A stretch of DNA of 64,000 nt, taken from the NCBI RefSeq assembly GCF_044647545.1, contig NZ_CP172818.1; one strand, written 5' to 3'. The notes under the pieces were generated by a model. It was not told the origin of the DNA, made no database searches, and saw only the letters and a list, made by a program, of their open reading frames with translations. This document shows positions 1 through 64,000 of this stretch, piece by piece. Positions within the stretch are counted from its first letter, which is position 1, and each line of letters begins with the position of its first letter. Position numbers and translations under genes: made by a program. The stretch comes from Escherichia coli. Lineage in GTDB: Bacteria > Pseudomonadota > Gammaproteobacteria > Enterobacterales > Enterobacteriaceae.

Positions 1-8
1 ATCTTCAA

Positions 9-2348
9 TTACTCGTTATCCGGGTTAAGACGACGACGGCTGATAATACGCAGCAAACGCCACAGTACCCATGCCAGCAGCACGACGCTGATTGCCGCCA
101 GCACCGCCAGCAGAATCGGATGGTTTGCCAGGGCATACCATAAGCGTTCGAACCACGGCAGATGGCCAACGTAATAGACGTCGCCAACGCGTAGGCTATT
201 GATACCGGACTCGCGGATCACCGCGACCGAACCGAACATGGTGGCGCGTTTGCCGCTATCGTTCACCGCATCGTTAAGCATTTCATAACCGCGTGGGCTA
301 TCTGCCAGCAGCGCAATCACGCTACGCTGGTCGTTATACGGCGACTGGAAGCCAATCACCGCTGCCATCGCACCGGAAGAGGTCAGCGTTGACTGAGTTT
401 CTGCCGCGCGATCGCTCTCGTCCGGTACAATGCCGGGGAACGGGGTCTGGCGCATCGGCGTTTTCACCCAGCTTTCGGTCGCCTGCACCAACAGATCGAT
501 CTGCTTATCGTCTTTCAGTTTGTCCGGGATACCACCGACGATCATGATGTCGGCATCTTTGCCCTGAATGGTGCTGCCATCATCGGTCACCGTCAGGTTA
601 ATCGCCGGGAAGCCCGTCTGCGCACCGATAAAGCCAACGGTATTCAGCAAGGTTTCCATCTGTGCTTCGTTAGGCGCTTTCGGCATCACGGTGATGGTTT
701 GTGACAGATCCGCCATCCGGCTGAACGGGAAGCCCGCGTTAGCAAAGGCGCGTAGATCCGGCATCGGAATGAAGTGGTAATACTTCGAGAAGTCGATGGT
801 GGAATCATCACCAATCACCACATGATTCTGCACCGGCTGGAAGGTAATGCAGTTATCCACCGAACCGCCCGGCATCGGGTTCATATACTCAAAGTCAAAG
901 CGCAGCTGGTTGGTCGCGCCCAGTTTCAGCGCCGGAATAGAGACATCCGTTTTGCCATCCAGCAAACCTTGTAATACCGGAATCCGCAGCAGCAGGCGGT
1001 TCGCCTCCTGTTTACTGCTCAGGTTGAAGGATTGCAGGAACTGGTTATTCAGGCTGATATCCATCCGCGAACTGTCTTTCACCGGCGGCATGGTGTAGCG
1101 ATAGTTGATATCCATATCAATGCCGGTACTGCGCATCAGGTAGAGATCCGGCGGCAGATTTAGCGAAACGTTAATCGCTGCTGGCTCAAGACCGCTGGAT
1201 TGTAACTGTTCTTCATAGGTTTTCAGTTCACCAAAGGTGACCGGACGATCGGTACGCACCCAGTTCGGCGCATCGTACGGCTTACGCGGTAGCAGCGGTT
1301 TCACTTCATTCACTACCACGCTTTCACCACGGAACAGAATGTTACCCTGAGCGATACCTTTCGCTGCCTGCAACAGGTCTTTGTCGTCACGACCAAACAC
1401 CACCAGCAGTTTGACGTAAGGATTCTGCGGATGGTTGATCATCTCAATCACCGGGGCTTTTACCGCCGGATGATCGTGCAGGAAGTCCGGGCGTTTGTCA
1501 TTAGTGGCAAAAACAATGGCATTGCGATTCGGCAGTTGGTTATAGAGCACCGGGAAATTCTGCCCACGCCAGCCAGAACGCGAACCAAACCACGAGGCGA
1601 CAATAGCTGATGCTTGTTGCAATCCAGTATCTGGCGTACCCGCAAAGACCATCGGCAAGGTGTTGGTGCGGTTATCACGCGGGTCAAAGAATGGTACCGG
1701 GAAGTGTGACAGGTCATTCTTCACATTCAGGGTCTGATAGGTCAAATCCAGTCCACTGCTCCGCCCAACATCCAGCCAAAGCGTGGTGCTGGCCGGGTTT
1801 TCGCACACGTCCTGATAATGGCCGACAAACTCCAGCCGCACACGGTTGAAGTCGGTAATAAACAGTGGGTTAATGGGCATTTGCGCCAGCGTTTTTTTAC
1901 CCAACTGTTCTTTGGTCACTGGCAGCACGCCCATCAGCTCATCATTGAGATAAACCTTTAACTGCGACTGGACAGGCAGTAACGATGGCGATGGCGTGTA
2001 TTCGAGGTTGAGCATCGCCTTCGTCACCACTTCATCGCTGCGCATACCAAACTCAATGCTGCCGTTCGGGTTAATGCCACGTAGCACCATGCTGCCCGGC
2101 GGCGGCGCGATTTGCGCAAAGGTCAGCTTCACATCACGCGAAGGACCGTTCTGCGCCACGATGGGGGCATCAGCGCCCTGCACGCCTGGCATCACTTGCC
2201 CCACCTGCGGATTTTGTTCCGTCTGGGCGGCTACAGCTGGCTCAGCATTGATCAGTGGTTGCGTTGCTGGCGTCGCCTGCGTCATGAAAGAGGGGAACGC
2301 ACTCATCCCCATAGCCACTGCACAAATCCAGAATAGTTTTCTTTTCAT
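9..2348 (-). CDS. bcsB: Cellulose synthase periplasmic subunit BcsB (c-di-GMP-regulated cellulose synthase regulatory subunit)
   Basis: Minus-strand ORF 9..2435; N-terminus trimmed to the Met of MKRKLFWICAVAMG (signal peptide) at 2348, giving 779 aa, the length I recall for E. coli BcsB; immediately downstream of bcsA as in the bcsQAB operon. Confidence 0.9.
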   Translation of the reverse strand: MKRKLFWICAVAMGMSAFPSFMTQATPATQPLINAEPAVAAQTEQNPQVGQVMPGVQGADAPIVAQNGPSRDVKLTFAQIAPPPGSMVLRGINPNGSIEFGMRSDEVVTKAMLNLEYTPSPSLLPVQSQLKVYLNDELMGVLPVTKEQLGKKTLAQMPINPLFITDFNRVRLEFVGHYQDVCENPASTTLWLDVGRSSGLDLTYQTLNVKNDLSHFPVPFFDPRDNRTNTLPMVFAGTPDTGLQQASAIVASWFGSRSGWRGQNFPVLYNQLPNRNAIVFATNDKRPDFLHDHPAVKAPVIEMINHPQNPYVKLLVVFGRDDKDLLQAAKGIAQGNILFRGESVVVNEVKPLLPRKPYDAPNWVRTDRPVTFGELKTYEEQLQSSGLEPAAINVSLNLPPDLYLMRSTGIDMDINYRYTMPPVKDSSRMDISLNNQFLQSFNLSSKQEANRLLLRIPVLQGLLDGKTDVSIPALKLGATNQLRFDFEYMNPMPGGSVDNCITFQPVQNHVVIGDDSTIDFSKYYHFIPMPDLRAFANAGFPFSRMADLSQTITVMPKAPNEAQMETLLNTVGFIGAQTGFPAINLTVTDDGSTIQGKDADIMIVGGIPDKLKDDKQIDLLVQATESWVKTPMRQTPFPGIVPDESDRAAETQSTLTSSGAMAAVIGFQSPYNDQRSVIALLADSPRGYEMLNDAVNDSGKRATMFGSVAVIRESGINSLRVGDVYYVGHLPWFERLWYALANHPILLAVLAAISVVLLAWVLWRLLRIISRRRLNPDNE

Positions 2349-2358
2349 CGCGTTATCA

Positions 2359-4977
2359 TCATTGTTGAGCCAAAGCCTGATCCGATGGTTGTGCCGTTTC
2401 GCTCCGCTCCGGGCGGCGCGGAATAAACGATACAACCCAGGAAACCAGAGAAGTCAGCACACGGAATATGCCCTTCACCGAAGAAGGCGCAAACTCCGCC
2501 AGATGGCGGTAGCCACGGAAGCCGAGCTTCAGAATATCCAGCAGACTTTCCAGCGGCTTATCTTCCGGATAGCTGTCCTGCCAGAGCGCCCATGTATCCG
2601 CACGGGCAAACGTACACTGCACAAAATCGATATGTTGCTGGGTGGTGAGCGGCATTAATTTCAGCCCAACTTCATTACCCATCACGCGCGCCACCTGGGT
2701 CGGGAAGACGTATTCCTGCTGACCGCGTTTAAGCAACAGATTCACTTTCTGCCCTTCCAGAATCTGCGCCTGACCGTTGATCTTGATCCCCAAACCACCG
2801 TCGGAGAAATCCTGAACGGTACACGAGAAGAGGTGACCATCTTCGCGGGCAATTGCCGCGGGCATCGTCATCTCCACGCGGTGCGATCGGCGTACCTGTT
2901 TGCTTTCTACCGATACCGCAACTGCGCCGCCAAGAACAATCAGGTTGTAGAATACCCACACCATACTGACGACCACGGTGAGCATCTCGGTTGGCGGGCC
3001 ATAGAAGTAGCGCCAGATGCCTACCGCAACGCCCACCAGGTTGAGCAGAACAAGGAAGATGTAGGGCCGCGAGATCACCCAGTCGACGTACTCTTCTTCC
3101 ACCAGTCCACCTTTGGCGGTGACGTTAAATTTGCCTTTGTGCGGGTTAATCAGCGCCACCAGCGTCGGTGGTGCGATATACCACGCCAGCACCGTTTCGT
3201 AGATTTCACTCCAGAAAGAGTGGCGATATTTGCCCTGGATCTTCGAGTTGGTCAGGCTGGCATGAATCATATGCGGCAGCACGAACAGGGCGATCATCAA
3301 CGCTGGCGCATAGATGATGTAGGCATGCAGCAGCAGGAACGCCAGCGGCGCAGTCAGGAAGATCAGTCGTGGAATGCCCGACAAGAAGTGGAACATGGCG
3401 TTGACATAGCACAGCCGCTGAGCAAACTTCAGCCCTTTACCGGTGAGCGGGTTATCGAGACGGAAGATTTGCACCATCCCGCGCGCCCAGCGAATACGCT
3501 GACCGATATGCGCCGACAGACTTTCGGTCGCCAGCCCCGCCGCCTGCGGAATACGCATATATGCAGAGGTGTAGCCACGACGGTGCAAACGCAGAGAAGT
3601 ATGCGCATCTTCGGTTACCGTTTCGACAGCAATGCCGCCAATCTCATCCAGCGGCTTACGGCGAATCACCGCACATGAACCGCAGAAGAAGGTGGCGTCC
3701 CACATATCGTTGCCATCCTGCACCAGACCATAGAACAGCGTACCTTCGTTCGGTGTTTTACGGAAACGTCCCAGGTTGCGTTCAAACGGGTCCGGTGAGA
3801 AGAAGTGGTGCGGCGTCTGCATCATCGCCAGTTGTTTTTCTTTCAGGAACCAGCCCATGGTCATTTGCAGGAACGATCGCGTTGGTACGTGGTCGCAGTC
3901 GAAAATCGACACGAACTCGCCTTTGGCATATTTCAGCGCATTGTTGATGTTGCCCGCTTTCGCATGTTCATGAGTGGTACGGGCGATATATTTCACCCCC
4001 ACGTTTTGCGCAAACTGGCGAAACTCTTCCCTGCCGCCGTCATCAAGGATCCAAATGTTCAGCTTGTCTTTCGGCCAGTCGATACCCAGCGAGGCGTAAA
4101 TCGTATTTTTCACCACGTTGAGATCTTCGTTGTAAGTCGGGACAAAGATATCCACCGACGGCCACAGCGACATATCTTTCGGCAATGGCACCGGCTGACG
4201 ATTCAGCGGCCATACCACCTGGAAGTAACCGAGCACCAGCACAATCCACGCGTACGTTTCGGCGAACAGCAGAATAAGCCCGCACACCAGGCTGACCGGA
4301 TCGTCCCAGTTCAGCGTAGAGGTGTAGCGCCACCAGATATAACGGCAAGAAACGGTCAGCGACAGCACAATCAACATTAGCGCCGAGAAGCGCCCCGGCA
4401 TCCGCCGTACGATCAGCGCTACACCCCACAGCAGCATCAGGAAGATAAACTGCGCCAGCGGGTTAAACGGCTGGGTAACGCAGATTAACGCCAGAATCAG
4501 CGAGAAGGTGACGATGATACCGAGGATCAACCGCCGCGCCCCGGCGCTCAAATGGCCGAGTTCTTTTTTCTCATCGAGATGCTGTGTTTTATGGCTAACG
4601 CGCTCAGGCAGCTCGTTCATCCATTGATGGTAACGTCCACGAATATTCTGCAGACCTGAAAATGTCCGCCTGCGCGGTTTCGGCGTTTCTTTGCGCGATG
4701 TACCGATCAGTAACCAGCATGTTTGAATGAGATAACGGACCGGGTCCAGCGGACGCGGACGCGAGGCGTTGATATGCGGATACAGGTTTTTATGTTCTGC
4801 GCGAATACGCTGCCAGCGCGGGTGCTCCAGCGGAATAAAAATCCAGGCCAGGATCAACCAAAAACAGCCGAGCGTCGCGCTGAAAGCCGACGCACCGTGA
4901 CGACGATAATCGCGATAACGCCCGATAAGCCGCGCGTTGACCGGCGGGATAAGCAACCACCGGGTCAGGATACTCAT
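2359..4977 (-). CDS. bcsA: Cellulose synthase catalytic subunit BcsA (GT2 glycosyltransferase with C-terminal PilZ domain)
   Basis: ORF 2359..5025 trimmed to MSILTRWLL start (872 aa); multiple TM segments; GT2 motifs (DDG, DCDH, QRIRWARG) and a PilZ-like RxxxR region visible in the translation. Confidence 0.9.
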   Translation of the reverse strand: MSILTRWLLIPPVNARLIGRYRDYRRHGASAFSATLGCFWLILAWIFIPLEHPRWQRIRAEHKNLYPHINASRPRPLDPVRYLIQTCWLLIGTSRKETPKPRRRTFSGLQNIRGRYHQWMNELPERVSHKTQHLDEKKELGHLSAGARRLILGIIVTFSLILALICVTQPFNPLAQFIFLMLLWGVALIVRRMPGRFSALMLIVLSLTVSCRYIWWRYTSTLNWDDPVSLVCGLILLFAETYAWIVLVLGYFQVVWPLNRQPVPLPKDMSLWPSVDIFVPTYNEDLNVVKNTIYASLGIDWPKDKLNIWILDDGGREEFRQFAQNVGVKYIARTTHEHAKAGNINNALKYAKGEFVSIFDCDHVPTRSFLQMTMGWFLKEKQLAMMQTPHHFFSPDPFERNLGRFRKTPNEGTLFYGLVQDGNDMWDATFFCGSCAVIRRKPLDEIGGIAVETVTEDAHTSLRLHRRGYTSAYMRIPQAAGLATESLSAHIGQRIRWARGMVQIFRLDNPLTGKGLKFAQRLCYVNAMFHFLSGIPRLIFLTAPLAFLLLHAYIIYAPALMIALFVLPHMIHASLTNSKIQGKYRHSFWSEIYETVLAWYIAPPTLVALINPHKGKFNVTAKGGLVEEEYVDWVISRPYIFLVLLNLVGVAVGIWRYFYGPPTEMLTVVVSMVWVFYNLIVLGGAVAVSVESKQVRRSHRVEMTMPAAIAREDGHLFSCTVQDFSDGGLGIKINGQAQILEGQKVNLLLKRGQQEYVFPTQVARVMGNEVGLKLMPLTTQQHIDFVQCTFARADTWALWQDSYPEDKPLESLLDILKLGFRGYRHLAEFAPSSVKGIFRVLTSLVSWVVSFIPRRPERSETAQPSDQALAQQ

Positions 4978-5726
4978 GATGCACTCCCGACTGGCGTTTT
5001 CAGCCCGGAATAGTTCAACAGGCACCAGTTAGCCAGCGTCAGTATCTCTTCAGCCGCCAGCGCATCACTGCGGTATTCACCGACTGGTTGCTTAGCCGCC
5101 AGGCATTGAGCCATCGCTTCATCACGATGAATGAGTATTGGCAGTAATCGGCGCTGGCTTTGCAACCAAAGCTGGTAAATATCGTCCTGAACCTGACTGC
5201 CGATACGGAAGTCATTAATCAAAATATGCGCGCCATCCGGCAGCGCTTGCTGATGCAGTCGGATATGGCAGTTGGCATCCACATTGACGATTGCCAGCGA
5301 GTGATCGCACAAACTCAGCAGCTGGTGGGTTATCTGTGAGGCATCACGCGGTAAGTCAATTAAAATCCACTGGTAACGCCCGCTGGCTTTTAGTTGCTGT
5401 AAGCCGGAGCAAATATCGCTCAGCCGGGTTTGCCAGTGCTGTGGATTTTCTTGTTCTTCAATGGATAACTGACCAAAAGGCAGCAAATCGAGCTGCGAGG
5501 TATAGCGCAACCCGGCGTCACGCCAGTCCTGGCCATCCAGCATAGCTCTGGCCCAGCCCTGACGGTGGGTAAAATCAACGTTAAATGACAGGCGCAACAA
5601 GTTGTCCGGGCAGGCATCGACCACCAGGACATTTTCTCCCAACATTTGTAATGACCAGGCTAATGCGGCGGTGATGGTTGTTGTCCCCACGCCTCCCCGC
5701 ACCCCCTGCAATCCCAGTACGGCCAT
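4974..5726 (-). CDS. bcsQ: Cellulose biosynthesis protein BcsQ (MinD/ParA-like ATPase); intact reading frame
   Basis: 250-aa ORF starting MAVLGLQGVRGGVGTTT (deviant Walker A); overlaps bcsA start by 4 nt; codon 6 is TTG (plus-strand caa at 5709-5711), so there is no premature stop. Confidence 0.85.
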   Translation of the reverse strand: MAVLGLQGVRGGVGTTTITAALAWSLQMLGENVLVVDACPDNLLRLSFNVDFTHRQGWARAMLDGQDWRDAGLRYTSQLDLLPFGQLSIEEQENPQHWQTRLSDICSGLQQLKASGRYQWILIDLPRDASQITHQLLSLCDHSLAIVNVDANCHIRLHQQALPDGAHILINDFRIGSQVQDDIYQLWLQSQRRLLPILIHRDEAMAQCLAAKQPVGEYRSDALAAEEILTLANWCLLNYSGLKTPVGSAS

Positions 5727-5737
5727 TCACCAATCCC

Positions 5738-5926
5738 CTACTTTTGTTGCGCAAACTCTGCCAGCAACGGCCAGCGTTTTAATGCCGCGGCCAACTGTTC
5801 GCGTTGGGAAATATCGGCATAATCAATATCAGGCAGTGAAAATGCCTGCTTTAACGCCAAAATATCATTCTGGAAGATATAGCCTATCGCGGGATCAGGC
5901 AGAGTATCTGGTTCATTGTTATTCAT
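5738..5926 (-). CDS. bcsR: Cellulose biosynthesis protein BcsR (YhjR), small DUF2629 protein
   Basis: ORF 5738..5968 trimmed to MNNNEPDTLPDP start (62 aa); first gene of the bcsRQAB operon, divergent from bcsE. Confidence 0.7.
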   Translation of the reverse strand: MNNNEPDTLPDPAIGYIFQNDILALKQAFSLPDIDYADISQREQLAAALKRWPLLAEFAQQK

Positions 5927-6197
5927 TTGCTTGATCCCTATGAAATAACCGTACCGTTCATGAGACAATTCTAACTGTGAGCATTTCGCCGGTTTATTGT
6001 TTACGGCGAGACGGGAATGTGCTCACTTTTTGACTTTCCGTTACGCAACAGAAAAAGTTAAAAACGAAAAGACTAAAATCACATGTCTTGTGACCTGCTA
6101 AATTGATTCACATGCTAAATCTGATAAGTTTTAATTTCAATGGTAGGTTTATTTCTTAGCTTTCGCTAGTAAACTGATAATCAGACAAAATGTTGAC
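5927..6197. promoter_or_regulatory. Divergent intergenic promoter region between bcsR(QAB) and bcsE(FG)
   Basis: AT-rich 270 bp spacer between divergently oriented operon first genes; individual promoter elements not mapped. Confidence 0.4.
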
Positions 6198-7769
6198 ATG
6201 AGGGACATTGTGGACCCTGTATTCTCTATCGGTATCTCATCATTATGGGATGAGCTGCGACATATGCCAGCAGGCGGCGTCTGGTGGTTTAACGTCGATC
6301 GCCATGAAGATGCTATCAGTCTGGCGAATCAAACAATTGCATCCCAGGCTGAAACCGCACACGTCGCGGTCATTAGCATGGACAGCGATCCAGCGAAAAT
6401 CTTTCAATTAGATGATTCTCAAGGGCCGGGAAAAATAACATTATTTTCAATGCTAAATCATGAAAAAGGTCTATACTATTTGGCCCGTGATTTGCAGTGT
6501 TCTATTGATCCCCATAATTACCTTTTTATTCTTGTTTGCGCAAATAACGCATGGCAAAACATTCCTGCCGAGCGGCTTCGCTCATGGTTGGATAAAATGA
6601 ATAAATGGAGCCGGCTAAACCATTGTTCGCTTTTGGTAATTAATTCCGGAAATAATAACGATAAACAATTTTCATTGTTACTTGAGGAATACCGTTCACT
6701 TTTTGGTCTTGCCAGTTTGCGTTTTCAGGGCGACCAACATTTGCTGGATATTGCTTTCTGGTGCAACGAAAAAGGGGTCAGCGCCCGTCAGCAGCTTAGC
6801 GTTCAGCAACAAAATGGTTGCTGGACATTAGTTCAACACCAAGAGGCGGAAATCCAACCACGCAGCGACGAAAAACGCATTCTGAGTAATGTTTCTGTAC
6901 TTGAAGGTGCGCCGCCGCTATCGGAACACTGGCAACTGTTCAACAATAACGAAGTCCTGTTTAATGAAGCCCGTACCGCTCAGGCGGCGACGGTGGTCTT
7001 TTCTTTACAACAAAATGCGCAAATCGAGCCACTGGCCCGCAGCATTCATACTCTGCGTCGCCAGCGCGGTAGTGCGATGAAAATCCTCGTACGGGAAAAT
7101 ACCGCTAGCCTGCGCGCCACCGATGAACGTTTGTTATTGGCCTGCGGTGCAAATATGGTTATCCCATGGAATGCCCCACTCTCCCGCTGTCTGACGATGA
7201 TCGAAAGCGTGCAAGGGCAGAAGTTTAGTCGCTATGTGCCGGAAGATATCACTACCTTGCTGTCAATGACCCAGCCGCTCAAACTGCGTGGTTTCCAGAA
7301 GTGGGATGTGTTCTGTAATGCCGTCAACAACATGATGAATAACCCTCTATTACCTGCCCACGGTAAAGGCGTTCTGGTTGCCCTACGTCCGGTACCGGGT
7401 ATCCGCGTTGAGCAAGCCCTGACGCTATGTCGCCCTAATCGCACCGGCGATATCATGACCATTGGCGGTAATCGGCTGGTGCTGTTTCTCTCATTCTGTC
7501 GGATTAACGATCTGGATACCGCGTTGAATCATATTTTCCCATTGCCTACTGGCGACATTTTCTCAAACCGTATGGTCTGGTTTGAAGATGATCAAATCAG
7601 TGCCGAGCTGGTGCAGATGCGCCTGCTTGCCCCAGAACAATGGGGCATGCCGCTGCCTTTAACGCAAAGTTCTAAACCGGTCATCAATGCCGAGCACGAT
7701 GGTCGCCACTGGCGACGAATACCAGAACCAATGCGACTGTTAGATGATGCTGTGGAGCGCTCATCATGA
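6198..7769 (+). CDS. bcsE: Cellulose biosynthesis protein BcsE (c-di-GMP-binding GIL-domain protein)
   Basis: 523-aa ORF starting at ATG 6198; expected position and length for BcsE (YhjS). Confidence 0.85.
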
Positions 7770-7957
7770 TGACCATCAGCGATATCATTGAAATTATTGT
7801 CGTTTGCGCACTGATATTTTTCCCGCTGGGCTATCTGGCGCGGCACTCTTTGCGACGCATTCGCGACACCTTACGTTTGTTCTTTGCTAAACCTCGTTAT
7901 GTTAAACCGGCCGGGACGTTACGCCGCACGGAAAAAGCCAGGGCAACCAAAAAATGA
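7766..7957 (+). CDS. bcsF: Cellulose biosynthesis protein BcsF (small membrane protein)
   Basis: 63-aa ORF with one hydrophobic helix ([18 protein letters not shown]); 4-nt overlaps with bcsE and bcsG indicate translational coupling. Confidence 0.7.
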
Positions 7958-9633
7958 CTCAATTTACGCAAAATACCGCCATGCCTTCTTCCCTCTGGCA
8001 ATACTGGCGCGGCCTTTCCGGCTGGAACTTCTATTTTCTGGTTAAGTTCGGCCTGTTGTGGGCGGGATATCTTAACTTCCATCCGCTCCTCAATCTGGTG
8101 TTTGCCGCGTTTCTGCTGATGCCCATTCCGCGCTACAGCCTGCATCGCTTACGCCACTGGATTGCCCTGCCGATCGGCTTTGCTTTGTTCTGGCATGACA
8201 CCTGGTTGCCTGGCCCGGAAAGCATAATGAGCCAGGGTTCGCAGGTGGCGGGGTTCAGTACCGATTATTTAATCGACCTTGTCACACGCTTTATTAACTG
8301 GCAGATGATTGGGGCCATTTTTGTTTTATTAGTGGCCTGGTTATTCCTGTCACAATGGATTCGCATTACCGTTTTTGTGGTTGCCATTCTGCTATGGCTG
8401 AACGTACTTACCCTGGCGGGACCAAGTTTCTCCTTGTGGCCAGCCGGTCAACCAACGACCACTGTAACAACGACGGGTGGTAACGCAGCGGCAACCGTTG
8501 CGGCGACGGGTGGCGCACCGGTAGTGGGTGATATGCCCGCACAAACTGCACCGCCAACAACGGCGAACCTTAACGCCTGGCTGAATAATTTCTATAACGC
8601 GGAGGCGAAACGTAAATCAATCTTCCCGTCTTCGCTGCCCGCTGATGCTCAGCCATTTGAACTACTGGTGATTAATATCTGTTCGCTTTCCTGGTCGGAT
8701 ATTGAAGCCGCCGGGTTGATGTCGCATCCGCTGTGGTCGCATTTCGATATTGAGTTCAAGAACTTTAACTCCGCCACCTCCTACAGTGGCCCGGCGGCGA
8801 TCCGTTTACTGCGCGCCAGCTGCGGGCAGACTTCGCACACTAATCTGTATCAACCGGCAAATAACGACTGCTATCTGTTTGATAACCTGTCGAAACTGGG
8901 CTTTACCCAGCACCTGATGATGGGACATAACGGCCAGTTCGGCGGTTTTTTGAAAGAAGTTCGCGAAAATGGCGGCATGCAGACCGAATTGATGGATCAA
9001 ACAAATCTGCCGGTTGTTTTGCTGGGCTTTGATGGTTCGCCGGTTTATGACGATACCGCCGTGCTTAACCGCTGGCTGGACGTTACCGAAAAAGATAAAA
9101 ACAGCCGTAGTGCCACGTTCTACAACACGCTTCCACTGCATGACGGCAACCATTATCCGGGCGTCAGCAAAACAGCGGATTACAAAGCGAGGGCGCAGAA
9201 ATTCTTTGATGAACTGGACGCCTTCTTTACTGAACTGGAGAAATCGGGTCGTAAAGTGATGGTGGTCGTGGTGCCAGAACACGGCGGCGCGCTGAAGGGC
9301 GACAGAATGCAGGTATCTGGCCTACGTGATATCCCTAGCCCGTCTATCACAGACGTCCCCGTTGGGGTGAAATTCTTCGGCATGAAGGCACCACATCAGG
9401 GGGCACCGATTGTCATCGACCAACCGAGCAGCTTCCTGGCTATCTCCGATCTGGTGGTTCGCGTTCTTGATGGCAAGATTTTCTCCGAAGACAATGTTGA
9501 CTGGAAAAAACTCACCAGTGGGTTGCCACAAACAGCACCGGTCTCCGAGAACTCAAATGCAGTAGTTATTCAATACCAGGATAAACCGTACGTTCGCCTG
9601 AACGGCGGCGACTGGGTGCCTTACCCGCAATAA
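7954..9633 (+). CDS. bcsG: Cellulose phosphoethanolamine transferase BcsG (alkaline-phosphatase superfamily)
   Basis: 559-aa ORF; N-terminal TM helices, a Thr/Ala/Gly-rich linker ([20 protein letters not shown]), then a C-terminal catalytic domain; correct position after bcsF. Confidence 0.85.
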
Positions 9634-9718
9634 GAACGAAAAAGGCCGCAGAGTTTCCCCCTGCGGCCTGATCCGGGCGCAAATTGCCATTACGGCAGCC
9701 TGACGCCCACATGACACG

Positions 9719-9826
9719 TTACTTCCGCTTATTCAGCCAGTTCACGATCAGACTGGCAAGAATGCCAGCAATGACCGGAGCCGCTAAATCATGCCAGAAG
9801 GCCATGCCCAGCTCTGCGAGCGTCAT
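9719..9826 (-). CDS. ldrD: Type I toxin LdrD (35-aa small toxic membrane peptide)
   Basis: Minus-strand reading MTLAELGMAFWHDLAAPVIAGILASLIVNWLNKRK (35 aa) from ATG at 9826 to stop at 9719; matches the Ldr toxin family sequence. Confidence 0.8.
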   Translation of the reverse strand: MTLAELGMAFWHDLAAPVIAGILASLIVNWLNKRK

Positions 9827-9871
9827 ATAGCCGCCTGAGTTGTAATGACAACGTTTCGCGGCTATTCTTGA

Positions 9872-9938
9872 GTGGTCTAGAGTCAAGATTAGCCCCCGTG
9901 ATGTTGTCAGGTGCATACCTGCAACGTGCGGGGGTTTT
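9872..9938 (+). ncRNA. rdlD: Antisense antitoxin RNA RdlD (approximate boundaries)
   Basis: Plus-strand GC hairpin (cccccg...cggggg, 9893-9934) followed by TTTT lies in the ldrD 5' leader, where the Rdl antisense RNA is expected; the 5' end is a guess. Confidence 0.4.
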
Positions 9939-10301
9939 CTCTCTCCAGCAACCAATGCCACCAGGGATAAAGCCCCCGCAACATTGCGCCTCACCGGAAC
10001 CTTTCCGGCTTGCCACTGATTCTACGATTGCTTTTTACCGTCAGCACCCGGCAATCTTCCTCATTGCGTGATGCATTCCAGCTTAATTTCTTTATTTGCA
10101 ATAGTTGCAGTTCATATCCGGGCTGACTCCAGACTGGTAGTGAAATGCGCATTTTTGTAGAATTGCGCCTCCTCGCGACCTCCCCAGTGAATCTGTTGCC
10201 TCATTTTTTACATACTGCGTATTCGACTTCTCCACCTGTTGCGCAAGAGAAACTGGGTTTATTCATTTTTGCGAGGCCGACTTCTTTCTGGACAGGACTT
10301 T

Positions 10302-11573
10302 ATGCAGCACAACACACTACCGAAACACGATCAGAAAATGCCGTTTACACGCTACGACTTCGGCTGGGTTTTATTATGCATAGGCATGGCGATTGGTGCC
10401 GGAACCGTGCTGATGCCAGTACAAATTGGCTTGAAGGGAATTTGGGTATTTATTACCGCAGCGATCATTGCTTATCCTGCCACCTGGGTAGTGCAGGACA
10501 TTTATTTAAAAACCCTTTCTGAAAGCGATTCCTGTAATGACTACACCGATATTATCAGTCATTACCTGGGGAAGAACTGGGGAATTTTCCTCGGGGTTAT
10601 CTACTTTTTGATGATTATCCACGGGATTTTTATCTACTCTCTCTCCGTGGTTTTCGACAGCGCCTCGTACCTGAAAACCTTCGGTTTAACCGATGCCGAT
10701 CTTTCACAATCTCTACTTTATAAAGTCGCCATTTTCGCCGTACTGGTGGCAATTGCGTCTGGTGGTGAACGATTACTGTTTAAGATTTCCGGGCCAATGG
10801 TGGTGGTCAAAGTAGGGATTATCGTCGTGTTCGGTTTTGCGATGATCCCGCACTGGAATTTCGCCAATATAACCGCCTTCCCGCAAGCCTCCGTCTTTTT
10901 CCGCGATGTCCTGCTTACCATTCCCTTTTGCTTCTTTTCTGCGGTATTTATTCAGGTACTTAACCCAATGAATATTGCCTATCGTAAACGGGAAGCGGAT
11001 AAAGTACTGGCAACCCGGCTCGCGCTGCGTACCCACCGAATTAGTTATGTCACGCTCATCGCGGTGATCCTGTTTTTTGCCTTTTCGTTTACCTTCTCAA
11101 TTAGCCACGAAGAAGCCGTTTCTGCCTTTGAACAAAATATCTCGGCACTGGCACTGGCCGCGCAGGTGATCCCTGGGCATATCATTCATATCACCTCTAC
11201 GGTGCTGAATATCTTTGCCGTACTGACCGCATTCTTTGGCATTTATCTCGGTTTCCACGAGGCCATTAAAGGCATTATTCTCAATCTGTTAAGCCGAATT
11301 ATTGATACCAGGAAAATTAATTCACGCGTGCTGACTCTGGCGATCTGCGCTTTTATCGTCATTACGTTGACGATTTGGGTTTCGTTTCGTGTATCGGTGC
11401 TGGTGTTCTTTCAGTTGGGAAGCCCGTTATATGGCATTGTGTCGTGCCTCATTCCGTTTTTCCTGATCTATAAAGTCGCACAACTGGAAAAACTTCGCGG
11501 ATTTAAAGCCTGGCTGATTCTGCTTTACGGCATTTTGCTATGCTTGTCGCCACTGTTGAAGCTGATTGAGTAA
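10302..11573 (+). CDS. yhjV: Inner-membrane transporter YhjV (HAAAP family, serine/threonine/aromatic amino acid permease-like)
   Basis: ORF 10239..11573 trimmed to [12 protein letters not shown] (423 aa); polytopic membrane protein. Confidence 0.8.
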
Positions 11574-11602
11574 ACCGGAGCGCACGGCCCCGGTTTTGTG
11601 AG

Positions 11603-12607
11603 TTAACGCTGCGGATTTTCATCCTGATCAACAGCAAAACAAGCTACCAGTTGACCGCCGTAGTCTTTTAGCTGCGGCTGCAACTGGGTGCAGGGGCCGA
11701 AGCGCCGACGACAGCGGGCGTTAAACGCGCAGCCCGGCGGTGGATTGAGCGGGCTTGGCAGTTCACCGGTGAGCTTGATGCGCTCGCGGCGATCGTCCGG
11801 GTTCAGGCGCGGCGTCGCGGAGAGTAGCGCCTGAGTGTACGGATGACGCGGGTTATTGAAGATTTGGTCCTTCGTTCCCTTCTCCACGCAGCGGCCCAGG
11901 TACATCACCATCACTTCATCGGCAATGTGCTCAACCACTGACAGGTCGTGGGAGATAAAGACATAAGACAGCCCCAACTCCTGCTGCAAATCCATCATCA
12001 GGTTGAGCACCTGCGCACGCACTGAGACGTCCAGCGCGGAAACCGGCTCATCGGCAATCACCACATCCGGGTCGAGCATCAGACCACGGGCAATGGCGAT
12101 ACGCTGACGCTGACCGCCGGAGAACATATGCGGATAGCGGTCGTAATGCTCGGTTTTCAGGCCGACTTTCGCCATCATCGACAGGGCTTTTTCCCGACGC
12201 TGATCTTTGCTTAAGCTGGTATTAATAAGCAGCGGCTCTTCAAGAATTTGCCCAACTTTTTTACGCGGATTTAGCGAACCATAGGGATTCTGAAAGACGA
12301 TCTGGATTTTCTGCCGACGCAACTTCTGCGCCTGCGGATCGTGCTTGAGCAGATCCTGCCCCTGGTAATACAGCTCACCACCGGTGGGCGTTTCGATCAT
12401 CGTCAGTAACCGACCGAGGGTCGATTTACCGCAGCCAGATTCACCTACTACTGCCAGCGTTTTGCCACGTTCAAGGTTAAACGAAACGCCGTCCAGCGCC
12501 TTCACCAGACGTTCCGGCGCGAACATACCTTTCTTCACCGGATAATGTTTTTTCAGGTCGATAGCCTGCAACAGCGGTTGTTGCGAGGTGGCCTCTTGCG
12601 TACTCAT
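11603..12607 (-). CDS. dppF: Dipeptide ABC transporter ATP-binding protein DppF
   Basis: 334-aa ORF; Walker [13 protein letters not shown] signature SGGQRQR and Walker B DEPVSALD visible. Confidence 0.9.
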
Positions 12608-13587
12608 AGTGTCGGCCTCCCGGCATCATCAAGTGGGTAGTGGCATTTGGACTGACGCCCGTCAGCGAGCATATTCAGCGCCGGTTCTTCAGCGCGGCAT
12701 TTGTCAGTGGCGTAGGGGCAGCGCGGGTTAAGCAGGCAGCCGTTCGGACGGTCATACTTGCCGGGAACAACACCTGGCAACGACGCCAGACGTTCTTTAT
12801 CCTGAGCAAATTCCGGCAGCGCACGCAGCAATGCCTGAGTATACGGGTGACGCGGCGCATGGAAGATGGCGTGCGCATCGCCCGTTTCTACTACCTGGCC
12901 TGCATACATCACGATAATTTTATGTGCCGCTTCCGCCACCAGCGCCAGGTCATGGGTAATTAACACCAGCGCCATGTTCTCTTTCTGCTGTAGCTCCAGC
13001 AGCAGTTCGATGATTTGCGCCTGAATGGTCACGTCCAGCGCGGTGGTCGGTTCATCGGCAATCAGCAGTTTTGGCCGACAGGCAATCGCTATGGCGATCA
13101 TCACGCGCTGGCTCATGCCGCCGGAAAGCTGATGCGGGTAAACATCCAGACGCGATGCCGGATCGGGAATACCGACCTGATTCAGCAGGTCAATCGCCCG
13201 CTGACGGCGGGTACTTTTGTTGCCGCCCTGATGCACCTTAATCGCTTCCATAATCTGGAAACCCACGGTGTAGCACGGGTTAAGGCTGGTCATCGGGTCC
13301 TGGAAGATCATCGCCACTTCGGCACCCACCAGGTTGCGGCGCTCTTTTTCTGAGATACGCTGTAAATCCTGACCGTTAAACTCCAGCTTTTCCGCCATTA
13401 CGCGGCCCGGATAATCAATCAGCCCCATAATCGCCAGCGAACTGACCGATTTACCAGAGCCGGACTCACCCACAATCCCGACCACTTCGCCCTGTTTTAC
13501 GCTGTAGCTGATGCGGTCTACGGCGCGGAACGGTGCGCTTTCGTCGCCGAAATGCACCGATAATTTATCTACATTTAATAACGCCAT
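12604..13587 (-). CDS. dppD: Dipeptide ABC transporter ATP-binding protein DppD
   Basis: 327-aa ORF; Walker A GESGSGKS and signature LSGGMSQR; 4-nt overlap with dppF. Confidence 0.9.
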
Positions 13588-13597
13588 CTCGAACCTC

Positions 13598-14500
13598 TTA
13601 CTGCTTCAGTTTGGGATCGAGCGCGTCACGCAGACCGTCACCCATCAGGTTAAATGCCAGCACCGTCAGCAGTATCGCCAGACCCGGGAAGGTCACGACC
13701 CACCAGGCGCTTTGCGCAAACTGCAACACGTCGGAGAGCATAGTGCCCCACTCCGGTGTTGGCGGCTGAGCCCCCATGCCGAGGAAACCAAGAGCAGCCA
13801 TATCGAGAATGGCGTTAGAGAAACCGAGCGACGCCTGAACAATCAGCGGCGCAAGGCAGTTCGGGAAGATGTTAATAAACATCTGGCGCATTGCCCCGGC
13901 ACCCGCCACGCGAGACGCGGTGACGTAATCGCGGTTAACTTCCACCAGCACGGCGGCGCGGGTTAAGCGCACATAATGCGGCAGCGCAACGAAGGTTAGC
14001 GCCAGCGCGGCGTTACCAATCGACGGGCCGAAAATCGCCACCAGCACCAGTGCCAGCAGTAGACTTGGCAGCGCCAGCATGATATCGACCACGCGCATGA
14101 TGATGTTATCGACCAGACCGCCAAAGTAACCAGCGATCAGGCCGAGAATAACGCCCATAATCAGCGATAACACCACTACCAGACAGCCAACCAGCAGCGA
14201 CAAGCGCGCGCCGTACATCAGCCGCGACAGCACATCACGCCCCACGTCATCAGTGCCCAGCAAGTGCGCCATGCTGCCGCCTTCCTGCCAGGCTGGCGGG
14301 GCGAGCAGTGCATCGCGGAACTGTTCCGCCGGGTTATAGGGTGCAATCCAGTTGGCAAAGATCGCGATAAACAGCACGATGACGACGTAAACCAGCCCGA
14401 CAACCGCGCCTTTGTTGCGTTTAAAATAGTGCCAGAACTCCTGTAACGGGGTCATCGGCACCGGTGCGCTAATCACTTTATTTTCAGTAACCTGTGACAT
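13598..14500 (-). CDS. dppC: Dipeptide ABC transporter permease DppC
   Basis: 300-aa polytopic membrane ORF in the expected operon position. Confidence 0.9.
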
Positions 14501-14509
14501 GATGTCCCC

Positions 14510-15529
14510 TTACTTCTTATGACGAATACGCGGGTTCACCACGCCGTACAGCAAATCGACCAGCAGGTTGACGAGGATAATCATCGTCGCCACCAGCAAT
14601 ACGCCGCCCTGCACTACCGGATAATCGCGGCGTTGCAGTGCGTCAATCAACCAGCGCCCCAGACCGGGCCACGAGAAGATGGTTTCAGTCAGAATCGCCC
14701 CCGCCAGCAATGTTCCCACCTGCAGGCCGATAACGGTCACCACCGGCAGCATCGCGTTACGCAGCGCATGGACGATAATCACCCGCATCCGGGTAAGACC
14801 TTTGGCACGCGCGGTGCGGATATAATCTTCGCCCAGCACTTCCAGCATCGAGGAGCGCGTCATACGCACAATGACCGCCAGCGGGATGGTACCCAGCACA
14901 ATGGCGGGTAGGATCATATGGGCGACGGCATCGATAAAGTTACCGTCTTCACCCCAGATGGCGGTGTCGATCAGCATAAAACCGGTTAACGGATTGGAAT
15001 CATCGAGGAACACCATGTCGCTCACACGACCGGAGACAGGCGTCAGGTTCCAGTGCACCGAAACCAGCATGATCAGCATCATGCCCCACCAGAAAATTGG
15101 CATCGAGTAGCCGGTCAGCGCCAGGCCAACCGCTGTGTGATCGAAAATGGAACCACGTTTAACCGCAGCCAGCACACCAACCGGAATACCGACTGCCGTC
15201 GCAAAAATCATCGCGCAGACGCCAAGTTCCAGCGTAGCCTGAAAGCGCGGCACGAACTCTTCCCATACCGGAATTCGGCTTTTCATGGAAATGCCTAAAT
15301 CACCGTGCATTACGCCCCAAATGTAATGGAGATACTGCTGCCACATCGGTTTATCTAAGCCGAGTTCAGCCAGCAATTGCGCGTGACGCTCTGGGGAGAT
15401 CCCACGCTCGCCCGCCATGATCATCACCGGATCGCCCGGGATCATGTGGACAAAGGCAAATGTGAGAAGGGTAATACCGATAAACGTGGGGATGACGAGT
15501 CCCAAACGTCGGAGAATAAACTGCAACAT
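14510..15529 (-). CDS. dppB: Dipeptide ABC transporter permease DppB
   Basis: 339-aa polytopic membrane ORF in the expected operon position. Confidence 0.9.
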   Translation of the reverse strand: MLQFILRRLGLVIPTFIGITLLTFAFVHMIPGDPVMIMAGERGISPERHAQLLAELGLDKPMWQQYLHYIWGVMHGDLGISMKSRIPVWEEFVPRFQATLELGVCAMIFATAVGIPVGVLAAVKRGSIFDHTAVGLALTGYSMPIFWWGMMLIMLVSVHWNLTPVSGRVSDMVFLDDSNPLTGFMLIDTAIWGEDGNFIDAVAHMILPAIVLGTIPLAVIVRMTRSSMLEVLGEDYIRTARAKGLTRMRVIIVHALRNAMLPVVTVIGLQVGTLLAGAILTETIFSWPGLGRWLIDALQRRDYPVVQGGVLLVATMIILVNLLVDLLYGVVNPRIRHKK

Positions 15530-15602
15530 AACCCGGATTCTCTATAATGACCCGCAGCCTGGAACTGCGTGTCTGTATTGCTCACAAATCAATTCCCGCC
15601 TT

Positions 15603-15672
15603 TGTGGGACAGGGAATGAAGTATTGCTGCCGGATGGCGCTGCACGCAGAGGCACAGCGCCACCGGGTATGG
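15603..15672. repeat. REP-like palindromic stem-loop in the dppA-dppB intergenic region
   Basis: Imperfect palindrome ccggatggcgctg...cagcgccaccgg in the 150 bp spacer downstream of dppA; a candidate REP or attenuating hairpin. Confidence 0.45.
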
Positions 15673-15679
15673 CTTTTAA

Positions 15680-17287
15680 TTATTCGATAGAGACATTTTC
15701 GAAGTGATGTTTGCCTAATGGATCAACCACATAGCCTTTAACTTCTTTGCGTACCGGTTCAAACACGGTGGAGTGAGCGATGATCAGTGCCGGAGCCTGA
15801 TCGTGCATCACGACCTGTGCTTGTTTGTACAGTTCAACACGTTTATTGTGGTCGTCGGTAGCACGCGCCGGTTGAATCAGATCTTCAAACGGTTTGTAGC
15901 ACCATTTTGAGTAGTTGGAGCCTTGTTCAGAGGCGGCGCAGCTGAACAGGGTGGCGAAGAAGTTATCCGGATCCCCGTTATCGCCAGTCCAGCCCATCAT
16001 TACCGTCTGATGCTCGCCATCTTTCGCACGCTTGAGGTACTCACCCCATTCGTAGGTGACGATTTTGGCCTGCACGCCCACTTTCGCCCAGTCTGCCTGA
16101 ATCATCTCCGCCATGCGGCGAGCATTCGGGTTATACGGACGTTGTACTGGCATTGCCCACAGGTCGATGGAGAAACCTTTTTCCAGACCCGCTTCTTTCA
16201 GCAAGGCTTTCGCTTTTTCAGGATCGTAAGTGTAGTCCTGAACGTCGTCGTTATAGCCCCACATGGTTGGCGGGATCAGGTTTTTCGCTGATACGCCCGC
16301 GCCCTGATAAACTGCTTTGATGATGGCGTCTTTGTTCACCGCGTAGGTCAGAGCCTGGCGAACTTTCACGTCATCCAGTGGTTTTTTCTGCACGTTATAC
16401 GAGAGATAACCGACATTCAGCCCCGGCATTTCCATCAGGTTGATGGATTTATCCTGCTTCATGCGGGCGATATCTGCCGGGTTCGGGTACGGCATCACCT
16501 GGCATTCGTTCTTCTGCAATTTCGCGTAACGCACGGAAGCGTCAGGAGTAATAGAGAAGACCAGCGTATCGATCTTCGGTTTGGTGCCCCAGTAGCCATC
16601 AAACGCTTTATAGCGAATACGGGAATCTTTCTGGTACTGCTGTAACTGGAACGGGCCGGTACCGATTGGGTTGAGATCCAGTTTTTCCGGTGTACCGGCT
16701 TTCATCATCGCGTCAGCATATTCTTTTGACAGAATAGAGGCGAAGTCCATTGCCAGGTCAGCGAGGAACGGCGCTTCCGGGCGAGTCAGCACAAACTGAA
16801 CGGTGTTATCGTCCACCTTTTTCACTTCGCTGATCAGCTCCGGCAAGCCCATGCCTTCAAAGTATTCGTAGCTGCCGCCAGAAACTTTATGGTACGGGTT
16901 TTGCGCGTTTTTCTGACGATCGAACGAGAACACCACGTCATCGGCGTTCAGTTCGCGCGTCGGTTTGAATTCTTTATTGTCGTGCCACTTCACACCTTTA
17001 CGCAGATGGAAGGTATAGGTTTTACCGTCTTCGCTGACTTCCCACTTTTCAGCGAGGCCCGGGATCACTTCGGTGGTGCCGATTTTAAATTCAACCAGAC
17101 GGTTATAAAGCGGTACGGAAGAGGCGTCATAGGTGGTGCCGGAGGTAAACAGCTGCGGGTTAAACCCTTCCGGAGATCCTTCTGAGCAATAAACCAGAGT
17201 TTTAGCCTGAACACTTGCTGCGACGGTCATAGCCACCAGGCTGAGACCAAGCTTCAGCATCCCTGACTTTTTCAAGGAAATACGCAT
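15680..17287 (-). CDS. dppA: Periplasmic dipeptide-binding protein DppA
   Basis: 535-aa ORF with N-terminal signal peptide (MRISLKKSGMLKLGLSLVAMTVAASVQA); solute-binding protein family 5. Confidence 0.9.
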   Translation of the reverse strand: MRISLKKSGMLKLGLSLVAMTVAASVQAKTLVYCSEGSPEGFNPQLFTSGTTYDASSVPLYNRLVEFKIGTTEVIPGLAEKWEVSEDGKTYTFHLRKGVKWHDNKEFKPTRELNADDVVFSFDRQKNAQNPYHKVSGGSYEYFEGMGLPELISEVKKVDDNTVQFVLTRPEAPFLADLAMDFASILSKEYADAMMKAGTPEKLDLNPIGTGPFQLQQYQKDSRIRYKAFDGYWGTKPKIDTLVFSITPDASVRYAKLQKNECQVMPYPNPADIARMKQDKSINLMEMPGLNVGYLSYNVQKKPLDDVKVRQALTYAVNKDAIIKAVYQGAGVSAKNLIPPTMWGYNDDVQDYTYDPEKAKALLKEAGLEKGFSIDLWAMPVQRPYNPNARRMAEMIQADWAKVGVQAKIVTYEWGEYLKRAKDGEHQTVMMGWTGDNGDPDNFFATLFSCAASEQGSNYSKWCYKPFEDLIQPARATDDHNKRVELYKQAQVVMHDQAPALIIAHSTVFEPVRKEVKGYVVDPLGKHHFENVSIE

Positions 17288-17857
17288 TATTCTGCTCCAA
17301 TTGTGATGTTTGTTGTTTTAACCCTTTGCAGTGGGTTGTCGCCGCCTGACCTTTTTTGTTTTTTGCCCGGTCGGGTCAACGTTATGAGGTGGGGATGCCG
17401 TACTAATTAACATCAGTGTAACAGTGCGGATCCTCCAGAAAATGCCCCTCGTGACCTACAATCTGTCAACAGAATGTGAAAACGTCAATACAGCCAACCG
17501 GGATTTACACCAACGGTGAGAATCAACAAACAAAGATTAAAAAAACTTCAAACAGCTATTTGCAGCAGAGAAATTTGTGCTACGCCAACACAACCAGAAC
17601 AATCAGCTTAATATTTAGCAACATTTGGTGATTAAGTTTTATGCATTTAATGAAAAAAATCTGAGGTAAAGGTGGATATCTGAGCGATTAATACCATGAA
17701 CGCTAAAACGCACAGGGGAAAATGCCAGCGCCAGCCATAAGTAACGCAAAAAAAGATTTAAGCAAATATAAAAAAAGACAATGGTTTCTGTCACAAATCC
17801 GTTAATGGATAGTGAGATATGGGGCGCAAATTTGGCAGGGAAATGTGTGGTGTGTAG

Positions 17858-17960
17858 ATCGGATAAGGCGGTCGCGCCGCATCCGACAATGGGCCGGTAC
17901 ATTTGCCTGATGCGACGCTGACGCGCCTTATCAGGCCTGCATCGAGTCGAACCTCCTTGT
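17858..17960. repeat. BIME/REP element (two inverted REP units)
   Basis: ggataaggcggtcgcgccgcatccgaca followed by gcctgatgcgacgctgacgcgccttatcaggcctgc; matches the REP consensus pattern (GCCGGATGCGGCG...CTTATCAGGCCTAC). Confidence 0.6.
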
Positions 17961-18139
17961 CCCCCGATAAGACCGGTATTTCAATCACCACATGAGACTT
18001 CAGACGCATACAAGCTCTGCATCAATTAGCATGCTAATTTCGCCTTTGCAGTGACAGCTGATATACACGTGCTTCTGGCCAGCCCTGCGGCCTTTAACAG
18101 GTCAGACTGGCAGTGTCCGCACCTCAGGTTCTGGATGAC

Positions 18140-18690
18140 TTTCGCTTTTTCTCCAGCTCCAGGCCCTTTTTTTCCAGGAGATGCTCCTGCATGGCTTTCA
18201 GATATTCATTTTTGGGCGGAAAATACGCGGGTCTTTTTTTCTCTCTTTCCGGGTTCTGTTTTCCTCGTTTTTATGGGTGTCATCAAAAAGGGGTTTGCTT
18301 TTCTCCTTCCTGCGCCTTAAAAAGGCCTCATCACCAGATTTTTTGGTTCCTTTTTTCCCATTTTTTAACCGGTTTTGGGTGGGGAAGTTTAAACCGGGGG
18401 GCGCCCGGGGGAGAGACACAATAACCGAGAGGATAAAAAAACACGCAAAGTTTTTTTTTTGGAGAAAAGAGCGCTGGTGTGTGTGTACAATGGTGTGAGA
18501 GGGGGGAGGAGAAAAAAAAAAAATATAGTGTGGGAGGGGGGGGTGTGAAAGAGGTAATATTGTTGTGGTAGAGAAGATATGACGACATGAGGGGAGGTGA
18601 TGTTTTATGGGGGGGTGTTTTTTTTAATATATGTGTGTTATATACTGTGCTTTTAGATGTGAGATAATGTTTGATATATGGGCAGTTCAT
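18140..18690. other. Anomalous low-complexity, homopolymer-rich, C-depleted tract (non-coding; probable artefact or foreign/synthetic insert)
   Basis: Runs of T (up to 10), A (12) and G (8), GT dinucleotide repeats, near absence of C on the plus strand after about 18470, and no plausible ORF; composition unlike the flanking E. coli sequence. Confidence 0.6.
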
Positions 18691-18765
18691 GGCGCGTCTT
18701 ATCAGGCCTACGTCGAATCGAACCTCCCCGCCCCCGGGGGTTCTCTTCCTCATGAGCTACAGATG

Positions 18766-18794
18766 CAAAAAAGCCTGCTCGTTGAGCAGGCTTT
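18766..18794 (-). terminator. Rho-independent terminator of proK
   Basis: Hairpin gcctgctc-gttg-agcaggc followed by a T-run on the minus strand, 8 nt downstream of the tRNA 3' end. Confidence 0.7.
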
Positions 18795-18801
18795 TCGAAT
18801 T

Positions 18802-18878
<77 letters not shown>

Positions 18879-18969
18879 AATGCGGGGCGCATCTTACTGC
18901 GCAGATACGCCCTCGTCAATCCCTTAATAGCAAAATGCCTTTTGATCGGCGAGAAAGTCAGCAGGCTTC

Positions 18970-20661
18970 TTAGTTAGCCGCTGCCTCTTTTGCCTGCGGG
19001 ATGTGGCACCAGTTGTTGTTTTCGTTAATTCCACCATCCGGTGAAGTATAGCCAAGACACCCCATGATGGTGTCGTACAGCTCTACATGACGGCGTGGCA
19101 CTTTCATGTCGGCTTCTTTTTTCAGCTGCGCAAATGCCTGCGCATTGACCGGATTTTCCAGATATTTATCCGACATCCAGACCATCATCGGCACACGGAA
19201 CTGTTCCGGCGGTGCCAGTTCACGCGGCGTGCCGTGCAGGTGCTCGCGTTCATTAATTGACTCACCGTGGTCAGCTGCATAGAACACAATCGCTTTCTTA
19301 TCGCGAACCTGATCAATCACGCTGGAAATAAAGTGATCCACATAGGTCACCGAGTTGTCGTATGAGTTGATCATCTGCGCTTTGGTACAGCCGCTATCAA
19401 CACCAATACATTCCGGCTTCCACTGCGCAAAGCTGCGCGGGTAACGCTGGGTGTAGTTAAAGTGTGAGCCTTTGGTATGCAGAATGATCAGATGCTTACC
19501 ATCCGGGTTGCGCCCCAGCGACTGCTGCATTTCGTCTACCAGCAACATATCATCTACCGGTTTGCCACGGTTACGTGGCTCCGCACCAATCTGCTCACGA
19601 TAAGCAATGTTGTCCGCCATCGTATTGCTGTAGAACCACATTTCGCTTTGCATAGCGTAGAGATCAGAAGTGAATCCTAACTGCTTCAGCACCGCGAAAA
19701 TATTCTGTTCTTTTAATGTGCGCTGCGGATTATCTTCTGCTCCACCCTGACGTACAAACATGCAACGCAGTGAGAGTTTGGTTGCAGTATCACAGGAGTA
19801 ACCACGGAACGCCGCCAGATTTTTCTCCTGAGCCAGTTTCGGTGTGGTATTGCGTTCATAGCCGAAAATGCCCATATGATCCCAGCGCGTGGTTTCACCA
19901 ATAATGAAAACGACATATGTATCATCAACGTTTTGTGGAGCCTGGTACGTAAACTTCTTCGCAGGGTTAAGGAGAGAATTGTTATCGGAAGATTCATCGA
20001 CCCGCGCCCAGGCATAAAGACCTAATGCCGAAAGCCAGTTTGATGGCAGATAAGAGTTCGCGACGACGCCGCCATAACTCGGCAAATCAACACCTGTCGC
20101 CCTCTCCACTTTCTTCTGCTGGATATCCAGCAAACGAATCGGTGCCCAAACCATAATACCTGCCAGTACGACGACCGCCAGGCTGCGAATACGCTGCCCT
20201 GGGGTTCGCAGTTGTCGGAGCAAGGTGTAACGACAGCGGTTATTCCAGATAAGGATAAGAGGCAACGCGCTTACGGCGATTAACCAGAGAATAAAGTTCA
20301 GACCAACAACTTCTTTTGACAGGTCGATATCGGTGGTCATGACGGATGCGATGATGCCATAACCAATGACTACATTAAGGAAGGTCATGTAATAGCTGGC
20401 ACCTGCGGAAAAGAGCACCACCAGCGATGCCAGAATACGCCAGCTGCGGCGGCCAAACAGCGAAAGAAGACGTAGTAAAAAGAAGGTCACCAGTACGGTG
20501 GCAGCCAGTTCAACAACAGCAGAAATGCCTTTCCAGACGGTAAAATCGTGCGCATAGCTGCCGAAACGGCGGTAAAAAACCGCGCCATTCATAAAAAGGC
20601 CAATATAGATTGCAAGCAAAAAGCTCAGCTTCTGCTGTGTAATCGATTTGATGTATCTCAT
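18970..20661 (-). CDS. eptB: Kdo2-lipid A phosphoethanolamine transferase EptB
   Basis: ORF 18970..20694 trimmed to [14 protein letters not shown] (563 aa); N-terminal TM helices plus a sulfatase-type catalytic domain. Confidence 0.85.
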
Positions 20662-20882
20662 GCAAACAAACCCTGGACAAACAGGTGATAACACCCTGCT
20701 TAGCGGCTTTTCAGGCCCGGCAGGGGAAAAGTGCGGAGGTAGTCAGATAAGTAAAATCTACACGCGCGAATAAGTAGACCACAGCAAAGGGAAAAAGTGT
20801 GGGGAAAGAGTGTGCATGAAGCACAAATTTACAAAAATGCAAGTTTGAAAAGAGACTTTAGCGTTACAAAAAGCAGTAAAAA

Positions 20883-20912
20883 GGGCCAGTTAACTGGCCC
20901 AAATTTTACGCG
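20883..20912 (-). terminator. Rho-independent terminator downstream of yhjX
   Basis: Hairpin gggccagttaactggccc followed by a T-run on the minus strand. Confidence 0.55.
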
Positions 20913-20984
20913 TCATTGTTTATACATTGCGTTGAAGCGTTTGATTCACACTAAGGCTAAAGCCCAGTAGCTCGCGGCAGATGA

Positions 20985-22193
20985 TTAAAGGGAGCCATGC
21001 GCCTCACGCAACATTTTCTGCTCTGGCTGACGAATCGTCGTAGAGAGCGCCAGTGACAGAATCAGCAGGGCAAAAATGACGTAGAAAGTCACATAGAAGC
21101 CGCCAAACAGTGAGGCGATAATCGACCCACAAATGCTGCCGATACCGAAACCGAGATAAATCACACCGTAGTTTTTCGCCAGGTTATTGAGGCCGAAGAA
21201 CTCACTGACCAGTGACGGGAACACCGTGATAGTGCCGCCAAAGTTAAACGCCACGCAGGCAATCGCTGCAAAGAACGTCACTGCATTCAATGGTGCAAAC
21301 AGCAGGGCCGCCATACCCACCAGCGATATCACCTGACCAATGGTGATAACACGGATACGGGCGATTTTGTCAGACAGAATACCCAGCACCAGACGACCAG
21401 AAAGGTTGGCGATGGAAATAACCGTCACAGCATTGGCTGCGGAAATTGCATCAAGATGCGCCAGACTTTGAGCGATATCTTTCGCTACACCAATCACATA
21501 CAGACCACTCATGCACGCAGTCAGGAACATAACCGCTAACATCCAGTACTGCGGTTTACGCATCGACTCTGCCAGGGTGTAGTCCTTCTCCACCACACCA
21601 TTGCTGGTTTTCACTTCCTGCTTCGGCGCATCTTTCATTAACGTTGCGCCAAAGACAATCATCACCAGTACAATCGCGCCCCAAATAACAAAGGTTTTTT
21701 CCAGACCCACCGTTTCGAGCAGGTGCGTGTCGATAAATTTAAAACCCAGGCTGCCCAGACCATAAGAACCGATAGCAAAAGCAGAGATAAGTCCCTTACG
21801 CTCCGGAAACCACTTCACGCAGTTAGAGAGCGTCAGCAGGTAACCCGCGCCATCCGCCAGACCGACCAGCACACCGGCGCTTAACCACAGCATCATCAGG
21901 TTGTTGGAATGCGCGGTCAGGAAGAAGCCTAATCCCAGCAAAATGCCGGAAGCCATGGTGACGCGTTTAACGCCAAAACGTTCCTGCAATTTGCCCGCAA
22001 CAGAAGATGAAATTGCCAGCCCCAGACTTAACAAGCCGAAAGAGAAAGCAACCTGGCTTACAGGAGCCCCCAGCTTGGCAGAAAGCGCACCGTTAAACAG
22101 ACTCCAGGTATAAACCGACCCCAGAGCAAACTGGGTAATGATAGTACCGATGAGTGTCAGCCAGCGAGTACGCTGATAATTTGAAGGTGTCAT
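20985..22193 (-). CDS. yhjX: MFS transporter YhjX (oxalate/formate antiporter-like)
   Basis: ORF 20985..22238 trimmed to MTPSNYQRTRW (402 aa); 12-TM MFS topology. Confidence 0.85.
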   Translation of the reverse strand: MTPSNYQRTRWLTLIGTIITQFALGSVYTWSLFNGALSAKLGAPVSQVAFSFGLLSLGLAISSSVAGKLQERFGVKRVTMASGILLGLGFFLTAHSNNLMMLWLSAGVLVGLADGAGYLLTLSNCVKWFPERKGLISAFAIGSYGLGSLGFKFIDTHLLETVGLEKTFVIWGAIVLVMIVFGATLMKDAPKQEVKTSNGVVEKDYTLAESMRKPQYWMLAVMFLTACMSGLYVIGVAKDIAQSLAHLDAISAANAVTVISIANLSGRLVLGILSDKIARIRVITIGQVISLVGMAALLFAPLNAVTFFAAIACVAFNFGGTITVFPSLVSEFFGLNNLAKNYGVIYLGFGIGSICGSIIASLFGGFYVTFYVIFALLILSLALSTTIRQPEQKMLREAHGSL

Positions 22194-22421
22194 GGCAGTA
22201 TTCCTGCAGTAATAAAAAGGAAAAATCTCTGCTGACAACCATAACGAAGTGCGCTTTATGCCTGGGGAAAAACGGCATGAAATGCCATCAGAACGGAATG
22301 AAATGCATTAGTTCAGGAATGAATGACTCGACAATTATTCGCCAAATTTATTATTTAGTAAGTTAGTCCCCACTATCGCCACATTAGTTGTTATTTATGG
22401 GTTTCAATTGTATCTATAACG

Positions 22422-23120
22422 TTAAAATCTGGCACTAACCCCCATCGTATACAGATAGTCGCTATTGTTAGTGGTATTTTCTGCCTGAGATAGCGCCGCA
22501 TAGGCAGCAATATTTTGATTGAGCAACATATCAGCGCCTACGGTGACATCCAGCCAGTTGCCGTTCTGGTTTGTCGCCGTCATCCGGCTCAGGCCTGATT
22601 GCGCCTTCCAGATATTCTCGCCAAATTGCTGGTTATAGCTGATTTGCGCCCAGGGTCGGAGATCGCCAAGCCGGGAGTCAACACGCCAGCCTAAAGTACT
22701 CACGCTGGCATGCCATAACGGATCAGTCAGCGTGGTAGTACTGTCGCCAAACTCGTTATACATCGAGGTGGTTGTGCCATCGTAATGTAATGCCGCGACC
22801 GGACCGGTTGTAACCTGTTGATATAAAGGAAAATTCCACCCCATACTCATACTACTGGTGACATCCACAGGGGTTTCTTCCGCCAGATTGACTTCCAGTC
22901 CCAGCGCCCTTTGGCTACTTTGAATACGTTGCGACAAAATATCGTTGTAATCAGGTTGATGATCGCTATCCCAGGTGTAACGCTCTGTGGAATGTCCGGG
23001 TTGCGTATCAACGATATATTCTTGTTGCCAGGCGTAAGCTGTGTTGAGAAAAAAGGCACTGATTACCACGCTCACCAGCAGGCTTAGCTGCCAGCGACCA
23101 CCGCTTTTTTTTATGATCAT
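22422..23120 (-). CDS. yhjY: Uncharacterized outer-membrane protein YhjY (autotransporter beta-domain-like)
   Basis: About 232-aa ORF with an N-terminal signal-like segment and C-terminal aromatic residue (ends ...MGVSARF) typical of beta-barrel proteins; start codon choice is uncertain. Confidence 0.65.
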   Translation of the reverse strand: MIIKKSGGRWQLSLLVSVVISAFFLNTAYAWQQEYIVDTQPGHSTERYTWDSDHQPDYNDILSQRIQSSQRALGLEVNLAEETPVDVTSSMSMGWNFPLYQQVTTGPVAALHYDGTTTSMYNEFGDSTTTLTDPLWHASVSTLGWRVDSRLGDLRPWAQISYNQQFGENIWKAQSGLSRMTATNQNGNWLDVTVGADMLLNQNIAAYAALSQAENTTNNSDYLYTMGVSARF

Positions 23121-23277
23121 TAACACGACTCCAGGGAAGAGCCGAATTCGGCAATATTATTGTCATTGTATGAAGGATATCGGGCATAGTAGCCCTGTAT
23201 TAAATATTGACTTTTTCACCGATGCGTCAAGAAAAGCGGCTGAAATTTTTACGATCGGGTACATAGCGAGGGAAAGT

Positions 23278-23841
23278 ATGGAACGTTGCGGCTGGGTGAG
23301 TCAGGACCCGCTTTATATTGCCTACCATGATAATGAATGGGGCGTGCCTGAAACTGACAGTAAAAAACTGTTCGAAATGATCTGCCTTGAAGGGCAGCAG
23401 GCTGGATTATCGTGGATCACCGTCCTCAAAAAACGCGAAAACTATCGCGCCAGCTTTCATCAGTTCGATCCGGTGAAGGTGGCAGCAATGCAGGAAGAGG
23501 ATGTCGAAAGACTGGTACAGGACGCCGGGATTATCCGCCATCGCGGGAAAATTCAGGCAATTATTGGTAATGCGCGGGCGTACCTGCAAATGGAACAGAA
23601 CGGCGAACCGTTTGCCGACTTTGTCTGGTCGTTTGTCAATCATCAACCACAGGTGACACAAGCCACAACGTTGAGCGAAATCCCTACATCTACGCCCGCC
23701 TCCGACGCTCTATCTAAAGCCCTGAAAAAGCGTGGTTTTAAGTTTGTTGGTACCACAATCTGTTACTCCTTTATGCAGGCATGTGGGCTGGTGAATGATC
23801 ATGTGGTTGGCTGCTGTTGCTATCCGGGAAATAAACCATGA
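23278..23841 (+). CDS. tag: DNA-3-methyladenine glycosylase I
   Basis: ORF 23041..23841 trimmed to MERCGWVSQDPLYIAYHDNEWGVP (187 aa); conserved Tag N-terminus. Confidence 0.9.
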   Translation: MERCGWVSQDPLYIAYHDNEWGVPETDSKKLFEMICLEGQQAGLSWITVLKKRENYRASFHQFDPVKVAAMQEEDVERLVQDAGIIRHRGKIQAIIGNARAYLQMEQNGEPFADFVWSFVNHQPQVTQATTLSEIPTSTPASDALSKALKKRGFKFVGTTICYSFMQACGLVNDHVVGCCCYPGNKP

Positions 23842-24278
23842 TTCGGGAAGCGCAACGTTCAGAACTCCCCGCGATCCTCGAACTGTGGCTGGAAAGTACA
23901 ACCTGGGGGCATCCCTTTATAAAAGCGAATTACTGGCGTGATTGCATTCCGCTGGTGCGGGATGCCTATCTTGCCAACGCGCAAAACTGGGTCTGGGAAG
24001 AAGACGGTAAGCTTCTCGGTTTTGTCAGCATTATGGAAGGCCGATTTCTGGCTGCAATGTTTGTCGCACCGAAGGCCGTCAGACGCGGTATTGGTAAGGC
24101 GCTAATGCAGTATGTGCAGCAGCGCCATCCCCATCTGATGCTGGAGGTTTATCAAAAAAATCAACCGGCGATAGATTTTTACCAGGCGCAGGGTTTTCAC
24201 ATTGTCGATTGCGCATGGCAGGATGAAACCCAACTACCCACCTGGATTATGAGCTGGCCGGTGGTTCAAACGCTGTAA
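23838..24278 (+). CDS. yiaC: GNAT-family N-acetyltransferase YiaC
   Basis: 146-aa ORF overlapping the tag stop by 4 nt; acetyl-CoA-binding motif RRGIGKALM. Confidence 0.8.
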
Positions 24279-26580
24279 GTGTCAGTTCCGGACCGTTGTA
24301 TTTTTCCAGCCATGCCAGCGCCGTATTACCCGCACAGCCATTCCCCAGCCGCGAGCTGGGGAGATCTTTGGTCAGAACGTTCACCGCGCCGTTTTTACAA
24401 ATACCGTCAGCGGTTAAATCCAGATCCGGCCATGCCCCTTCATGAATGCAAATCACGCCAGGTTTAATTCCCTCGCTAATGACCGCTCCGGCAAGAATTT
24501 GCCCGCGTGCGTTCCACAGCCGAACAGTATCGCCATCTTGTATGCCGCGCGCCTGAGCATCGTCAGGATGAATGGTGACAGGCTCACGGTTTGCCACCGC
24601 GTACAATTCGCGCAGAGAACTGTAATTCAGCTGGCTGTGCAGACGATGTGCCGGATGAGCAGAAAGTACCTGCAACTGTTCCGGTTCGGCATTGCCCTGC
24701 CATTCGTCCGGCTCCAGCCACATTGGATGCCCCGGGCAATCCGGATAAGCGTAATCAGCAATACGCTGCGAGAAGATTTCAATCTTGCCGCTGGCGGTTT
24801 TTAATGGATGCGCCTGCGGATCGCGGCGAAAATCGGCGAAGCGAATAAACCGCTCGCTGTCCGGGTTTTCCGGCATCTCAATTAACTGGTTGGCTTCCCA
24901 TAACTCAGCAAATGGCGGCAATTCAACCTGCTGGCTTGCCCCGCGCTGCCGGGCAACGTTATAAAACGTTTCCAGCCATTGCAGCTCACTTTTTCCTTCC
25001 GTAAACCGCGCATAGCCGCCCTTCTCCCAACGTTCACTCAACTCGGCAAAGACATCAAAATCATTACGCGCTTCATAACGTGGAGGCACCACTTGCTTCA
25101 TCGGCACCAGATGCTGATTACTGTAATCGCCGGTCATGGTGAGATCATTACGCTCAAACGAAGTGGTCGCAGGCAGAACGATATCCGCGTGTTTCGCCGC
25201 AGCCGTCCAGAAGCATTCAGAGATCACCACCAGCTCCGGTTTTTGCCAGGCACGGATCAGGCGATTGGTATCCTGATGATGAGTAAAGTTGGCACCGCCC
25301 GCCCACCAGATAAAACGAATATCCGGGAAATGTCGGTCCATACCGTTATGTTGATATGCGCCACCAGGGTTTTCCAGTGCTTCAACAATGCGGGCGACAG
25401 GGATTTTATCTACCGCATCGGTGCCACCCGGCAAGCTGCCCTGCATGGAAGAGAGCACCGCAGCGCGGCGCGTGGGGTTACCACCATTGGCAAAATGGTA
25501 AGAAAGACCAAAACCGCCGCCGGGTGTGCCGATTTGCCCCAACATTGCCGCCAGCGTGACGAGCATCCAGTGTTTTTGCTCACCAAACTGTTGGCGCTGC
25601 ATTCCCCAGCCTGCCATCAGCATGGTGGTATTTTGGTGGAAAATAGCCGCCAGCTCGCGGATTTTCGCTGCGCCAACACCACAAATCTCTGCCGCCCATT
25701 CGGCGTTTTTCGCTATACCGTCACTCTCGCCCAGCAAATAAGAGGCGAAGACGGCATAACCTGTGGTGCAACGCGCCAGAAACGCTTCGTCGTGCCAACC
25801 ATTTTCCACCAGCGTATGGGCGATCCCCAGCATCAACGCAACATCGGTGCCCATGTGCGGAGCCACCCATTCCATTTTATCGCCAAAGAAATCGACGGTT
25901 TCCGATCGCATTGGATCAATGCAGATCAGCTTTTTCCCGCTGTCACGCAGTGCGGAAAAGTAAGAAAGCCCCTGCTCATCGGATGCATTCCACGCAATTT
26001 TCAGCGTATTGAGTGGGTTAGCACTCCATAGCACCACGACATCGCTATGTTCCAATACCAACGGCCAACTGGTTTGCTGTTGATAAACTTCGCTGCCCCC
26101 CACGACATACGGCATGATCGCCTGTGCTGCACCGGTCGAATAATCCCCCAGATGCCCGGTATAACCGCCTGCAAGCGCCATATAGCGTTGTAATAATGTC
26201 GAGGCCTTATGCAGCACGCCGTTTGAACGCCAGCCGTAGGAACCAGCAAAAATCGATGCCGGACCATAAGCCTCACGAATACGTTTATGTTGATGGTGAA
26301 TAAGCTCCAGCGCCTCATCCCAACTCACGCGAACAAATTCATCCTGCCCACGAATGCCTTGCGGATTTTCCGGTGACGCAAGAAAGCCTTTGCGCACCAT
26401 TGGAAATCGCACCCGCGTATTGCTGTGAACCTGGTCGCGAACCGCGCTCTGCAAGGAGTTTTCCATTCCTGTGGCTAACGCGCCACGCGAGCTAAACACG
26501 GTTTCGCCGTCGGTTTCAACCAGCATAGGCCCCCAGTGGGCGGCAGTCAGAACGGAATATCGTGAGGATGAGTTGGCCAA
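24247..26580 (-). CDS. bisC: Biotin sulfoxide reductase BisC (molybdopterin oxidoreductase)
   Basis: 777-aa ORF; DMSO-reductase-family architecture. Confidence 0.9.
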
Positions 26581-26732
26581 ACCGAAGACTCCTGAAAGGT
26601 TAGATGTATTGAGCAGTTAAATATTACTTACAAATTTCCGAGTATTCCCAGGAATAATCTTCATGCTCACGCGGCATAATCTCCCGCCACGGAACCCGTG
26701 GCAAAGAATAAAAAGGTTATTAAGGATTAACA

Positions 26733-27392
26733 ATGAAGAAACGTGTTTATCTTATTGCCGCCGTAGTGAGTGGCGCTCTGGCGGTATCTGGCTGTACAAC
26801 TAACCCTTACACCGGCGAACGCGAAGCAGGTAAATCTGCTATCGGCGCAGGTCTGGGCTCTCTCGTTGGCGCGGGTATTGGTGCGCTCTCTTCTTCGAAG
26901 AAAGATCGCGGTAAAGGCGCGCTCATTGGCGCAGCAGCAGGCGCAGCTCTGGGCGGCGGCGTTGGTTATTACATGGATGTGCAGGAAGCGAAGCTGCGTG
27001 ACAAAATGCGCGGCACTGGTGTTAGCGTAACCCGCAGCGGGGATAACATTATCCTCAATATGCCGAACAATGTGACCTTCGACAGCAGCAGCGCAACCCT
27101 GAAACCGGCGGGCGCTAACACCCTGACCGGCGTGGCAATGGTACTGAAAGAGTATCCGAAAACGGCGGTTAACGTGATTGGTTATACCGACAGCACGGGG
27201 GGTCACGACCTGAACATGCGTCTCTCCCAGCAGCGTGCGGATTCCGTTGCCAGCGCGTTGATCACCCAGGGCGTGGACGCCAGCCGCATCCGTACTCAGG
27301 GCCTTGGCCCGGCTAACCCAATCGCCAGCAACAGCACCGCAGAAGGTAAGGCGCAAAACCGCCGTGTAGAAATTACCTTAAGCCCACTGTAA
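26733..27392 (+). CDS. yiaD: OmpA-family lipoprotein YiaD
   Basis: 219-aa ORF; lipobox AVSGC; glycine-zipper region; C-terminal OmpA-like domain (NRRVEI). Confidence 0.85.
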   Translation: MKKRVYLIAAVVSGALAVSGCTTNPYTGEREAGKSAIGAGLGSLVGAGIGALSSSKKDRGKGALIGAAAGAALGGGVGYYMDVQEAKLRDKMRGTGVSVTRSGDNIILNMPNNVTFDSSSATLKPAGANTLTGVAMVLKEYPKTAVNVIGYTDSTGGHDLNMRLSQQRADSVASALITQGVDASRIRTQGLGPANPIASNSTAEGKAQNRRVEITLSPL

Positions 27393-27495
27393 TCCCTTTC
27401 ATGTCAGGTGATGCAGAAATCACCTGGCATTCTTCAGTTTTCCTTCATCATATTTCAGGCTAAGGTGATCGCCTTATCAGTGAATGGAGAGAAGC

Positions 27496-28470
27496 ATGAA
27501 GCCGTCCGTTATCCTCTACAAAGCCTTACCTGATGATTTACTGCAACGCCTGCAAGAACATTTCACCGTTCACCAGGTAGCAAACCTCAGCCCACAAACC
27601 GTCGAACAAAATGCAGCAATTTTTGCCGAAGCTGAAGGCTTGCTGGGTTCAAATGAGAATGTTGATGCCGCATTGCTGGAAAAAATGCCGAAACTGCGTG
27701 CCACATCAACGATCTCCGTCGGCTATGACAATTTTGATGTCGATGCGCTTACCGCCCGAAAAATTCTGCTGATGCACACACCAACCGTATTAACAGAAAC
27801 CGTCGCCGATACGCTGATGGCGCTGGTGTTGTCTACCGCTCGTCGGGTTGTGGAGGTAGCAGAACGGGTAAAAGCAGGCGAATGGACCGCGAGCATAGGC
27901 CCGGACTGGTACGGCACTGACGTTCACCATAAAACACTGGGCATTGTCGGGATGGGACGGATCGGCATGGCGCTGGCACAACGTGCGCACTTTGGCTTCA
28001 ACATGCCCATCCTCTATAACGCGCGTCGCCACCATAAAGAAGCAGAAGAACGCTTCAACGCCCGCTACTGCGATTTGGATACTCTGTTACAAGAGTCAGA
28101 TTTCGTTTGTCTGATCCTGCCGTTAACGGATGAGACGCATCATCTGTTTGGCGCAGAACAATTCGCCAAAATGAAACCCTCCGCCATTTTCATTAATGCC
28201 GGACGTGGCCCGGTGGTTGATGAAAATGCACTGATTGCTGCATTGCAGAAAGGCGAAATTCACGCCGCCGGGCTGGATGTCTTCGAACAAGAGCCACTGT
28301 CCGTAGATTCGCCGTTGCTCTCAATGGCCAACGTCGTCGCAGTACCGCATATTGGATCTGCCACCCATGAGACGCGTTATGGCATGGCCGCCTGTGCCGT
28401 GGATAATTTGATTGATGCGTTACAAGGAAAGGTTGAGAAGAACTGTGTGAATCCGCACGTCGCGGACTAA
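27496..28470 (+). CDS. ghrB: Glyoxylate/hydroxypyruvate reductase B (2-ketogluconate reductase)
   Basis: ORF trimmed to [15 protein letters not shown] (324 aa); D-2-hydroxyacid dehydrogenase NAD-binding motif GIVGMGRIG. Confidence 0.85.
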
Positions 28471-28519
28471 GCCGCGACTGCGTGGAGTAAAGCCCGATAA
28501 TCGCTCGGGCTTTTACTCT

Positions 28520-29230
28520 TTATTGGGTTGCAGTAACTGCTGTAGTCCAGGCCTGATTAAACGCCTGATGCTGTGCCGGTAATGGCGCAATCAGTTTGTT
28601 ATATTCACTTGCCTGCTGTGACGTCGGGAACTGGATGCCATTTGCGACAAAGCTCACCTGAGTACCTTGCTGAGCAATGTAGTCTCCAACCATCACCAGT
28701 TGTTGCGTGAAAGTTTGTGCAGCCGGAATCAACGGTTGCAATGCATCAGCTGGCGTCGTTACCACTTTGGTGAATGCCTGATCAAAGACCGGTTTCAGGT
28801 CATCACTCTGTTTTAACGCAGAGTGTGCAGCATCGGCCTGCAACTTCGCATTTTGCAGCTGTTGCGCCAGCACACCCAGCGAACCGTTCATTTCACGCAG
28901 TGGGCCGCTTTGCGTAACGTAATCCTGCGGTACGCGAATTGCGTTAACGCTGTCTACAACCGGGCGCAGACCGGAATCCATCGCCTGATTCACCTGCTGT
29001 GAATAACCATACAGAATCGCGTAATCAGAGACAAAAGGACCAAACTGTTTTTTCTGATCGGCAGTCAGGGTTGGTAGACGTTCACCGCTACGCATCACTG
29101 TATTCTGCAGGAAGTCGATAAACGCTTTACGCTGATCGCCTTCTTTATCAAAACACCCACTCAGGCTAACTACCATTAATAACGCCGCAAGAGGCGCAAA
29201 CCAGCGAGAGCAGGACTTTCCTGTCGCCAT
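28520..29230 (-). CDS. yiaF: Uncharacterized lipoprotein YiaF
   Basis: ORF trimmed to MATGKSCSRWFAPLAALLMVVSLSGC (236 aa); lipobox LSGC. Confidence 0.75.
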   Translation of the reverse strand: MATGKSCSRWFAPLAALLMVVSLSGCFDKEGDQRKAFIDFLQNTVMRSGERLPTLTADQKKQFGPFVSDYAILYGYSQQVNQAMDSGLRPVVDSVNAIRVPQDYVTQSGPLREMNGSLGVLAQQLQNAKLQADAAHSALKQSDDLKPVFDQAFTKVVTTPADALQPLIPAAQTFTQQLVMVGDYIAQQGTQVSFVANGIQFPTSQQASEYNKLIAPLPAQHQAFNQAWTTAVTATQ

Positions 29231-29663
29231 TTTCTTACTCCTTTCACCCAAAAAAAGCGCACAACGACACACGCGTGTCTGACGTGACAAGGATAGTCCA
29301 GGACAGGCTTGCAGGATACCCTTTCTACGTAATCTTCCTGGTAAAATCATGGAGAAAATGAAACAAGGTTAATTTGTTGTTTCATTGTTAAAAAATGATA
29401 GTGCCGTTGCTTTTTTTGTAGCCAGAGATTTACGCCTTCTCAGAACGTTAGATTTTCGAAATCTTTACAAACCGGGAGTGGTAAGAGATATATCGGCATT
29501 TATCAGATCGTTAGGTGGCTATAAGTCACGCTAAATGACTGGCTGAATCGAATCATAGCCAGAGCATGCCCTGACTACACCCCGCTGTGTCTGTTTTTCC
29601 CGACTATTCTTAATGAGCTTCGATGCAATTCACGATCCCGCAGTGTGATTTGAGGAGTTTTCA

Positions 29664-29954
29664 ATGGAATATAAAGATCCAATGCATGAGCTGTTGAGCA
29701 GCCTGGAACAGATTGTTTTTAAAGATGAAACGCAGAAAATTACCCTGACGCACAGAACAACGTCCTGTACCGAAATTGAGCAGTTACGAAAAGGGACAGG
29801 GTTAAAAATCGATGATTTCGCCCGGGTTTTGGGCGTATCAGTCGCCATGGTAAAGGAATGGGAATCCAGACGCGTGAAGCCTTCAAGTGCCGAACTAAAA
29901 TTGATGCGTTTGATTCAAGCCAACCCGGCATTAAGTAAGCAGTTGATGGAATAG
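29664..29954 (+). CDS. yiaG: HTH-type (XRE-like) transcriptional regulator YiaG
   Basis: 96-aa ORF with a helix-turn-helix segment (LRKGTGLKIDDFARVLGVSVAMVKEWE). Confidence 0.75.
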   Translation: MEYKDPMHELLSSLEQIVFKDETQKITLTHRTTSCTEIEQLRKGTGLKIDDFARVLGVSVAMVKEWESRRVKPSSAELKLMRLIQANPALSKQLME

Positions 29955-30038
29955 ACTTTTATCCACTTTATTGCTGTTTACGGTCCTGATGACAGGACCG
30001 TTTTCCAACCGATTAATCATAAATATGAAAAATAATTG

Positions 30039-30234
30039 TTGCATCACCCGCCAATGCGTGGCTTAATGCACATCAACGGTTTGACGTACAGACCATTAAA
30101 GCAGTGTAGTAAGGCAAGTCCCTTCAAGAGTTATCGTTGATACCCCTCGTAGTGCACATTCCTTTAACGCTTCAAAATCTGTAAAGCACGCCATATCGCC
30201 GAAAGGCACACTTAATTATTAAAGGTAATACACT
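30039..30234 (+). promoter_or_regulatory. cspA: cspA promoter (-35 TTGCAT, -10 CTTAAT, AT-rich UP element) and about 160-nt cold-responsive 5' UTR
   Basis: TTGCAT at 30039-30044 and CTTAAT at 30062-30067 with a 17 bp spacer; a long leader precedes the ATG at 30235, consistent with the thermosensing cspA 5' UTR. Confidence 0.7.
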
Positions 30235-30447
30235 ATGTCTGGTAAAATGACTGGTATCGTAAAATGGTTCAACGCTGACAAAGGCTTCGGCTTCATCACT
30301 CCTGACGATGGCTCTAAAGACGTGTTCGTACACTTCTCTGCTATCCAGAACGATGGTTACAAATCTCTGGACGAAGGTCAGAAAGTGTCCTTCACCATCG
30401 AAAGCGGCGCTAAAGGCCCGGCAGCTGGTAACGTAACCAGCCTGTAA
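30235..30447 (+). CDS. cspA: Major cold shock protein CspA
   Basis: 70-aa [73 protein letters not shown]; RNP1 motif KGFGFI and RNP2 motif VFVHF. Confidence 0.95.
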
Positions 30448-30474
30448 TCTCTGCTTAAAAGCACAGAATCTAAG

Positions 30475-30502
30475 ATCCCTGCCAAATGGCGGGGATTTTT
30501 TT
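30475..30502 (+). terminator. Rho-independent terminator of cspA
   Basis: Hairpin atccctgcc-aaat-ggcggggat followed by TTTTTTT. Confidence 0.7.
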
Positions 30503-30635
30503 ATTTGTTTATTCAGGAAATAAATAATCGTTCGCGTAATAAAATCTATTATTATTTTTGTGAAGAATAAATTTGGGTGCAATGAGAATGCGCAACGCCG
30601 TAAGAAAGGCGGGAATAACTTCCCGCCGAAGACGC

Positions 30636-30788
30636 TTACTCTTTCAATTTGCAGGCTAAAAACGCCGCCAGCTCATAATTCTCCTGTTTAATATGCAATT
30701 CACACAGTGAATCTCTTATCATCCAGGTGAAAAATAAAAGCGTGAAACAAATCACTATTAAAGAAAGTAATCTATATTTCTGCGGCAT
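30636..30788 (-). CDS. hokA: Type I toxin HokA (Hok/Gef family small membrane peptide); locus disrupted by IS150
   Basis: 50-aa reading MPQKYRLLSLIVICFTLLFFTWMIRDSLCELHIKQENYELAAFLACKLKE; the IS150 left end begins 33 bp upstream of the start codon. Confidence 0.8.
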   Translation of the reverse strand: MPQKYRLLSLIVICFTLLFFTWMIRDSLCELHIKQENYELAAFLACKLKE

Positions 30789-30867
30789 TCCCAGCCTCCT
30801 GTGTTGATTTCCACCGAGTATGTACTGCACCCATTTTGTTGGACGATGAAATGGAATAGCCCCTGAT

Positions 30868-31389
30868 ATGTCAAAGCCAAAATACCCTTTTGAAAAGCGC
30901 CTTGAAGTCGTGAATCACTACTTCACTACTGATGATGGTTACAGGATCATCTCGGCACGTTTTGGTGTCCCCCGAACCCAGGTCAGGACATGGGTTGCCC
31001 TCTATGAAAAACATGGAGAAAAAGGTTTAATTCCCAAACCTAAAGGTGTTAGTGCTGATCCAGAGTTGCGTATTAAGGTCGTGAAAGCTGTGATCGAGCA
31101 GCACATGTCCCTTAATCAGGCTGCTGCTCACTTTATGCTTGCTGGTAGTGGTTCTGTAGCCAGGTGGCTGAAGGTTTATGAAGAGCGCGGAGAAGCTGGT
31201 TTACGCGCGCTCAAGATTGGCACCAAAAGAAACATTGCAATATCAGTTGATCCAGAAAAAGCGGCATCAGCATTGGAGCTGTCAAAAGACCGACGTATTG
31301 AGGATCTTGAAAGGCAAGTTCGATTTCTTGAAACGCGGCTTATGTATCTAAAAAAGCTGAAAGCCTTAGCTCATCCCACGAAAAAGTGA
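30868..31389 (+). CDS. insJ: IS150 transposase OrfA (InsJ), HTH DNA-binding protein
   Basis: 173-aa ORF MSKPKYPFEKRLEVVNHYFTTDDGYRII...; IS3-family OrfA. Confidence 0.9.
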   Translation: MSKPKYPFEKRLEVVNHYFTTDDGYRIISARFGVPRTQVRTWVALYEKHGEKGLIPKPKGVSADPELRIKVVKAVIEQHMSLNQAAAHFMLAGSGSVARWLKVYEERGEAGLRALKIGTKRNIAISVDPEKAASALELSKDRRIEDLERQVRFLETRLMYLKKLKALAHPTKK

Positions 31390-32237
31390 AAGTACTCAAC
31401 GAGCTAAGGCAGTTTTATCCTCTTGATGAGCTTCTCAGGGCTGCGGAGATACCGCGCAGTACGTTTTATTACCATCTAAAGGCTCTCAGCAAGCCTGACA
31501 AGTATGCGGACGTTAAAAAGCGTATTGGTGAGATTTATCACGAGAATAGAGGCCGATACGGATACCGTAGGGTAACGCTGTCTCTTCATCGAGAAGGGAA
31601 ACAGATTAACCATAAAGCTGTTCAGCGCCTGATGGGAACCCTCTCACTTAAAGCAGCGATTAAGGTCAAGCGATACCGCTCTTACAGAGGAGAGGTAGGG
31701 CAAACCGCCCCTAATGTTCTCCAAAGAGATTTCAAGGCTACGCGGCCAAACGAGAAGTGGGTTACCGATGTTACTGAATTTGCAGTCAATGGGCGCAAGC
31801 TGTATTTGTCTCCAGTAATAGATCTCTTCAACAACGAAGTTATTTCTTACAGCCTTTCGGAAAGACCAGTGATGAACATGGTTGAGAATATGCTCGATCA
31901 GGCATTCAAAAAGCTTAATCCTCACGAGCATCCTGTTCTGCACTCTGACCAGGGATGGCAGTATCGTATGAGAAAATATCAAAATATTCTTAAAGAACAT
32001 GGTATTAAACAAAGCATGTCCAGAAAAGGCAATTGTCTGGATAATGCTGTGGTGGAGTGTTTCTTTGGAACCTTAAAGTCGGAGTGTTTTTATCTTGATG
32101 AGTTCAGTAATATAAGCGAACTGAAGGATGCTGTTACGGAATATATTGAATACTACAACAGCAGAAGAATTAGCCTGAAATTAAAAAGTCTGACTCCAAT
32201 TGAATATCGGAATCAGACCTATATGCCTCGTGTTTAA
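31386..32237 (+). CDS. insK: IS150 transposase OrfB (InsK), DDE integrase catalytic domain; expressed as an OrfAB fusion by -1 frameshifting
   Basis: 283-aa ORF in the -1 frame relative to insJ; DDE-type motifs; slippery A_AAA_AAG at 31349-31355 within the overlap region. Confidence 0.85.
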
Positions 32238-32473
32238 CTGTCCAACTTTTTGGGGTCAGTACACACTTTGATTTATAGTCAGGTGGGGCTTTTCTCTGTC
32301 TGCCTTTCGGTGAATACCTGAGACAAACAGTCTCAAGCACCCGTGGCTATTCTAGCTTAATAAGTTCGTTTCTTCTCCTTGATATAATCCTAAAAAAATC
32401 TCATAAAATTAATATATGAGACAATCTTTATTCAGCAGAAGATTATTAAAGGTTGCTCTATTATTTAGCGATA

Positions 32474-32502
32474 AAAAAGCCTGCCAGATGGCAGGCTTTT
32501 TA
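32474..32502 (-). terminator. Rho-independent terminator of glyQS
   Basis: Hairpin gcctgccagatggcaggc flanked by A-run and T-run (U-run on the minus strand), 13 nt downstream of the glyS stop. Confidence 0.75.
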
Positions 32503-32514
32503 ATAACGACGTTA

Positions 32515-34584
32515 TTACTGCAACAGCGAAATATCCGCAACTCGCAGGAATAATTCGCGCAGTTTCTCCAGCATGGTAAGACGGTTGATTCGCAATTCTT
32601 TGTCATCAACCATGACCATCACTTTATCGAAGAAGGCATCAACCGGTTCACGCAGCTCAGCCAGTTCGACCAGCGCATCCTGGTAACGACCTTCAGCAAA
32701 GTACGGCTCTAGCTTGTCACGTAGCACCACAACCTGCATCGCCAGTTTAATTTCTTCCGGCTCTTTCAGAGTAGAGGCATTCACGCGGTCGCTCAGCACT
32801 TCGTCAGATTTCGCCAGAATGTTAGATACACGCTTGTTCGCCGCCGCCAGTGCTGCAGCTGCATCCAGGGTACGGAAGTGCGATACCGCTTTCATTCGGG
32901 CATCGAAATCAGCCGGACGAGTCGGACGACGCGCCAGTACCGCCTGGATGGTGTCAACGGTGTAACCTTCGTCCTGATACCAGGCGCGGAAGCGACCGAG
33001 CATAAAGTCGATAACATCATCAACCACGTTGGCATTAGTCAGCTTATCGCCATACAGACGCACTGCTTCTTCGGTCAGGGTTTGCAGGTCAAGATTGAGG
33101 TTCTTCTCAACGATAATACGCAGCACGCCAAGTGCGGCACGACGCAACGCAAACGGGTCTTTGTCGCCTTTCGGATGCTGGCCGATACCGAAGATACCCG
33201 CCAGAGTATCCATCTTGTCAGCAATCGCCAGCGCACAGGCTACCGGGTTAGACGGCAGGTCATCACCGGCAAAGCGCGGCTGATACTGCTCGTTCAGCGC
33301 CACGGCAACATCTTCCGCTTCGCCATCGTGACGCGCGTAGTGCATCCCCATAACGCCCTGGGTGTCGGTGAACTCGAAGACCATGTTGGTCATCAGGTCG
33401 CACTTGGACAGCAGGCCCGCACGGGTTGCGTGGTTAACGTCAGCGCCAATCTGTTCAGCAATCCAGCCAGCCAGCGCCTGGATGCGGTCAGTTTTGTCGC
33501 GCAGTGTACCCAGCTGTTGCTGGAACAACACGGTTTGCAGGCGCGGCAGGTTATCTTCAAGACGTTTTTTACGGTCGGTATTGAAGAAGAACTCGGCATC
33601 CGCCAGACGTGGACGAACGACTTTCTCGTTACCGGAGATAATCTGCTGCGGATCTTTCGATTCGATGTTGGCAACGAAGATAAAGTTCGGCAGCAGTTTG
33701 CCGTCGTTCGCATACACCGGGAAGTATTTCTGGTCACCTTTCATGGTGTAAACCAGCGCTTCAGACGGCACCGCGAGGAATTTCTCTTCGAATTTTGCGG
33801 TCAGCACAACCGGCCATTCCACCAGCGAAGCGACTTCTTCCAACAGGCTTTCGCTTAAGTCAGCGTTACCGCCAATCTTACGCGCCGCTTCTTCGGCATC
33901 GGCTTTAATCTTCGCCTTACGTTCTTCGTAATCGGCGATGACTTTCCCGCGCTCACGCAGAATTTCCGGATACTGATCAGCATTGTCGATAGTGAATTCC
34001 GGCTCGCCCATAAAGCGGTGGCCGCGAATCACGCGATCGGACTGAATGCCCAGAATGGTAGCCGGAATAACTTTGTCGCCCAGCAGCAGGGTCACGGTGT
34101 GCACCGGACGCACGAAGTGCACGTCGCTTGCACCCCAACGCATCAGTTTCGGGATCGGCAGTTTCGCCAGCGAAGTCGCAACCATATTCGGCAGCAGTGC
34201 TTCGGTGCTTTCGCCCTTCACGTGGGCGCGATACAGCAGCCATTCACCTTTATCGGTAGTCAGACGCTCAGCCTGGTCAACGGTAATACCGCAACCACGC
34301 GCCCAGCCTTCTGCCGCTTTGCTCGGTTTGCCTTCAGCGTCGAACGCCTGAGCAATCGCCGGGCCGCGTTTTTCGATTTCACGATCCGGTTGCGCTTCCG
34401 CCAGGTTAGCTACTTTCAGCGCCAGACGACGCGGAGCAGCAAACCATTGAACGGTGCCGTGTGCGAGGCCAGCGTTATCCAGCTCCGCAGTAAAGTTCGC
34501 AGCAAAGGACTCAGCCAGGCTGCGCAGTGCTTTTGGTGGCAGCTCTTCAGTGCCGATTTCCACCAGAAAAGTTTTCTCAGACAT
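32515..34584 (-). CDS. glyS: Glycine--tRNA ligase beta subunit
   Basis: 689-aa [23 protein letters not shown]...; directly downstream of glyQ. Confidence 0.95.
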
Positions 34585-34593
34585 AGCCGCCTC

Positions 34594-35505
34594 TTACTTA
34601 TCTTTGTTGCACATCGGGAAGCCGAGGGCTTCACGGGAAGCGTAGTATGCTTCTGCCACTGCTTTGGTCAGGGTGCGAATGCGCAGAATATAGCGCTGAC
34701 GCTCGGTGACGGAGATGGCTTTACGCGCATCCAGCAGGTTGAAGCTGTGGGCGGCTTTCAGAATACGCTCGTAGGCTGGCAGCGGCAGCGGATTTTCCAG
34801 CGCCAGCAGCTGCTGCGCTTCTTTCTCGTACTGCTCAAAGCAGGTGAACAGGAAGTCCACATCCGCGTATTCGAAGTTGTAAGTGGACTGCTCCACTTCG
34901 TTCTGATGGAACACGTCGCCGTAGGTGGTTTTACCCAGCGGGCCGTCGCTCCAGACCAGGTCGTAAACGCTGTCTACGCCCTGAATGTACATTGCCAGAC
35001 GTTCCAGACCGTAGGTGATCTCGCCGGTAACCGGTTTACACTCCAGACCACCAACCTGCTGGAAGTAAGTGAACTGCGTCACTTCCATGCCGTTCAGCCA
35101 CACTTCCCAGCCCAGCCCCCAGGCACCCAGCGTCGGGTTTTCCCAGTTATCTTCCACGAAACGGATGTCGTGGATGGTCGGGTCCATGCCCAGCTCTTTC
35201 AGAGAACCAAGGTACAGCTCCTGAATATTGTCCGGCGATGGCTTAATGACCACCTGGAACTGATAGTAGTGCTGTAAACGGTTGGGGTTTTCGCCGTAGC
35301 GACCATCGGTCGGGCGACGAGAAGGCTGAACATAAGCAGCCGCCATCGGTTCTGGCCCCAGCGCGCGCAGACAGGTCATTGGGTGAGAGGTTCCCGCGCC
35401 GACTTCCATGTCCAATGGTTGAACAATGGTGCAGCCCTGGCGAGCCCAGTAATCCTGTAAGGTCAGGATCAAGCCCTGGAAGGTCCTGGTATCAAACTTT
35501 TGCAT
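34594..35505 (-). CDS. glyQ: Glycine--tRNA ligase alpha subunit
   Basis: 303-aa [45 protein letters not shown]... Confidence 0.95.
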
Positions 35506-35599
35506 ATTATTTCGTGCTGGATACGTGTGGATTTAAAGGAAGGGATCAGTATACCCGCTGGATGGAAGATATACAGTACGAAACGGGAAAAAGCAGGGC

Positions 35600-35908
35600 T
35601 TAACGCATGGAAAGATGCAAAAAATGGCCATCTGCGTCAAAAGAACAGACAAACTGCTCTTTACGGAAGGTATAACCGCGCATTTCGTAGCTCCCCTGAA
35701 ACTGTTCAAATGCGGTGACGTCGATTTTTTGCGCACCTGTATTATAGCGTTTTGCCGCCTGATCTTTGCATAGCCCTTCCATATTCAACGAACGCAGAGG
35801 ATCAACCTTTACCCGTTGTGCTTTCTGCACGGGTGGCGGTGTAGAACAACCCACTAGCGCCATAAGCACCATAAGCGCCATTGCCGGAAAGAAAGCGTTC
35901 ATCATCAT
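35600..35908 (-). CDS. ysaB: Uncharacterized lipoprotein YsaB
   Basis: About 100-aa ORF with signal peptide and lipobox LVGC; start ambiguous among three consecutive ATG codons. Confidence 0.6.
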   Translation of the reverse strand: MMMNAFFPAMALMVLMALVGCSTPPPVQKAQRVKVDPLRSLNMEGLCKDQAAKRYNTGAQKIDVTAFEQFQGSYEMRGYTFRKEQFVCSFDADGHFLHLSMR

Positions 35909-36082
35909 TAAATTACCGTCTGGTTTGCAGGTGAGTCTTATTATTTATATCGGTATAGTGGCTGATATCTTACGAATTTCCTTAAGCCTCTATAAGCTGT
36001 AGTGATAAAACTCAGATTATTCCAGTGCGCCAACCGAATGATTTATCGGTCAGACTTTTTTTAACCAGATACAGAGACACAG

Positions 36083-37078
36083 ATGCAGCCCAAAATTTAC
36101 TGGATTGATAACCTGCGAGGGATAGCGTGTTTAATGGTGGTGATGATTCACACCACTACCTGGTATGTGACCAATGCTCATAGTGTTAGCCCCGTCACAT
36201 GGGATATCGCCAATGTTCTGAATTCTGCCTCTCGTGTCAGCGTGCCGCTATTTTTCATGATTTCCGGCTATCTCTTTTTTGGCGTACGCAGCGCCCAGCC
36301 GCGCCATTTCTTGCGTATCGGCTTATGTCTGCTTTTTTATAGCGCAATCGCACTGCTCTACATTGCGCTATTTACCTCCATCAATGTAGAGATAGCGCTT
36401 AAAAACCTGCTGCAAAAGCCTGTTTTTTACCACTTATGGTTTTTCTTCGCGATTGCGGTGATTTATCTGGTTTCACCGCTGATTCAGGTGAAGAACGTCG
36501 GCGGAAAAATGTTGCTGGTGCTAATGGTGGTGATTGGTATCATCGCTAACCCAAACACCGTGCCGCAGAAAATCGACGGTTTTGAATGGCTGCCAATTAA
36601 CTTATATATCAATGGCGATACTTTTTACTACATCCTGTATGGCATGTTGGGCCGCGCTATAGGGATGATGGACACACAGCATAAAGCACTGTCGTGGGTG
36701 TGCGCCGCACTGTTTGCGACGGGGGTTTTTATTATCTCTCGCGGGACATTATATGAATTGCAGTGGCGCGGAAATTTTGCCGATACCTGGTATCTTTACT
36801 GTGGGCCGATGGTTTTTATCTGCGCAATCACGCTATTGACTCTGGTTAAAAACACGCTGGATACACACACTGTTCCCGGGCTTGGGCTGATATCACGCCA
36901 TTCTTTAGGTATATACGGGTTCCATGCATTGATTATCCATGCGCTGCGTACCCGGGGGATTGAGCTTAAAAACTGGCCAATACTCGATATTATTTGGATC
37001 TTTTGCGCGACGTTGGCAGCGAGTTTGTTACTTTCTATGCTGGTACAACAAATCGACAGAAACAGACTAGTGAGTTAA
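36083..37078 (+). CDS. wecH: O-acetyltransferase WecH (enterobacterial common antigen acetylation), acyltransferase-3 family
   Basis: 331-aa polytopic membrane [28 protein letters not shown]... Confidence 0.8.
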
Positions 37079-37084
37079 ATAAAA

Positions 37085-37110
37085 GCCCGGTCACATTGGA
37101 CTGACCGGGC
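37085..37110. terminator. Bidirectional hairpin terminator between convergent wecH and yiaA
   Basis: Perfect inverted repeat gcccggtca...tgaccgggc flanked by A-run and T-rich sequence. Confidence 0.5.
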
Positions 37111-37119
37111 TTATGTGAA

Positions 37120-37560
37120 TTATTCGCTGTATTCTTCCTGGGTAACCTGTGTTTCTTTTGGTGGGTTTATTCCGGCATCACGAATATTCTTCTGCACCGC
37201 TACTGCACCAAACAAGCTTAAGAAGAAAGCCAGTCCATAAAAACCTTTCTCGCTGAGTAATAACGTCGCATTCCACAGACCTACCATCAGTAACGCAACA
37301 GAGATAATAAAGACAGTCAGGCAGGTCATATAATAAATGGAGGTGGTCGGTATGCCTTCATACTTGTCCCGAACGGTCTTTTGATAAGACGCCGCAGAAA
37401 ACAGTCCTAATACCAGTACGGCAAAATAATATCCTTTTTCATTTAACTGCATCTCTGCATTCCATAGCCCTAACAGATAGGTAACGATACCACCAACGAG
37501 AGCTATCCATGACACAATACTAAATGCCGGTGAATAGGTTGATATTTTGTTGTCCATCAC
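37120..37560 (-). CDS. yiaA: Inner membrane protein YiaA
   Basis: About 145-aa ORF with four hydrophobic segments; internally duplicated and paralogous to adjacent yiaB. Confidence 0.7.
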
Positions 37561-37602
37561 AGTATTCCTTTCATTCCTGAATGTGTAAGAGGTTTATGTT
37601 GC

Positions 37603-37944
37603 TCATGCCGAGCGAAACAAACGCATTTGACCAAACAAGCAGACAAAAAAGGCGATGGGATAAATCACCATTTCATAAGCATTGATAGGTGCGTTTAAAA
37701 CACCGATAAACAAGAGACCGATAGTGATTAACGCCAGCAACTGGCAGACGCGGATAAAAAAATCATCCAGTTGCCCGAGTTTTTCTGCGCGAAGATATGC
37801 ATAATTGCCAAAAGTTGCTGTCATTAACACGCCAAGAAAATAGCCTTTTCCACTTAACAATGGGCATGAGATCCATAGCCCAACCAGATAAACCAGCGCC
37901 CCGACAACAAATAATAGTTTTGCCACAGTCTTTGAGGTTTTCAT
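37603..37944 (-). CDS. yiaB: Inner membrane protein YiaB
   Basis: ORF trimmed to MKTSKTVAKLLFVVGALVY (113 aa); YiaA/YiaB family. Confidence 0.7.
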   Translation of the reverse strand: MKTSKTVAKLLFVVGALVYLVGLWISCPLLSGKGYFLGVLMTATFGNYAYLRAEKLGQLDDFFIRVCQLLALITIGLLFIGVLNAPINAYEMVIYPIAFFVCLFGQMRLFRSA

Positions 37945-38112
37945 AACGATCTCCATATCTACCAGCGATACATTACGAGTAACCAACGAAAGACAAAACT
38001 GAAAAATGCCATTAACAAATGATTTTCAGAATAAATTCATACTAAATATTAATTAATTACTGAGATATATAGATGTGAATTATCCCCCACCCGGTCAGGC
38101 AGGGGATAACGT

Positions 38113-39567
38113 TTACGCCATTAATGGCAGAAGTTGCTGATAGAGGCGACGGAACGTTTCTCGTCGTGGCTGATAAGCGGCATAACGCTGCGCATCTGGT
38201 AGATGCGACTGTTCTAACGGTAGCTGCGGCAACAACTCAATGAGCGATTTCTCTGGATTCGCCGCAATCTGCGCCAGCCTTGCTGCGCCCAGTGCTGGCC
38301 CCACATCCCCCCCCGTACGGTAATCGAGCTGCTGACCGCTGATATCCGCCAGCATCTGACGCCAGTACTCACTACGAGCCCCGCCACCAATCAGCGTAAC
38401 ACTTTGCGGTTTAATGCCGCAGGCATGTACGACATCCATGCCATCTGCCAGCGCATAACCCACGCCTTCCAGCACTGCTCGCGCCAGTTCATTAGCACCA
38501 TGTTGATGGGTCAAACCAAAGAAAACCCCCTTCGCCTGGGGATTGTTGTGTGGCGTACGTTCACCGGAAAGATAAGGCAGAAACCAGACAGGCTCGGTAC
38601 TTTCATCAGCCTGTTGAGCAGCCGCGATTAAAGCTGGAACATTGCTCAGACCGGTTAATTTTGCGGCCCAATCCAGGCAAGAAGCCGCACTCAGCATCAC
38701 AGACATTAAATGCCAACGCTGCGGGAGCGCATGGCAAAAGCTGTGTACGGCGCTTTCTGGCTTGCTTAAGAATCCTTCGCTGACAGCAAAATAGACCCCC
38801 GACGTCCCCAGCGATAACATTGCCTGATTAGCATCAACCATTCCCACACCAATCGCACCAGCTGCATTATCGCCACCGCCTGCGACAACAGGCACCGCCG
38901 CCATACCCCACGCTTTCGCAACTTCAGGTAGCAAAGCACCAGTAATTTCGCTGCCTTCGTATAATGCGGGCATCTGGTCACGAGATAAGTGGCAAGCCTG
39001 CAGCATGAGATCGCTCCAGTCACGCTTTGCGACATCCAGCCACATAGTGCCAGCTGCGTCAGACATATCGCTGGCAAACTCCCCCGTCATACGCAGACGC
39101 AAGTAATCTTTCGGTAATAATACTTTATCGATTTGACGGAATATCTCCGGCTCATGCCGCTGAACCCATAACAATTTAGGCGCAGTAAATCCGGGCATCA
39201 TCAGGTTGCCGGTAATCACCCGCGATTGCGGAACTCGCGCTTCCAGCAAAGTGCACTCTTGCGCACAGCGCCCGTCGTTCCACAAAATGGCAGGGCGTAA
39301 CACCCGTTGCTGAGTATCCAGTAAGGTTGCACCGTGCATCTGTCCGGCAATACCTAATGCTTTAACGTCTTGCAGAGAATGCTGAACGCCCAGAGCTTTC
39401 ATTGCGCGATCAGTTGCCTGCCACCACTGTTCCGGGTCTTGTTCCGACCAGAGTGGATGCGGGCGCGAAACGGTCAGCTTTTCCGTTTGCGCAGCAACCA
39501 CCTCACCCTGCTCATTGAGCAAAATAACTTTTACGCCCGAGGTGCCAAGATCTATCCCGATATACAT
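38113..39567 (-). CDS. xylB: Xylulokinase
   Basis: 484-aa ORF MYIGIDLGTSGVKVILLNEQGEVV... (FGGY carbohydrate kinase N-terminus). Confidence 0.9.
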   Translation of the reverse strand: MYIGIDLGTSGVKVILLNEQGEVVAAQTEKLTVSRPHPLWSEQDPEQWWQATDRAMKALGVQHSLQDVKALGIAGQMHGATLLDTQQRVLRPAILWNDGRCAQECTLLEARVPQSRVITGNLMMPGFTAPKLLWVQRHEPEIFRQIDKVLLPKDYLRLRMTGEFASDMSDAAGTMWLDVAKRDWSDLMLQACHLSRDQMPALYEGSEITGALLPEVAKAWGMAAVPVVAGGGDNAAGAIGVGMVDANQAMLSLGTSGVYFAVSEGFLSKPESAVHSFCHALPQRWHLMSVMLSAASCLDWAAKLTGLSNVPALIAAAQQADESTEPVWFLPYLSGERTPHNNPQAKGVFFGLTHQHGANELARAVLEGVGYALADGMDVVHACGIKPQSVTLIGGGARSEYWRQMLADISGQQLDYRTGGDVGPALGAARLAQIAANPEKSLIELLPQLPLEQSHLPDAQRYAAYQPRRETFRRLYQQLLPLMA

Positions 39568-39638
39568 ATCGATCGTTCCTTAAAAAAATGCCCGGTATCG
39601 CTACTGATAACCGGGCCAACGGACTGCACAGTTAGCCG

Positions 39639-40961
39639 TTATTTGTCGAACAGATAATGATTTACCAGATTTTCCAGTTGCTCCTGGCGACCACTCTGAT
39701 GCACCGGAGACAAATTATGTTCCTGAGCATATTTGGCTAAATCTGCCAGTGACATTTGGCCTTTCAGGATTTGCTGGCCTAATTCGCTATTCCAGCCGGA
39801 ATAACGCTGCGCGATGCGTTTATCCAGCTCGCCATCTTCAATCATGCGCGCTGCAATTTTCAGCGCCAACGCCATCGTATCCATCGCGCCGATATGACCG
39901 TAAAACAGATCATATTTATCAGTACTTTGACGACGTACTTTGGCATCGAAGTTCAGACCACCGGTGGTGAAACCGCCTGCTTTGAGAATTTCATACATCA
40001 CCAGCGCATTCTCTTCCACACTGTTCGGGAACTGGTCGGTGTCCCAGCCCAGTTGCGCATCGCCACGGTTGGCGTCGACAGAACCGAACAGGCCAAGCGC
40101 AATGGCGGTGGCTATTTCATGATGGAAAGAGTGACCTGCCAGCGTCGCGTGGTTAGCTTCAATATTCAGTTTAATCTCTTTTTCCAGACCAAACTGTTTC
40201 AGGAAGCCATAGACCGTCGCAGCATCGTAATCATATTGATGTTTGGTCGGTTCTTGCGGTTTCGGTTCGATAAGCAACGTCCCCTGGAAACCGATTTTAT
40301 GTTTATGCTCAACCACCATCTGCATAAAGCGGCCCAGCTGTTCACGCTCCTGACGCAAGTCGGTATTTAACAGCGTTTCGTAACCTTCACGACCGCCCCA
40401 CAGGACATAGTTTTCACCGCCCAATTTATGGGTTGCTTCCATCGCTGTAACAACTTGCGTTGCCGCCCAACTGAAGACTTCAGGATCTGGGTTCGTCGCC
40501 GCACCCGCGCCATAACGAGGGTTTGTAAAGCAGTTAGCGGTTCCCCACAGCAGCTTCACGCCGCTCTCTTCTTGCTTGCCTGCCAGGACATCAACCATTT
40601 GCGCAAAATTATTGATGTACTCTTTTAACGACGCGCCCTCAGGGGAAACATCCACATCGTGGAAGCAATAAAATGGCACATGTAACTTGTGGAAAAACTC
40701 AAATGCGACATCTGCTTTACGCTTCGCCAACGCCAGTGCCTCACCAGGCTGCTGCCACGGACGATTAAACGCCCCCACACCAAACATGTCCGCCCCGTTC
40801 CAGCAGAAGGTGTGCCAGTAGCAGGCGGCAAATCGCAAGTGCTCTTCCATACGCTTGCCCAACACCAGTTCGTCGGGATTGTAGTGACGGAATGCTAACG
40901 GGTTTGAGGATTTTGAGCCTTCATAACGAACGCGATCGAGCTGGTCAAAATAGGCTTGCAT
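39639..40961 (-). CDS. xylA: Xylose isomerase
   Basis: ORF trimmed to [31 protein letters not shown] (440 aa). Confidence 0.9.
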
Positions 40962-41326
40962 ATTGAACTCCATAATCAGGTAATGCCGCGGGTGATGGAT
41001 GATGTCGTAATATTGGGCACTCCCTTTCAGTTGCTCAATTATGTTATTTCACACTGCTATTGAGATAATTCACAAGTGTGCGCTCGCTCGCAAAATAAAA
41101 TGGAATGATGAAACTGGGTAATTCCTCGAAGAGAAAAATGCAATAAGTACAATTGCGCAACAAAAGTAAGATCTCGGTCATAAATCAAGAAATAAACCAA
41201 AAATCGTAATCGAAAGATAAAAATCTGTAATTGTTTTCCCCTGTTTAGTTGCTAAAAATTGGTTACGTTTATCGCGGTGATTGTTACTTATTAAAGCTGT
41301 CCTCTAACTACAGAAGGCCCTACACC
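40962..41326. promoter_or_regulatory. Divergent xylAB / xylFGH control region (expected XylR and CRP binding sites)
   Basis: 365 bp AT-rich spacer between divergent xylA and xylF; regulation by XylR and CRP is established knowledge and the individual sites were not mapped here. Confidence 0.5.
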
Positions 41327-42319
41327 ATGAAAATAAAGAACATTCTACTCACCCTTTGCACCTCACTTCTGCTTACCAACGTTGCGGCTCACGCCAAAGA
41401 AGTCAAAATAGGTATGGCGATTGATGATCTCCGTCTTGAACGCTGGCAAAAAGATCGAGATATTTTTGTGAAAAAGGCAGAATCTCTCGGCGCGAAAGTA
41501 TTTGTACAGTCTGCAAATGGCAATGAAGAAACACAAATGTCGCAGATTGAAAACATGATTAACCGGGGTGTCGATGTTCTTGTCATTATTCCTTATAACG
41601 GTCAGGTATTAAGTAACGTTGTAAAAGAAGCCAAACAAGAAGGTATTAAAGTATTAGCTTACGACCGTATGATTAACGATGCGGATATCGATTTTTATAT
41701 TTCTTTCGATAACGAAAAAGTCGGTGAACTGCAGGCAAAAGCCCTGGTCGATATTGTTCCGCAAGGTAATTACTTCCTGATGGGCGGTTCGCCGGTAGAT
41801 AACAACGCCAAGCTGTTCCGCGCCGGGCAAATGAAAGTGTTACAACCTTACGTTGATTCCGGAAAAATTAAAGTCGTTGGTGACCAATGGGTTGATGGCT
41901 GGTTACCGGAAAACGCATTGAAAATTATGGAAAACGCGCTAACCGCCAATAATAACAAAATTGATGCTGTAGTTGCCTCAAACGATGCCACCGCAGGTGG
42001 GGCAATTCAGGCATTAAGCGCGCAAGGTTTATCAGGGAAAGTAGCAATTTCCGGCCAGGATGCGGATCTCGCAGGTATTAAACGTATTGCTGCCGGTACG
42101 CAAACTATGACGGTGTATAAACCTATTACGTTGTTGGCAAATACTGCCGCAGAAATTGCCGTTGAGTTGGGCAATGGTCAGGAACCAAAAGCAGATACCA
42201 CACTGAATAATGGCCTGAAAGATGTTCCCTCCCGCCTGCTGACACCGATCGATGTGAATAAAAACAACATCAAAGACACGGTAGTTAAAGACGGATTCCA
42301 CAAAGAGAGCGAGCTGTAA
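41327..42319 (+). CDS. xylF: D-xylose ABC transporter periplasmic binding protein
   Basis: ORF trimmed to MKIKNILLTLCTSLLLTNVAAHA (330 aa) with signal peptide. Confidence 0.9.
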   Translation: MKIKNILLTLCTSLLLTNVAAHAKEVKIGMAIDDLRLERWQKDRDIFVKKAESLGAKVFVQSANGNEETQMSQIENMINRGVDVLVIIPYNGQVLSNVVKEAKQEGIKVLAYDRMINDADIDFYISFDNEKVGELQAKALVDIVPQGNYFLMGGSPVDNNAKLFRAGQMKVLQPYVDSGKIKVVGDQWVDGWLPENALKIMENALTANNNKIDAVVASNDATAGGAIQALSAQGLSGKVAISGQDADLAGIKRIAAGTQTMTVYKPITLLANTAAEIAVELGNGQEPKADTTLNNGLKDVPSRLLTPIDVNKNNIKDTVVKDGFHKESEL

Positions 42320-42396
42320 GCGTTACGCCCCGGCGCAGAGCGGGGGCGTGATTTCTCTCCATGCCGCGTGAATGAATTGGCTTAGGTGGAGTCGTT

Positions 42397-43938
42397 ATGC
42401 CTTATCTACTTGAAATGAAGAACATTACCAAAACCTTCGGCAGTGTGAAGGCGATTGATAACGTCAGCTTGCGGTTGAATGCTGGCGAAATCGTCTCACT
42501 CTGTGGGGAAAATGGGTCTGGTAAATCAACGCTGATGAAAGTGCTGTGTGGTATTTATCCCCATGGCTCCTACGAAGGCGACATTATTTTTGCGGGAGAA
42601 GAGATTCAGGCGAGTCACATCCGCGATACCGAACGCAAAGGTATCGCCATCATTCACCAGGAATTGGCCCTGGTGAAAGAATTGACCGTACTGGAAAATA
42701 TTTTCCTGGGTAACGAAATAACCCACAATGGTATTATGGACTATGATCTGATGACGCTACGCTGTCAGAAGCTGCTCGCACAGGTCAGTTTATCCATTTC
42801 ACCTGATACCCGCGTTGGCGATTTAGGACTTGGGCAACAACAACTGGTTGAAATTGCCAAGGCACTTAATAAACAGGTGCGCTTGTTAATTCTCGATGAG
42901 CCGACAGCCTCATTAACTGAGCAGGAAACGTCGGTTTTACTGGATATTATTCGCGATCTACAACAGCACGGTATCGCCTGTATTTATATTTCGCACAAAC
43001 TCAACGAAGTCAAAGCGATTTCCGATACGATTTGCGTTATTCGCGACGGTCAGCACATTGGCACGCGTGATGCTGCTGGAATGAGTGAAGACGATATTAT
43101 CACCATGATGGTCGGGCGAGAGTTAACCGCGCTTTACCCTAATGAACCACATACCACCGGAGATGAAATATTACGTATTGAACATCTGACGGCATGGCAT
43201 CCGGTTAATCGTCATATTAAACGAGTTAATGATGTCTCGTTTTCCCTGAAACGTGGCGAAATACTGGGTATTGCCGGACTCGTTGGTGCCGGACGTACCG
43301 AGACTATTCAGTGCCTGTTTGGTGTGTGGCCCGGACAATGGGAAGGGAAAATTTATATTGACGGCAAACAGGTAGATATTCGTAACTGTCAGCAAGCCAT
43401 CGCCCAGGGGATTGCGATGGTACCCGAAGACAGAAAGCGCGACGGCATCGTTCCGGTAATGGCGGTTGGTAAAAATATTACCCTCGCCGCACTCAATAAA
43501 TTTACCGGCGGTATTAGCCAGCTTGATGACGCGGCAGAGCAAAAATGTATTCTGGAATCAATCCAGCAACTCAAAGTTAAAACGTCGTCCTCCGACCTTG
43601 CTATTGGACGTTTGAGCGGCGGCAATCAACAAAAAGCGATCCTCGCTCGCTGTCTGTTACTTAACCCGCGCATTCTCATTCTTGATGAACCCACCAGGGG
43701 TATCGATATTGGCGCGAAATACGAGATCTACAAATTAATTAACCAACTCGTCCAGCAGGGTATTGCCGTTATTGTCATCTCTTCCGAATTACCTGAAGTG
43801 CTCGGCCTTAGCGATCGTGTACTGGTGATGCATGAAGGGAAACTAAAAGCCAACCTGATAAATCATAACCTGACTCAGGAGCAGGTGATGGAAGCCGCAT
43901 TGAGGAGCGAACATCATGTCGAAAAGCAATCCGTCTGA
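42397..43938 (+). CDS. xylG: D-xylose ABC transporter ATP-binding protein (two fused ABC domains)
   Basis: 513-aa ORF; Walker [10 protein letters not shown]; second ABC signature LSGGNQQK. Confidence 0.9.
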
Positions 43939-45097
43939 AGTGAAATTAGCCGTACCGACATCCGGTGGCTTTTCCGGGCTGAAATCACTGAATTTGCAGG
44001 TCTTCGTGATGATTGCAGCTATCATCGCAATCATGCTGTTCTTTACCTGGACCACCGATGGTGCCTACTTAAGCGCCCGTAACGTCTCCAACCTGTTACG
44101 CCAAACCGCGATTACCGGCATCCTCGCGGTAGGAATGGTGTTCGTCATAATTTCTGCTGAAATCAACCTTTCCGTCGGCTCAATGATGGGGCTGTTAGGT
44201 GGCGTCGCGGCGATTTGTGACGTCTGGCTAGGCTGGCCTTTGCCACTTACCATCATTGTGACTTTGGTTCTGGGACTGCTTCTCGGTGCCTGGAACGGAT
44301 GGTGGGTCGCGTACCGCAAAGTCCCTTCATTTATTGTCACCCTCGCGGGCATGTTGGCATTTCGCGGCATACTCATTGGCATCACCAACGGCACGACTGT
44401 TTCCCCCACCAGCGCCGCGATGTCACAAATCGGGCAAAGCTATCTACCCGCCAGCACCGGCTTCATCATTGGCGCGCTTGGCTTAATGGCTTTTGTTGGC
44501 TGGCAATGGCGCGGAAGAATGCGCCGTCAGGCTTTGGGTTTGCAGTCTCCGGCTTCTACCGCAGTAGTCGGTCGCCAGGCTTTAACCGCTATCATCGTAT
44601 TAGGCGCAATCTGGCTGTTGAATGATTACCGTGGCGTTCCCACTCCTGTTCTGCTGCTGACGTTGCTGTTACTCGGCGGAATGTTTATGGCAACGCGGAC
44701 GGCATTTGGACGACGCATTTATGCCATCGGCGGCAATCTGGAAGCAGCACGGCTCTCCGGGATTAACGTTGAACGCACCAAACTTGCCGTGTTCGCTATT
44801 AACGGATTAATGGTCGCCATCGCCGGATTAATCCTCAGTTCTCGACTTGGCGCTGGTTCACCTTCTGCGGGGAATATCGCCGAGCTGGACGCAATTGCCG
44901 CATGTGTGATTGGCGGCACCAGTCTGGCAGGCGGCGTCGGGAGCGTGGCTGGAGCGGTAATGGGGGCATTCATCATGGCTTCACTGGATAACGGCATGAG
45001 TATGATGGATGTACCGACCTTCTGGCAGTATATCGTTAAAGGTGCGATTCTGTTGCTGGCAGTATGGATGGACTCCGCAACCAAACGCCGTTCTTGA
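43916..45097 (+). CDS. xylH: D-xylose ABC transporter permease
   Basis: 393-aa polytopic membrane ORF overlapping the xylG 3' end. Confidence 0.9.
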
Positions 45098-45174
45098 TTT
45101 TGATAAAAATTTTCTCAAAGCCGGTAACGTATTACCGGTTTTGAGTTTTTGCATGATTCAGCAGGAAAAGAACC

Positions 45175-46353
45175 ATGTTTACTAAACGTCACCGCATCAC
45201 ATTACTGTTCAATGCCAATAAAGCCTATGACCGGCAGGTAGTAGAAGGCGTAGGGGAATATTTACAGGCGTCACAATCGGAATGGGATATTTTCATTGAA
45301 GAAGATTTCCGCGCCCGCATTGATAAAATCAAGGACTGGTTAGGAGATGGCGTCATTGCCGACTTCGACGACAAACAAATCGAGCAAGCGCTAGCTGATG
45401 TCGACGTCCCCATTGTTGGGGTTGGTGGCTCGTATCACCTTGCCGAAAGTTACCCACCCGTTCATTACATTGCCACCGATAACTATGCGCTGGTTGAAAG
45501 CGCATTTTTGCATTTAAAAGAGAAAGGCGTTAACCGCTTTGCTTTTTATGGTCTTCCGGAATCAAGCGGTAAACGTTGGGCCACTGAACGCGAATATGCA
45601 TTTCGTCAGCTTGTCGCCGAAGAAAAGTATCGCGGAGTGGTTTATCAGGGGTTAGAAACCGCGCCAGAGAACTGGCAACACGCGCAAAATCGGCTGGCAG
45701 ACTGGCTACAAACGCTGCCACCGCAAACCGGGATTATTGCCGTTACTGACGCCCGGGCGCGGCATATTCTGCAAGTATGTGAACATCTACACATTCCCGT
45801 ACCGGAAAAATTATGCGTGATTGGCATCGATAACGAAGAACTGACCCGCTATCTTTCGCGCGTCGCTCTCTCTTCTGTCGCTCAGGGCGCACGGCAAATG
45901 GGCTATCAGGCGGCAAAACTGTTGCATCGATTATTAGATAAAGAAGAAATGCCGCTACAGCGGATTTTGGTCCCACCAGTTCGCGTCATTGAACGGCGCT
46001 CAACAGATTACCGCTCGCTGACCGATCCCGCCGTTATTCAGGCCATGCATTACATTCGTAATCACGCCTGTAAAGGGATTAAAGTGGATCAGGTACTGGA
46101 TGCGGTGGGCATATCACGCTCCAATCTTGAGAAGCGTTTTAAAGAAGAGGTGGGTGAAACCATCCATGCCATGATTCATGCCGAGAAGCTGGAGAAAGCG
46201 CGCAGTCTGCTGATTTCAACCACCTTGTCAATTAACGAGATATCGCAAATGTGCGGTTATCCATCGCTGCAATATTTCTACTCTGTTTTTAAAAAAGCAT
46301 ATGACACAACGCCAAAAGAGTATCGCGATGTAAATAGCGAGGTCATGTTGTAG
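45175..46353 (+). CDS. xylR: Xylose operon transcriptional activator XylR (AraC family with periplasmic-binding-protein-like sensor domain)
   Basis: 392-aa ORF; C-terminal AraC-type HTH (INEISQMCGYPSLQYFYSVFKKAYDTTPKEYR). Confidence 0.9.
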   Translation: MFTKRHRITLLFNANKAYDRQVVEGVGEYLQASQSEWDIFIEEDFRARIDKIKDWLGDGVIADFDDKQIEQALADVDVPIVGVGGSYHLAESYPPVHYIATDNYALVESAFLHLKEKGVNRFAFYGLPESSGKRWATEREYAFRQLVAEEKYRGVVYQGLETAPENWQHAQNRLADWLQTLPPQTGIIAVTDARARHILQVCEHLHIPVPEKLCVIGIDNEELTRYLSRVALSSVAQGARQMGYQAAKLLHRLLDKEEMPLQRILVPPVRVIERRSTDYRSLTDPAVIQAMHYIRNHACKGIKVDQVLDAVGISRSNLEKRFKEEVGETIHAMIHAEKLEKARSLLISTTLSINEISQMCGYPSLQYFYSVFKKAYDTTPKEYRDVNSEVML

Positions 46354-46359
46354 CGATGA

Positions 46360-46458
46360 TGAGAATTATCGGCGTCGCATCAGGTAACTCAGCACAACCA
46401 CCTGATACGAGCAAAAGCCTTATCCGCCTGACAAGTCGGATAAGGCTCGAGGAAATGC
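46360..46458. repeat. REP/palindromic element between xylR and bax
   Basis: Inverted repeat gccttatccgcctgacaagtcggataaggc and an adjacent cgcatcaggtaactcagcacaaccacctgatacg palindrome. Confidence 0.5.
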
Positions 46459-46460
46459 AA

Positions 46461-47285
46461 TTACATATGCGCCGCGATTAACCGTTGGTTATCCTGGTAC
46501 ATTGCGAACAGGTAGTTGTTATAACTCTTCCCTTTGGTCGAGTAGCCCTTCAGCTTGTGAATCATCGCTGTGGCAGTCACTTCCTGATCCGCTTTACGCA
46601 GTTGTGCACGCGATTTACGGAACGAAGAGTAAGCCGGGTGCGTATTGAGGTTAGTGACATAGGCGCTCACCGATTCTTTGACAGAACTAAACTGTGAGTA
46701 CCCTTTCACTTTACCCGGCGCATTGGTACAACGTCCTTTCATGCATTTCATGCCGAACAGGTTGTTGTTGTTGCGCGCCAGCTTTGACGTTCCCCAACCG
46801 CTTTCTGCTGCAGCCATCGTCGCCACCATACTGGTAGGGATAATGTCTACGCGTTCAAGCAAGGTATTCCACGGGATTTTTCGCGTATTACCAGACCACT
46901 TCACCTTGTAGCGTTTGGCGATGTCTTTCAGACGCGCACGCTCAGCAGGTGACCATTGGCCCTGATACTGTTTTGAAATCAGCCAGTTACGTTCCGCAGT
47001 AATGGCCGCATTTTGGCTGGTAATGTAAGGCATTACAGTCCGGAGAAACGCCTTTTTCCTTGGTGTTCCGGAAGGGTATTTTCGCAAATCAGGAAGTGAA
47101 CTACTCTTTGCACTATTGCGAGAATACTCTTGTTTACTGCTTACCTGTTTATTACTAGCTTTAGTTAAGTGGGACTTTTGACTCGCTGTTGTTGTGTGCG
47201 TCTTCGCTAACACCTCACTCGAAAACACCAGAGTGAGTAACATAAGAATCATCGCCCCATATCGTCGTATGGGAGTCAAAATCAT
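46461..47285 (-). CDS. bax: Bax protein (glucosaminidase-domain-like, secreted)
   Basis: 274-aa ORF with an N-terminal hydrophobic signal-like segment; position between xylR and malS. Confidence 0.75.
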   Translation of the reverse strand: MILTPIRRYGAMILMLLTLVFSSEVLAKTHTTTASQKSHLTKASNKQVSSKQEYSRNSAKSSSLPDLRKYPSGTPRKKAFLRTVMPYITSQNAAITAERNWLISKQYQGQWSPAERARLKDIAKRYKVKWSGNTRKIPWNTLLERVDIIPTSMVATMAAAESGWGTSKLARNNNNLFGMKCMKGRCTNAPGKVKGYSQFSSVKESVSAYVTNLNTHPAYSSFRKSRAQLRKADQEVTATAMIHKLKGYSTKGKSYNNYLFAMYQDNQRLIAAHM

Positions 47286-47604
47286 CAGGTCTCCTGGTCG
47301 GATTTAATCATTCCAACACCTTATATTTTTTACAAATTTGAGAGTTGAATCTCAAATCATATCAAAAATAGCTGTCAAGAGCACCCCAAGGAATAGTCCA
47401 AATCTGAAACTATGTCACGAGTTAACGATTCAGATTGGCGCTAAATCGCAGAAAATGTGGGGTTTATCGCAAAATTCAGCCGTTTTTTGCGCGCGATCGC
47501 TCACCCTTGCTTCTCATCCTGTGGACTTACCGCTCAGGGATGAGTTTTGTCTGGCTTATCGCTGGCAAACTGTCTGAAATCGCAGCAATAAGGACTCATT
47601 CGCC

Positions 47605-49635
47605 ATGAAACTCGCCGCCTGTTTTCTGACACTCCTTCCTGGCTTCGCCGTTGCCGCCAGCTGGACTTCTCCGGGGTTTCCCACCTTTAGCGAACAGGGG
47701 ACGGGAACATTTGTCAGCCACGCGCAGTTGCCCAAAGGTACGCGTCCACTAACGCTAAATTTTGACCAACAGTGCTGGCAGCCTGCGGATGCGATAAAAC
47801 TCAATCAGATGCTTTCCCTGCAACCTTGTAGCAACACGCCGCCTCAATGGCGATTGTTCAGGGACGGCGAATATACGCTGCAACTAGACACCCGCTCCGG
47901 TACACCAACATTGATGATTTCCATCCAGAACGCCGTCGAACCGGTAGCAAGCCTGGTCCGTGAATGCCCGAAATGGGATGGATTACCGCTCACACTGGAT
48001 GTCAGCGCCACTTTTCCGGAGGGAGCCGCCGTCCGGGATTATTACAGCCAGCAAATTGCGATAGTGAAGAACGGTCAAATAACGTTACAACCCGCTGCCA
48101 CCAGCAACGGTTTACTCCTGCTGGAACGGGCAGAAACTGACGCCTCTGCCCCTTTCGACTGGCATAACGCCACGGTTTACTTTGTGCTGACAGATCGTTT
48201 CGAAAACGGCGATCCCAGTAATGACCAGAGTTACGGACGTCATAAAGACGGTATGGCAGAAATTGGCACTTTTCACGGCGGCGATTTACGCGGCCTGACC
48301 AACAAACTGGATTACCTCCAGCAGCTGGGCGTCAATGCTTTATGGATAAGTGCCCCATTTGAGCAAATTCACGGCTGGGTCGGCGGCGGTACAAAAGGCG
48401 ATTTCCCGCATTATGCCTACCACGGTTATTACACACAGGACTGGACGAATCTTGATGCCAATATGGGCCGCGAAGCCGATCTACGGACACTGGTTGATAG
48501 CGCGCATCAGCGCGGTATTCGTATTCTCTTTGATGTCGTGATGAACCACACCGGTTATGCCACACTGGCGGATATGCAGGAGTATCAGTTTGGCGCGTTA
48601 TATCTTTCTGGTGACGAGCTGAAAAAAACGTTGGGTGAACGCTGGAGCGACTGGAAACCTGCCGCCGGGCAAACCTGGCATAGCTTTAACGATTACATTA
48701 ATTTCAGCGACAAAACAGGCTGGGATAAATGGTGGGGAAAAAACTGGATCAGAACCGATATCGGCGATTACGACAATCCTGGATTCGACGATCTCACTAT
48801 GTCGCTGGCCTTTTTGCCGGATATCAAAACCGAATCAACGACCGCTTCTGGTCTGCCGGTGTTCTATAAAAACAAAACGGATACCCACGCTAAAGTCATC
48901 GACGGCTTTACCCCTCGCGATTACTTAACCCACTGGTTAAGTCAGTGGGTTCGCGACTATGGGATTGATGGTTTTCGGGTCGACACCGCCAAACATGTTG
49001 AGTTGCCCGCCTGGCAGCAACTGAAAACCGAAGCCAGCGCCGCGCTTCGCGAATGGAAAAAAGCTAACTCCGACAAAGCATTAGATGACAAGCCTTTCTG
49101 GATGACCGGTGAAGCCTGGGGCCACGGCGTGATGCAAAGTGACTACTATCGCCACGGCTTCGATGCGATGATCAATTTCGATTATCAGGAGCAGGCGGCG
49201 AAAGCAGTCGATTGTTTTGCGCAGATGGATACGACCTGGCAGCAAATGGCGGAGAAATTGCAGGATTTCAACGTGTTGAGCTACCTCTCGTCGCATGATA
49301 CCCGCCTGTTCCGCGAAGGTGGTAATAAAGCAGCAGAGTTATTGTTATTAGCGCCAGGCGCGGTACAAATCTTTTATGGTGATGAATCCTCGCGTCCGTT
49401 CGGCCCCACCGGTTCGGATCCACTGCAAGGCACGCGTTCGGATATGAACTGGCAGGATGTTAGCGGCAAATCTGCCGCCAGCGTCGCGCACTGGCAGAAA
49501 ATCAGCCAGTTCCGCGCCCGCCATCCCGCAATTGGCGAGGGCAAACAAACGACACTTTCGCTGAAGCAGGGCTACGGCTTTGTTCGTGAGCATGGCGACG
49601 ATAAAGTGCTGGTCATCTGGGCTGGGCAACAGTGA
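47605..49635 (+). CDS. malS: Periplasmic alpha-amylase MalS
   Basis: 676-aa ORF with signal peptide MKLAACFLTLLPGFAVAASW; GH13 motifs (DVVMNHTG, GFRVDTAKH). Confidence 0.9.
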   Translation: MKLAACFLTLLPGFAVAASWTSPGFPTFSEQGTGTFVSHAQLPKGTRPLTLNFDQQCWQPADAIKLNQMLSLQPCSNTPPQWRLFRDGEYTLQLDTRSGTPTLMISIQNAVEPVASLVRECPKWDGLPLTLDVSATFPEGAAVRDYYSQQIAIVKNGQITLQPAATSNGLLLLERAETDASAPFDWHNATVYFVLTDRFENGDPSNDQSYGRHKDGMAEIGTFHGGDLRGLTNKLDYLQQLGVNALWISAPFEQIHGWVGGGTKGDFPHYAYHGYYTQDWTNLDANMGREADLRTLVDSAHQRGIRILFDVVMNHTGYATLADMQEYQFGALYLSGDELKKTLGERWSDWKPAAGQTWHSFNDYINFSDKTGWDKWWGKNWIRTDIGDYDNPGFDDLTMSLAFLPDIKTESTTASGLPVFYKNKTDTHAKVIDGFTPRDYLTHWLSQWVRDYGIDGFRVDTAKHVELPAWQQLKTEASAALREWKKANSDKALDDKPFWMTGEAWGHGVMQSDYYRHGFDAMINFDYQEQAAKAVDCFAQMDTTWQQMAEKLQDFNVLSYLSSHDTRLFREGGNKAAELLLLAPGAVQIFYGDESSRPFGPTGSDPLQGTRSDMNWQDVSGKSAASVAHWQKISQFRARHPAIGEGKQTTLSLKQGYGFVREHGDDKVLVIWAGQQ

Positions 49636-49812
49636 CTTTTCCGGCTTCCCGTTCGTCAGTACCTCGGGAAGCCGCCAACCAGGATAAAATGTCAGCTCTA
49701 ATCAGCGTTGCAGGATAAAGCACTGCTCCCTCTTCAACAGAGCGATTTGCACCCCAGCAAATGTAGCGTTATTGTTACCTTCCTTGCTACAGAGTTCGAC
49801 AGATATCCCGCT

Positions 49813-51066
49813 ATGACATTCTCCCTTTTTGGTGACAAATTTACCCGCCACTCCGGCATTACGCTGCTGATGGAAGATCTGAACGACGGTTTACGCACGC
49901 CTGGCGCGATTATGCTCGGCGGCGGTAATCCAGCGCAGATCCCGGAAATGCAAGACTACTTCCAGACGCTACTGACCGACATGCTGGAAAGTGGCAAAGC
50001 GACTGATGCACTGTGCAATTACGACGGTCCACAGGGGAAAACGGAGCTACTCACACTGCTTGCCGGAATGCTGCGCGAGAAGTTGGGTTGGGATATCGAA
50101 CCACAGAATATTGCACTAACAAACGGCAGCCAGAGCGCGTTTTTCTACTTATTTAATCTGTTTGCCGGACGCCGTGCCGATGGTCGGGTCAAAAAAGTGC
50201 TGTTCCCGCTGGCACCTGAATATATTGGCTACGCTGACGCCGGACTGGAAGAAGATCTGTTTGTCTCTGCGCGTCCGAATATTGAACTGCTGCCGGAAGG
50301 CCAGTTTAAATACCACGTCGATTTTGAGCATCTGCATATTGGCGAAGAAACCGGGATGATTTGCGTCTCCCGGCCGACGAATCCAACAGGCAATGTGATT
50401 ACTGACGAAGAGTTGCTGAAGCTTGACGCGCTGGCGAATCAACACGGCATTCCGCTGGTGATTGATAACGCTTATGGCGTCCCGTTCCCGGGTATCATCT
50501 TCAGCGAAGCGCGCCCGCTGTGGAATCCGAATATTGTACTGTGCATGAGTCTTTCCAAGCTGGGACTACCGGGTTCGCGCTGCGGCATTATCATCGCCAA
50601 TGAAAAAATCATCACCGCAATCACCAACATGAACGGCATTATCAGCCTGGCGCCTGGCGGTATTGGTCCGGCGATAATGTGTGAAATGATTAAGCGTAAC
50701 GATCTGCTGCGCCTGTCTGAAACGGTTATCAAACCGTTTTATTACCAGCGTGTTCAGGAAACTATCGCCATCATTCGCCGCTATTTACCGGAAGATCGCT
50801 GCCTGATTCATAAACCGGAAGGAGCCATTTTCCTCTGGCTATGGTTTAAGGATTTGCCAATTACGACCGAGCAGCTCTACCAGCGCCTGAAAGCACGGGG
50901 CGTGCTGATGGTGCCGGGGCACAACTTCTTCCCAGGGCTGGATAAACCGTGGCCACATACACATCAATGTATGCGCATGAACTACGTGCCGGAGCCGGAT
51001 AAAATTGAGGCGGGGGTGAAGATTCTGGCGGAAGAGATAGAAAGAGCCTGGGCTGAAAGCCATTAA
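49813..51066 (+). CDS. avtA: Valine--pyruvate aminotransferase
   Basis: ORF 49708..51066 trimmed to MTFSLFGDKFTRHSGIT (417 aa); PLP class-I aminotransferase lysine region SLSKLGLPG. Confidence 0.85.
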   Translation: MTFSLFGDKFTRHSGITLLMEDLNDGLRTPGAIMLGGGNPAQIPEMQDYFQTLLTDMLESGKATDALCNYDGPQGKTELLTLLAGMLREKLGWDIEPQNIALTNGSQSAFFYLFNLFAGRRADGRVKKVLFPLAPEYIGYADAGLEEDLFVSARPNIELLPEGQFKYHVDFEHLHIGEETGMICVSRPTNPTGNVITDEELLKLDALANQHGIPLVIDNAYGVPFPGIIFSEARPLWNPNIVLCMSLSKLGLPGSRCGIIIANEKIITAITNMNGIISLAPGGIGPAIMCEMIKRNDLLRLSETVIKPFYYQRVQETIAIIRRYLPEDRCLIHKPEGAIFLWLWFKDLPITTEQLYQRLKARGVLMVPGHNFFPGLDKPWPHTHQCMRMNYVPEPDKIEAGVKILAEEIERAWAESH

Positions 51067-51104
51067 TACGCTATTCCGGCGTTGAGAAACGCCGGAAAAA
51101 CGTT

Positions 51105-51578
51105 TCAAACAGGCTGCTGCCGTAGCCGATGCCGCTGCACTTTCTCGACATCCATGCACTGCAACGCCTTTGTCGGGCAGGCTTCAACACAGGCCGGTCC
51201 CGTCGCCCGATGCCAGCACAGATCGCACTTAATCGCCCTCGCATTTTTGCGCGAAGAAACGACCTCCATCGCACCAAACGGGCAAGCCAGCATACAGCTT
51301 TTACAGCCAATGCAACGTGATTGTTCAACGAAAATATGCCCATGTTCGCGGCTTATCGCGTCAACAGGGCACACATTTGCGCACGGTGCATCTTCACACT
51401 GATGACAGGCTACTGCCGTGGTGTAAGTATGATCTTTAATGACACGAATACGCGAAATAAACTCACCGTGTGACAACGCAGCGCAATCCTGATTCTCCTG
51501 ATGCGACACTGCGCAAGCCACTTCACAGGTACGGCAACCGATACATTTCGTCGCATCCGCAATAATAAACCGGTTCAT
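51105..51578 (-). CDS. ysaA: Ferredoxin-like protein YsaA (four [4Fe-4S] cluster motifs)
   Basis: Four Cys clusters visible: CIGCRTCEVAC, CHQCEDAPCANVCP, CIGCKSCMLACP, CDLCWHRATGPACVEACP; about 157 aa. Confidence 0.75.
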   Translation of the reverse strand: MNRFIIADATKCIGCRTCEVACAVSHQENQDCAALSHGEFISRIRVIKDHTYTTAVACHQCEDAPCANVCPVDAISREHGHIFVEQSRCIGCKSCMLACPFGAMEVVSSRKNARAIKCDLCWHRATGPACVEACPTKALQCMDVEKVQRHRLRQQPV

Positions 51579-51679
51579 GATCACTCCTTTGCACTAAAAC
51601 AGCAGAGTGCCAGAGAGCGCGTCTCTACTGCTTTGATCCAACGAAGGAAATGTTAAAGTTTTGGCACTTGTCCAAAGCG

Positions 51680-52528
51680 TTATGTGATCGCGCCCTGGTC
51701 GTCCCTGACAGTAAATCCCAGTTCATTAGAAATAGCCTGCGCGGTTTCACGCAGTGGTTTCAGGAGATTTTTCTCCCCCACCTGTTTCAGACGTGATGTC
51801 GAAAGCGAAATCGACACGGCGTACGGCACCCGCCCATGAATATCAAACACCGGAACAGCAATACAGGAGACGCCGAGTTCGTTTTCTTCTCTGTCCATCG
51901 CCGCTCCGCTTTCACGAATGTGCGCCAGTTCGTCGAACATCGCGGGCAGCTCGGTAATGGTATTGCGGGTTAACGGCTGGATCTCATGCTGATGGCTTTC
52001 CCAGTATGACTTCACGTAGTCCGGGTGACCAAACGCCATGTAGATCTTGCCCATTGCGGAACAGTAGAGCGGCATATGCTGGCCAATATAGGCACGGGTT
52101 CGCAGCATCCCGGTTGTGGGTTCCAGCTTATAAATCAAAATAGCGTGATCGTCTTCGCGGCTGGAGAAGTTAATAGTTTCACCAGTGGCGATGTTCAGTG
52201 CCTCAAGATGCGGAGCGGCGATATGAATGATATTCAGCGAAGACAGCGCCTTCTGCCCGACGGCAATAAATTTGGTGGTCAGGCGGTAACTCCCTGCGGC
52301 GGGCGCGGTGGTCACATAGCCGCAGGATTGTAATCCCTGCAATAAGCGATGGACGGTACTCTTATTTAAACCAGCCAGTTCCGAAAGATGCGCCAACGGA
52401 CAACCGTTTGGATAGTTGCTCAAAATCTCAATCAGCATCAACCCGCGAAACAGACTCTGGCTTCCGGCTGGACGCTCTTTTTCCTGCGCCATCTCGTTCT
52501 CTTTTTTTCCCATCACTTCTTTCCCCAT
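51680..52528 (-). CDS. yiaJ: IclR-family transcriptional repressor YiaJ (regulator of the yiaK-sgbE operon)
   Basis: 282-aa ORF with N-terminal HTH (LAHLSELAGLNKSTVHRLLQGL); divergent from yiaK. Confidence 0.8.
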   Translation of the reverse strand: MGKEVMGKKENEMAQEKERPAGSQSLFRGLMLIEILSNYPNGCPLAHLSELAGLNKSTVHRLLQGLQSCGYVTTAPAAGSYRLTTKFIAVGQKALSSLNIIHIAAPHLEALNIATGETINFSSREDDHAILIYKLEPTTGMLRTRAYIGQHMPLYCSAMGKIYMAFGHPDYVKSYWESHQHEIQPLTRNTITELPAMFDELAHIRESGAAMDREENELGVSCIAVPVFDIHGRVPYAVSISLSTSRLKQVGEKNLLKPLRETAQAISNELGFTVRDDQGAIT

Positions 52529-52728
52529 TTTGTCGCGTCCTGATGGTAGCGCAAAGTGTGCCGTAGTTCACGATCTCGACAGATAATTTATAACCACTTG
52601 ATTCTTAAGTTTTTTGAAATTCGTCAATCCGATTGCTTTGTTAAAAAGTGATCGATATATTTGAAATCAAGTTTCGCATATTGAAATTTTAAGCCAAAAA
52701 AGCGATCAAAAAAACAAGGAAACCTGGG
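52529..52728. promoter_or_regulatory. Divergent yiaJ / yiaK promoter-operator region
   Basis: 200 bp AT-rich spacer between divergent genes; operator sites not mapped. Confidence 0.4.
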
Positions 52729-53727
52729 ATGAAAGTGACATTTGAGCAGTTAAAAGCAGCCTTTAATCGGGTCTTAATTTCACGCGGCGTTGACAGCGAA
52801 ACGGCTGACGCCTGTGCAGAGATGTTCGCCCGCACCACCGAATCCGGCGTTTATTCTCACGGCGTTAATCGTTTCCCTCGTTTCATTCAACAACTGGAAA
52901 ACGGCGATATCATTCCTGATGCCCAACCCAAACGTATAACCAGCCTCGGCGCAATTGAACAGTGGGACGCTCAGCGTTCGATCGGTAACCTGACAGCGAA
53001 AAAGATGATGGATCGCGCCATTGAACTGGCTGCCGATCACGGTATTGGTCTGGTGGCACTACGTAATGCCAACCACTGGATGCGCGGCGGCAGCTACGGC
53101 TGGCAGGCGGCGGAAAAAGGCTATATTGGCATTTGCTGGACCAACTCCATCGCCGTAATGCCGCCGTGGGGCGCAAAAGAGTGTCGCATCGGCACCAACC
53201 CGCTGATCGTCGCCATTCCTTCTACCCCAATCACCATGGTCGATATGTCGATGTCGATGTTCTCTTACGGCATGTTAGAAGTTAACCGTCTGGCAGGCCG
53301 TCAGCTCCCGGTCGATGGTGGCTTTGATGATGAGGGCAATTTGACCAAAGAACCTGGCGTTATCGAGAAGAATCGCCGCATTTTGCCGATGGGCTACTGG
53401 AAAGGTTCTGGCATGTCGATTGTGCTGGATATGATCGCCACTCTCCTTTCCGACGGCGCATCGGTTGCCGAAGTCACCCAGGACAACAGCGACGAATACG
53501 GCGTTTCGCAAATCTTTATCGCCATCGAAGTGGATAAATTGATCGACGGCCCCACCCGCGATGCCAAGCTGCAACGCATCATGGATTACGTTACTACCGC
53601 TGAACGCGCTGACGAAAACCAGGCCATCCGCTTACCCGGCCACGAATTTACTACCCTGCTGGCCGAAAACCGCCGTAACGGCATCACTGTTGATGACAGC
53701 GTGTGGGCCAAAATCCAGGCGTTATGA
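52729..53727 (+). CDS. yiaK: 2,3-diketo-L-gulonate reductase (Ldh2/Mdh2-family NADH oxidoreductase)
   Basis: 332-aa [30 protein letters not shown]... Confidence 0.85.
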
Positions 53728-53735
53728 GGAGATAA

Positions 53736-54206
<471 letters not shown>

Positions 54207-54323
54207 TCGAATAATCGTCTACGCCAGAACGCCTGGGTAATGTTATTGCTCTAACTATATTAATAATTTAGGTTGCTGCACATGCAACTTGAATTATGAC
54301 AGACATAGCCTCAAGGAATAGCT

Positions 54324-54797
54324 ATGAAAAAAATACTTGAAGCAATACTGGCGATTAATCTCGCCGTACTTTCCTGTATTGTGTTTATAAACATTATTTT
54401 AAGATATGGTTTTCAGACAAGCATTTTATCTGTAGATGAATTGTCACGTTATTTATTTGTCTGGTTAACATTTATTGGCGCGATTGTGGCTTTTATGGAT
54501 AACGCCCACGTTCAGGTCACCTTTCTGGTGGAGAAACTCTCCCCCGCATGGCAGCGACGAGTCGCTCTGGTTACCCATTCCTTAATCTTATTTATTTGTG
54601 GCGCACTGGCCTGGGGCGCAACGCTAAAAACAATTCAGGACTGGAGCGATTATTCACCGATCCTCGGTTTGCCCATCGGCCTGATGTATGCCGCTTGTCT
54701 GCCCACCAGCCTCGTTATCGCATTCTTTGAACTGCGTCATTTATATCAACTCATCACGCGTAGCAATTCTCTAACGTCGCCACCGCAAGGAGCTTAA
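54324..54797 (+). CDS. yiaM: TRAP transporter small permease (DctQ-like), 2,3-diketo-L-gulonate uptake
   Basis: 157-aa ORF with four hydrophobic helices. Confidence 0.8.
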
Positions 54798-54799
54798 TC

Positions 54800-56077
54800 A
54801 TGGCTGTGCTGATTTTTCTGGGCTGTCTGTTGGGTGGTATTGCTATCGGTTTGCCTATTGCCTGGGCACTGTTGTTGTGCGGGGCGGCGTTAATGTTCTG
54901 GCTGGGCATGTTTGATGTCCAGATCATGGCACAAACGCTGGTGAACGGAGCCGACAGCTTCTCCCTGCTGGCGATTCCGTTCTTTGTGCTGGCGGGTGAA
55001 ATCATGAATGCGGGCGGCTTGTCAAAACGCATTGTTGACCTGCCGATGAAACTGGTGGGGCATAAACCAGGCGGGCTGGGCTACGTCGGCGTGCTGGCGG
55101 CTATGATTATGGCGAGCCTTTCTGGTTCTGCTGTTGCGGATACCGCCGCCGTTGCCGCGCTATTAGTGCCGATGATGCGCAGCGCTAACTACCCGGTCAA
55201 CCGTGCTGCGGGGCTGATTGCCTCTGGCGGCATTATCGCGCCAATTATTCCCCCTTCCATTCCGTTTATTATCTTCGGCGTTTCCAGCGGATTATCCATC
55301 AGCAAGCTGTTTATGGCGGGTGTTGCCCCAGGCATTATGATGGGCGCAACGCTGATGCTCACATGGTGGTGGCAGGCCAGTCGTCTTAATTTACCCCGTC
55401 AGCAAAAAGCAACGAAACGAGAAATCTGGCACTCTTTTGTTTCCGGTATCTGGGCGCTATTTCTTCCGGTCATTATTATTGGCGGCTTTCGCTCCGGTCT
55501 GTTTACCCCTACCGAAGCCGGGGCCGTTGCTGCTTTCTATGCGCTGTTTGTCGCCACAGTTATTTACCGTGAAATGACCTTCGCCACACTTTGGCATGTA
55601 CTCATTGGCGCGGCGAAAACCACCTCAGTGGTAATGTTTCTGGTGGCCTCGGCACAAGTTTCTGCCTGGCTGATTACCATTGCTGAACTGCCGATGATGG
55701 TTTCTGATTTACTGCAACCGTTGGTCGATTCACCGCGTCTGCTGTTTATCGTTATTATGCTGGCTATCCTGATTGTCGGCATGGTCATGGATTTAACGCC
55801 GACGGTGTTAATTCTTACTCCGGTATTAATGCCTTTAGTTAAAGAGGCAGGAATCGATCCGATTTATTTCGGTGTCATGTTTATCATTAACTGCTCAATC
55901 GGCTTAATTACACCGCCTATCGGTAATGTGCTTAACGTTATTTCAGGGGTGGCAAAACTCAAATTCGATGATGCAGTCAGAGGCGTTTTCCCTTACGTCC
56001 TGGTTTTATATTCATTATTAGTCGTATTTGTTTTTATTCCCGATCTCATCATCCTCCCTTTGAAATGGATTAATTAA
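54800..56077 (+). CDS. yiaN: TRAP transporter large permease (DctM-like)
   Basis: 425-aa polytopic membrane ORF. Confidence 0.85.
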   Translation: MAVLIFLGCLLGGIAIGLPIAWALLLCGAALMFWLGMFDVQIMAQTLVNGADSFSLLAIPFFVLAGEIMNAGGLSKRIVDLPMKLVGHKPGGLGYVGVLAAMIMASLSGSAVADTAAVAALLVPMMRSANYPVNRAAGLIASGGIIAPIIPPSIPFIIFGVSSGLSISKLFMAGVAPGIMMGATLMLTWWWQASRLNLPRQQKATKREIWHSFVSGIWALFLPVIIIGGFRSGLFTPTEAGAVAAFYALFVATVIYREMTFATLWHVLIGAAKTTSVVMFLVASAQVSAWLITIAELPMMVSDLLQPLVDSPRLLFIVIMLAILIVGMVMDLTPTVLILTPVLMPLVKEAGIDPIYFGVMFIINCSIGLITPPIGNVLNVISGVAKLKFDDAVRGVFPYVLVLYSLLVVFVFIPDLIILPLKWIN

Positions 56078-56089
56078 AAGGAAAATATT

Positions 56090-57076
56090 ATGAAATTACG
56101 CTCTGTAACCTACGCATTATTCATTGCTGGCCTGGCTGCATTTAGTACATCTTCAATGGCGGCGCAATCTTTACGTTTCGGTTATGAAACCTCACAAACC
56201 GACTCGCAACATATTGCGGCGAAAAAATTCAATGATTTATTGCAGGAGAGAACCAAAGGCGAGCTGAAATTAAAACTGTTCCCGGACAGCACTCTCGGTA
56301 ACGCGCAGGCGATGATCAGCGGCGTACGTGGCGGCACCATCGATATGGAAATGTCCGGCTCGAATAACTTTGCCGGGTTATCACCAGTGATGAACTTGCT
56401 TGATGTCCCTTTCCTGTTCCGCGATACCGCTCACGCGCATAAAACGCTCGACGGCAAAGTCGGTGATGATCTGAAAGCCTCACTTGAAGGTAAAGGACTG
56501 AAAGTACTGGCCTACTGGGAAAACGGCTGGCGCGATGTCACCAACTCGCGCGCACCGGTTAAAACCCCCGCCGACCTGAAAGGGCTGAAAATCCGCACCA
56601 ACAATAGTCCGATGAATATCGCAGCATTCAAAGTCTTTGGCGCTAACCCGATCCCGATGCCGTTTGCCGAAGTCTATACCGGGCTGGAAACGCGCACTAT
56701 CGACGCTCAGGAACACCCGATCAACGTCGTCTGGTCAGCAAAATTTTTCGAAGTACAGAAGTACCTTTCTCTGACGCACCACGCCTATTCGCCACTTTTG
56801 GTGGTGATCAACAAAGCGAAGTTTGATGGCTTAAGCCCGGAATTCCAGCAGGCGCTGATCTCATCTGCGCAGGAAGCGGGTAACTACCAGCGCAAACTGG
56901 TTGCCGAAGATCAGCAAAAAATCATCGACGGCATGAAAGAAGCGGGCGTGGAAGTCATCACCGATCTCGACCGCAAAGCCTTTAGCGACGCACTGGGGAA
57001 TCAGGTTCGCGACATGTTTGTTAAAGATGTGCCGCAGGGAGCTGATCTGCTGAAAGCCGTGGATGAGGTGCAATAA
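56090..57076 (+). CDS. yiaO: TRAP transporter periplasmic solute-binding protein (DctP-like)
   Basis: 328-aa ORF with signal peptide MKLRSVTYALFIAGLAAFSTSSMA. Confidence 0.85.
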   Translation: MKLRSVTYALFIAGLAAFSTSSMAAQSLRFGYETSQTDSQHIAAKKFNDLLQERTKGELKLKLFPDSTLGNAQAMISGVRGGTIDMEMSGSNNFAGLSPVMNLLDVPFLFRDTAHAHKTLDGKVGDDLKASLEGKGLKVLAYWENGWRDVTNSRAPVKTPADLKGLKIRTNNSPMNIAAFKVFGANPIPMPFAEVYTGLETRTIDAQEHPINVVWSAKFFEVQKYLSLTHHAYSPLLVVINKAKFDGLSPEFQQALISSAQEAGNYQRKLVAEDQQKIIDGMKEAGVEVITDLDRKAFSDALGNQVRDMFVKDVPQGADLLKAVDEVQ

Positions 57077-57079
57077 ACC

Positions 57080-58576
57080 ATGACGCAATACTGGCTGGGG
57101 TTAGATTGTGGCGGTAGCTGGCTGAAAGCCGGGCTGTATGACCGCGAAGGCCGGGAGGCAGGCGTGCAGCGCCTGCCGCTGTGCGCATTAAGCCCGCAGC
57201 CAGGTTGGGCAGAGCGCGATATGGCAGAACTGTGGCAATGCTGCATGGCTATCATTCGCACCCTGCTTACTCATTCTGGTGTCAGCGGGGAACAAATTGT
57301 CGGTATCGGCATCTCCGCACAGGGAAAGGGCTTGTTTTTGCTGGATAAAAACGACAAGCCGCTCGGTAACGCCATTTTGTCCTCGGATCGCCGGGCGATG
57401 GAAATCGTTCGTCGCTGGCAGGAAGATGGCATCCCGGAAAAACTCTACCCGCTGACCCGACAAACCTTGTGGACCGGGCATCCGGTGTCGCTGTTACGCT
57501 GGCTGAAAGAGCACAAACCAGAACGCTACGCGCAAATTGGCTGCGTGATGATGACGCACGACTACCTGCGCTGGTGTTTAACCGGCGTCAAAGGTTGCGA
57601 AGAGAGCAATATTTCCGAGTCCAATCTCTACAACATGAGTCTTGAGGAATATGACCCGTGCCTCACCGACTGGCTGGGGATCGCTGAAATCAACCACGCC
57701 CTGCCGCCTGTTGTCGGATCTGCCGAAATCTGCGGGGAAATCACCGCTCAGACAGCCGCACTGACCGGTCTGAAAGCGGGTACGCCCATTGTCGGCGGCC
57801 TGTTTGATGTGGTTTCCACCGCACTCTGTGCCGGGATCGAAGACGAATTTACCCTTAATGCGGTGATGGGCACCTGGGCGGTGACCAGCGGCATAACCCG
57901 TGGTTTACGTGACGGTGAAGCGCATCCGTATGTCTATGGTCGCTACGTTAACGATGGTCAATTTATCGTTCACGAAGCCAGCCCCACCTCTTCCGGCAAC
58001 CTCGAATGGTTTACCGCACAGTGGGGAGAAATCTCGTTTGATGAGATTAACCAGGCCGTTGCCAGCTTGCCAAAGGCCGGGGGCGATCTCTTTTTCCTGC
58101 CGTTCCTGTACGGCAGCAACGCCGGACTCGAGATGACCAGCGGTTTCTACGGGATGCAGGCCATTCACACCCGCGCACACCTGTTGCAGGCCATTTATGA
58201 AGGCGTGGTGTTCAGCCATATGACCCATCTCAACCGGATGCGCGAACGTTTTACTGATGTGCACACCCTGCGCGTCACTGGCGGCCCGGCGCACTCCGAT
58301 GTCTGGATGCAAATGCTGGCGGACGTCAGCGGGCTGCGTATCGAACTGCCGCAGGTGGAAGAAACCGGCTGCTTTGGTGCGGCACTTGCCGCCCGCGTCG
58401 GCACCGGAGTTTATCGCGATTTCAGCGAAGCCCAACGTGATTTACAGCACCCGGTACGCACCCTGCAGCCGGATATGACCGCACATCAGCTTTACCAACA
58501 AAAATACCAACGTTATCAGCATCTCATTGCCGCACTTCAGGGCTTTCACGCCCGCATCAAGGAGCACACATTATGA
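57080..58576 (+). CDS. lyxK: L-xylulose/3-keto-L-gulonate kinase
   Basis: 498-aa ORF; FGGY kinase N-terminus MTQYWLGLDCGGSWLKAGLYD. Confidence 0.85.
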   Translation: MTQYWLGLDCGGSWLKAGLYDREGREAGVQRLPLCALSPQPGWAERDMAELWQCCMAIIRTLLTHSGVSGEQIVGIGISAQGKGLFLLDKNDKPLGNAILSSDRRAMEIVRRWQEDGIPEKLYPLTRQTLWTGHPVSLLRWLKEHKPERYAQIGCVMMTHDYLRWCLTGVKGCEESNISESNLYNMSLEEYDPCLTDWLGIAEINHALPPVVGSAEICGEITAQTAALTGLKAGTPIVGGLFDVVSTALCAGIEDEFTLNAVMGTWAVTSGITRGLRDGEAHPYVYGRYVNDGQFIVHEASPTSSGNLEWFTAQWGEISFDEINQAVASLPKAGGDLFFLPFLYGSNAGLEMTSGFYGMQAIHTRAHLLQAIYEGVVFSHMTHLNRMRERFTDVHTLRVTGGPAHSDVWMQMLADVSGLRIELPQVEETGCFGAALAARVGTGVYRDFSEAQRDLQHPVRTLQPDMTAHQLYQQKYQRYQHLIAALQGFHARIKEHTL

Positions 58577-59235
58577 GCCGACCACTTCTGCAACTGGCCC
58601 TCGACCACTCATCACTTGAAGACGCACAGCGCGACGTGACGCTGTTAAAAGACAGCGTCGATATCGTCGAAGCGGGCACCATTCTCTGCTTAAACGAAGG
58701 GCTTGGCGCAGTGAAAGCCTTGCGCGAACAGTGCCCGAACAAAATCATCGTCGCTGACTGGAAGGTCGCCGACGCGGGTGAAACGCTCGCGCAACAGGCG
58801 TTTGGCGCAGGCGCTAACTGGATGACCATCATCTGCGCCGCACCGCTCGCGACGGTGGAAAAAGGCCACGCGATGGCGCAACGCTGCGGTGGTGAAATTC
58901 AGATCGAGTTGTTCGGTAACTGGACGCTGGACGACGCCCGCGACTGGCATCGTATTGGCGTGCGGCAGGCCATTTATCATCGCGGTCGCGACGCGCAGGC
59001 CAGCGGGCAACAGTGGGGGGAGGCCGATCTGGCACGCATGAAGGCGCTTTCCGATATCGGCCTTGAGCTTTCCATTACCGGCGGTATTACTCCTGCTGAT
59101 CTGCCACTGTTTAAAGATATCCGCGTAAAGGCGTTTATTGCCGGACGGGCGCTGGCAGGCGCGGCAAATCCGGTGCAGGTGGCTGGCGATTTCCATGCAC
59201 AAATTGATGCCATCTGGGGAGGTGCGCGTGCGTAA
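58573..59235 (+). CDS. sgbH: 3-keto-L-gulonate-6-phosphate decarboxylase
   Basis: 220-aa ORF; OMP-decarboxylase-like fold; 4-nt overlap with lyxK. Confidence 0.85.
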
Positions 59236-60088
59236 TCATCCGTTAGGGATTTATGAAAAAGCGCTGGCGAAAGATCTCTCCTGGCCGGAGCGGCTGGTGC
59301 TGGCAAAAAGCTGTGGCTTTGATTTTGTCGAAATGTCGGTGGATGAAACCGACGAACGGCTCTCACGTCTTGACTGGAGCGCCGCACAACGTGCTTCGCT
59401 GGTCACTGCGATGATCGAAACGGGTGTTGCCATTCCGTCAATGTGCCTGTCTGCCCATCGTCGTTTTCCCTTTGGCAGCCGGGACGAGGCAGTGCGCGAA
59501 CGGGCGCGGGAAATCATGAGTAAAGCGATTCGCCTGGCGCGCGATCTCGGCATTCGCACCATCCAGCTGGCAGGTTATGACGTCTATTACGAAGACCACG
59601 ACGAAGGCACCCAACAACGTTTTGCTGAAGGGCTGGCGTGGGCAGTCGAACAGGCGGCGGCATCACAAGTCATGCTGGCGGTGGAGATTATGGATACCGC
59701 GTTTATGAACTCCATCAGCAAATGGAAAAAATGGGACGAGATGCTCGCCTCGCCGTGGTTCACCGTCTACCCGGACGTCGGCAACCTCAGCGCCTGGGGC
59801 AATGATGTTCCCGCCGAACTGAAACTGGGCATTGACCGTATCGCCGCGATCCACCTGAAAGACACCCTGCCAGTCACCGGGCAAAGCCCCGGACAGTTCC
59901 GTGATGTGCCGTTTGGCGAAGGCTGCGTCGATTTCGTTGGCATCTTCAAAACGCTGCATGAACTGAACTATCGCGGATCATTTCTGATTGAGATGTGGAC
60001 CGAAAAAGCCAAAGAGCCGGTGCTGGAGATTATTCAGGCGCGGCGCTGGATTGAAGCGCGTATGCAGGAGGCCGGATTTATATGTTAG
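59228..60088 (+). CDS. sgbU: L-ribulose-5-phosphate 3-epimerase (L-xylulose-5-phosphate 3-epimerase)
   Basis: ORF 59138..60088 trimmed to an in-frame GTG at 59228 (286 aa, [16 protein letters not shown]...); overlaps the sgbH end by 8 nt. Confidence 0.75.
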
Positions 60089-60777
60089 AGCAACTAAAAG
60101 CCGACGTGCTGGCGGCGAATCTGGCGCTTCCCGTTCATCATCTGGTGACGTTCACCTGGGGCAATGTCAGCGCGGTAGACGAAACGCGGCAATGGATGGT
60201 AATCAAACCTTCCGGCGTCGAGTACAACGTGATGACCGCCGACGATATGGTAGTGGTTGAGATAGCCACCGGTAAGGTGGTGGAAGGCAGAAAAAAACCC
60301 TCGTCCGACACGCCAACGCATCTGGCGCTTTACCGTCGCTATGCCGAAATTGGCGGTATTGTGCATACCCACTCGCGCCACGCCACCATCTGGTCGCAGG
60401 CCGGGCTGGATCTCCCCGCCTGGGGCACCACGCACGCTGATTACTTCTATGGTGCCATCCCCTGCACGCGACAGATGACCGCAGAGGAGATCAACGGCGA
60501 GTATGAATACCAGACCGGCGAAGTGATCATTAAAACCTTCGAAGAACGTGGGTTGAACCCGGCACAAATCCCGGCTGTACTGGTGCATTCTCACGGCCCG
60601 TTCGCCTGGGGAAAAAACGCCGCCGATGCGGTGCATAACGCCGTGGTGCTGGAAGAGTGCGCCTATATGGGCCTGTTCTCGCGCCAGCTTGCACCGCAGC
60701 TCCCTGCGATGCAAAACGAACTGCTGGATAAGCACTACCTGCGTAAACATGGGGCCAATGCCTATTACGGGCAGTAA
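60082..60777 (+). CDS. sgbE: L-ribulose-5-phosphate 4-epimerase
   Basis: 231-aa ORF; class II aldolase/AraD-like. Confidence 0.85.
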
Positions 60778-61123
60778 TCCCTCACGCCGGGGCTTCATTG
60801 CCCCGGCACTACGAATTGATATGTTCCTTGCTGTAACGTCGCTTCCACGCAGCTGGCGTTAAGCCGGTGTGTTTGCGAAAAATCTGCCGGAAATAGCCGA
60901 CGTCATTAAACCGTATTGCCTGGAACAGGCCGACAACGGCGAGTCACTGCATAACCTGTGGCTGCCCGCCGATGCGCCATTTACGACATTTGAAGGTAAT
61001 GGATTGTTCCGCCATAAGATCTTAATCCAGGCACCGGGTTACCGGTATGAACAGAGCAATCCAGAGCAGCAACCGCTGTGGCATTACGACAGTGCGCCAG
61101 CCGCACCGACATCCACCGGTGAA

Positions 61124-61864
61124 TTAAAAACGCCAGCTCACCCCGGTGACAAAGGTAAAACTCTCATTACGATCAATCATCGGGCTGTCGGTAATCTCTT
61201 CCGGCAGCTCGCTGTATCCTGCGCTCGCCATCAATACGACGTGCTCTCCTATCGGGTATTTTGCCGTCAGGCTGACATAGGGCACCCAGGCATCCTGCGC
61301 GGAATAACTTGCCAGACCGCTACGACGGGACTCACTCTCTGAAATGCCATAGTAATAGTCACTGAAATTCTCGTCATAATAGAGAACGCCCAGCGCAGGT
61401 GTCAGCGACAGACGACCTATCTGCATTTTGTGGAATACCGATAGCTCCCCCACCCAGCCGTTGCTGTTATCCAGAACGTCCGCAGCTGCAGAGGCTTTCA
61501 CGGTTCCCCAACGCTCGTGGTGATACCAGGCAACCCCCGCCATAGCCGTACTATCACGCTTATCAAGCTGTTGCATGGCATAATCGTCATTATCGGTAGG
61601 GTCAAATTCCAGCGGCATCCAGGATGCGGTCAGGCTAAGTTCATTTTTTTCACTTTGCGACAGAATAAAACCTAACGTGGTCTGACGAACATAAAAAGTA
61701 TCACCTTCATAACTAATCAGCGGAATTGCCTTCGTATTTTCATTATAACCGCGATAAGGCGATTCATTATAAGCCGCACCAGCACCAATGGATAATTCAG
61801 AAGCAGTTGCGCTTGCCATAAAAGGCAACGCAAATAACGCCACAATATTGCGATTAATTAACAT
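61124..61864 (-). CDS. yiaT: Outer membrane protein YiaT (MipA/OmpV family)
   Basis: 246-aa ORF with signal peptide and C-terminal aromatic residue (ends VSWRF). Confidence 0.75.
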   Translation of the reverse strand: MLINRNIVALFALPFMASATASELSIGAGAAYNESPYRGYNENTKAIPLISYEGDTFYVRQTTLGFILSQSEKNELSLTASWMPLEFDPTDNDDYAMQQLDKRDSTAMAGVAWYHHERWGTVKASAAADVLDNSNGWVGELSVFHKMQIGRLSLTPALGVLYYDENFSDYYYGISESESRRSGLASYSAQDAWVPYVSLTAKYPIGEHVVLMASAGYSELPEEITDSPMIDRNESFTFVTGVSWRF

Positions 61865-61987
61865 GTCCGGTATTCCATTTTAAAATAAGATAAAAAAGAG
61901 TCGGCATAATAATGCTTACAATTTCTCCGGTGCAAGATTCATATTTATATAGTAATATATAAAATTATATATAATTGGGCTGTTGCG

Positions 61988-62962
61988 ATGACAAAATTAC
62001 AACTTAAGTACCGGGAGTTAAAAATTATCTCGGTAATCGCTGCCAGTGAAAATATCAGCCATGCCGCGACTGTACTTGGCATCGCACAGGCCAACGTCAG
62101 CAAATATCTTGCTGATTTTGAATCAAAAGTGGGTTTAAAAGTCTTTGACCGAACCACCCGGCAGCTGATGCTCACACCTTTTGGCACCGCGCTGTTACCG
62201 TACATCAACGACATGCTGGACAGAAACGAGCAACTTAATAATTTTATTGCAGATTATAAGCATGAGAAACGTGGTCGGGTCACCATCTACGCCCCAACCG
62301 GCATAATTACCTATTTATCCAAACATGTAATCGATAAAATTAAAGATATCGGTGATATCACCTTATCGCTAAAAACCTGCAATCTTGAGCGTAATGCCTT
62401 TTATGAAGGCGTCGAATTTCCTGATGATTGTGATGTTTTAATCAGCTACGCTCCACCAAAAGATGAATCGCTGGTTGCCAGTTTTATTACCCAATATGCC
62501 GTAACCGCTTATGCCAGCCAGCGCTATCTTGAGAAACATCCCATTAGCCGTCCTGACGAACTCGAACATCACTCCTGTATTTTGATCGACTCGATGATGA
62601 TCGACGACGCGAATATCTGGCGCTTCAACGTCGCCGGGAGTAAAGAGGTGCGGGATTATCGCGTGAAGGGAAATTACGTTTGCGACAACACGCAATCTGC
62701 GCTGGAGCTGGCACGAAATCACCTGGGGATTGTGTTTGCGCCAGACAAAAGTGTGCAGAGCGACCTGCAAGACGGCACGCTGGTGCCCTGCTTTCAGCAA
62801 CCCTATGAATGGTGGCTGGATCTGGTGGCTATCTTCCGTAAACGGGAATACCAGCCCTGGCGGGTCCAGTATGTGCTGGATGAAATGCTGCGTGAAATTC
62901 GCCACCAGCTTGCTCAGTCGCAGCAACTGCGGCCTGAACAAGCGGCGGAAAGCGAAGATTAA
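61988..62962 (+). CDS. yiaU: LysR-family transcriptional regulator YiaU
   Basis: 324-aa ORF; N-terminal HTH ([19 protein letters not shown]); divergent from yiaT. Confidence 0.75.
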
Positions 62963-64000
62963 TGATCGAGATAAAGGTAATGCACCCAGCTGGTCATGCG
63001 TAATAGCACTTTGCGCATCACCGAGACATGGCTGAAATGATCAGAGTAAACCGCCACCTGGGCGTAAATACCGTCTGGTAAAGCGCTCAAATCAGTGTGC
63101 TCATCCAGTTCAATGGTCGCGATAACGCCATCTGAACCCGGCGCTGTGTTTAACGTCTGTAAGGTGCCGGTCGACTGATAAGCTCCGCCGGGAACGGCTG
63201 GACTAATGGCTGCCAGCTTACCGCTGAATACCTTACCTGGCAGAGCATTAAACACCACTTCCGCATCGTCGCCAGGAGCCAGTCGCAGCAAGGAGTTCTG
63301 ACGGAACTGCGCCACGATTTGTCGTTTCTGATCGGGTATAAACACCATCACCGGACGTAGCGGCAGCGACGCGGCATAGGTACCCGGACGAATCAGTACC
63401 TGGGTCACATAACCATCGCTCGGCGCACGCACTATCGTCTGCTCAAGGTTATATTTTGCTTCCGCGAGCTGTGCTTTCAGGCTGGCGATTTGAGAATGTT
63501 CACCCAACACCAGGCTATCCAGCTGGCTCTGGATCTGTTTTTGTTCCGCCGCCGATGACTTCACGGAGGCTTCCTGCGCCAGATAATTTTGCCGCGCCAC
63601 ATCGATATCGCGTTCTGAAAACGGGTTTACTTTCGCCTGGCTGCCACGTGCGTAACGCTGATACTCTTTAGCGAATTTATCCCGCGTGGCCTTTGCCTGC
63701 TGAGTATTCGCCGCCATCTCATCTAACTCTGCGCCCAACGCCCGCTGTTTATGTTCTGCGGTAACGATATCCGCCATCAGCCGATCCACCCGCGCCTGAT
63801 AACGCGTCGGGTCCAGTCGAAATAGCACCTCACCTTTTTTAATCAGCGTATTTTTCTTATCCGTCACTTCAATCACCACACCAGTCACCTGTGGGACAAC
63901 AGGAATAGAAATAACCGCTTTTTGCGCTTTAAAGGTATACGGATGGTTATAGTTCATTAACAGAATTAGACCGCTGACAATAAATATGCCACCCAGGGCC
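62959..64000 (-). CDS. yiaV: Membrane fusion protein YiaV (HlyD family), N-terminus beyond window end
   Basis: Minus-strand frame open from 62959 to the window edge; coiled-coil-rich periplasmic adaptor-like sequence; truncated by the window. Confidence 0.7.

Follow-up and report, generated by a model that had tools for sequence, protein, structure and literature searches.

The bcs locus and the bcsQ reading frame

The stretch of DNA analysed here (64 kb, referred to as the window) carries two divergently oriented groups of bcs genes, with the following features.

9-2348, minus strand: bcsB, intact, 779 aa
2359-4977, minus strand: bcsA, cellulose synthase catalytic subunit, intact, 872 aa
4974-4977, minus strand: ATGA overlap of the bcsQ stop (TGA) and the bcsA start (ATG), sequence ...GCATCATGAGTATCC...
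4974-5726, minus strand: bcsQ, uninterrupted 250-aa ORF encoding a MinD/ParA-type SIMIBI ATPase indispensable for cellulose secretion
5709-5711, minus strand: bcsQ codon 6, TTG (Leu); TAG (amber) in the K-12 allele
5738-5926, minus strand: bcsR (yhjR), intact, 62 aa, encoding the BcsQ partner (NF040717, PF10945)
5927-6197, no strand: divergent intergenic (regulatory) region between bcsR and bcsE
6198-7769, plus strand: bcsE, intact, 523 aa
7766-7957, plus strand: bcsF, intact, 63 aa
7954-9633, plus strand: bcsG, phosphoethanolamine transferase, intact, 559 aa

All seven bcs genes within the 64-kb window (B, A, Q, R, E, F and G) are therefore intact, and all have the same lengths as in K-12. 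Neither bcsA nor bcsB contains an internal stop, and their products differ from the K-12 proteins at three and 12 residues, respectively. BcsR differs from K-12 at one residue, BcsE at eight and BcsG at six, and BcsF shows no difference; BcsA, BcsR, BcsE and BcsG have no differences from the ST648 proteins. The bcsB DNA is identical to that of the ST648-type genome FDAARGOS_497, as is the bcsR/bcsE intergenic region, which has five substitutions and one single-base indel relative to K-12.

The bcsQ gene begins on the minus strand with the codons ATG GCC GTA CTG GGA TTG CAG, the ATG lying at 5726-5724, and its 250-codon translation showed no internal stop codon between 4974 and 5726. The initial annotation had described bcsQ as open with TTG at codon 6, and the ORF reading and translation confirm this. 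Upstream, 11 nt separate the bcsR stop from the bcsQ ATG. At the other end the 4-nt overlap with bcsA, which is likewise present in the MG1655 annotation, is a translational-coupling junction. The overall context, with bcsR upstream, bcsA downstream and overlapping, and bcsEFG divergent, is alike at the MG1655 and ST648 loci.

The predicted BcsQ protein scored 540 bits against the NCBIfam equivalog NF007460 (cut-off 399 bits) across residues 1-250 of 250, 292.7 bits against TIGR03371 (cut-off 157.85) and 379 bits against Pfam PF06564, and the BcsQ chains in the PDB match it at E = 3e-167. MinD, ParA and ArsA models matched weakly, far under the cut-offs of those families. Given the NF007460 and PF06564 scores, together with ∼98% identity to the crystallised E. 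coli protein, 4974-5726 is a genuine gene rather than a chance ORF. The protein is the same as WP_000279524.1, which is annotated as BcsQ in ST648 genomes.

The crystallised BcsQ of E. coli 1094 (PDB 6YBU, 6YAR and 9FNN; PMC7840130, PMC11470070), which has been seen as a BcsR2Q2 crystal and within the Bcs macrocomplex, is identical to the window protein at 246 of 250 positions. The four substitutions (at 172, 197, 207 and 249) all lie away from the functional residues named for BcsQ in ATP-sandwich dimerisation and secretion, which are R10, T16, T17, C39, D150, N152, R156 and N171 (PMC7840130), and every one of these is kept in the window protein. In the BcsQ dimer the sandwiched ATP is contacted by N152 and R156 in trans and by N171 in cis, with D150 forming a salt bridge, and the importance of these four ATP-holding residues has been demonstrated by mutation (PMC7840130). 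BcsQ has its fold family and P-loop region in common with the SIMIBI ATPases MinD, ParA and Get3, but differs from them in that R10 and T16 replace two lysines and Cys39 replaces the catalytic Asp. Both the deviant Walker A motif (RGGVGTT) and Cys39, at the catalytic-water position, are features of enterobacterial BcsQ (PMC7840130) and are found in the window BcsQ. The need for BcsQ in cellulose secretion in vivo is established in E. coli 1094 and K-12 (PMC5014196, PMC7840130, PMC6685106).

Codon 6 in K-12 and across E. coli

The MG1655 bcsQ (b3534, NC_000913.3 3695233-3695985) is a pseudogene by annotation and reads TAG at codon 6. Base-by-base comparison located this change at nucleotide 17 of the gene (window position 5710), where the window has T and MG1655 has A. 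The statement in the initial annotation that K-12 carries TAG at this codon was thus correct, as judged from the MG1655 alignment and from the literature. The K-12 stop abrogates bcsQ and the expression of downstream bcsA (PMC6685106), and PMC5014196 and PMC7397504, citing Serra et al. 2013, describe the conversion of the W3110 codon from TAG to TTG in strain AR3110, with cellulose restored. Both the amber codon and its repair are already known, and are textbook material in biofilm research.

The K-12 pseudogene (MG1655, W3110) shares with the window its length of 753 nt, its position in bcsRQABZC and its ATGA overlap with bcsA; however, codon 6 is TAG in cellulose-negative K-12 and TTG in the window. 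In total, 16 differences from MG1655 were found in the 753 nt of bcsQ, and the 15 besides codon 6 comprise 13 synonymous and two missense changes (M197I and E207Q). Every ST648-type genome examined carries the latter pair, a natural variant that might tune BcsQ function.

An 81-nt probe carrying TTG matched 3,543 complete genomes exactly, and the corresponding TAG probe matched 348. Of the 5,247 genomes with the locus, 1,355 have an additional SNP under the 81-nt probes and lie outside these two counts. All 64 of the 348 TAG carriers that were inspected are K-12 laboratory derivatives. On this count TAG is unlikely to be a natural allele of the ST10 complex, although the other 284 carriers may include a small natural reservoir. 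ST167, ST617 and ST744 have a bcsQ nonsense mutation in common, at a codon that the published text does not state (PMC10881479). Overall, TTG is the wild-type form of bcsQ codon 6 in most E. coli by far. Since the codon-6 stop is a quirk of K-12 laboratory strains and TTG is the wild type species-wide, the TTG in the window is ordinary.

Lineage of the window

Compared with MG1655, the window shows ∼97.4% identity over all 64 kb (97.3-97.5% in each aligned block), as against the >99.9% outside engineered sites that would mark a K-12 lineage. This ∼2.6% divergence is that seen between phylogroups. In contrast, the bcs locus (window 1-9700), which has 218 differences from K-12, has none from FDAARGOS_497, and the same genome shows no differences over window 10040-17920 and 32270-36500. 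Moreover, MS6198, ECONIH1, FDAARGOS_497 and others match window 33000-57000 at 100% identity; MS6198 and strain ST648 have been typed as phylogroup F, ST648 (PMC8281228). In the ST648-type genomes ST648 (CP008697) and FDAARGOS_497 (CP033850) both the bcsQ DNA and the BcsQ protein are the same as in the window. The window thus agrees with ST648 reference genomes across the region, and by sequence identity its background is ST648-type, phylogroup F, the MLST and Clermont loci lying outside the 64 kb.

The initial annotation had regarded the window as K-12-type, a view contradicted by the overall identity and by the 15 further substitutions in bcsQ. The gene lengths that it took as a clue reflect conservation at the level of the species, and its other suggestion, a close non-K-12 relative, was right as to non-K-12 but not as to close.

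It had also treated IS150 at hokA as a K-12 feature. In the window this element does match MG1655 in both its insertion nucleotide and its orientation, and 43 nt are absent at the K-12-type junction. However, the hokA-IS150 junction is carried by 1,573 of 5,426 complete genomes, from many backgrounds and diverse hosts, and does not single out K-12. An 80-nt sequence spanning the IS150 junction had no 100% match among complete genomes, the best being 98.8%.

The window differs from the ST648-type genomes in structure only and away from bcs, namely at the ldr array (9.6-10.1 kb; copy number), at ∼18 kb, where the IS3 element of dppA-proK is a remnant (17.9-18.8 kb), and at IS150 (30.7-32.3 kb). 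It has a single, K-12-like copy of ldrD and no intact copy of IS3 at dppA-proK. No complete genome in the collection matched the whole window exactly, and none matched window 1-24000, or 17.6-18.9 kb, at 100%. A noisy, homopolymer-inflated stretch was observed at ∼18.2-18.7 kb, so the assembly is not uniformly reliable. That the combination of ST648-identical sequence with K-12-like structure (hokA-IS150, single ldr, no intact IS3) represents real biology rather than an assembly artefact is considered very doubtful. If real, the K-12-like structural states could belong to a distinct ST648-related sublineage, or could reflect an IS150-mediated inversion or deletion at hokA that recurs across phylogroups.

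Origin of the allele and predicted cellulose proficiency

The bcsQ gene of the window is almost certainly an ordinary wild-type allele, and its host a natural E. coli of ST648 type (phylogroup F) rather than K-12. A K-12 derivative with a repaired bcsQ, whether by AR3110-like engineering or by spontaneous reversion of TAG to TTG, would account for the sense codon TTG that the window has in common with AR3110, for the position and orientation of IS150 beside hokA and for the single ldrD copy. However, such a strain should equal MG1655 except at codon 6, as AR3110 does, whereas the window carries the 15 other bcsQ substitutions, the 218 differences over the bcs locus and a divergence of ∼2.6% throughout; the wide occurrence of the IS150 junction removes a further point in its favour. 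This divergence is no artefact, because independent ST648-type genomes show zero differences. The AR3110-like origin proposed initially is consequently dismissed as having almost no chance of being correct. A natural strain closely related to K-12 (phylogroup A, ST10 complex) in which the ancestral TTG was kept is given the same very small likelihood; its gene order and lengths would match K-12 throughout, as would the K-12 type of IS150 junction, but neither the ∼2.6% divergence nor the 100% identity to ST648, phylogroup F genomes over the bcs locus and over the distal 24 kb would be expected of it. A sequencing or assembly error at codon 6 might be suspected in an assembly with the inflated stretch described above. 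Against this, the 81 nt around codon 6 are exact in the 3,543 independent complete genomes, and the 9.7-kb bcs region has no difference from FDAARGOS_497, which makes an error the most improbable account of all.

The reading as a wild-type ST648-type allele leaves a separate question, which is whether the strain makes cellulose. The sequence, the allele state, the lineage, the integrity of the ORFs and the conservation of functional residues are established; from these we infer that cellulose would be produced. BcsQ and BcsR together form the ATP-bound BcsR2Q2 complex, which the BcsAB cellulose synthase needs in order to assemble and to work; bcsQ comes second in bcsRQABZC, and its stop overlaps the bcsA start. 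In K-12, a T-to-A change produced the amber codon 6, with loss of BcsQ and, per published work, abolition of downstream bcsA expression. The window never had this lesion, and retains the ancestral TTG together with uninterrupted bcsRQAB and bcsEFG, which is why its visible structural genes for phosphoethanolamine-cellulose are predicted to be competent. The initial annotation had gone as far as to predict a functional bcsRQAB/bcsEFG locus; all seven genes are indeed intact, and proficiency stands as a prediction.

The window begins at the start codon of bcsZ, with bcsZ and bcsC just outside and csgD, dgcC and rpoS elsewhere, and for this reason proficiency is predicted rather than asserted. 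The strain could be cellulose-negative despite its intact window genes, through a lesion in bcsZ, bcsC, csgD, dgcC/adrA or rpoS, or through regulation. In favour of such a loss, bcs loss-of-function mutations have been found in 74 of 76 common STs (PMC10881479), and bcsZ, bcsC and the regulators do not lie within the window. On the other hand, bcsZ and bcsC are annotated as intact in genomes identical over the bcs locus. In addition, among ∼100 ST648 genomes surveyed, only 13 had any bcs truncation, and these affected bcsQ (2), bcsG (10) and bcsB (1) only (PMC10881479, Supplementary Data 3), all of which are intact here. An outside lesion is judged unlikely.

E. coli normally has an intact bcsQ; the finding matters little in itself, and its use lies in annotation. 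The bcs structural genes of the window should be annotated as functional, with no pseudogene label carried over from K-12, and its background is to be taken as ST648-type (phylogroup F) and ExPEC-like, not as K-12; IS150 at hokA is unfit as a K-12 marker. In some ExPEC clones, raised virulence has been associated with cellulose loss (PMC10881479), and for that reason an intact bcsRQAB-EFG is a modestly useful strain descriptor.

The bcsQ allele and its codon 6

The features of the bcs locus in the window are as follows; each of the seven genes has an ATG start, no internal stop and the K-12 length.

9-2348, minus strand: bcsB
2359-4977, minus strand: bcsA
4974-5726, minus strand: bcsQ
5711-5709, minus strand: bcsQ codon 6, TTG
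5738-5926, minus strand: small ORF directly upstream of bcsQ, identified as BcsR
6198-7769, plus strand: bcsE
7766-7957, plus strand: bcsF
7954-9633, plus strand: bcsG

Read from the window, bcsQ begins with an ATG at 5726-5724, continues GCC GTA CTG GGA TTG CAG, and is open throughout its 250 codons, so that its description in the initial annotation (start, first codons, TTG at codon 6, open frame) proved exact to the base. The product scores 540 bits over its full length against the NCBIfam equivalog NF007460 (cut-off 399), 293 bits against TIGR03371 and 379 bits against Pfam PF06564. It is identical at 246 of 250 positions to the E. coli BcsQ chains in 6YBU, 6YAR and 9FNN, where BcsQ was solved as BcsR2Q2 and inside the Bcs macrocomplex. 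All of the residues flagged as important by Abidi et al. (PMC7840130) are retained, namely R10, T16 and T17 of the deviant Walker A, C39, the salt-bridge residue D150, the trans-acting N152 and R156, and N171.

The MG1655 annotation (NC_000913.3) lists bcsQ (b3534, 3695233-3695985) among its pseudogenes, and base-by-base comparison gives ATG GCC GTA CTG GGA TAG where the window has TTG at codon 6. The two alleles differ at 16 of 753 positions, comprising codon 6, 13 synonymous changes, M197I and E207Q. The K-12 lesion is already published: W3110 bcsQ has TAG at codon 6, and its change to TTG gave the cellulose-proficient AR3110 (PMC5014196, PMC7397504), while the early stop abolishes expression of both bcsQ and downstream bcsA (PMC6685106). 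The alignment and these reports bear out the K-12 allele given in the initial annotation.

BcsQ is a SIMIBI-family ATPase that forms with BcsR an ATP-sandwich BcsR2Q2 complex; secretion cannot proceed without this complex, whose binding partners are BcsE and the BcsA synthase (PMC7840130). The bcsQ stop and bcsA start overlap by 4 nt (ATGA, 4974-4977), a junction of the translational-coupling type that would make polarity of a bcsQ stop on bcsA likely. Because codon 6 is TTG, the consequences of the early stop do not apply to the window.

Exact matches to an 81-nt probe centred on the codon-6 SNP were counted in complete genomes. The TTG form matched 3,543 genomes and the TAG form 348; the other 1,355 genomes carry an extra SNP within the probe and fall in neither count. 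The TAG carriers inspected (64 of 348) were without exception laboratory strains of K-12, among them MG1655 derivatives, DH5alpha, DH1, C600, J53, HMS174, RV308 and NCM3722. PMC10881479 describes a bcsQ nonsense mutation common to ST167, ST617 and ST744, which might be the codon-6 TAG. TTG is thus the wild type and not unusual, and TAG is the exception.

An ST648-type background

The initial annotation had read the window as having K-12-type features despite the intact bcsQ. However, five collinear BLAST blocks spanning the 64 kb are each only 97.3-97.5% identical to MG1655, and the bcs locus (1-9700) shows 218 differences from K-12 and none from FDAARGOS_497 (CP033850). There are likewise no differences from FDAARGOS_497 at 10040-17920 and 32270-36500, and 33000-57000 is 100% identical to MS6198, ECONIH1, FDAARGOS_497 and others. 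MS6198 (CP015834) and strain ST648 (CP008697) have been typed as phylogroup F, ST648 (PMC8281228). Judged from these identities, the window reads as natural ST648-type sequence with no K-12 background.

A repaired, AR3110-like K-12 origin had also been proposed. Such a strain would match K-12 except at one base, whereas here bcsQ alone carries 16 differences and the whole 64 kb is diverged, and this origin is ruled out. The K-12 gene lengths offered as a clue lend it no support, as ST648 genomes share them.

The remaining clue was the insertion element beside hokA.

about 30636-30788, minus strand: hokA
30821-32263: IS150, in the exact K-12 position and orientation, adjoining hokA

The element is indeed present as in K-12, with 99.3% identity to the K-12 copy. 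It is nevertheless no K-12 marker, because an 80-nt probe over the left IS150-hokA junction was covered over at least 80% of its length in 1,573 of 5,426 genomes, whose varied sources include humans, poultry and frogs. None of the 5,426 matched the window's 80-nt junction exactly, the C at 30814 being unique.

Structural departures from ST648 genomes

The window departs from ST648 genomes in structure only, at three places. At IS150, ST648-type genomes with otherwise identical flanks carry the element inverted relative to the window; their left junction is longer by 43 nt, and CACTT looks to be a target duplication. The other two lie among these features:

9719-9826, minus strand: ldrD, the one Ldr type I toxin copy within 9636-10036
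15680-17287: dppA
18040-18700: 3' part of an IS3-family element, degraded and with inflated homopolymers
18802-18878: tRNA-Pro(CGG)

K-12 and strain ST648 (CP008697) also have a single ldr copy, whereas in FDAARGOS_497, with identical flanks, four copies stand in tandem; either the copy number varies or the repeat collapsed during assembly. Between dppA and proK, where ST648 genomes carry an IS3-family element, the degraded copy has perfect edges but ∼81% identity overall, with 26 gaps. No complete E. coli genome gave a close full-length match (best 88.3%), and the stretch looks less like genuine variation than like a repeat that was poorly assembled or collapsed.

All three departures (single ldr, no intact IS3 at dppA-proK, the IS150 arrangement) lean towards the K-12 arrangement while the nucleotides stay ST648-identical, a pattern that may reflect an assembly guided by a reference or collapsed at repeats. 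All lie outside the bcs locus, where comparison with independent genomes shows no errors.

Integrity of the bcs locus and predicted cellulose production

The seven bcs products differ from those of K-12 by 0 to 12 residues each. Against strain ST648 (CP008697) the sole difference is BcsB residue 357 (1279-1281, minus strand), which is Pro in the window and FDAARGOS_497 and Leu in CP008697; bcs-gene DNA is identical to that of FDAARGOS_497. Between bcsR and bcsE, the intergenic sequence has five substitutions and one indel of a single base relative to K-12. bcsZ and bcsC, which fall just past window position 1, are annotated as intact in genomes identical over the bcs locus. A survey of 76 STs found a truncated bcs gene in 13 of ∼100 sampled ST648 genomes (bcsQ in 2, bcsG in 10, bcsB in 1; PMC10881479), and all three genes are intact in the window.

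The locus is intact, with all seven ORFs open, and the K-12 allele given in the initial annotation stands, while its K-12 background and AR3110-like option do not. The bcs structural genes are predicted, with good support, to be competent; the source strain may be cellulose-positive, which would depend on off-window genes and regulation. The bcsQ of the window is the ordinary, already known wild-type allele in an ST648-type strain.

Follow-up and report, generated by a model that had tools for sequence, protein, structure and literature searches.

The low-complexity segment of Escherichia coli BcsG joins a predicted disordered tether to a conserved proline-rich motif and rarely varies in length between strains

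Within the cellulose synthase complex, BcsG acts as a phosphoethanolamine transferase, taking its group from phosphatidylethanolamine of the inner membrane and placing it on nascent cellulose. In the E. coli K-12 protein (YhjU; PDB 9FMV/9FNN, PMC11470070; 9B8V, PMC11379886), the interdomain linker is proposed to be a flexible tether from a five-helix membrane domain to a periplasmic domain of the alkaline-phosphatase fold. Five transmembrane helices were resolved by cryo-EM (PMC11470070), and the catalytic domain was unresolved and described as 'flexibly attached' via a linker of ~45 residues able to span >80 Å (PMC11379886). Published linker lengths are about 30, about 45 and 48 residues, and the flexible-tether shuttling model is a proposal of the two cryo-EM papers (PMC11470070, PMC11379886). 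Like BcsG, the lipid A phosphoethanolamine transferases EptA and MCR-1 have a membrane domain of several helices at the N-terminus, connected by a linker to a periplasmic alkaline-phosphatase-fold domain. LtaS follows the same plan, with a membrane domain, a linker, and an extracellular alkaline-phosphatase-fold domain. The likeness is one of overall plan; the BcsG tether is longer than the linkers of EptA, MCR-1, and LtaS and is of low complexity. The comparison with EptA was drawn directly in PMC11470070, where it was pointed out that donor and acceptor of EptA both remain in the membrane, so that a long reach is unneeded.

Here, we compare these systems with bcsG in a 64,000-nucleotide stretch of E. 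coli DNA from contig NZ_CP172818.1 (the window), in which a Thr/Ala/Gly-rich segment had been noticed from the sequence alone. The window carries the E. coli type II cellulose locus, with a bcsEFG operon divergent from bcsRQAB. The open reading frame list places bcsA, bcsQ, and bcsR at 2359-5968 on the minus strand, and bcsE (6198-7769) and bcsF (7766-7957), both recognized by Pfam matches, precede bcsG (7954-9633; 559 codons plus stop) on the plus strand, in the order annotated in RefSeq genomes. The first-pass annotation had named the gene that contains the segment bcsG, which is confirmed by the open reading frame list, by Pfam, and by structural homologs. The PF11658 (BcsG / CBP_BcsG) match spans residues 24-554 and covers profile positions 1-516 of 516 (E = 2e-235), scoring 782.5 bits where the curated cut-off is 24.8. 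E. coli BcsG of PDB 9b8v aligns end to end over the 559 residues, the alignment marking seven substitutions, and the E. coli BcsG chain of PDB 9fmv is also a full-length match. Of the crystallised constructs, 6pcz aligns to residues 163-559 and 5ojh to residues 185-559.

The window protein is identical to K-12 BcsG over residues 59-222, whole linker included, and its six differences (I58L, I223T, T344S, V355I, D489E, and S511T) all lie outside the linker. BcsG of Salmonella enterica (PDB 5OJH/5OLT) also has 559 residues and is 84% identical, with a linker of equal length and an identical motif at residues 192-210, and differs from the window protein by several substitutions in the variable part of the linker. 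Cys243, Glu442, and His443, which we take to be the metal ligands of BcsG, are present in the window protein, as is Ser278; each is at least 90% conserved in an alignment of 145 BcsG sequences, in which His396 is invariant. Ser278 is the catalytic nucleophile (PMC11379886).

Some observations concern the surroundings of the gene. The 90%-identity protein cluster that holds E. coli BcsG (19,377 members) also includes 523-aa proteins named BcsE, which is probably a clustering artefact, perhaps arising via fused or mis-called BcsE-F-G products. Between bcsG and yhjV lies a known type I toxin-antitoxin pair, composed of a 35-aa LdrD toxin frame (MTLAELGMAFWHDLAAPVIAGILASLIVNWLNKRK; 9719-9826, minus strand) within a listed 91-aa open reading frame and the rdlD antisense RNA (9875-9940, plus strand; Rfam RF01813, 88 bits). 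One ldr copy occupies this site in the window and three do so in strain TUM9757. Other Rfam matches at gathering score are unrelated to the linker, namely the cspA thermoregulator 5'UTR (30075-30502, plus), a sok-like antitoxin RNA (32246-32342, minus), naRNA4 (17857-17937, plus), and a tRNA (18805-18878, minus).

The segment itself comprises the 37 residues 168-204 of BcsG (8455-8565, plus strand); the interval 8455-8575 of the first-pass annotation encodes 40 residues in the bcsG frame, its end overshooting the quoted 37-residue peptide by three codons and one base. It had been called compositionally distinct from the remaining protein, and so it is, with Thr, Ala, Gly, and Pro making up 78% of its residues as compared to 24.5% elsewhere in BcsG, and Thr alone 30% as compared to 4.4%. 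In a scan of the whole protein, the 37-residue window richest in these four residues and the one of lowest entropy both begin at residue 168, and the highest-scoring window outside the linker reaches 35%. The GC content is likewise raised (64% in the segment versus 52% in bcsG). At the DNA level, however, the segment is not repetitive. With the minimum score set to 30, Tandem Repeats Finder reported no tandem repeat between 8300 and 8750. Thr is specified eleven times, by a mixture of ACG, ACC, ACT, and ACA. Low complexity is thus confined to the protein, and the segment does not contain the tandem DNA repeat that characterizes slippage-prone coding repeats.

The earlier placement of the segment in the linker that leads from the transmembrane domain to the periplasmic catalytic domain agrees with the published BcsG interdomain linker, yet only part of it has the properties of a tether. 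In an AlphaFold2 model derived from 145 orthologues, with a mean pLDDT of 87, two regions have pLDDT <50, residues 1-11 and residues 158-191, and both domains that flank the latter exceed 90. The membrane-anchor region (residues 24-157; 8023-8424, plus strand), delineated by the modelled helices and Kyte-Doolittle hydrophobic stretches, has helices of high pLDDT at residues 24-36, 44-55, 61-82, 103-113, 116-132, and, as the last one, 138-154. It is followed by the predicted disordered tether, residues 158-191 (34 aa; 8425-8526, plus strand), which has low pLDDT, variable sequence, and indels between genera and is free of charged residues upstream of Asp193. The mean pLDDT then rises to 79 at residues 191-200 and to 95 at residues 201-210, with a helix from residue 203. 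Residues 192-210 (8527-8583, plus strand) form a conserved motif with which the catalytic domain begins, and the rest of this domain (residues 211-559; 8584-9630, plus strand), as defined by the alignments of 6pcz and 5ojh, has pLDDT mostly >90.

Conservation divides the segment at the same place. Mean identity to E. coli across 115 Enterobacteriaceae cluster representatives is 82% in the membrane domain, 58% in the tether (scored at residues 168-191), 79% in residues 192-204, and 81% in the catalytic domain, and the motif GD[MI]PAQTAPPT[ST]xNLNxWL at residues 192-210 has zero indels in these representatives. Based on this split in pLDDT and conservation, the segment consists of the last 24 residues of a 34-residue tether and the first 13 residues of the conserved motif. 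The boundaries proposed for the linker therefore hold for the larger part, which is in the tether, and need revision at both ends: predicted disorder begins at residue 158, 10 residues earlier, and residues 192-204 are conserved, free of indels, and confidently modelled. Predicted disorder, together with the absence of cryo-EM density for the whole catalytic domain, identifies residues 158-191 as a putative disordered interdomain linker. Sequence comparison shows these residues to be linker-like also in being poorly conserved in sequence and length relative to the flanking domains, whereas residues 192-204 are not. The Pro-rich motif runs on into the first catalytic-domain helix and probably packs against this domain, as suggested by its conservation and model confidence. 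For construct design, residues 192-210 are best retained with the catalytic domain, and the tether is better placed at residues 158-191.

The first-pass annotation had expected the linker to be a frequent site of in-frame length variation between strains and had suggested an alignment of BcsG orthologues focused on linker length. In such alignments length does vary across orthologues, with 31-37 residues between genera and a still wider spread in distant relatives, but it is stable between E. coli strains. The invariance across orthologues that would have refuted the expectation was thus not seen, and the general idea holds at deep evolutionary distances while failing at the level of strains. 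As a gauge of length we used the spacing between the conserved anchors R137 and F213, which is 75 residues in E. coli. Among 119 Enterobacteriaceae clusters (at least 74% identity), 75 share the E. coli value of 75 and the others lie within 71-78, except for one outlier with a spacing of 14, which represents a deletion allele. In 92 distant representatives (at most 57% identity) with both anchors present, the median spacing is 56 and the extremes are 23 and 106. The tether at residues 158-191 has 31-37 residues in Enterobacteriaceae, and 73 of 115 representatives have exactly 34. Counted against the E. coli sequence, indel runs in these 115 sequences number 44 in the tether, 43 at the extreme N-terminus, 30 in the membrane-anchor region, and 2 across the 340 residues of the catalytic domain, which translates into 0.0113 indels per residue per sequence in the tether versus 0.0001 in the catalytic domain (~100-fold). 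The tether is an indel hotspot in relative terms, and still its net length stays at 31-37 residues. At the end of the last helix, many sequences of the Enterobacteriaceae linker alignment lack a residue aligned to G156. Exactly 559 residues were counted in 84 of the 115 representative proteins, despite linker indels in 42 and N-terminal indels in 41.

Within E. coli, the expectation of frequent in-frame length variation was not borne out. We surveyed 5,426 complete genomes with three nucleotide queries of 351, 123, and 78 nt. The 351-nt query matched 5,349 genomes, and each of the 39 full-length rows taken at even intervals along the ranking has a span of 351 nt. The 123-nt linker query matched 5,346 genomes, all at an identity of at least 95%, and in 5,340 the match extends over at least 80% of the query; 59 of 59 sampled full-length rows span 123 nt. 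The top match to both queries, identical to the window, was strain FDAARGOS_497. The 78-nt query (codons 168-193) matched 5,341 genomes, 3,961 of them identically. An in-frame indel would score at most 96.2% on this query and rank below ~5,250, and the row at rank ~5,250 of 5,341 has one substitution and an unchanged span. In-frame indels are accordingly present in at most ~90 genomes (1.7%), which is an upper limit, and at least 5,250 of the 5,341 complete genomes (at least 98.3%) are free of an in-frame indel in codons 168-193; codons 194-204 were covered through the sampled rows. Six complete alleles from diverse strains all have 559 codons, and length is unchanged in five full-length strains, two of which were chosen from the low-identity end of the ranking. 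The linkers differ from the window in protein sequence by M194I, G192S, or A196E, one in each of three strains, and the other differences are synonymous.

The weakest match of the 123-nt query led to the sole in-frame variant found, a 33-bp deletion. A 10-bp direct repeat, CGACGGGTGG, is present here in two copies, which an exact-repeat scan located at 8471-8480 (copy 1, the left junction of the deletion) and, 33 bp or 11 codons downstream, at 8504-8513 (copy 2; both plus strand); the deletion takes out one of the copies and the intervening 23 bp. The 11 missing residues align as 174-184, and the deletion thereby shortens the tether to 23 residues. A junction query that is unable to seed on the wild type (longest shared word 27 nt) retrieved the deletion from 5 of 5,426 complete genomes (0.09%). 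In strains AF5, FDAARGOS_1267, B1172, and AST216, from four countries, the allele equals that of IHE3034 except for the deletion and encodes protein WP_001519015.1. In the fifth genome, PCP06171, the deletion resides on a K-12-like allele with an internal stop codon. Its sequence is separated from that of the other four by 34 differences, among them one 22 nt before and one 32 nt after the deleted stretch. Presence on two unrelated haplotypes, IHE3034-like and K-12-like, 34 sites apart, indicates that the deletion arose at least twice. The 548-aa BcsG (WP_001519015.1) occurs on 666 contigs of a public protein collection, which marks it as an established allele and not an assembly error, and all remaining bcs genes of FDAARGOS_1267 are annotated as intact. 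The deletion probably formed by recombination or slippage between the two 10-bp direct repeats; the reciprocal 33-bp duplication had zero matches in a junction query of the 5,426 genomes. As a special feature, the CGACGGGTGG repeat was rejected, since codon shuffling of the segment yields a repeat of 10 nt or longer in 5% of trials; it arises as a by-product from low complexity and is not a designed element. A literature search turned up no description of a natural 11-residue deletion, which is weak negative evidence.

Larger bcsG deletions are of a different kind. A repeat scan found an 8-bp direct repeat, TGGCTGAA, with copies 183 bp apart (8395-8402 and 8578-8585, plus strand), a spacing that matches a 61-residue in-frame deletion in protein P0010 of an E. 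coli O157 draft genome. A junction query for this 183-bp deletion had zero matches in complete genomes, and the allele is confined to draft and MAG records. Protein P0285, from a MAG, lacks the 55 residues 116-170 of BcsG, and strain PK6 has a frameshifting 94-bp deletion at 8396-8489. Because transmembrane sequence is also removed or the frame is broken, the deletions of P0010, P0285, and PK6 are probably loss-of-function alleles and not cases of linker-length tuning. In strain TUM9757, where bcsB is also frameshifted, a large deletion has fused mid-bcsG to what remains of bcsA, a 3' part that is annotated as a PilZ domain fragment; the cellulose locus of this strain is decaying, and this deletion likewise looks like loss of function.

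Taken as a whole, residues 168-204 might instead be a functional element, either a site of processing, from which the catalytic domain would be released in soluble form, or a surface that binds cellulose or BcsB. LtaS, a related enzyme, is cleaved in its linker. The conservation of residues 192-210, which are as free of indels and as conserved as the two domains, and the little-changed linker protein sequence among diverse E. coli strains would both be expected of such an element. Yet the model joins the conserved part to the catalytic domain without a break and with high confidence, and residues 168-191 are only 58% identical across close genera and unalignable in distant orthologues. Moreover, cleavage was not reported in the BcsG literature examined, and a lineage in which the other bcs genes are intact has kept the 11-residue deletion. 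The proposal fits residues 192-210 only and finds no support in the papers examined, and for the entire segment we regard it as very improbable.

The notion that the tract is a hypervariable, slippage-prone locus, acting as a tunable spacer or contingency-like site, deserves scarcely any credence and is largely refuted for E. coli: the between-genera concentration of indels in residues 158-191, ~100-fold per residue over the catalytic domain, the independent recurrence of the 33-bp deletion, and the other rare deletions that terminate in or near the linker speak for it, but the DNA lacks a tandem repeat, all 98 of 98 sampled full-length rows keep their length, the genomes free of in-frame indels and the rarity of the deletion allele leave little room for variation, the reciprocal duplication was not found among the complete genomes, and the larger deletions look like loss of function.

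The segment is thus very probably most of the already-described BcsG interdomain linker, with boundaries refined to a tether at residues 158-191 and a motif at residues 192-210. This linker is known and ordinary, and the refined boundaries and the recurrent 11-residue deletion are small additions to its description. In accordance with the published model, the disordered Thr/Ala/Gly/Pro-rich tether would give the catalytic domain its reach, and the domain would travel back and forth between the donor lipid at the membrane surface and the cellulose chain that exits BcsA-BcsB. Residues 192-210 are not part of the tether, the Pro-rich motif being modelled as continuous with the catalytic domain. 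Between genera, the tether sequence drifts and gains small indels, with widely different lengths in distant orthologues, and its length is kept at 34 ± 3 residues in Enterobacteriaceae and essentially fixed in E. coli.

Stability of tether length between E. coli strains likely results from mixed synonymous codons and the absence of tandem DNA repeats, which would make slippage rare. Stabilising selection on tether length may be a second, less certain reason. Near-constant length in Enterobacteriaceae despite sequence drift is compatible with a length requirement, and could simply be due to a common ancestor in the recent past together with indels being rare as mutations. It is tempting, though speculative and on balance unlikely, to view tether length as a molecular ruler, in which ~34 residues in Enterobacteriaceae would match the distance from the membrane to the path of cellulose in the BcsB crown, and the 548-aa allele would alter the amount or pattern of pEtN. 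If this were true, the 11-residue-shorter allele would be a natural experiment on reach versus modification density. Retained in an otherwise intact bcs operon, the natural Δ11 tether allele could serve to test whether cellulose modification by BcsG has a requirement for tether length.

What the first reader, a model, noticed from the sequence alone, without database searches (positions are those of the whole stretch)
9719..9940. Type I toxin-antitoxin ldrD / rdlD downstream of bcsG
A 35-aa Ldr-family toxin ORF is present on the minus strand. A plus-strand GC hairpin followed by TTTT (9893-9938) lies within its leader, consistent with the terminator of the antisense Rdl RNA. The six-frame track hides the toxin inside a 91-aa ORF (9719..9994), so automatic ORF calling would mis-annotate it.
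Basis: partly seen in the sequence, partly recalled or inferred. Interest (0 to 1): 0.3.

Follow-up and report, generated by a model that had tools for sequence, protein, structure and literature searches.

The report
Known E. coli ldrD/rdlD toxin-antitoxin
This is the well-known ldrD/rdlD type I toxin-antitoxin module of Escherichia coli, a 35-residue membrane toxin gene with a small antisense RNA inside its leader, sitting intact at its usual place after bcsG, so the finding is correct but ordinary.

Summary
The observation and the interpretation both hold. Window 9875-9940 (+) is a full-length match to Rfam rdlD (88.1 bits, cut-off 50). Window 9826..9719 (-) encodes a 35-aa peptide matching Pfam Ldr_toxin end to end (90.7 bits, cut-off 27), with an invariant AGGCGG Shine-Dalgarno 4 nt upstream. 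The locus lies between bcsG and yhjV and is about 98% identical to E. coli K-12 ldrD (b4453)/rdlD (b4454). It is present in 5,393 of 5,426 complete E. coli genomes. The 91-aa ORF is an artefact. It is already known.

Going further, I compared 20 homologous units from seven genera. The leader is more conserved than the toxin. The SD/AUG is predicted to be sequestered in both RNA forms tested: by a local anti-SD when the 3' UTR is absent, and by the 3' UTR in the full-length mRNA. That 3' UTR complementarity beats shuffled controls in 19 of 20 copies. Two leader start sites are conserved (AUG 9984; UUG 9886, inside the RdlD target), but neither encodes a conserved peptide. This fits the unproven hok/sok-like "ldrX" model. 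Reviews still call the mechanism unknown. My own idea of an RdlD-triggered anti-SD switch was tested and rejected.

The parts
9719..9826 (-). ldrD coding sequence (35 codons plus TAA stop): small hydrophobic inner-membrane toxin
   Evidence: Pfam PF13940 Ldr_toxin 90.7 bits, full length. 94% identical to K-12 LdrD, differing at F3L and M26L. The exact sequence is on 831 public contigs named Ldr family toxin. The PXXXG motif (P17-G21) and W30 before the charged tail are read directly from the sequence.
9831..9836 (-). ldrD Shine-Dalgarno AGGCGG, 4 nt before the AUG
   Evidence: Read from the sequence. Invariant in all 20 homologues.
9875..9940 (+). rdlD antisense antitoxin RNA (66 nt): single-stranded 5' tail 9875-9890, stem-loop 9891-9934, U-tract 9935-9938
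   Evidence: Rfam RF01813 88.1 bits against gathering score 50, model positions 1-66 of 66. The K-12 ncRNA b4454 maps to 9875-9938. Fold -31.7 kcal/mol, z -5.1. It differs from K-12 at one base (9901 A for G), in an internal loop.
9840..9868 (+). Putative rdlD promoter: -35 TTGTAA (9840-9845), 17-nt spacer, -10 TATTCT (9863-9868), start 7 nt downstream at 9875
   Evidence: Read from the sequence. It scores 8 of 12 to consensus, so it falls below the scan's threshold of 9 and was not flagged. Both hexamers are conserved, as their complements, in the mRNA-sense alignments. Inferred, not shown.
10019..10024 (-). ldrD promoter -10 box TAGAAT; predicted transcription start about 10012
   Evidence: Cross-genus homology begins sharply at CGTAG(A/T)AT in 18 of the 20 units; the Infantis and houtenae copies read CGTAATAT there. 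No convincing -35 was found and the promoter scan found nothing. The start site is inferred from spacing.
9638..10012 (-). Predicted ldrD mRNA, about 375 nt: 186-nt leader, ORF, 3' UTR and terminator
   Evidence: Bounded by the -10 box and the terminator. MFE -178.2 kcal/mol, z -7.4 against 100 shuffles. The consensus structure over 15 copies is 97.5% paired, against 34-49% when partners are slid.
9907..9984 (-). Leader ORF candidate 1: GAGG (9992..9989), 4 nt, AUG 9984, 25 codons (MLRGLYPWWHWLLERENPRTLQVCT), stop UGA 9909..9907 inside the RdlD target
   Evidence: The start is AUG in 18 of 20 copies (GUG and ACG in the others) and the SD-like GAGG (CAGG in one copy) is present in all 20. Length ranges from 11 to 87 codons, it is frameshifted in K-12 ldrC, and it matches no family. 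So the start site is conserved but the peptide is not.
9884..9897 (-). Leader ORF candidate 2 ('ldrX'-like): GGGGG (9897..9893), 6 nt, UUG (9886..9884), lying inside the RdlD target. In this copy it is in frame with ldrD, 60 nt upstream
   Evidence: UUG is present in 18 of 20 copies and always stays open past the ldr AUG, but the frame varies: in frame in 11, stop overlapping the start as AUGA in 5, ending at +20 in 2. Inconclusive.
9858..9896 (-). Leader hairpin. Its 12-nt loop (9882..9872) is complementary to RdlD nt 1-8. Its 3' arm contains the anti-SD AUAGCCGC (9865..9858), which is complementary to GCGGCUAU (9834..9827) at the ldrD SD
   Evidence: In K. aerogenes three stem positions are changed on both sides, read by eye from its sequence. 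The anti-SD:SD hairpin forms with 7.9 of 8 expected bp in 3'-truncated RNAs of most homologues.
9678..9715 (-). 3' UTR segment complementary to the ldrD translation-initiation region (9860..9811). Adjoining it, UGCGCC (9681..9676) pairs with GGCGCA (9990..9985) at the leader 5' end
   Evidence: 36-bp duplex, -48.3 kcal/mol against -28.1 +/- 4.2 for shuffled 3' UTR. Own-UTR/own-TIR complementarity has z of -3.2 or lower in 19 of 20 homologues. Pair 178:334 occurs as AU, GC, GU and UA.
9638..9669 (-). ldrD intrinsic terminator: 11-bp G+C stem 9669..9643 followed by UUUUU. It sits in the convergent gap with bcsG
   Evidence: Terminator scan. Conserved with compensatory changes at pairs 362:381 and 363:380.
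9719..9994 (-). 91-aa GTG ORF: an artefact, a run of open frame through the leader into ldrD
   Evidence: Only residues 57-91 match a family. The extension is interrupted or shifted in Escherichia sp. and ldrA-C copies.

Best explanation
This is the chromosomal ldrD/rdlD (LDR-D) type I toxin-antitoxin module of E. coli, intact and at its ancestral site between bcsG and yhjV. SHOWN HERE: the toxin ORF, the antisense RNA and their arrangement, synteny and near-identity to K-12. SHOWN BY OTHERS in K-12: LdrD overproduction kills cells and condenses the nucleoid; RdlD blocks LdrD translation; an RNase III-dependent dsRNA of about 21 nt forms within the overlap. INFERRED, at lower confidence: ldrD is transcribed from about 10012 to the terminator at 9643-9669 as a very stable, self-locked mRNA of about 375 nt. 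Its SD/AUG is paired first to a local anti-SD (9865..9858) in the nascent RNA, then to the 3' UTR (9715..9678) in the full-length RNA. The mRNA is therefore translationally inert unless ribosomes entering from an upstream leader start (AUG 9984 and/or UUG 9886), or RNA processing, open the structure. RdlD is made from its own promoter inside the leader and is perfectly complementary to mRNA nt 73-138. It probably docks through its single-stranded 5' tail on the loop of the leader hairpin and zips into a 66-bp duplex. That duplex covers the UUG start and the last third of the AUG-initiated leader ORF, so it blocks the ribosome transit needed to unlock ldrD and creates an RNase III substrate. 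When the unstable RdlD runs short, LdrD is made, inserts in the inner membrane and arrests growth.
For: Identity: Rfam rdlD 88.1 bits; Pfam Ldr_toxin 90.7 bits and BcsG upstream; about 98% DNA identity to K-12 ldrD/rdlD with matching coordinates; present in 5,393 of 5,426 E. coli genomes and annotated ldrD; exact protein on 831 contigs; same bcsG-adjacent position in Salmonella and K. aerogenes. Function: PMC4147584, PMC7472228 and PMC8309996 for toxicity, nucleoid condensation and RdlD repression; PMC7373196 for RNase III dsRNA at the overlap. Its cluster converts to about window 9882-9915, using my own knowledge of the 1,977-bp offset between K-12 genome versions. Structure: mRNA MFE z -7.4; consensus 97.5% paired against 34-49% when slid; TIR:3' UTR duplex z -3.2 to -6.0 in 19 of 20 homologues, including a Lelliottia copy with a different toxin ORF; local anti-SD forms in 3'-truncated RNA; leader start sites conserved in 18 of 20 each; leader more conserved than the CDS.
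Against: Nothing argues against the identification. For the mechanism: most long-range pairs are invariant, so true covariation is sparse (7 of 105 pairs; 15 of 91), and the homologues are related, so the shuffle tests overstate independence. The K. aerogenes copy lacks significant TIR:3' UTR complementarity (z -1.4) and lacks the UUG. Neither leader ORF has a conserved frame or peptide. No ribosome-profiling support was found. No 3' processing of ldrD mRNA is documented in the papers I could read. A 2021 review states that the mechanism is unknown. The promoter scan flagged neither promoter.
Confidence: 0.93

Rival explanations
1. Same locus, but RdlD acts mainly by triggering RNase III cleavage and decay of ldrD mRNA. 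Translational occlusion through a leader ORF plays no part.
For: A dsRNA of about 21 nt captured by p19 maps inside the rdlD/ldrD overlap, and a short ldrD fragment accumulates only in rnc mutants (PMC7373196). The cis-encoded 66-bp duplex is an ideal RNase III substrate.
Against: In the same study the full-length ldrD and rdlD half-lives rose only slightly in the rnc mutant. Reviews describe RdlD as inhibiting translation. In hok/sok, cleavage comes after translational block. It does not explain why two leader start sites with SD-like elements are conserved.
Confidence: 0.25
2. Same locus, but RdlD acts as a structural switch: by capturing the 5' arm of the leader hairpin it frees the anti-SD AUAGCCGC to sequester the ldrD SD.
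For: AUAGCCGC (9865..9858) is perfectly complementary to GCGGCUAU at the SD, and its alternative partner lies inside the RdlD target. In full-length RNA, blocking the RdlD site shifts some pairing from the 3' UTR to the anti-SD in several homologues.
Against: Tested and not supported. In 3'-truncated RNAs the anti-SD:SD hairpin is predicted (7.9 of 8 bp) whether or not the RdlD site is blocked, in about 11 of 15 homologues. In full-length RNA the SD is sequestered in both states. SD accessibility therefore does not depend on RdlD in these models.
Confidence: 0.1
3. The 91-aa ORF (9719..9994), or another long ORF across the region, is the real gene, and the hairpin is merely the bcsG terminator or a repeat element.
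For: The ORF exists with a GTG start. The region is a convergent intergenic gap after bcsG.
Against: Only its last 35 residues match a family. The N-terminal extension carries stops or frameshifts in close homologues. The hairpin is 240 nt beyond the bcsG stop, faces the right way for a plus-strand RNA with its own conserved promoter, and scores 88 bits to rdlD. A separate terminator hairpin lies at 9643-9669.
Confidence: 0.01

Closest known systems
ldrD / rdlD (LDR-D) of E. coli K-12 MG1655, b4453 / b4454 (Kawano et al. 2002)
   Same: Same position between bcsG and yhjV, same orientation and spacing. About 98% DNA identity over 711 nt. RdlD is 65 of 66 nt identical. The -10 boxes, SD, anti-SD, 3' UTR and terminator are identical or nearly so.
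   Different: LdrD carries F3L and M26L. RdlD has A for G at 9901, in an internal loop. The terminator loop has one fewer C. These are ordinary strain polymorphisms, and the exact protein is common in public genomes.
ldrA-C / rdlA-C tandem paralogues of E. coli K-12 (b4419-b4424)
   Same: Same unit of about 375 nt, same leader, same rdl position, same predicted folds. All score 86-92 bits to Rfam rdlD.
   Different: About 81% identity. The toxin differs at about half its residues. The apical loop and 5' tail of Rdl differ, which probably sets cognate specificity. An in-frame AUG sits 27 nt upstream of ldrA-C, where ldrD has ACG and then UUG. The UUG leader ORF ends at AUGA instead of running in frame.
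hok/sok (mok) of plasmid R1 and chromosomal hok loci
   Same: It works like hok/sok: a stable toxin mRNA with a long leader, a short unstable antisense RNA to the leader that does not cover the toxin RBS, a proposed leader ORF, predicted 5'-3' fold-back and RBS sequestration, and RNase III cleavage of the duplex.
   Different: Not homologous: the toxin matches Ldr, not Hok. 3' processing and translational coupling have been demonstrated for hok but not for ldr. The ldr leader ORF has no fixed frame relative to the toxin.
aapA1/IsoA1 of Helicobacter pylori
   Same: A full-length toxin mRNA locked by long-distance 5'-3' interaction and SD sequestration, with local metastable anti-SD hairpins during transcription (PMC5416894, PMC6733600). 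This resembles the two-layer sequestration predicted here.
   Different: IsoA1 covers the toxin TIR directly and no leader ORF is involved. The sequences and toxins are unrelated.
Fst/RNAII (par of pAD1) family
   Same: The toxin belongs to the Fst/Ldr superfamily: a transmembrane helix with PXXXG, a conserved W and a charged C-terminus (PMC7472228). There is a weak sub-threshold NCBIfam Fst hit of 14.7 bits.
   Different: Regulation is different: RNAII overlaps the 3' end and pairs at repeats.

Membership tests
Ldr toxin family (Pfam PF13940) | Peptide of about 35 aa matching the Ldr_toxin profile over its full length, above the gathering score | tested here: met
   90.7 bits against a cut-off of 27, residues 1-35 to profile 1-35.
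Ldr toxin family (Pfam PF13940) | Fst/Ldr signature: hydrophobic helix with PXXXG, and a conserved Trp between the helix and the charged C-terminus (PMC7472228) | tested here: met
   P17-V-I-A-G21 and W30 followed by LNKRK, read from the translation.
Ldr toxin family (Pfam PF13940) | Own ribosome-binding site and start codon | tested here: met
   AGGCGG, 4 nt, AUG; invariant in 20 homologues.
Ldr toxin family (Pfam PF13940) | Toxic on overexpression (growth arrest, nucleoid condensation) | not testable with these tools
   Shown for K-12 LdrD and LdrA in the literature. This allele differs at 2 of 35 residues.
RdlD antitoxin RNA (Rfam RF01813) | Covariance-model score at or above the gathering score over the whole model | tested here: met
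   88.1 bits against 50, model positions 1-66 of 66, E 2.6e-17.
RdlD antitoxin RNA (Rfam RF01813) | Encoded antisense within the ldr 5' UTR, without overlapping the toxin ORF or RBS | tested here: met
   9875-9940 (+) against SD 9836..9831 and AUG 9826 (-). There are 38 nt between the RdlD 5' end and the SD.
RdlD antitoxin RNA (Rfam RF01813) | Own promoter and intrinsic terminator | tested here: inconclusive
   The terminator is clear. The promoter TTGTAA-17-TATTCT is correctly placed and conserved, but at 8 of 12 to consensus it was not flagged by the scan.
RdlD antitoxin RNA (Rfam RF01813) | Expressed as an unstable RNA of about 60-66 nt that represses LdrD | not testable with these tools
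   Documented in K-12.
LDR-D orthologous locus | Located between bcsG (yhjU) and yhjV, convergent with bcsG | tested here: met
   BcsG at 7954-9633 and a YhjV-like permease at 10302-11573. The gene order is identical in ST648 and K-12. It is also bcsG-adjacent in Salmonella and K. aerogenes.
hok/sok-type regulation (analogy, not homology) | Leader ORF (mok-like 'ldrX') whose translation is needed for toxin translation and whose initiation or transit is blocked by the antisense RNA | tested here: inconclusive
   Two conserved start sites, AUG 9984 and UUG 9886, each in 18 of 20 copies. Frames and peptides are not conserved, and there are no ribosome-profiling data. Reviews call it a hypothesis.
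hok/sok-type regulation (analogy, not homology) | Fold-back of the mRNA 3' region onto the 5' leader and the toxin RBS, keeping the full-length mRNA inert | tested here: met
   Prediction only. TIR:3' UTR duplex -48.3 kcal/mol, z -4.8 here and z of -3.2 or lower in 19 of 20 homologues. The GGCGCA:UGCGCC 5'-3' helix is invariant, so it is uninformative.
hok/sok-type regulation (analogy, not homology) | Toxin homologous to Hok | tested here: not met
   The only Pfam hit is Ldr_toxin. The locus is therefore not a hok family member; it only works like one.

The most novel reading that the evidence does not exclude
The conserved unit of Ldr/Rdl systems is the RNA scaffold rather than the toxin. The scaffold is a self-locking mRNA whose initiation region is paired first to a local anti-SD and then to its own 3' UTR, and is unlocked only by ribosomes entering from leader start sites that RdlD covers. 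It is also portable: a Lelliottia plasmid copy keeps the leader, rdl, anti-SD, SD and complementary 3' UTR but carries an unrelated 30-aa hydrophobic ORF. If confirmed, this would supply the mechanism that reviews still list as unknown for RdlD, and would show toxin swapping within a type I TA chassis.
Probability: 0.4. Interest if true: 0.35.

Novelty: already known. Interest (0 to 1): 0.12.

Why it matters
As a genome-scan finding it matters little. It re-identifies a textbook E. coli locus that current pipelines annotate correctly. Its residual value is threefold. First, it is a clean positive control showing that the first-stage reader can recognise a 35-codon toxin and its antisense RNA from raw sequence. 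Second, it is a reminder that older enterobacterial records still miss or mis-strand this gene. Third, the mechanism of RdlD has been an open question since 2002, and the comparative data gathered here give it concrete, testable elements: the 3' UTR segment 9678-9715, the anti-SD 9858-9865, and the start sites at 9984 and 9886.

Tried and rejected
1. A genome-contig scan with a 15-nt RdlD core. The pattern was too short for 298 Gb, so most of the 120 loci were chance matches. Only about 10 enterobacterial loci were real, and these were sorted out by local BLAST.

2. The 91-aa ORF as a gene. Rejected.

3. A conserved leader peptide. Rejected: the changes are mostly non-synonymous (W to R, Y to D), there are frameshifts in ldrC, Kluyvera and others, lengths range from 11 to 87 codons, and there is no Pfam or NCBIfam hit.

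4. A single frame-conserved ldrX overlapping the ldrD start. Not found: the spacer before the SD carries indels of 0-4 nt, so the frame varies.

5. My hypothesis that RdlD binding frees the anti-SD to close the SD. Constrained folding shows the SD sequestered with or without RdlD, so it was rejected.

6. The promoter scan found no sigma-70 site at its threshold. The promoters are assigned by position and conservation only.

7. Ribosome-profiling evidence for leader translation. Nothing was found in the one supplement held, and the other paper has no held supplement.

8. The primary sources for ldrX and the mRNA structure are not held (Kawano 2002 and 2012; Gerdes and Wagner 2007; Fozo 2008). 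I therefore cannot say whether the 3' UTR:TIR pairing was already drawn there.

9. Plasmid or phage carriage. The 21 'plasmid' hits are all typed non-mobilizable and several of the records are chromosome-sized. The 4 'phage' hits are Salmonella genomic contigs or tiny unannotated records. There is no evidence that the module is mobile.

Full report
OBSERVATION. On the minus strand an ATG at 9826 opens a 35-codon frame ending at TAA 9721..9719, encoding MTLAELGMAFWHDLAAPVIAGILASLIVNWLNKRK. It matches Pfam PF13940 (Ldr_toxin) end to end at 90.7 bits, against a cut-off of 27. On the plus strand, a search of all Rfam families over the whole window returns a full-length hit to RF01813 (rdlD antitoxin) at 9875-9940: 88.1 bits, gathering score 50, E 2.6e-17. 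As RNA it folds into a 5' single-stranded tail, a long interrupted stem-loop (9891-9934) and a U-tract (9935-9938), at -31.7 kcal/mol and z -5.1. The 91-aa GTG ORF at 9719..9994 exists, but only its last 35 residues match anything. The upstream gene (7954-9633) is BcsG and the downstream gene is the YhjV-type permease.

IDENTITY. The 701 bases around the locus occur in 5,425 of 5,426 complete E. coli genomes. In 5,393 of them at least 80% of the query is covered, and the matches are annotated ldrD. Aligned to K-12 MG1655, the region is about 98% identical. The K-12 features ldrD (b4453) and rdlD (b4454, ncRNA) map to window 9719-9826 and 9875-9938. LdrD differs from K-12 at F3L and M26L. RdlD differs at one base, in an internal loop. 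The exact peptide is already in public databases on 831 contigs, named as an Ldr-family toxin. Over 24 kb the window is 99.4% identical to an E. coli ST648 chromosome. The window holds a single LDR unit.

ANATOMY. Homology among 20 units begins sharply at a -10 box: CGTAG(A/T)AT in 18 of them, CGTAATAT in the two bcsG-adjacent Salmonella copies (window 10024..10019). It ends at an intrinsic terminator (9669..9643 plus a U-run). The units come from E. coli, Escherichia sp., Pseudocitrobacter, Citrobacter, Kluyvera, K. aerogenes, Salmonella and Lelliottia. All carry an rdlD hit at or above Rfam's cut-off. This predicts an mRNA of about 375 nt with a 186-nt leader. RdlD lies wholly inside the leader, complementary to mRNA nt 73-138, and ends 38 nt short of the ldrD SD (AGGCGG, 9836..9831). 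A plausible rdlD promoter (TTGTAA, 17 nt, TATTCT; 9840-9868) sits 7 nt upstream of 9875 and is conserved, but it is too weak for the consensus scan to flag. The leader is more conserved across genera than the toxin ORF.

HOW IT WORKS: WHAT IS SHOWN. From the literature: LdrD and LdrA overproduction kills E. coli, with rapid nucleoid condensation and membrane or ATP effects, and RdlD inhibits ldrD translation (PMC4147584, PMC7472228, PMC8309996). An RNase III-dependent dsRNA of about 21 nt forms within the overlap, and loss of RNase III lengthens the two half-lives only slightly (PMC7373196). Because RdlD does not cover the RBS, Gerdes and Wagner proposed a mok-like leader ORF, ldrX. Reviews call this unconfirmed (2014) or say the mechanism is 'currently unknown' (2021).

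HOW IT WORKS: WHAT I INFER. The following is prediction only.

(a) The full-length mRNA is predicted to fold exceptionally stably: -178.2 kcal/mol, z -7.4. The consensus fold is kept in 97.5% of cells across 15 copies, against 34-49% when partners are slid.

(b) In that fold the SD, the AUG and codons 2-5 (9860..9811) pair with the 3' UTR immediately after the stop codon (9715..9678). The duplex has 36 bp at -48.3 kcal/mol. Next to it, GGCGCA at the leader 5' end pairs with UGCGCC in the 3' UTR.

(c) An alignment-free test shows each homologue's 3' UTR is far more complementary to its own initiation region than shuffled UTRs are, in 19 of 20 cases (z -3.2 to -6.0; K. aerogenes is the exception at -1.4). 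This includes a Lelliottia plasmid copy whose toxin ORF is unrelated. There the 3' UTR pairs with the new codons, which is the best evidence of selection on the pairing.

(d) Without the 3' UTR, as in nascent or truncated RNA, the SD is instead captured by a local anti-SD. AUAGCCGC (9865..9858) pairs with GCGGCUAU, with 7.9 of 8 bp expected. The same sequence is the 3' arm of a leader hairpin and overlaps the rdlD -10 box.

(e) The loop of that hairpin (9882..9872) is complementary to the first 8 nt of RdlD's single-stranded tail. It is variable among paralogues, as is RdlD's apical loop. These are the likely recognition and specificity determinants.

(f) Two leader start sites are conserved. 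GAGG-N4-AUG at 9984 has AUG in 18 of 20 copies. GGGGG-N6-UUG at 9886 has UUG in 18 of 20 copies and lies inside the RdlD target. Their frames, lengths (11-87 codons) and peptides are not conserved, and no family matches them. The UUG frame always stays open past the ldr AUG. It is in frame in D-type copies and ends at an AUGA overlap in ldrA-C.

The most economical reading is a hok-like scheme. The mRNA is inert by double SD sequestration. Ribosome transit from a leader start is needed to open it. The RdlD duplex blocks that transit and invites RNase III. I rate the identity at above 0.9 and this mechanism at about 0.4-0.5.

REJECTED. I tested whether RdlD binding itself switches the anti-SD onto the SD. 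Constrained folding shows the SD sequestered with or without RdlD, so this is not supported. The 91-aa ORF is not conserved. Plasmid and phage 'hits' are chromosomal or non-mobilizable records.

LIMITS. Most long-range pairs are invariant, so covariation is thin. The homologues are related. All structures are predictions. The primary papers that may already depict the ldrD mRNA fold and define ldrX were not available, so I make no claim of priority for the 3' UTR pairing.

VERDICT. A correct call of a textbook locus. Novelty: already known. Interest is low (0.12). The only forward-looking value is a set of precise, testable elements for the still-unresolved RdlD mechanism, plus the toxin-swapped Lelliottia variant noticed in passing.

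Noticed in passing
L128 (Lelliottia sp. JS-SCA-14 plasmid NZ_CP141607) about 389-740; ORF about 572-664: This copy keeps an Ldr-type scaffold: leader with the AUG leader start, an rdl hit at 50.5 bits, the anti-SD, AAGGCGG SD and a complementary 3' UTR (z -6.0). The toxin ORF, however, is replaced by an unrelated, unannotated 30-aa hydrophobic peptide, MTFKEALLLAVVTSVVGPVLVALIRHFFKF, with no Pfam or NCBIfam match. This may be toxin swapping within a type I TA chassis.
   Followed up: partly
L126 and L127 (Salmonella Infantis SARB27 and S. houtenae contigs): An LDR unit sits next to yhjU/bcsG, the same position as E. coli ldrD, but the ldr gene is not annotated in either record. The Infantis record carries a 'hypothetical protein' on the opposite strand over the leader instead. 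These genomic contigs are also filed in the phage collection.
   Followed up: partly
window 31386-32342: An IS150-like transposase ORF (283 aa, 31386-32237, +) abuts an Rfam sok hit (32246-32342, -, 69.5 bits). This looks like the hokA/sokA locus disrupted by an IS element, as I recall for K-12. The cspA thermoregulator lies at 30075-30502.
   Followed up: partly
L106 ('Bacillus sp.' EB106-08-02-XG196, 503-nt contig, coverage 0.66): The contig is about 95.7% identical to the E. coli LDR-D unit. It is almost certainly E. coli contamination in a Bacillus assembly.
   Followed up: no
L096 3678-4572 (Escherichia sp. E1V33); L124 (K. aerogenes NCTC10006): D-type LDR units occur as tandem duplicates in these genomes. 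K. aerogenes has two annotated ldrD copies beside a bcsG-like gene. Its analysed copy has lost the UUG leader start and most of the 3' UTR:TIR complementarity (z -1.4).
   Followed up: partly
K-12 ldrA, ldrB, ldrC (L003), 27 nt upstream of the annotated starts: An in-frame AUG would give a 44-aa N-terminally extended Ldr (MLSLQQGGY plus Ldr). It lies in the loop of the predicted anti-SD hairpin. ldrD has ACG then UUG there, one base out of frame.
   Followed up: no
window 17857-17937 (+) and 18805-18878 (-): Rfam hits to naRNA4 (63.3 bits) and to a tRNA (60.7 bits), between the dpp operon side and cspA. Not examined.
   Followed up: no

Follow-up and report, generated by a model that had tools for sequence, protein, structure and literature searches.

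A REP-derived hairpin downstream of dppA and its probable role as a 3' exonuclease barrier in the dpp transcript of Escherichia coli

The window analysed here is a stretch of 64,000 nucleotides from an Escherichia coli chromosome (contig NZ_CP172818.1), which carries the dppABCDF operon on its minus strand, transcribed from right to left in window coordinates. All of dppA, dppB, dppC, dppD and dppF were identified with NCBIfam equivalog models, and a 251-nt query across the region matched several complete E. coli genomes with 100% identity. The genes that concern us and the spacer between them are as follows.

15680-17287, minus strand: dppA, the gene of the periplasmic dipeptide-binding protein (NCBIfam equivalog NF043070, 1178.8 bits, full length; ORF list)
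15680-15682, minus strand: TAA stop codon of dppA
15530-15679, minus strand: dppA-dppB spacer, 150 nt, the short allele without a BIME insertion (alignment with the K-12 spacer of 307 bp)
14510-15529, minus strand: dppB, the first permease gene (NCBIfam equivalog NF008161, 756.8 bits)

A first-pass annotation of this DNA had placed a 150 bp spacer between dppA and dppB at 15530-15679, coordinates which prove exact when set against the ORF list and the NCBIfam models, and had drawn attention to a palindrome within it. The palindrome (ccggatggcgctg...cagcgccaccgg on the plus strand, with arms at 15630-15642 and 15655-15667) is indeed present, but it is just one of three structures in the spacer, which, when folded whole as sense RNA (-55.1 kcal/mol, z -2.36, equalled by 4 of 200 shuffles), forms three hairpins. 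A permissive scan (E<=10) of 15300-15900 on both strands with the curated covariance models of Rfam 15 returned nothing relevant, the sole two hits, to a plant-virus pseudoknot and a miRNA, being at chance level. An internal promoter for dppBCDF was considered and rejected, as no sigma-70-like site was found in 15400-15800; the 'internal promoter' known from genomic SELEX in the literature sits between dppB and dppC, outside the dppA-dppB spacer. The elements of the spacer, in the direction of transcription, are listed below.

15667-15670, minus strand: ATAC microhomology at the empty BIME site (K-12 alignments, K-12 sequence and allele counts)
15630-15666, minus strand: hairpin 1, relic of an inverted REP pair, with its 5' arm at 15652-15666, its loop at 15646-15651 and its 3' arm at 15630-15645, including a bulged U at 15634 (fold and shuffles, copy number, orthologue alignment)
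15589-15619, minus strand: hairpin 2, weak and terminator-like, followed by UUGAUUUGUG (hit of a consensus terminator scan)
15574-15588, minus strand: near-invariant single-stranded leader UUUGUGAGCAAUACA (alignment of 68 distinct Enterobacteriaceae sequences)
15549-15573, minus strand: hairpin 3, a conserved, covarying stem-loop upstream of dppB (fold and covariation)
15506-15548, minus strand: translation-initiation region of dppB, comprising AYUAnAGAGAAUCCGGGUU, the ATG at 15527-15529 and codons 2-8

Hairpin 1, which corresponds to the flagged palindrome, is a structure of 37 nt in the sense RNA, with a 15-bp stem interrupted by one bulged U and a loop of 6 nt. Its folding energy is -27.3 kcal/mol, compared with a mean of -17.4 kcal/mol in dinucleotide shuffles (z -3.46; none of 200 as stable); the first-pass annotation had named the absence of a stable predicted hairpin as evidence against its reading, and the calculation yields a stable one. 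In the short allele, 13 unpaired nucleotides separate the TAA of dppA from the first stem base. The stem is followed by CAGCAAUACUUC, in which a U tract is absent, which argues that hairpin 1 is not an intrinsic terminator, and the terminator scan does not pick it up. Directly 3' of the stem lies a C-rich stretch, CUUCAUUCCCUGUCCCAC, with C minus G amounting to +7 over 15596-15670. In E. coli strain N96 the palindrome carries four changes, three of which fall in the loop, the fourth converting a G-C into a G.U pair. Across the Enterobacteriaceae, the sequence of the dppA-adjacent part of the spacer turns over between genera while strong structure is kept, 78 of 79 distinct sequences having a z below -2 relative to shuffles (mean z -5.5).

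Hairpin 2 is of a different order of stability (-9.6 kcal/mol, z -1.2, with 23 of 200 shuffles as good). It fits the pattern of a terminator loosely, but given its z of -1.2 and the lack of a Term-seq 3' end at the K-12 equivalent it was rejected as a candidate, and it is probably not a working terminator. In other genera, a much stronger hairpin is found at this position.

The palindrome had been described as 'REP-like', a term which is appropriate by descent but not by copy number or by the ends of the element. In keeping with REPs, hairpin 1 is an imperfect GC-rich palindrome within the range of about 35-40 nt that forms a stem-loop, and it is extragenic yet transcribed, at the 3' end of a gene and between the genes of an operon. 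It does not, however, belong to a dispersed family with hundreds of copies per genome. Of 5,426 complete E. coli genomes, 5,421 gave one place each for a 49-nt query containing the palindrome, whereas a 49-nt Y-type REP from the K-12 spacer, run as a positive control with the same settings (blastn, word 11, E<=10, with which shared stretches of less than about 20 nt go unreported), found at least 40 places in every genome. Hairpin 1 also lacks the GTAG/CTAC tail that forms the context for RAYT recognition and cleavage, and no tail motif of the GGCCTAC/GTAGGCC type occurs in 15530-15679. The 8-nt head GCCGGATG is, we presume, the only part of hairpin 1 that matches the classical REP consensus.

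The descent from REP sequences emerges from a comparison with 80 orthologous dppA loci of other Enterobacteriaceae, from which every dppA-dppB spacer was extracted (106-333 nt). In Trabulsiella, Leclercia, Superficieibacter, Pseudenterobacter, Pseudescherichia and others, the same position is occupied by a much longer hairpin of two inverted REPs (GCCGGGTGGCGCTACGCTTGCACTGGCCTAC-loop-GTAGGCCGGGTAAGCGTAGCGCCACCCGGCA), whose flanks (TTAAAAGC... and ...CCGGCAGCAGTGCTTTATTCCC) are shared with E. coli, and the E. coli flanks and outer arms align with the inverted REP pairs of Trabulsiella, Leclercia, Superficieibacter, Citrobacter and Salmonella. Formally aligned, the palindrome of E. coli corresponds to the outer arms of the REP pair, the central 26 columns, which hold the GGCCTAC...GTAGGCC tails, being missing. 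As a further 18 copies of this tail motif lie at other places in the loci compared, those genomes carry it as a genuine dispersed repeat, and the match of hairpin 1 to the outer arms of intact orthologous REP pairs identifies it as a REP relic. On the strength of these alignments, hairpin 1 is what remains of an ancestral inverted REP pair after its two 'head' halves were fused into a single, cleaner stem; it is REP-derived, with its membership of the repeat family lost. Some genera with spacers of 106-113 nt have no REP at the dppA-adjacent site. Klebsiella, Raoultella, Enterobacter and relatives (loci L009-L014, L018, L023, L036, L066, L075 and others) have another GC-rich palindrome downstream of dppA (CCCTCTCCC...GGGAGAGGG, often with repeats of the GGGTGAGGG type behind it), which suggests that in these genera a second repeat family fills the same functional slot.

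Between E. coli strains, the spacer differs by an insertion. In K-12 it measures 307 bp, with an extra 157 bp between CCATAC and CCGG, directly 5' of hairpin 1; the insert consists of a Z-type REP, an IHF-site-type linker and an inverted Y-type REP, together with short flanks, and is bounded by a 4-nt ATAC repeat. The empty site lies between 15667 and 15666 in the window, and the BIME occupies about 1432-1588 of the K-12 locus (L001). The long allele, called where at least 80% of the K-12 query was covered, accounts for 3,250 of the 5,426 E. coli genomes (~60%) and the short form for about 2,170 (~40%); the long form also occurs in E. albertii, the short one in Escherichia sp. E1V33. Because the hairpin of other genera directly follows TTAAAAGC..., the short spacer looks like the ancestral arrangement, with the BIME inserted later. 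With the insertion, the distance of hairpin 1 from the stop codon of dppA grows from 13 nt to 170 nt, and a Z-type REP comes to lie about 40 nt from that codon. In the 64-kb window as a whole, just one canonical REP tail motif was found, in a lone half of a Z-type REP (GGCGCGTCTTATCAGGCCTAC) at 18701-18721, upstream of dppA.

The K-12 sequence is identical to the window through the palindrome and its 3' flank, and published K-12 RNA data were transferred to the window with the dppB start codon as anchor and a check on the K-12 locus. The positions concerned are the following.

15628, minus strand: equivalent of the dominant K-12 RNA 3' end (3705889), 2 nt past the last stem pair of hairpin 1
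15431-15520, minus strand: C-rich and G-poor tract near the start of dppB, candidate rut region for the loading of Rho (C minus G)
15406, minus strand: equivalent of the peak of the Rho termination region (K-12 3705667), 123 nt into dppB

The Term-seq table of Adams et al. (2021, eLife, PMC7815308, supplementary file 1) contains a dominant 3' end of the class 'orphan' at 3705889 on the minus strand, which falls between ...GCAGCGCCAUCCGGCA and GCAAUACUUC (in the longer form, between ...GUGCAGCGCCAUCCGGCA and GCAAUACUUC), has read counts of 46,345 and 209,104 and is listed three times, the table having one tab per growth condition. A stable in vivo RNA 3' end is thus located at the 3' base of the stem, in K-12 and in identical sequence, and hairpin 1 accounts for this 'orphan' entry. 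The same table lists no 3' end at the other spacer structures, hairpin 2 included, and has no entry between 3705889 and 3706189, and hence none at the two canonical BIME REPs of K-12. Further downstream, a Rho termination region is reported with its peak at 3705667 (Rho score 2.06, p 3.6e-5; PMC7815308, supplementary file 2), across which DirectRNA-seq, counted in 800-nt windows, falls from 234 to 64 reads in untreated cells and from 250 to 141 reads with bicyclomycin. The uniform coverage across dppA-dppB that would have spoken against the first-pass reading is therefore not what is seen in K-12; the windows, however, being 800 nt wide and centred inside dppB, the step is not resolved to hairpin 1. 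About half of the step is Rho-dependent and about half persists with bicyclomycin, the latter of which may reflect differential stability or incomplete inhibition. Just upstream of the Rho-peak equivalent at 15406, the tract at 15431-15520 has a C minus G of +10 to +11 per 60 nt; the operon averages -1.3, with its 95th percentile at 8.

A tiling-array study (PMC4299497) independently reports that in E. coli transcription breaks within the dpp operon; according to the same study, Abouhamad & Manson (1994) described a single dpp transcript. All of the RNA data derive from K-12 and hence from the long, BIME-bearing allele, the window carrying the short one, and no transcript data from a short-allele strain were found in the literature searched. 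A separate and very abundant 3' end lies in the dppA 5' UTR at about 17382 (K-12 3707800, minus strand), 95 nt before the start codon of dppA and upstream of the known GcvB target site (Term-seq counts 804,330 and 3,491,085; Rho score about 1.1); it may represent a leader-derived RNA or a product of premature termination. In Salmonella TIER-seq data, the dppA entries are limited to the dppA 5' UTR.

In addition to hairpin 1, the spacer contains a conserved element at its dppB end. Apart from the stem of hairpin 3, the 60 nt adjoining dppB are nearly invariant across genera, reading (A)UUUGUGAGCAAUACA-GAC...GUC-AYUAnAGAGAAUCCGGGUU-AUG, and in an alignment of 68 distinct sequences from the Enterobacteriaceae UGAGCAAU does not vary, while conservation of its flanks is 90% or higher. 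Hairpin 3 itself (-12.7 kcal/mol, z -4.2) covaries in a sequence-only MAFFT alignment of the 68 distinct sequences, in which 84.8% of the cells pair, compared with 26-47% after a shift of the 3' partner by 1-3 columns, 8 of the 11 pairs show changes on both sides, and 81 cells are doubly changed, compared with 31 +/- 4.7 in shuffles, a number reached by none of 500. The frequent G.U pairs point to a structure of the sense-strand RNA. The conservation extends into the gene, where dppB codons 2-8 are frozen at synonymous sites (TTG in 50 of 54, CAG in 54 of 54, CTC in 51 of 54 and the rare CGA in 51 of 54) and codons 9-15 vary freely. The leader is single-copy, with no paralogues in E. coli, and no Rfam match to it was obtained in the scan of 15300-15900. 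Judged by this pattern of conservation, the dppB leader has every appearance of a real conserved RNA element, which plausibly sets the translation of dppB and hence the access of Rho.

Two candidate cis pairings within this region, which would occlude the start codon, are both possible and invariant: one between AUGUUG and codons 7-8 (CGACGU), and a long-range pairing of the leader with the start region, proposed by RNAalifold. Seed-only duplex predictions lend no support to a pairing of GcvB, OmrA or OmrB with the leader, the seed regions of GcvB R1, GcvB R3, OmrA and OmrB falling at background percentiles 41, 11, 66 and 40, respectively; the verified GcvB-dppA pair, the control for the seed-only duplexes, ranks in the top 1%, and in full-length duplex folding even this control lies within background. 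In Buttiauxella agrestis (L064) and Entomohabitans teleogrylli (L076), insertions of about 130 nt are found at the apex of hairpin 3, the base of the stem being kept; judging by the ERIC primer sequences, we assume that the former insert resembles an ERIC/IRU element. Three Kluyvera loci (L044, L059, L071) share linked changes, from UCCGGG to UCAGGG before the ATG, from CGA to AAA at codon 7 and from GGA to GGT at codon 10, which may point to an interaction within the translation-initiation region.

Taken together with the K-12 data, hairpin 1 is probably a 3' exonuclease barrier which, in combination with Rho termination and decay downstream, leaves a stable dppA-only mRNA and thereby an excess of dppA. 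This reading builds on the stability of the hairpin, its REP descent, the 3' end mapped in vivo in K-12, the Rho-sensitive fall of coverage in dppB and the C-rich tract that precedes this fall. The very stable hairpin, devoid of a U tract, would form in the dpp transcript 13 nt past the dppA stop codon. Transcription would often stop short of the end of the operon, in part halted by Rho early in dppB, and the remaining downstream RNA would be less stable than the dppA part. Exonucleases acting in the 3'-to-5' direction would then trim the transcript back until hairpin 1 halted them, so that a long-lived dppA-only mRNA would remain, ending 2 nt past the stem, with the result that far more DppA binding protein would be made than permease and ATPase. 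We favour blockage of exonucleases rather than termination at hairpin 1 as the origin of the 3' end because the pattern fits the general model of Dar & Sorek (2018, PMC6061677), according to which transcripts ended by Rho are shortened as far as a protective stem-loop, in some cases a REP. By the same reasoning hairpin 1 would lengthen the life of the dppA mRNA, and the short allele of the window would be expected to behave like that of K-12; reports on how half-life depends on the stem, or on longer species in mutants of PNPase, RNase II or RNase R, were not found in the literature searched.

The first-pass annotation had anticipated a binding protein made in excess of its permease and ATPase, and this expectation is supported by the K-12 3' end together with the fall in coverage. 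Its suggestion that the palindrome stabilises the upstream mRNA or attenuates read-through agrees with the position of the K-12 end at the stem and with the Rho-sensitive drop, which do not separate the two effects.

The same 3' end could be read differently if hairpin 1 were an attenuator, at which polymerase pauses or terminates, either intrinsically or through Rho promoted by the BIME/REP, so that the end would be primary and untrimmed. The end does lie just 2 nt past the stem and the C-rich CUUCAUUCCCUGUCCCAC follows directly, with the excess of C over G noted above; but the absence of a U tract, a published Rho peak about 220 nt further downstream, in dppB, and the substantial read-through into dppB (64 of 234 reads) make this decidedly unlikely. 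An effect on translation is another way in which the stem could act in the short allele, by stalling terminating ribosomes and lowering DppA through trans-translation, which the BIME would relieve. REPs less than 16 nt from a stop codon are reported to depress translation (Liang, Rudd & Deutscher 2015, as summarised in PMC12306157), and hairpin 1, with 13 unpaired nt between the TAA and its first stem base, is within this range; the BIME moves it to 170 nt, with the Z-type REP about 40 nt from the stop codon, and both alleles are common, at 60% and 40%. The stop-proximal rule, however, rests on canonical REPs, and in the highly expressed dppA a built-in brake would run counter to the reading in which DppA is in excess. 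We consider such an effect unlikely to be the main one, although it is compatible with an exonuclease barrier and does not exclude it.

It also has to be asked whether hairpin 1 is of any consequence to the cell. As a neutral fossil, it would be a decaying REP pair whose effect on the 3' end is incidental, differential expression being set by the dppB leader and Rho. The loss of the REP tails, the free turnover of the dppA-adjacent region between genera, where some spacers of 106-113 nt are without a REP, and the fact that strong conservation is found in the dppB leader rather than in hairpin 1 are all in line with this, and since a 3' end would form physically at the base of a hairpin even on a neutral relic, the data show an effect and not selection. 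Yet strong structure after dppA is kept in every genus (the 78 of 79 sequences with z < -2), the decay has left a near-perfect 15-bp stem, the N96 variant within the species spares this stem, and the sole dominant 3' end listed in the spacer sits at it, so that we regard the fossil as improbable. Somewhat better placed, and in our view possible if tentative, is the proposal that the true regulatory core is an undescribed structured dppB leader, common to the Enterobacteriaceae, that throttles or regulates translation of the permease, while the REP relic merely caps the dppA message; if this were true, poor translation of dppB would expose the C-rich early coding RNA to Rho. It is, finally, barely credible that the spacer encodes a small antisense protein. 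PGAP annotates a CDS of 75 aa (WP_001696297.1) in strain GPEC606 and others (298-525 of locus L082, on the long allele), and an ORF of 47 aa is found on the plus strand at 15547-15690 of the window, but the ORF runs through REP/BIME sequence, its length and C-terminus differ between the two alleles, it is unannotated in K-12 and most genomes, the underlying sequence is not conserved between genera and no promoter-like site was found. The hypothetical protein was rejected as a translation of REP/BIME sequence that looks like an annotation artefact.

If hairpin 1 acts as an exonuclease barrier, a hairpin after the gene of the binding protein would let one promoter yield DppA in large excess over DppBCDF, which other binding proteins use as well, for example in haem uptake. 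The polymorphism, with the BIME in about 60% of genomes and the empty site in about 40%, could make DppA output differ between E. coli lineages, and both this common polymorphism and the conserved structure ahead of dppB may bear on the ratio of binding protein to permease. The history of hairpin 1 is that of a decayed repeat turned into a single-copy, structurally cleaner hairpin which still marks an mRNA 3' end, an element of the kind that repeat-based annotation would miss.

In overall terms, the dpp spacer is one more case of a well-known device and carries little surprise. Newbury, Stern, Higgins and co-workers reportedly described, in 1987-88, REP/BIME elements as mRNA stabilisers in transport operons, at malE-malF and hisJ-hisQ. 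As at these sites, a GC-rich extragenic palindrome stands in dpp directly after the gene of a periplasmic binding protein, inside the operon, and, folded in the mRNA, delimits a promoter-proximal transcript at its 3' end, with more binding protein than membrane components; unlike the REPs of malE-malF and hisJ-hisQ, hairpin 1 is single-copy, is without GTAG/CTAC tails and has its head halves fused in a longer, near-perfect stem. BIME-1 or RIP elements consist of two inverted REPs that flank an IHF-binding linker. The 157-bp insertion of the K-12 type has this same architecture, with true multi-copy REPs, whereas the window is without a BIME and its palindrome neighbours the insertion site rather than being a part of the BIME.

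With the stop-proximal REPs (Liang, Rudd & Deutscher 2015, per PMC12306157), hairpin 1 shares a stem that starts 13 nt after the stop codon of dppA, but it is non-canonical. A parallel in mechanism is found in the Rho-terminated transcripts of Dar & Sorek (2018, PMC6061677), where, as in dpp, a hairpin without a U tract constitutes the steady-state 3' end and Rho termination takes place downstream. The dpp case differs from these in that the role of exonucleases is one we infer from the likeness, and in that the event occurs within an operon, where it would set the ratio of one gene product to the next.

Follow-up and report, generated by a model that had tools for sequence, protein, structure and literature searches.

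The 64-kb window (the whole stretch of DNA that was analysed) contains, between dppA and proK, a native BIME, a tract of 762 nt at 17921-18682 and a unit that leads through the proK terminator into proK itself, with eptB beyond. The features are collected in Table 1, where L001 denotes the homologous locus in NZ_CP033850.1, which served as the reference for the IS comparison.

Table 1. Features of the window from dppA to eptB, with positions in the window.
Feature	Position	Strand	Remarks
dppA	15680-17287	minus	535-aa ORF, named from annotation of the homologous locus
Native BIME	17857-17920		Complete REP, followed by the 5' half of another in inverted orientation (GCCTGATGCGACGCTG)
Copy A	17921-18048 (repeat match starts at 17919)	+	Noisy pseudo-copy: REP 3' half, proK-distal spacer, proK terminator
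IS1397-family segment, very probably corrupted	18039-18682	minus (transposase reading strand)	Corresponds to L001 2895-3546, the orfA-proximal 652 nt
IS right terminal inverted repeat, last 7 nt (CAGTTCA)	18683-18689		Intact; identity to L001 3549-3555 resumes
Right target-site duplication TGGC (REP loop)	18690-18693		L001 flanks are ...GACGCTGGC/IS/TGGCGCGTC...
Copy B, genuine native unit	18694-18801	+	100% identical to NZ_CP033850.1
REP 3' half of copy B	18694-18711	+	Part of the native unit
tRNA T-arm-like stretch TCGAATCGAACCTCC	18713-18727	+	Inside copy B, with the spacer after it
proK terminator hairpin	18769-18795		End of copy B; hairpin prediction
proK, tRNA-Pro(CGG)	18802-18878	minus	ARAGORN; Rfam tRNA, 60.7 bits
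eptB	18970-20694	minus	Beyond proK; ORF and annotation of the homologous locus

The BIME is recognised by the Rfam model naRNA4 (RF02564), against which 17857-17937 scores 63.3 bits, above the gathering score of 59.5; the K-12 BIME scores 69 bits. The 3' half of the second REP within this match belongs to the suspect copy A, and a T-to-C change there breaks one stem pair. The left copy of the target duplication reads TGAC in the window (17919-17922), versus TGGC on the right. At the other end of the locus, the native unit holds at 18713-18727 (GAATCGAACCTCC) a stretch that resembles the T-arm of proK (GATTCGAACCTCC) at 18817-18829, 102 nt onward, a likeness which suggests that the proK-distal spacer was perhaps derived from an old partial duplication of tRNA/RtT type.

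A preliminary description of this DNA had reported that two imperfect copies of the same unit of about 90 bp, one on each side of an anomalous tract, share the REP 3' half and similar sequence downstream of it. A repeat search recovers these segments where they had been placed, as a 46-nt direct repeat (17919-17964 and 18690-18735, 771 nt apart) with 38 of 46 positions identical (83%). The first ~22 nt of the repeat are REP 3' half, which is common genome-wide and follows the REP consensus, and this is the part that would speak for mere chance or for the generic likeness of any two REP-flanked regions. The remainder does not fit such a reading. The non-REP motif TCGARTCGAACCTCC occurs at two places only in the 64 kb, both of them in the repeat; TCGA[G/A]TCGAACCTCC, also non-REP, is found at these two sites only in the window with one mismatch allowed, 0 being expected from 100 shuffles; and the window contains no further CTTATC[AC]GGCCT[AG]C site elsewhere. 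A simple global alignment of the two copies is poor past 46 nt; with gaps allowed, a local alignment extends the similarity, via ‘CATGAG...CAGATGCA...’ and a terminator-like part, over 17987-18048 versus 18747-18803. This is the tail ‘catgag...cag...gca’ of the preliminary description, and its gapped score of 35 compares with 12.7 +/- 2.2 for shuffles, none of 2000 of which reach 35 (~10 sd), and is attained by only 2 of 2992 chunks of the window. With a non-REP 15-mer confined to these two sites and an extension of this strength, similarity by chance can practically be dismissed. The gapped similarity takes copy A to ~130 nt (~17919-18048), at ~72% identity with indels, a span equivalent to the entire native sequence that begins at the REP loop and ends at proK's first base. 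The repeat itself thus stands, as does the joining of its second copy to the terminator hairpin and then tRNA-Pro(CGG), while the unit is longer and copy A more diverged than had been described.

What is native at this locus was determined in a search set of 5426 complete E. coli genomes. In about 218 of these, one place covers at least 80% of window 17300-19000, and in the best 30 of the ~218 the matching place includes, between dppA and proK, a complete ‘IS3 family transposase’. The IS of NZ_CP033850.1 is exactly 1432 bp long (L001 2124-3555), the canonical length of IS1397, and has the inverted repeats TGAACTGAACCCCAAA and TGAACTGCACCCCAAA, i.e. TGAACTG[A/C]ACCCCAAA, and a 4-bp TGGC duplication. 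The layout of the insertion in these relatives is GACGC-TGGC-[IS]-TGGC-GCGTC, at the centre of the REP loop; when the IS and one TGGC are taken out of L001, a perfect REP (GCCTGATGCGACGCTGGCGCGTCTTATCAGGCCTAC) results, and the empty site so reconstructed matches NZ_CP033635.1 at 100%. A 404-nt empty-site query finds one place with at least 80% coverage in 4593 of the 5426 genomes, and K-12 (NC_000913.3) has the empty site in a slightly different allele (...CTGACGCGTCTTATCAGGCCTACGTCGAGTCGAACCTCCCTGCCCCC...). The transposase CDS of the reference is annotated with a programmed frameshift, its orfA encoding 173 aa; the cluster names of OrfA are generic only (‘transposase’, ‘IS3 family’), and the left 161 nt of the IS are ~95% identical to loci carrying the NCBI annotation ‘IS3-like element IS1397 family transposase’. 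Judged by these genomes, the native order of the lineage is REP 5' half, TGGC, IS1397-family IS, TGGC, REP 3' half, unit and proK, the native unit being a single copy on the proK side.

Several earlier claims are settled by this comparison. The tract does sit at a REP, the relatives carrying their IS in the loop of exactly that REP. It does not natively lie between two copies of the unit: IS-occupied (~218) and empty-site (4593) genomes alike show copy B only, one copy is native, and no reference has both at this spacing. The suggestion that foreign material was inserted by recombination at a REP was right in pointing to mobile DNA and wrong about the route, because the IS transposed, leaving the 4-bp TGGC duplication.

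The tract itself stands where the relatives have the 1432-bp IS. The window is 100% identical to NZ_CP033850.1 (FDAARGOS_497) up to 17920, the BIME at 17857-17920 included, so that 17920 is the point of departure from the relatives, and again from 18683 onward. With the ldr repeats and IS150 left out, the flanks hold at most 2 differences in ~58 kb, compared with 141 in the 644 nt of 18039-18682, which bears out the description of the tract as anomalous. This segment is colinear with L001 2895-3546, and its likeness to IS1397 is evident (79% overall identity to the reference IS and 100% over 18076-18195). Identity nevertheless falls along its length, in 40-column bins, from 1.00 (18076-18195) to 0.80, then 0.75-0.85 and 0.62-0.68 (18468-18660), before it returns to 1.00 at 18683. 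The IS segments L001 2124-2680 and ~2763-2880 are skipped, and the tract is ~670 nt shorter than the IS. The window thus does not hold a complete IS: only 7 nt of the right end are kept, no left inverted repeat is present, and the right junction is intact while the left is replaced by copy A. Nor does it hold a frameshifted orfA/orfB transposase, since stops or frameshifts interrupt all three minus-strand frames of the tract, leaving no more than fragments such as KKSGDEAFLRRRKEKS.

The differences within 18039-18682 are of a peculiar kind. The 107 substitutions comprise 42 transitions and 65 transversions; 5 create C and 42 remove it; and 67 copy the neighbouring base, where 49 are expected. 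C makes up 12% of the tract, GC skew is +0.66 to +0.78, and homopolymer runs of at least 5 number 16, versus 2 in the reference segment. Such inflated homopolymers and low C are confined, within the 64-kb window, to 18150-18700. Mismatches in orfA are spread over codon positions 1, 2 and 3 as 32/29/33, with 28 indel columns, and the tract shows no trace of selection. A natural diverged relative of the IS, brought in by recombination, was considered as a source and rejected in view of the even distribution over codon positions, the many indels, the missing open frame and a best match to the tract of 80% identity among the 5426 complete genomes. An exact search of metagenome contigs with a 37-mer of the tract gave no hit.

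Seven ORFs of 72-140 aa on both strands (17791-18927) overlap 17925-18700, each with at least 74 nt in the tract, and a 98-aa ORF (18631-18927) has only 52 nt within it. The products of the seven (the 98-aa ORF left out) are absent from a collection of 15 billion proteins, so that a gene predicted here would be an artefact of annotation.

Copy A has a composition of its own. It matches the K-12 empty-site allele at 41 of 46 positions and the window's own copy B at 38 of 46. When window 17901-18048 is aligned to three templates, all of it follows the continuation of the empty site, the K-12-type allele best; 17937-18027 simultaneously follows IS-internal L001 2680-2763, and L001 ~2880-2900 is blended into copy A as well. 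Copy A holds the exact IS-internal 22-mer CCCCCGATAAGACCGGTATTTC; its private changes relative to the native allele, CCTgCaTCGAGTC (CCTgCaTCG) and CCtTGtCCCCC, are the bases of the IS-internal strings CTGCAGCGAGTC and CATGTTCCCCC; and its end, TTAGCATGCTAATTTCGCCTTTGCAG, mixes terminator (TTGAGCAGGCTTTTCGAATTTG) with IS (AGCATACTTGTCCTTAGCCTTCTGCAG). We therefore judge that copy A is not native but, in all appearance, a mixture, base by base, of an internal piece of the IS and the native unit from REP to terminator. A blend of two unrelated templates points to a confused consensus or generator and not to a duplication.

Database searches gave no natural counterpart. In the 5426 complete E. coli genomes no place covers at least 80% of copy A and no match to it reaches 90% identity, and its exact 25-mer and 33-mer are absent from 100,044 GTDB species genomes, the 25-mer also from JGI metagenomes. 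Taken together, exact 25- to 37-mers from copy A and the tract gave no hit in the GTDB species genomes or JGI metagenomes. A natural diverged allele or a foreign donor for copy A was rejected on these grounds.

A window-wide assembly problem was likewise considered and rejected: the window is clean apart from the tract, IS150 looks natural and the right-end junctions are shared. Some differences from NZ_CP033850.1 do occur elsewhere. Only one ldr-type repeat unit (type I toxin) is present at 9636-10026, where NZ_CP033850.1 has four in tandem (period ~484 nt), and the window is ~1450 nt shorter here, which could reflect natural copy-number variation or a collapsed tandem repeat. IS150 (30817-32263), beside hokA, has the K-12 orientation and is inverted and displaced by ~43 nt relative to NZ_CP033850.1, with identical flanks; it has 17 mismatches to the NZ_CP033850.1 copy and ~11 to that of K-12, mostly transitions, and no complete genome exceeds 99.2% identity over 30300-32800. 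Breakpoints at 60912/60913 and 61102/61103 are seen against an AraC-regulator/MFS/GH127 island of NZ_CP033850.1, and the remnant arrangement of the window, araD ... yiaT-yiaU-yiaV, is colinear in 3703 complete genomes, so that this is an ordinary island polymorphism.

Considering what could have produced the tract, the native architecture of the relatives, the uniqueness of the tract and its pattern of errors are all observed, and from these we infer a technical cause: the tract is very probably the technical corruption of a REP occupied by IS1397, and the repeat an artefact of the sequence with no cellular event behind it. The course of events would be as follows. A 1432-bp element of the IS1397 family (IS3 family) would have transposed into the distal REP loop of the dppA-proK BIME, duplicating TGGC, and the body of this IS would then have been unfaithfully reproduced in the window, a low-fidelity tract of 762 nt (17921-18682) taking its place. 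The start of the tract would be a noisy continuation of the empty site, from REP 3' half through the proK terminator, interleaved with IS-internal bits, and this would be copy A; the tract would then run colinear with the last ~650 nt of the IS, its error rate climbing from 0 to ~35% with homopolymers inflated and C lost, until perfect sequence returned abruptly 7 nt before the end of the IS. The spectrum of errors appears unlike mutation by any known bacterial process, and the flanks are identical to those of genomes with the same insertion event, which leaves no evolutionary time for the tract to decay; the ‘later degeneration’ that had been proposed is thus contradicted by flanks with ~0 differences over ~58 kb beside so dense and so non-biological a pattern of change. 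An error rate that rises and bases that stutter look like the work of a dying read; blended junctions and skipped IS segments look like a faulty gap fill or consensus. The corruption may stem from a poor read, gap filling, a mis-join in the consensus, mis-assembly or in silico noise. Of the ‘duplication or mis-join’ proposed earlier, the mis-join comes closest to the evidence and the duplication falls away.

Two observations count against this explanation or part of it. IS150, the other multi-copy element of the window, looks clean, and a general failure at repeats is therefore not evident; and a single decaying read would not be expected to give a tract ~670 nt short from which two segments of the IS have been skipped. 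Part of the tract could go back to a genuine deletion inside the IS. The mixed case, in which a real IS1397 remnant, internally deleted and without its left end and parts of orfB, was overlaid by poor base calling that gave the garble and copy A, would account for a length of 762 nt and not 1432, for the missing IS 2124-2680 and ~2763-2880, for the perfect IS sequence at 18076-18195 and for the intact right IS end and target-site duplication. It is nonetheless unlikely, because the deletion junctions are garbled blends with no clean joins and the complete-genome searches found no such remnant at this site (best tract match 80%). It would also make copy A and the repeat artefacts, so that the verdict on the repeat would be unchanged.

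The repeat is real as a string, and a fully biological origin for it would start from that statistical reality, from the status of REPs as known targets of recombination and transposition (PMC1525189) and from K-12, which natively duplicates the proK-distal unit around RtT; a segment with the REP 3' half and the proK-distal unit would have been duplicated, or recombination between REPs would have brought in foreign DNA, with later decay of the left copy and the enclosed IS by mutation. This was the main reading of the preliminary description. We regard this as very unlikely, and the repeat as a product of the 762-nt non-biological tract. A genuine duplication should be seen with both copies at the homologous locus, and its divergence should match its surroundings; neither is found, divergence being ~22% inside the tract and next to nothing in the ~58 kb of flanks shared with genomes that have the same insertion. 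The identity gradient, excess of transversions, loss of C and inflation of homopolymers are unlike mutation, copy A has no natural allele in the 5426 genomes and is blended with IS-internal sequence, and in K-12 the duplication is found on the opposite side of the REP, with 100% identity between its copies, a spacing of 171 nt and RtT, not an IS, between them. That the tract is real DNA of another kind, namely an IS1397 remnant shaped in one very recent lineage by local polar hypermutation together with template switching between the IS and the REP-proK unit, the hypermutation arising for example where a break made by the transposase primed a repair synthesis prone to error and slippage, is very improbable. 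Such a process, itself without precedent, would leave the left copy a hybrid and the errors graded and biased to homopolymers, and nothing in the present data supports it.

On the favoured reading of technical corruption, the true left junction would be GACGCTGGC/TGAACTGAACCCC, followed by the full 1432-bp IS, and there would be no copy A. The sequence of 17921-18682 should be treated as unreliable, unfit for annotation and interpretation and for comparative or evolutionary inference, and the seven short ORFs as spurious or altered by the corruption.

Among known systems, the tract shares with low-quality read tails and with gap-fill and consensus errors the confinement of errors to a multi-copy element between perfect unique flanks, as well as the rising error rate, stuttered or doubled bases, inflated homopolymers and a hybrid of two templates; it differs from them in that the other IS of the window is clean and in that the tract is shorter than the IS. 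The RtT duplication of K-12 offers a second comparison. In NC_000913.3 (L004 2860-3116), two identical proK-distal units (TCGAGTCGAACCTCC...terminator...TTCGAATT), each of which contains 19 nt copied from the 3' end of proK, form a direct repeat beside proK and flank RtT (RF00391, 101.3 bits). There, however, both copies are on the proK side of the REP, identical, with starts 171 nt apart, and enclose RtT; the lineage of the window has one copy of the unit, the extra copy in the window is on the dppA side of the IS and ~72-83% identical, and RF00391 finds nothing at E<=1 in 17300-19000 of the window. Since the two repeats are unlike in position, spacing and content, a duplication of the K-12 type was rejected as an explanation of copy A.

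The closest parallel is IS1397 in the REP loop of a BIME. IS1397 has been shown experimentally to be REP-specific and to insert in the REP loop (PMC1525189), and an IS1397 example in CFT073 has the same central cut of the REP (PMC1525189, Additional file 13). The element of the relatives agrees with IS1397 in its length of 1432 bp, its IS3-type TG...CA inverted repeats, its orfA/orfB with programmed frameshift and its central position in the REP with a 4-bp duplication. The reference copy departs from copies annotated as IS1397 in sharing only ~95% identity with them over the 161 nt that were aligned. The window differs in having only a corrupted 3' portion of ~650 nt, without left inverted repeat or intact ORF. 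The arrangement underlying it, in which an ST648-like lineage carries an IS1397-family element in a REP loop adjacent to proK, is already known.

Follow-up and report, generated by a model that had tools for sequence, protein, structure and literature searches.

IS1397 belongs to the IS3 family, IS150 subgroup, and targets REP/BIME palindromic units in Escherichia coli. The element is tabulated at 1432 bp with TGGC/TGGC as its target duplication (PMC6963479), and the experimental evidence that it inserts specifically in REPs has been summarised (PMC1525189). With the flanks included in the query, the IS to which the tract described below is related was located at one exact site, between dppA and tRNA-Pro, in 218 complete E. 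coli genomes. The copy at this site in FDAARGOS_497 (L001) is 1432 bp long with ends TGAACTGAACCCC... and ...GGGGTGCAGTTCA, carries the TGGC duplication on both sides and splits a Z-type REP in two. Its two ORFs, orfA (176 aa) and orfB (240 aa), belong to a CDS annotated 'programmed frameshift', and orfB scored 299 bits on NF033516, the NCBIfam IS3 transposase model. In the relatives of the genome studied here an intact copy occupies the locus, bounded by inverted repeats of the form TG...CA; its transposase, of the IS3 family, is split over two ORFs with a frameshift between them and lies on the minus strand. The element appears to be IS1397, a name taken from its 1432 bp, the TGGC target duplication and the REP specificity and not from a reference IS1397 sequence. 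The complete E. coli genomes that carry this IS have it in 2 places at the median and in 40 at most.

The window analysed was a 64,000-nt stretch of E. coli contig NZ_CP172818.1 (assembly GCF_044647545.1), and all positions are given from its first nucleotide. The spacing from the dppA start codon, reaching 17287, to proK, starting at 18802, was 1514 bp, in agreement with the initial annotation, and the ~910 bp given there for MG1655 was measured as 910 bp. MG1655 (910 bp) and SMS-3-5 (743 bp) both represent empty-site alleles with no IS; the window shares its flanks, BIME and proK terminator with both, but its spacing equals neither of these alleles nor the IS-occupied 2179 bp of FDAARGOS_497. 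The ~600 bp originally counted as extra is therefore extra only against MG1655, which lacks the IS, whereas against the nearest relatives the window is ~665 bp short. The landmarks of the spacer are as follows.

15680-17287, minus strand, dppA, 535 aa with no internal stop; DppA is annotated in the aligned records.
17857-17937, unstranded, BIME of two inverted REPs; 63.3 bits on the full Rfam naRNA4 model (RF02564) against a gathering threshold of 59.5 bits.
18766-18795, minus strand, candidate proK terminator, a G+C-rich hairpin followed by T6, read from the sequence and unlisted by a simple terminator scan.
18802-18878, minus strand, intact proK, tRNA-Pro(CGG), called by ARAGORN; 60.7 bits on Rfam tRNA.

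The naRNA4 (nucleoid-associated ncRNA/CssrE) match probably reflects the REP pair and not a specific gene. In MG1655 the REP half, the flank, the proK terminator and the first bases of the proK 3' end are partly duplicated over ~131 nt (L009 ~5337-5467 against 5528-5700, with the window counterpart at 18690-18820), which accounts for its 910 bp against the 743 bp of SMS-3-5. This duplicate looks like an old duplication or an att-like scar at proK. In the unique flank past the REP, 18712-18727 (minus strand GGAGGTTCGATTCGAC) looks by eye like the T-arm and loop of a tRNA (GGTTCGAWTC). ARAGORN calls nothing there, and the stretch may be left over from a tRNA 3' fragment downstream of proK.

Runs of at least 7 identical bases were counted across the window, and 8 of the 29 lie within 18140-18690, where ~0.25 would be expected for a 551-bp tract that makes up 0.86% of the window (Poisson P ~1e-10). 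The long T, A and G runs and the GT repeat (near 18479-18490) reported in the initial annotation were found where it had placed them. The eight runs are listed below, the first being the only one of that length that is genuine.

18167-18173, minus strand, A7 (T7 at 18167 on the plus strand), the sole real homopolymer of at least 7 in the tract and present in the true IS.
18234, T7.
18435, A7.
18451-18460, T10.
18512-18523, A12.
18536-18543, G8.
18609-18615, G7.
18618-18625, T8.

The depletion of plus-strand C was likewise borne out: in 200-nt windows the C content reached a minimum of 2.5% at 18481, the lowest in the 64 kb, against a window mean of 25.9% (sd 4.4%). The eight lowest values of the window all fall at 18381-18521, and no other place comes close. 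The GC-skew and complexity scan that had been proposed gave skews up to +0.87 to +0.91 in the tract, and the fraction of bases in runs of at least 4 peaked there at 0.395, against a mean of 0.06. The low-complexity ORF that had been quoted was recovered at 18181-18498, with the tail FFFWRKERWCVCTMV. All three minus-strand frames of the tract are stop-rich, with an orfA-like translation faintly recognisable, and the ORF survey of the tract found no credible ORF or integrase.

Distant blastn of 18260-18690 against 5,426 complete E. coli genomes aligned the query, at 100% coverage and 72.6-72.9% identity, with a gene annotated as IS3-family transposase in 1,719 of them. Aligned directly to the IS by blastn, the window matched at 78.3% over 669 columns (E = 1e-144) and at 79% over a further 72 columns. 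The tract had been described as possible synthetic filler or as an unusual non-coding insert; neither description survives, since the tract is a noisy, in-register copy of IS1397. Its anatomy is given below, with IS coordinates counted from the dppA side.

17919-17964, plus strand, second copy, at 83%, of the true right REP half and flank found at 18690-18735.
17960-18027, plus strand, IS interior fragment, IS 575-640 at 79%, mixed with flank-like bases.
18039-18689, plus strand, colinear part of the IS, IS 772-1432 (661 bp) at 78%, comprising the orfB start, frameshift region, orfA and terminal inverted repeat.
18682-18693, plus strand, IS end and target duplication, the last 8 IS bases GCAGTTCA followed by TGGC, where perfect sequence resumes.
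18690-18735, plus strand, right REP half and unique flank, 100% identical to IS-carrying relatives and matching the SMS-3-5 empty site.

The left flank equals that of the relatives up to 17921, where the identity of the BIME to them also ends, and garbling begins at 17922. Abnormality had been placed from 18140 onward; the garbling starts more than 200 nt earlier, and 18086-18185 is 98-100% identical to the IS. Between the flanks the window holds 770 bp, against 1435 bp in relatives with the intact 1432-bp IS, so that ~665 bp is missing. IS 1-574 is missing (~555 nt by local alignment), together with a further ~116-130 nt near 641-771.

The window copy resembles IS1397 in its DNA homology, which extends over IS 575-640 and 772-1432, in occupying the same Z-type REP site and in the TGGC that adjoins the IS end. 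The right junction is canonical (IS end, TGGC, REP half). The left junction of a canonical insertion reads TGGC and then the IS end, the relatives showing TGGC/TGGC, whereas the window reads TGAC followed by REP-like sequence. The copy differs from IS1397 in being ~665 bp short, with one end and most of orfB absent, in having no open transposase frame and in diverging by 20-36% along a gradient. It does not reach the full length of ~1432 bp with both terminal inverted repeats, the dppA-side end being absent and the proK-side end being recognisable by its last 8-10 bases only. A DDE (rve) transposase from orfA and orfB joined by a programmed -1 frameshift is not encoded, as stops occur in three frames and orfB is mostly gone. 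The window copy can be neither a working IS1397 nor one that has decayed naturally.

The orfA/orfB overlap corresponds to window positions 18130-18158 (FDAARGOS_497 2983-2878), with the A7 placed 9 bp inside. The true IS has a single run of at least 7, at IS position 903 (plus-strand T7, read as A7 on the strand of the transposase), and its placement makes it the probable slippery run for the programmed frameshift. The other seven of the eight long homopolymers in the tract have no counterpart in the true IS.

The position of the tract, 110 bp from the 3' end of a tRNA gene, had suggested a tRNA integration hotspot, and a foreign islet integrated 3' of proK was considered on that basis. Position alone speaks for it. 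The content is IS1397-derived and includes neither an integrase nor a credible ORF, the bounding repeat consists of REP and flank and not of a tRNA end, the tRNA is intact, and the insertion point is a REP, the known target of IS1397. The target is thus the REP/BIME and not the tRNA 3' end, and an islet of this kind is considered negligibly probable.

The nearest relatives (L004-L008, e.g. GCA_028597905.1) were found through an identical BisC protein. They were 100% identical over window 14912-17920 and differed by 1 base across 18682-30820, and the IS was intact in every one of them that covers the site. No match of at least 80% to 18260-18690 was present in 5,426 complete E. coli genomes, and no exact match to the tract in GTDB representative genomes, draft assemblies being covered through protein searches only; these searches contradict the idea that the tract is a conserved native element of some E. 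coli lineages. Seven ORFs of the tract were absent from a collection of 15 billion proteins, in which such ORFs may have gone uncalled by gene callers, and the 140-aa garbled ORF had no homologue at E <= 0.001. Elsewhere the window reads as clean, natural DNA: against SMS-3-5, 32,377 nt aligned with zero gaps, 185 of 222 coding differences fell at codon position 3 with no indels or premature stops, and 209 transitions were counted against 69 transversions.

Identity to the true IS was followed in 50-column bins from 18036, with values of 84, 100, 98, 83, 80, 86, 79, 76, 73, 65, 64, 65 and 68%, and was 100% from 18686. The best stretch, 18086-18185, is 98-100% identical to the IS and the worst, 18486-18685, 64-68%; identity falls with position (Spearman P = 1e-7). 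The substitutions in the tract comprise 43 transitions and 64 transversions. C was lost at 43 of 143 sites (30%) over the colinear part and at 43% of sites over 18200-18683, whereas G was lost at 20 of 159 sites (13-16%; C against G loss, Fisher P = 2e-4). C was gained 3 times in 107 substitutions, and over the final 214 nt the count of C is 37 in the true IS and 8 in the window. The changes were C to T 19, C to G 17, C to A 6, A to G 16, A to T 12 and G to T 10. Wrong bases equalled the true base one position away in 70 of 110 cases, against 52 under the null (P = 2e-4), and this copying of neighbours gives rise to the G8, T10 and A12 runs. Hypermutation of the deaminase type (C to T) or the diversity-generating retroelement type (A only) was rejected, since all four bases are hit and transversions are in excess. 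No single substitution class dominates, as would be expected of targeted hypermutation.

These data bear directly on whether the tract could be real DNA, in the sense of an IS1397 copy that lost part of its length and afterwards took on heavy mutation in vivo, either as a decaying relic or through local hypermutation. Degenerate IS remnants do exist in bacterial genomes, and the tract is both homologous to the IS and in register with it. Natural decay is nevertheless impossible, because ~110 substitutions and many indels in 640 nt stand beside near-undiverged flanks: over 15 kb these show 0-1 differences to relatives with the intact IS, leaving no time for such changes to accumulate. The errors climb fairly steadily and then step to 100% identity exactly at the IS end, the excess of transversions is at odds with the natural 3:1 transition bias of the same window, and the wrong bases copy their neighbours. 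The strand-specific loss of C to G, T and A alike fits neither deamination nor adenine-specific retroelement mutagenesis, and the tract is absent from all 5,426 complete genomes. A real, mutated relic is accordingly rated as highly improbable. In one form of this reading, held to be more improbable still, IS1397 would have undergone a strand-asymmetric, directional hypermutation in vivo, with a load rising over ~500 bp to the element end and preferential loss of C from one strand; a localised mutagenic process of this kind is not known to have been described in E. coli.

The rise in errors with abrupt recovery, the strand-specific loss of C to all other bases and the copying of neighbours point to a decaying signal and not to mutation. 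As judged by comparison with the relatives and the IS, the tract is very probably not biological but a garbled version, with internal sequence missing, of an IS1397 copy that is most likely intact in the organism. The same comparison argues for the read-tail or assembly artefact that had been proposed in place of native DNA. An intact IS1397 is favoured because all examined relatives with identical flanks carry it. At the true locus an intact IS1397 would then lie 634 bp upstream of dppA, inside the Z-type REP, flanked by TGGC and with its transposase on the minus strand.

The tract resembles read-tail artefacts in several ways: accuracy decays in one direction over ~500 nt, homopolymers are inflated, miscalls copy the neighbouring base, one base drops out, recovery is abrupt where coverage by unique sequence starts, and the location is within a multi-copy repeat. 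The consensus over this repeat may rest on very poor data, namely one low-quality read. Such a read would run left to right from ~18040, with its signal decaying over ~500 nt; late in the read, calls would smear into neighbouring bases and the C signal would drop, giving the poly-G, poly-T, poly-A and GT runs, and the read tail would be joined to clean unique sequence at 18686. A dideoxy-type read tail would fit best to the length scale, although only ~150 nt of the putative read are well resolved. The tract differs from a simple read tail in its internal deletions and flank duplicate, and an additional misjoin is required because a tail by itself leaves the missing 555 and 116 bp and the duplicate at 17919-17964 unexplained. 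On the left side a spurious overlap could have merged flank-like and IS-internal sequence, dropping ~665 bp of the IS, by way of the chance similarity of CTGCAGCGAGTC to CTACGTCGAATC and of CCCCCG. We infer both the combination of read tail and misjoin and the type of sequencing technology.

The left side was examined base by base. In the MAFFT alignment, which is approximate here, the bases of 17922-18045 agreed with the right flank only at 28 positions, with the IS only at 40, with both at 36 and with neither at 25. As written, 17915-18060 occurs in no complete genome, the best match having 62% coverage and 73.7% identity. The region contains an in-register CATGAG match at offset 771, and superimposed in-register templates (a mixed trace) are suggestive only. 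A real microhomology deletion at CGCTG that would have fused the left flank with the interior of the IS was rejected, as its predicted junction mismatches the window. A K-12-type second flank copy was tried as the origin of 17919-18060 and fitted no better than a mosaic of right flank and IS; it was rejected also because it is absent from the nearest relatives, despite three agreeing variant bases. A perfect 16-nt palindrome, AATTAGCATGCTAATT, with an SphI site lies at 18023-18040, exactly between the two IS-derived fragments. The true IS lacks it, reading ...CATCAGCATACTTGTCC... there, and the palindrome may be a by-product of the misjoin.

The left junction also allows an artefact of another form, in which the true site is empty with an uninterrupted BIME, as in SMS-3-5, and a stray low-quality read, from an IS1397 copy in a similar REP at another place in the genome, has been spliced in through a REP-to-REP overlap. 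The BIME at 17857-17937 looks complete and exceeds the Rfam gathering threshold, and a 46-nt direct repeat of REP half and flank (D1, 17919-17964 and 18690-18735, spacing 771) encloses the insert. Insertion of this IS into any Z-type REP would give the junction GCAGTTCA-TGGCGCGTCTTATCAGGCC, and genomes commonly hold more than one copy of the IS. The uninterrupted look of the BIME and its passing of the naRNA4 threshold are due to the flank copy at 17919-17964, and no such copy is present in the nearest relatives. The left copy of the repeat is error-laden (83%), and the repeat reaches 25 nt into unique flank, which would not be expected in a read from elsewhere. The IS is present at this site in all examined relatives with identical flanks, besides the 218 complete genomes. 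An empty site is on these grounds unlikely, and the preferred reading remains a garbled copy of an IS1397 resident at the site.

Alteration of the sequence in silico, deliberate or accidental (file handling or consensus polishing), would agree with a tract that is unique to this sequence and with the sharp boundaries of the perfect sequence around it. The copying of neighbours, the dropout of a single base and the gradual gradient resemble decay of a signal and not independent random substitution, and the left mosaic of two real sequences resembles a consensus of misaligned reads; in silico alteration is regarded as very unlikely. In every case, under each of the artefact readings, the tract would not be a native feature.

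With an IS1397 copy garbled in the record, the expected outcome of PCR is reversed. The correct product had been predicted to be ~0.6 kb shorter than the sequence implies; the prediction is now a product ~665 bp longer, for a spacing of ~2179 bp as in FDAARGOS_497. The record misrepresents the dppA-proK spacer: it hides a mobile element that is most likely intact and falls ~665 bp short. Its low-complexity ORFs, such as those of 105 and 140 aa, invite false annotation as genes. It is misleading for IS1397 copy counts, for studies of REP-targeted transposition and for spacer-based typing. There is no new biology in the locus, IS1397 in a REP being well known and common at this site, and its main relevance is to data quality.

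The failure is oddly local, as the rest of the window, including a copy of IS150, assembled cleanly. This intact IS150 lies at 30817-32263 near hokA, encodes orfA (173 aa) and orfB (283 aa) and is oriented as in SMS-3-5. In comparison with L004-L007 it is inverted, with 17 of 1447 bases different and ~43 nt beside it missing, the flanks being otherwise ~100% identical; no complete genome matched the IS150 with its flanks above 99.1%. At ~9636-10036, between bcsG and yhjV, the Ldr/Rdl type I toxin array is ~1.9 kb shorter than in SMS-3-5, where five annotated Ldr genes lie 484 bp apart. The window segment matches several of these units, and the shorter array could be natural copy-number variation or a repeat collapse.
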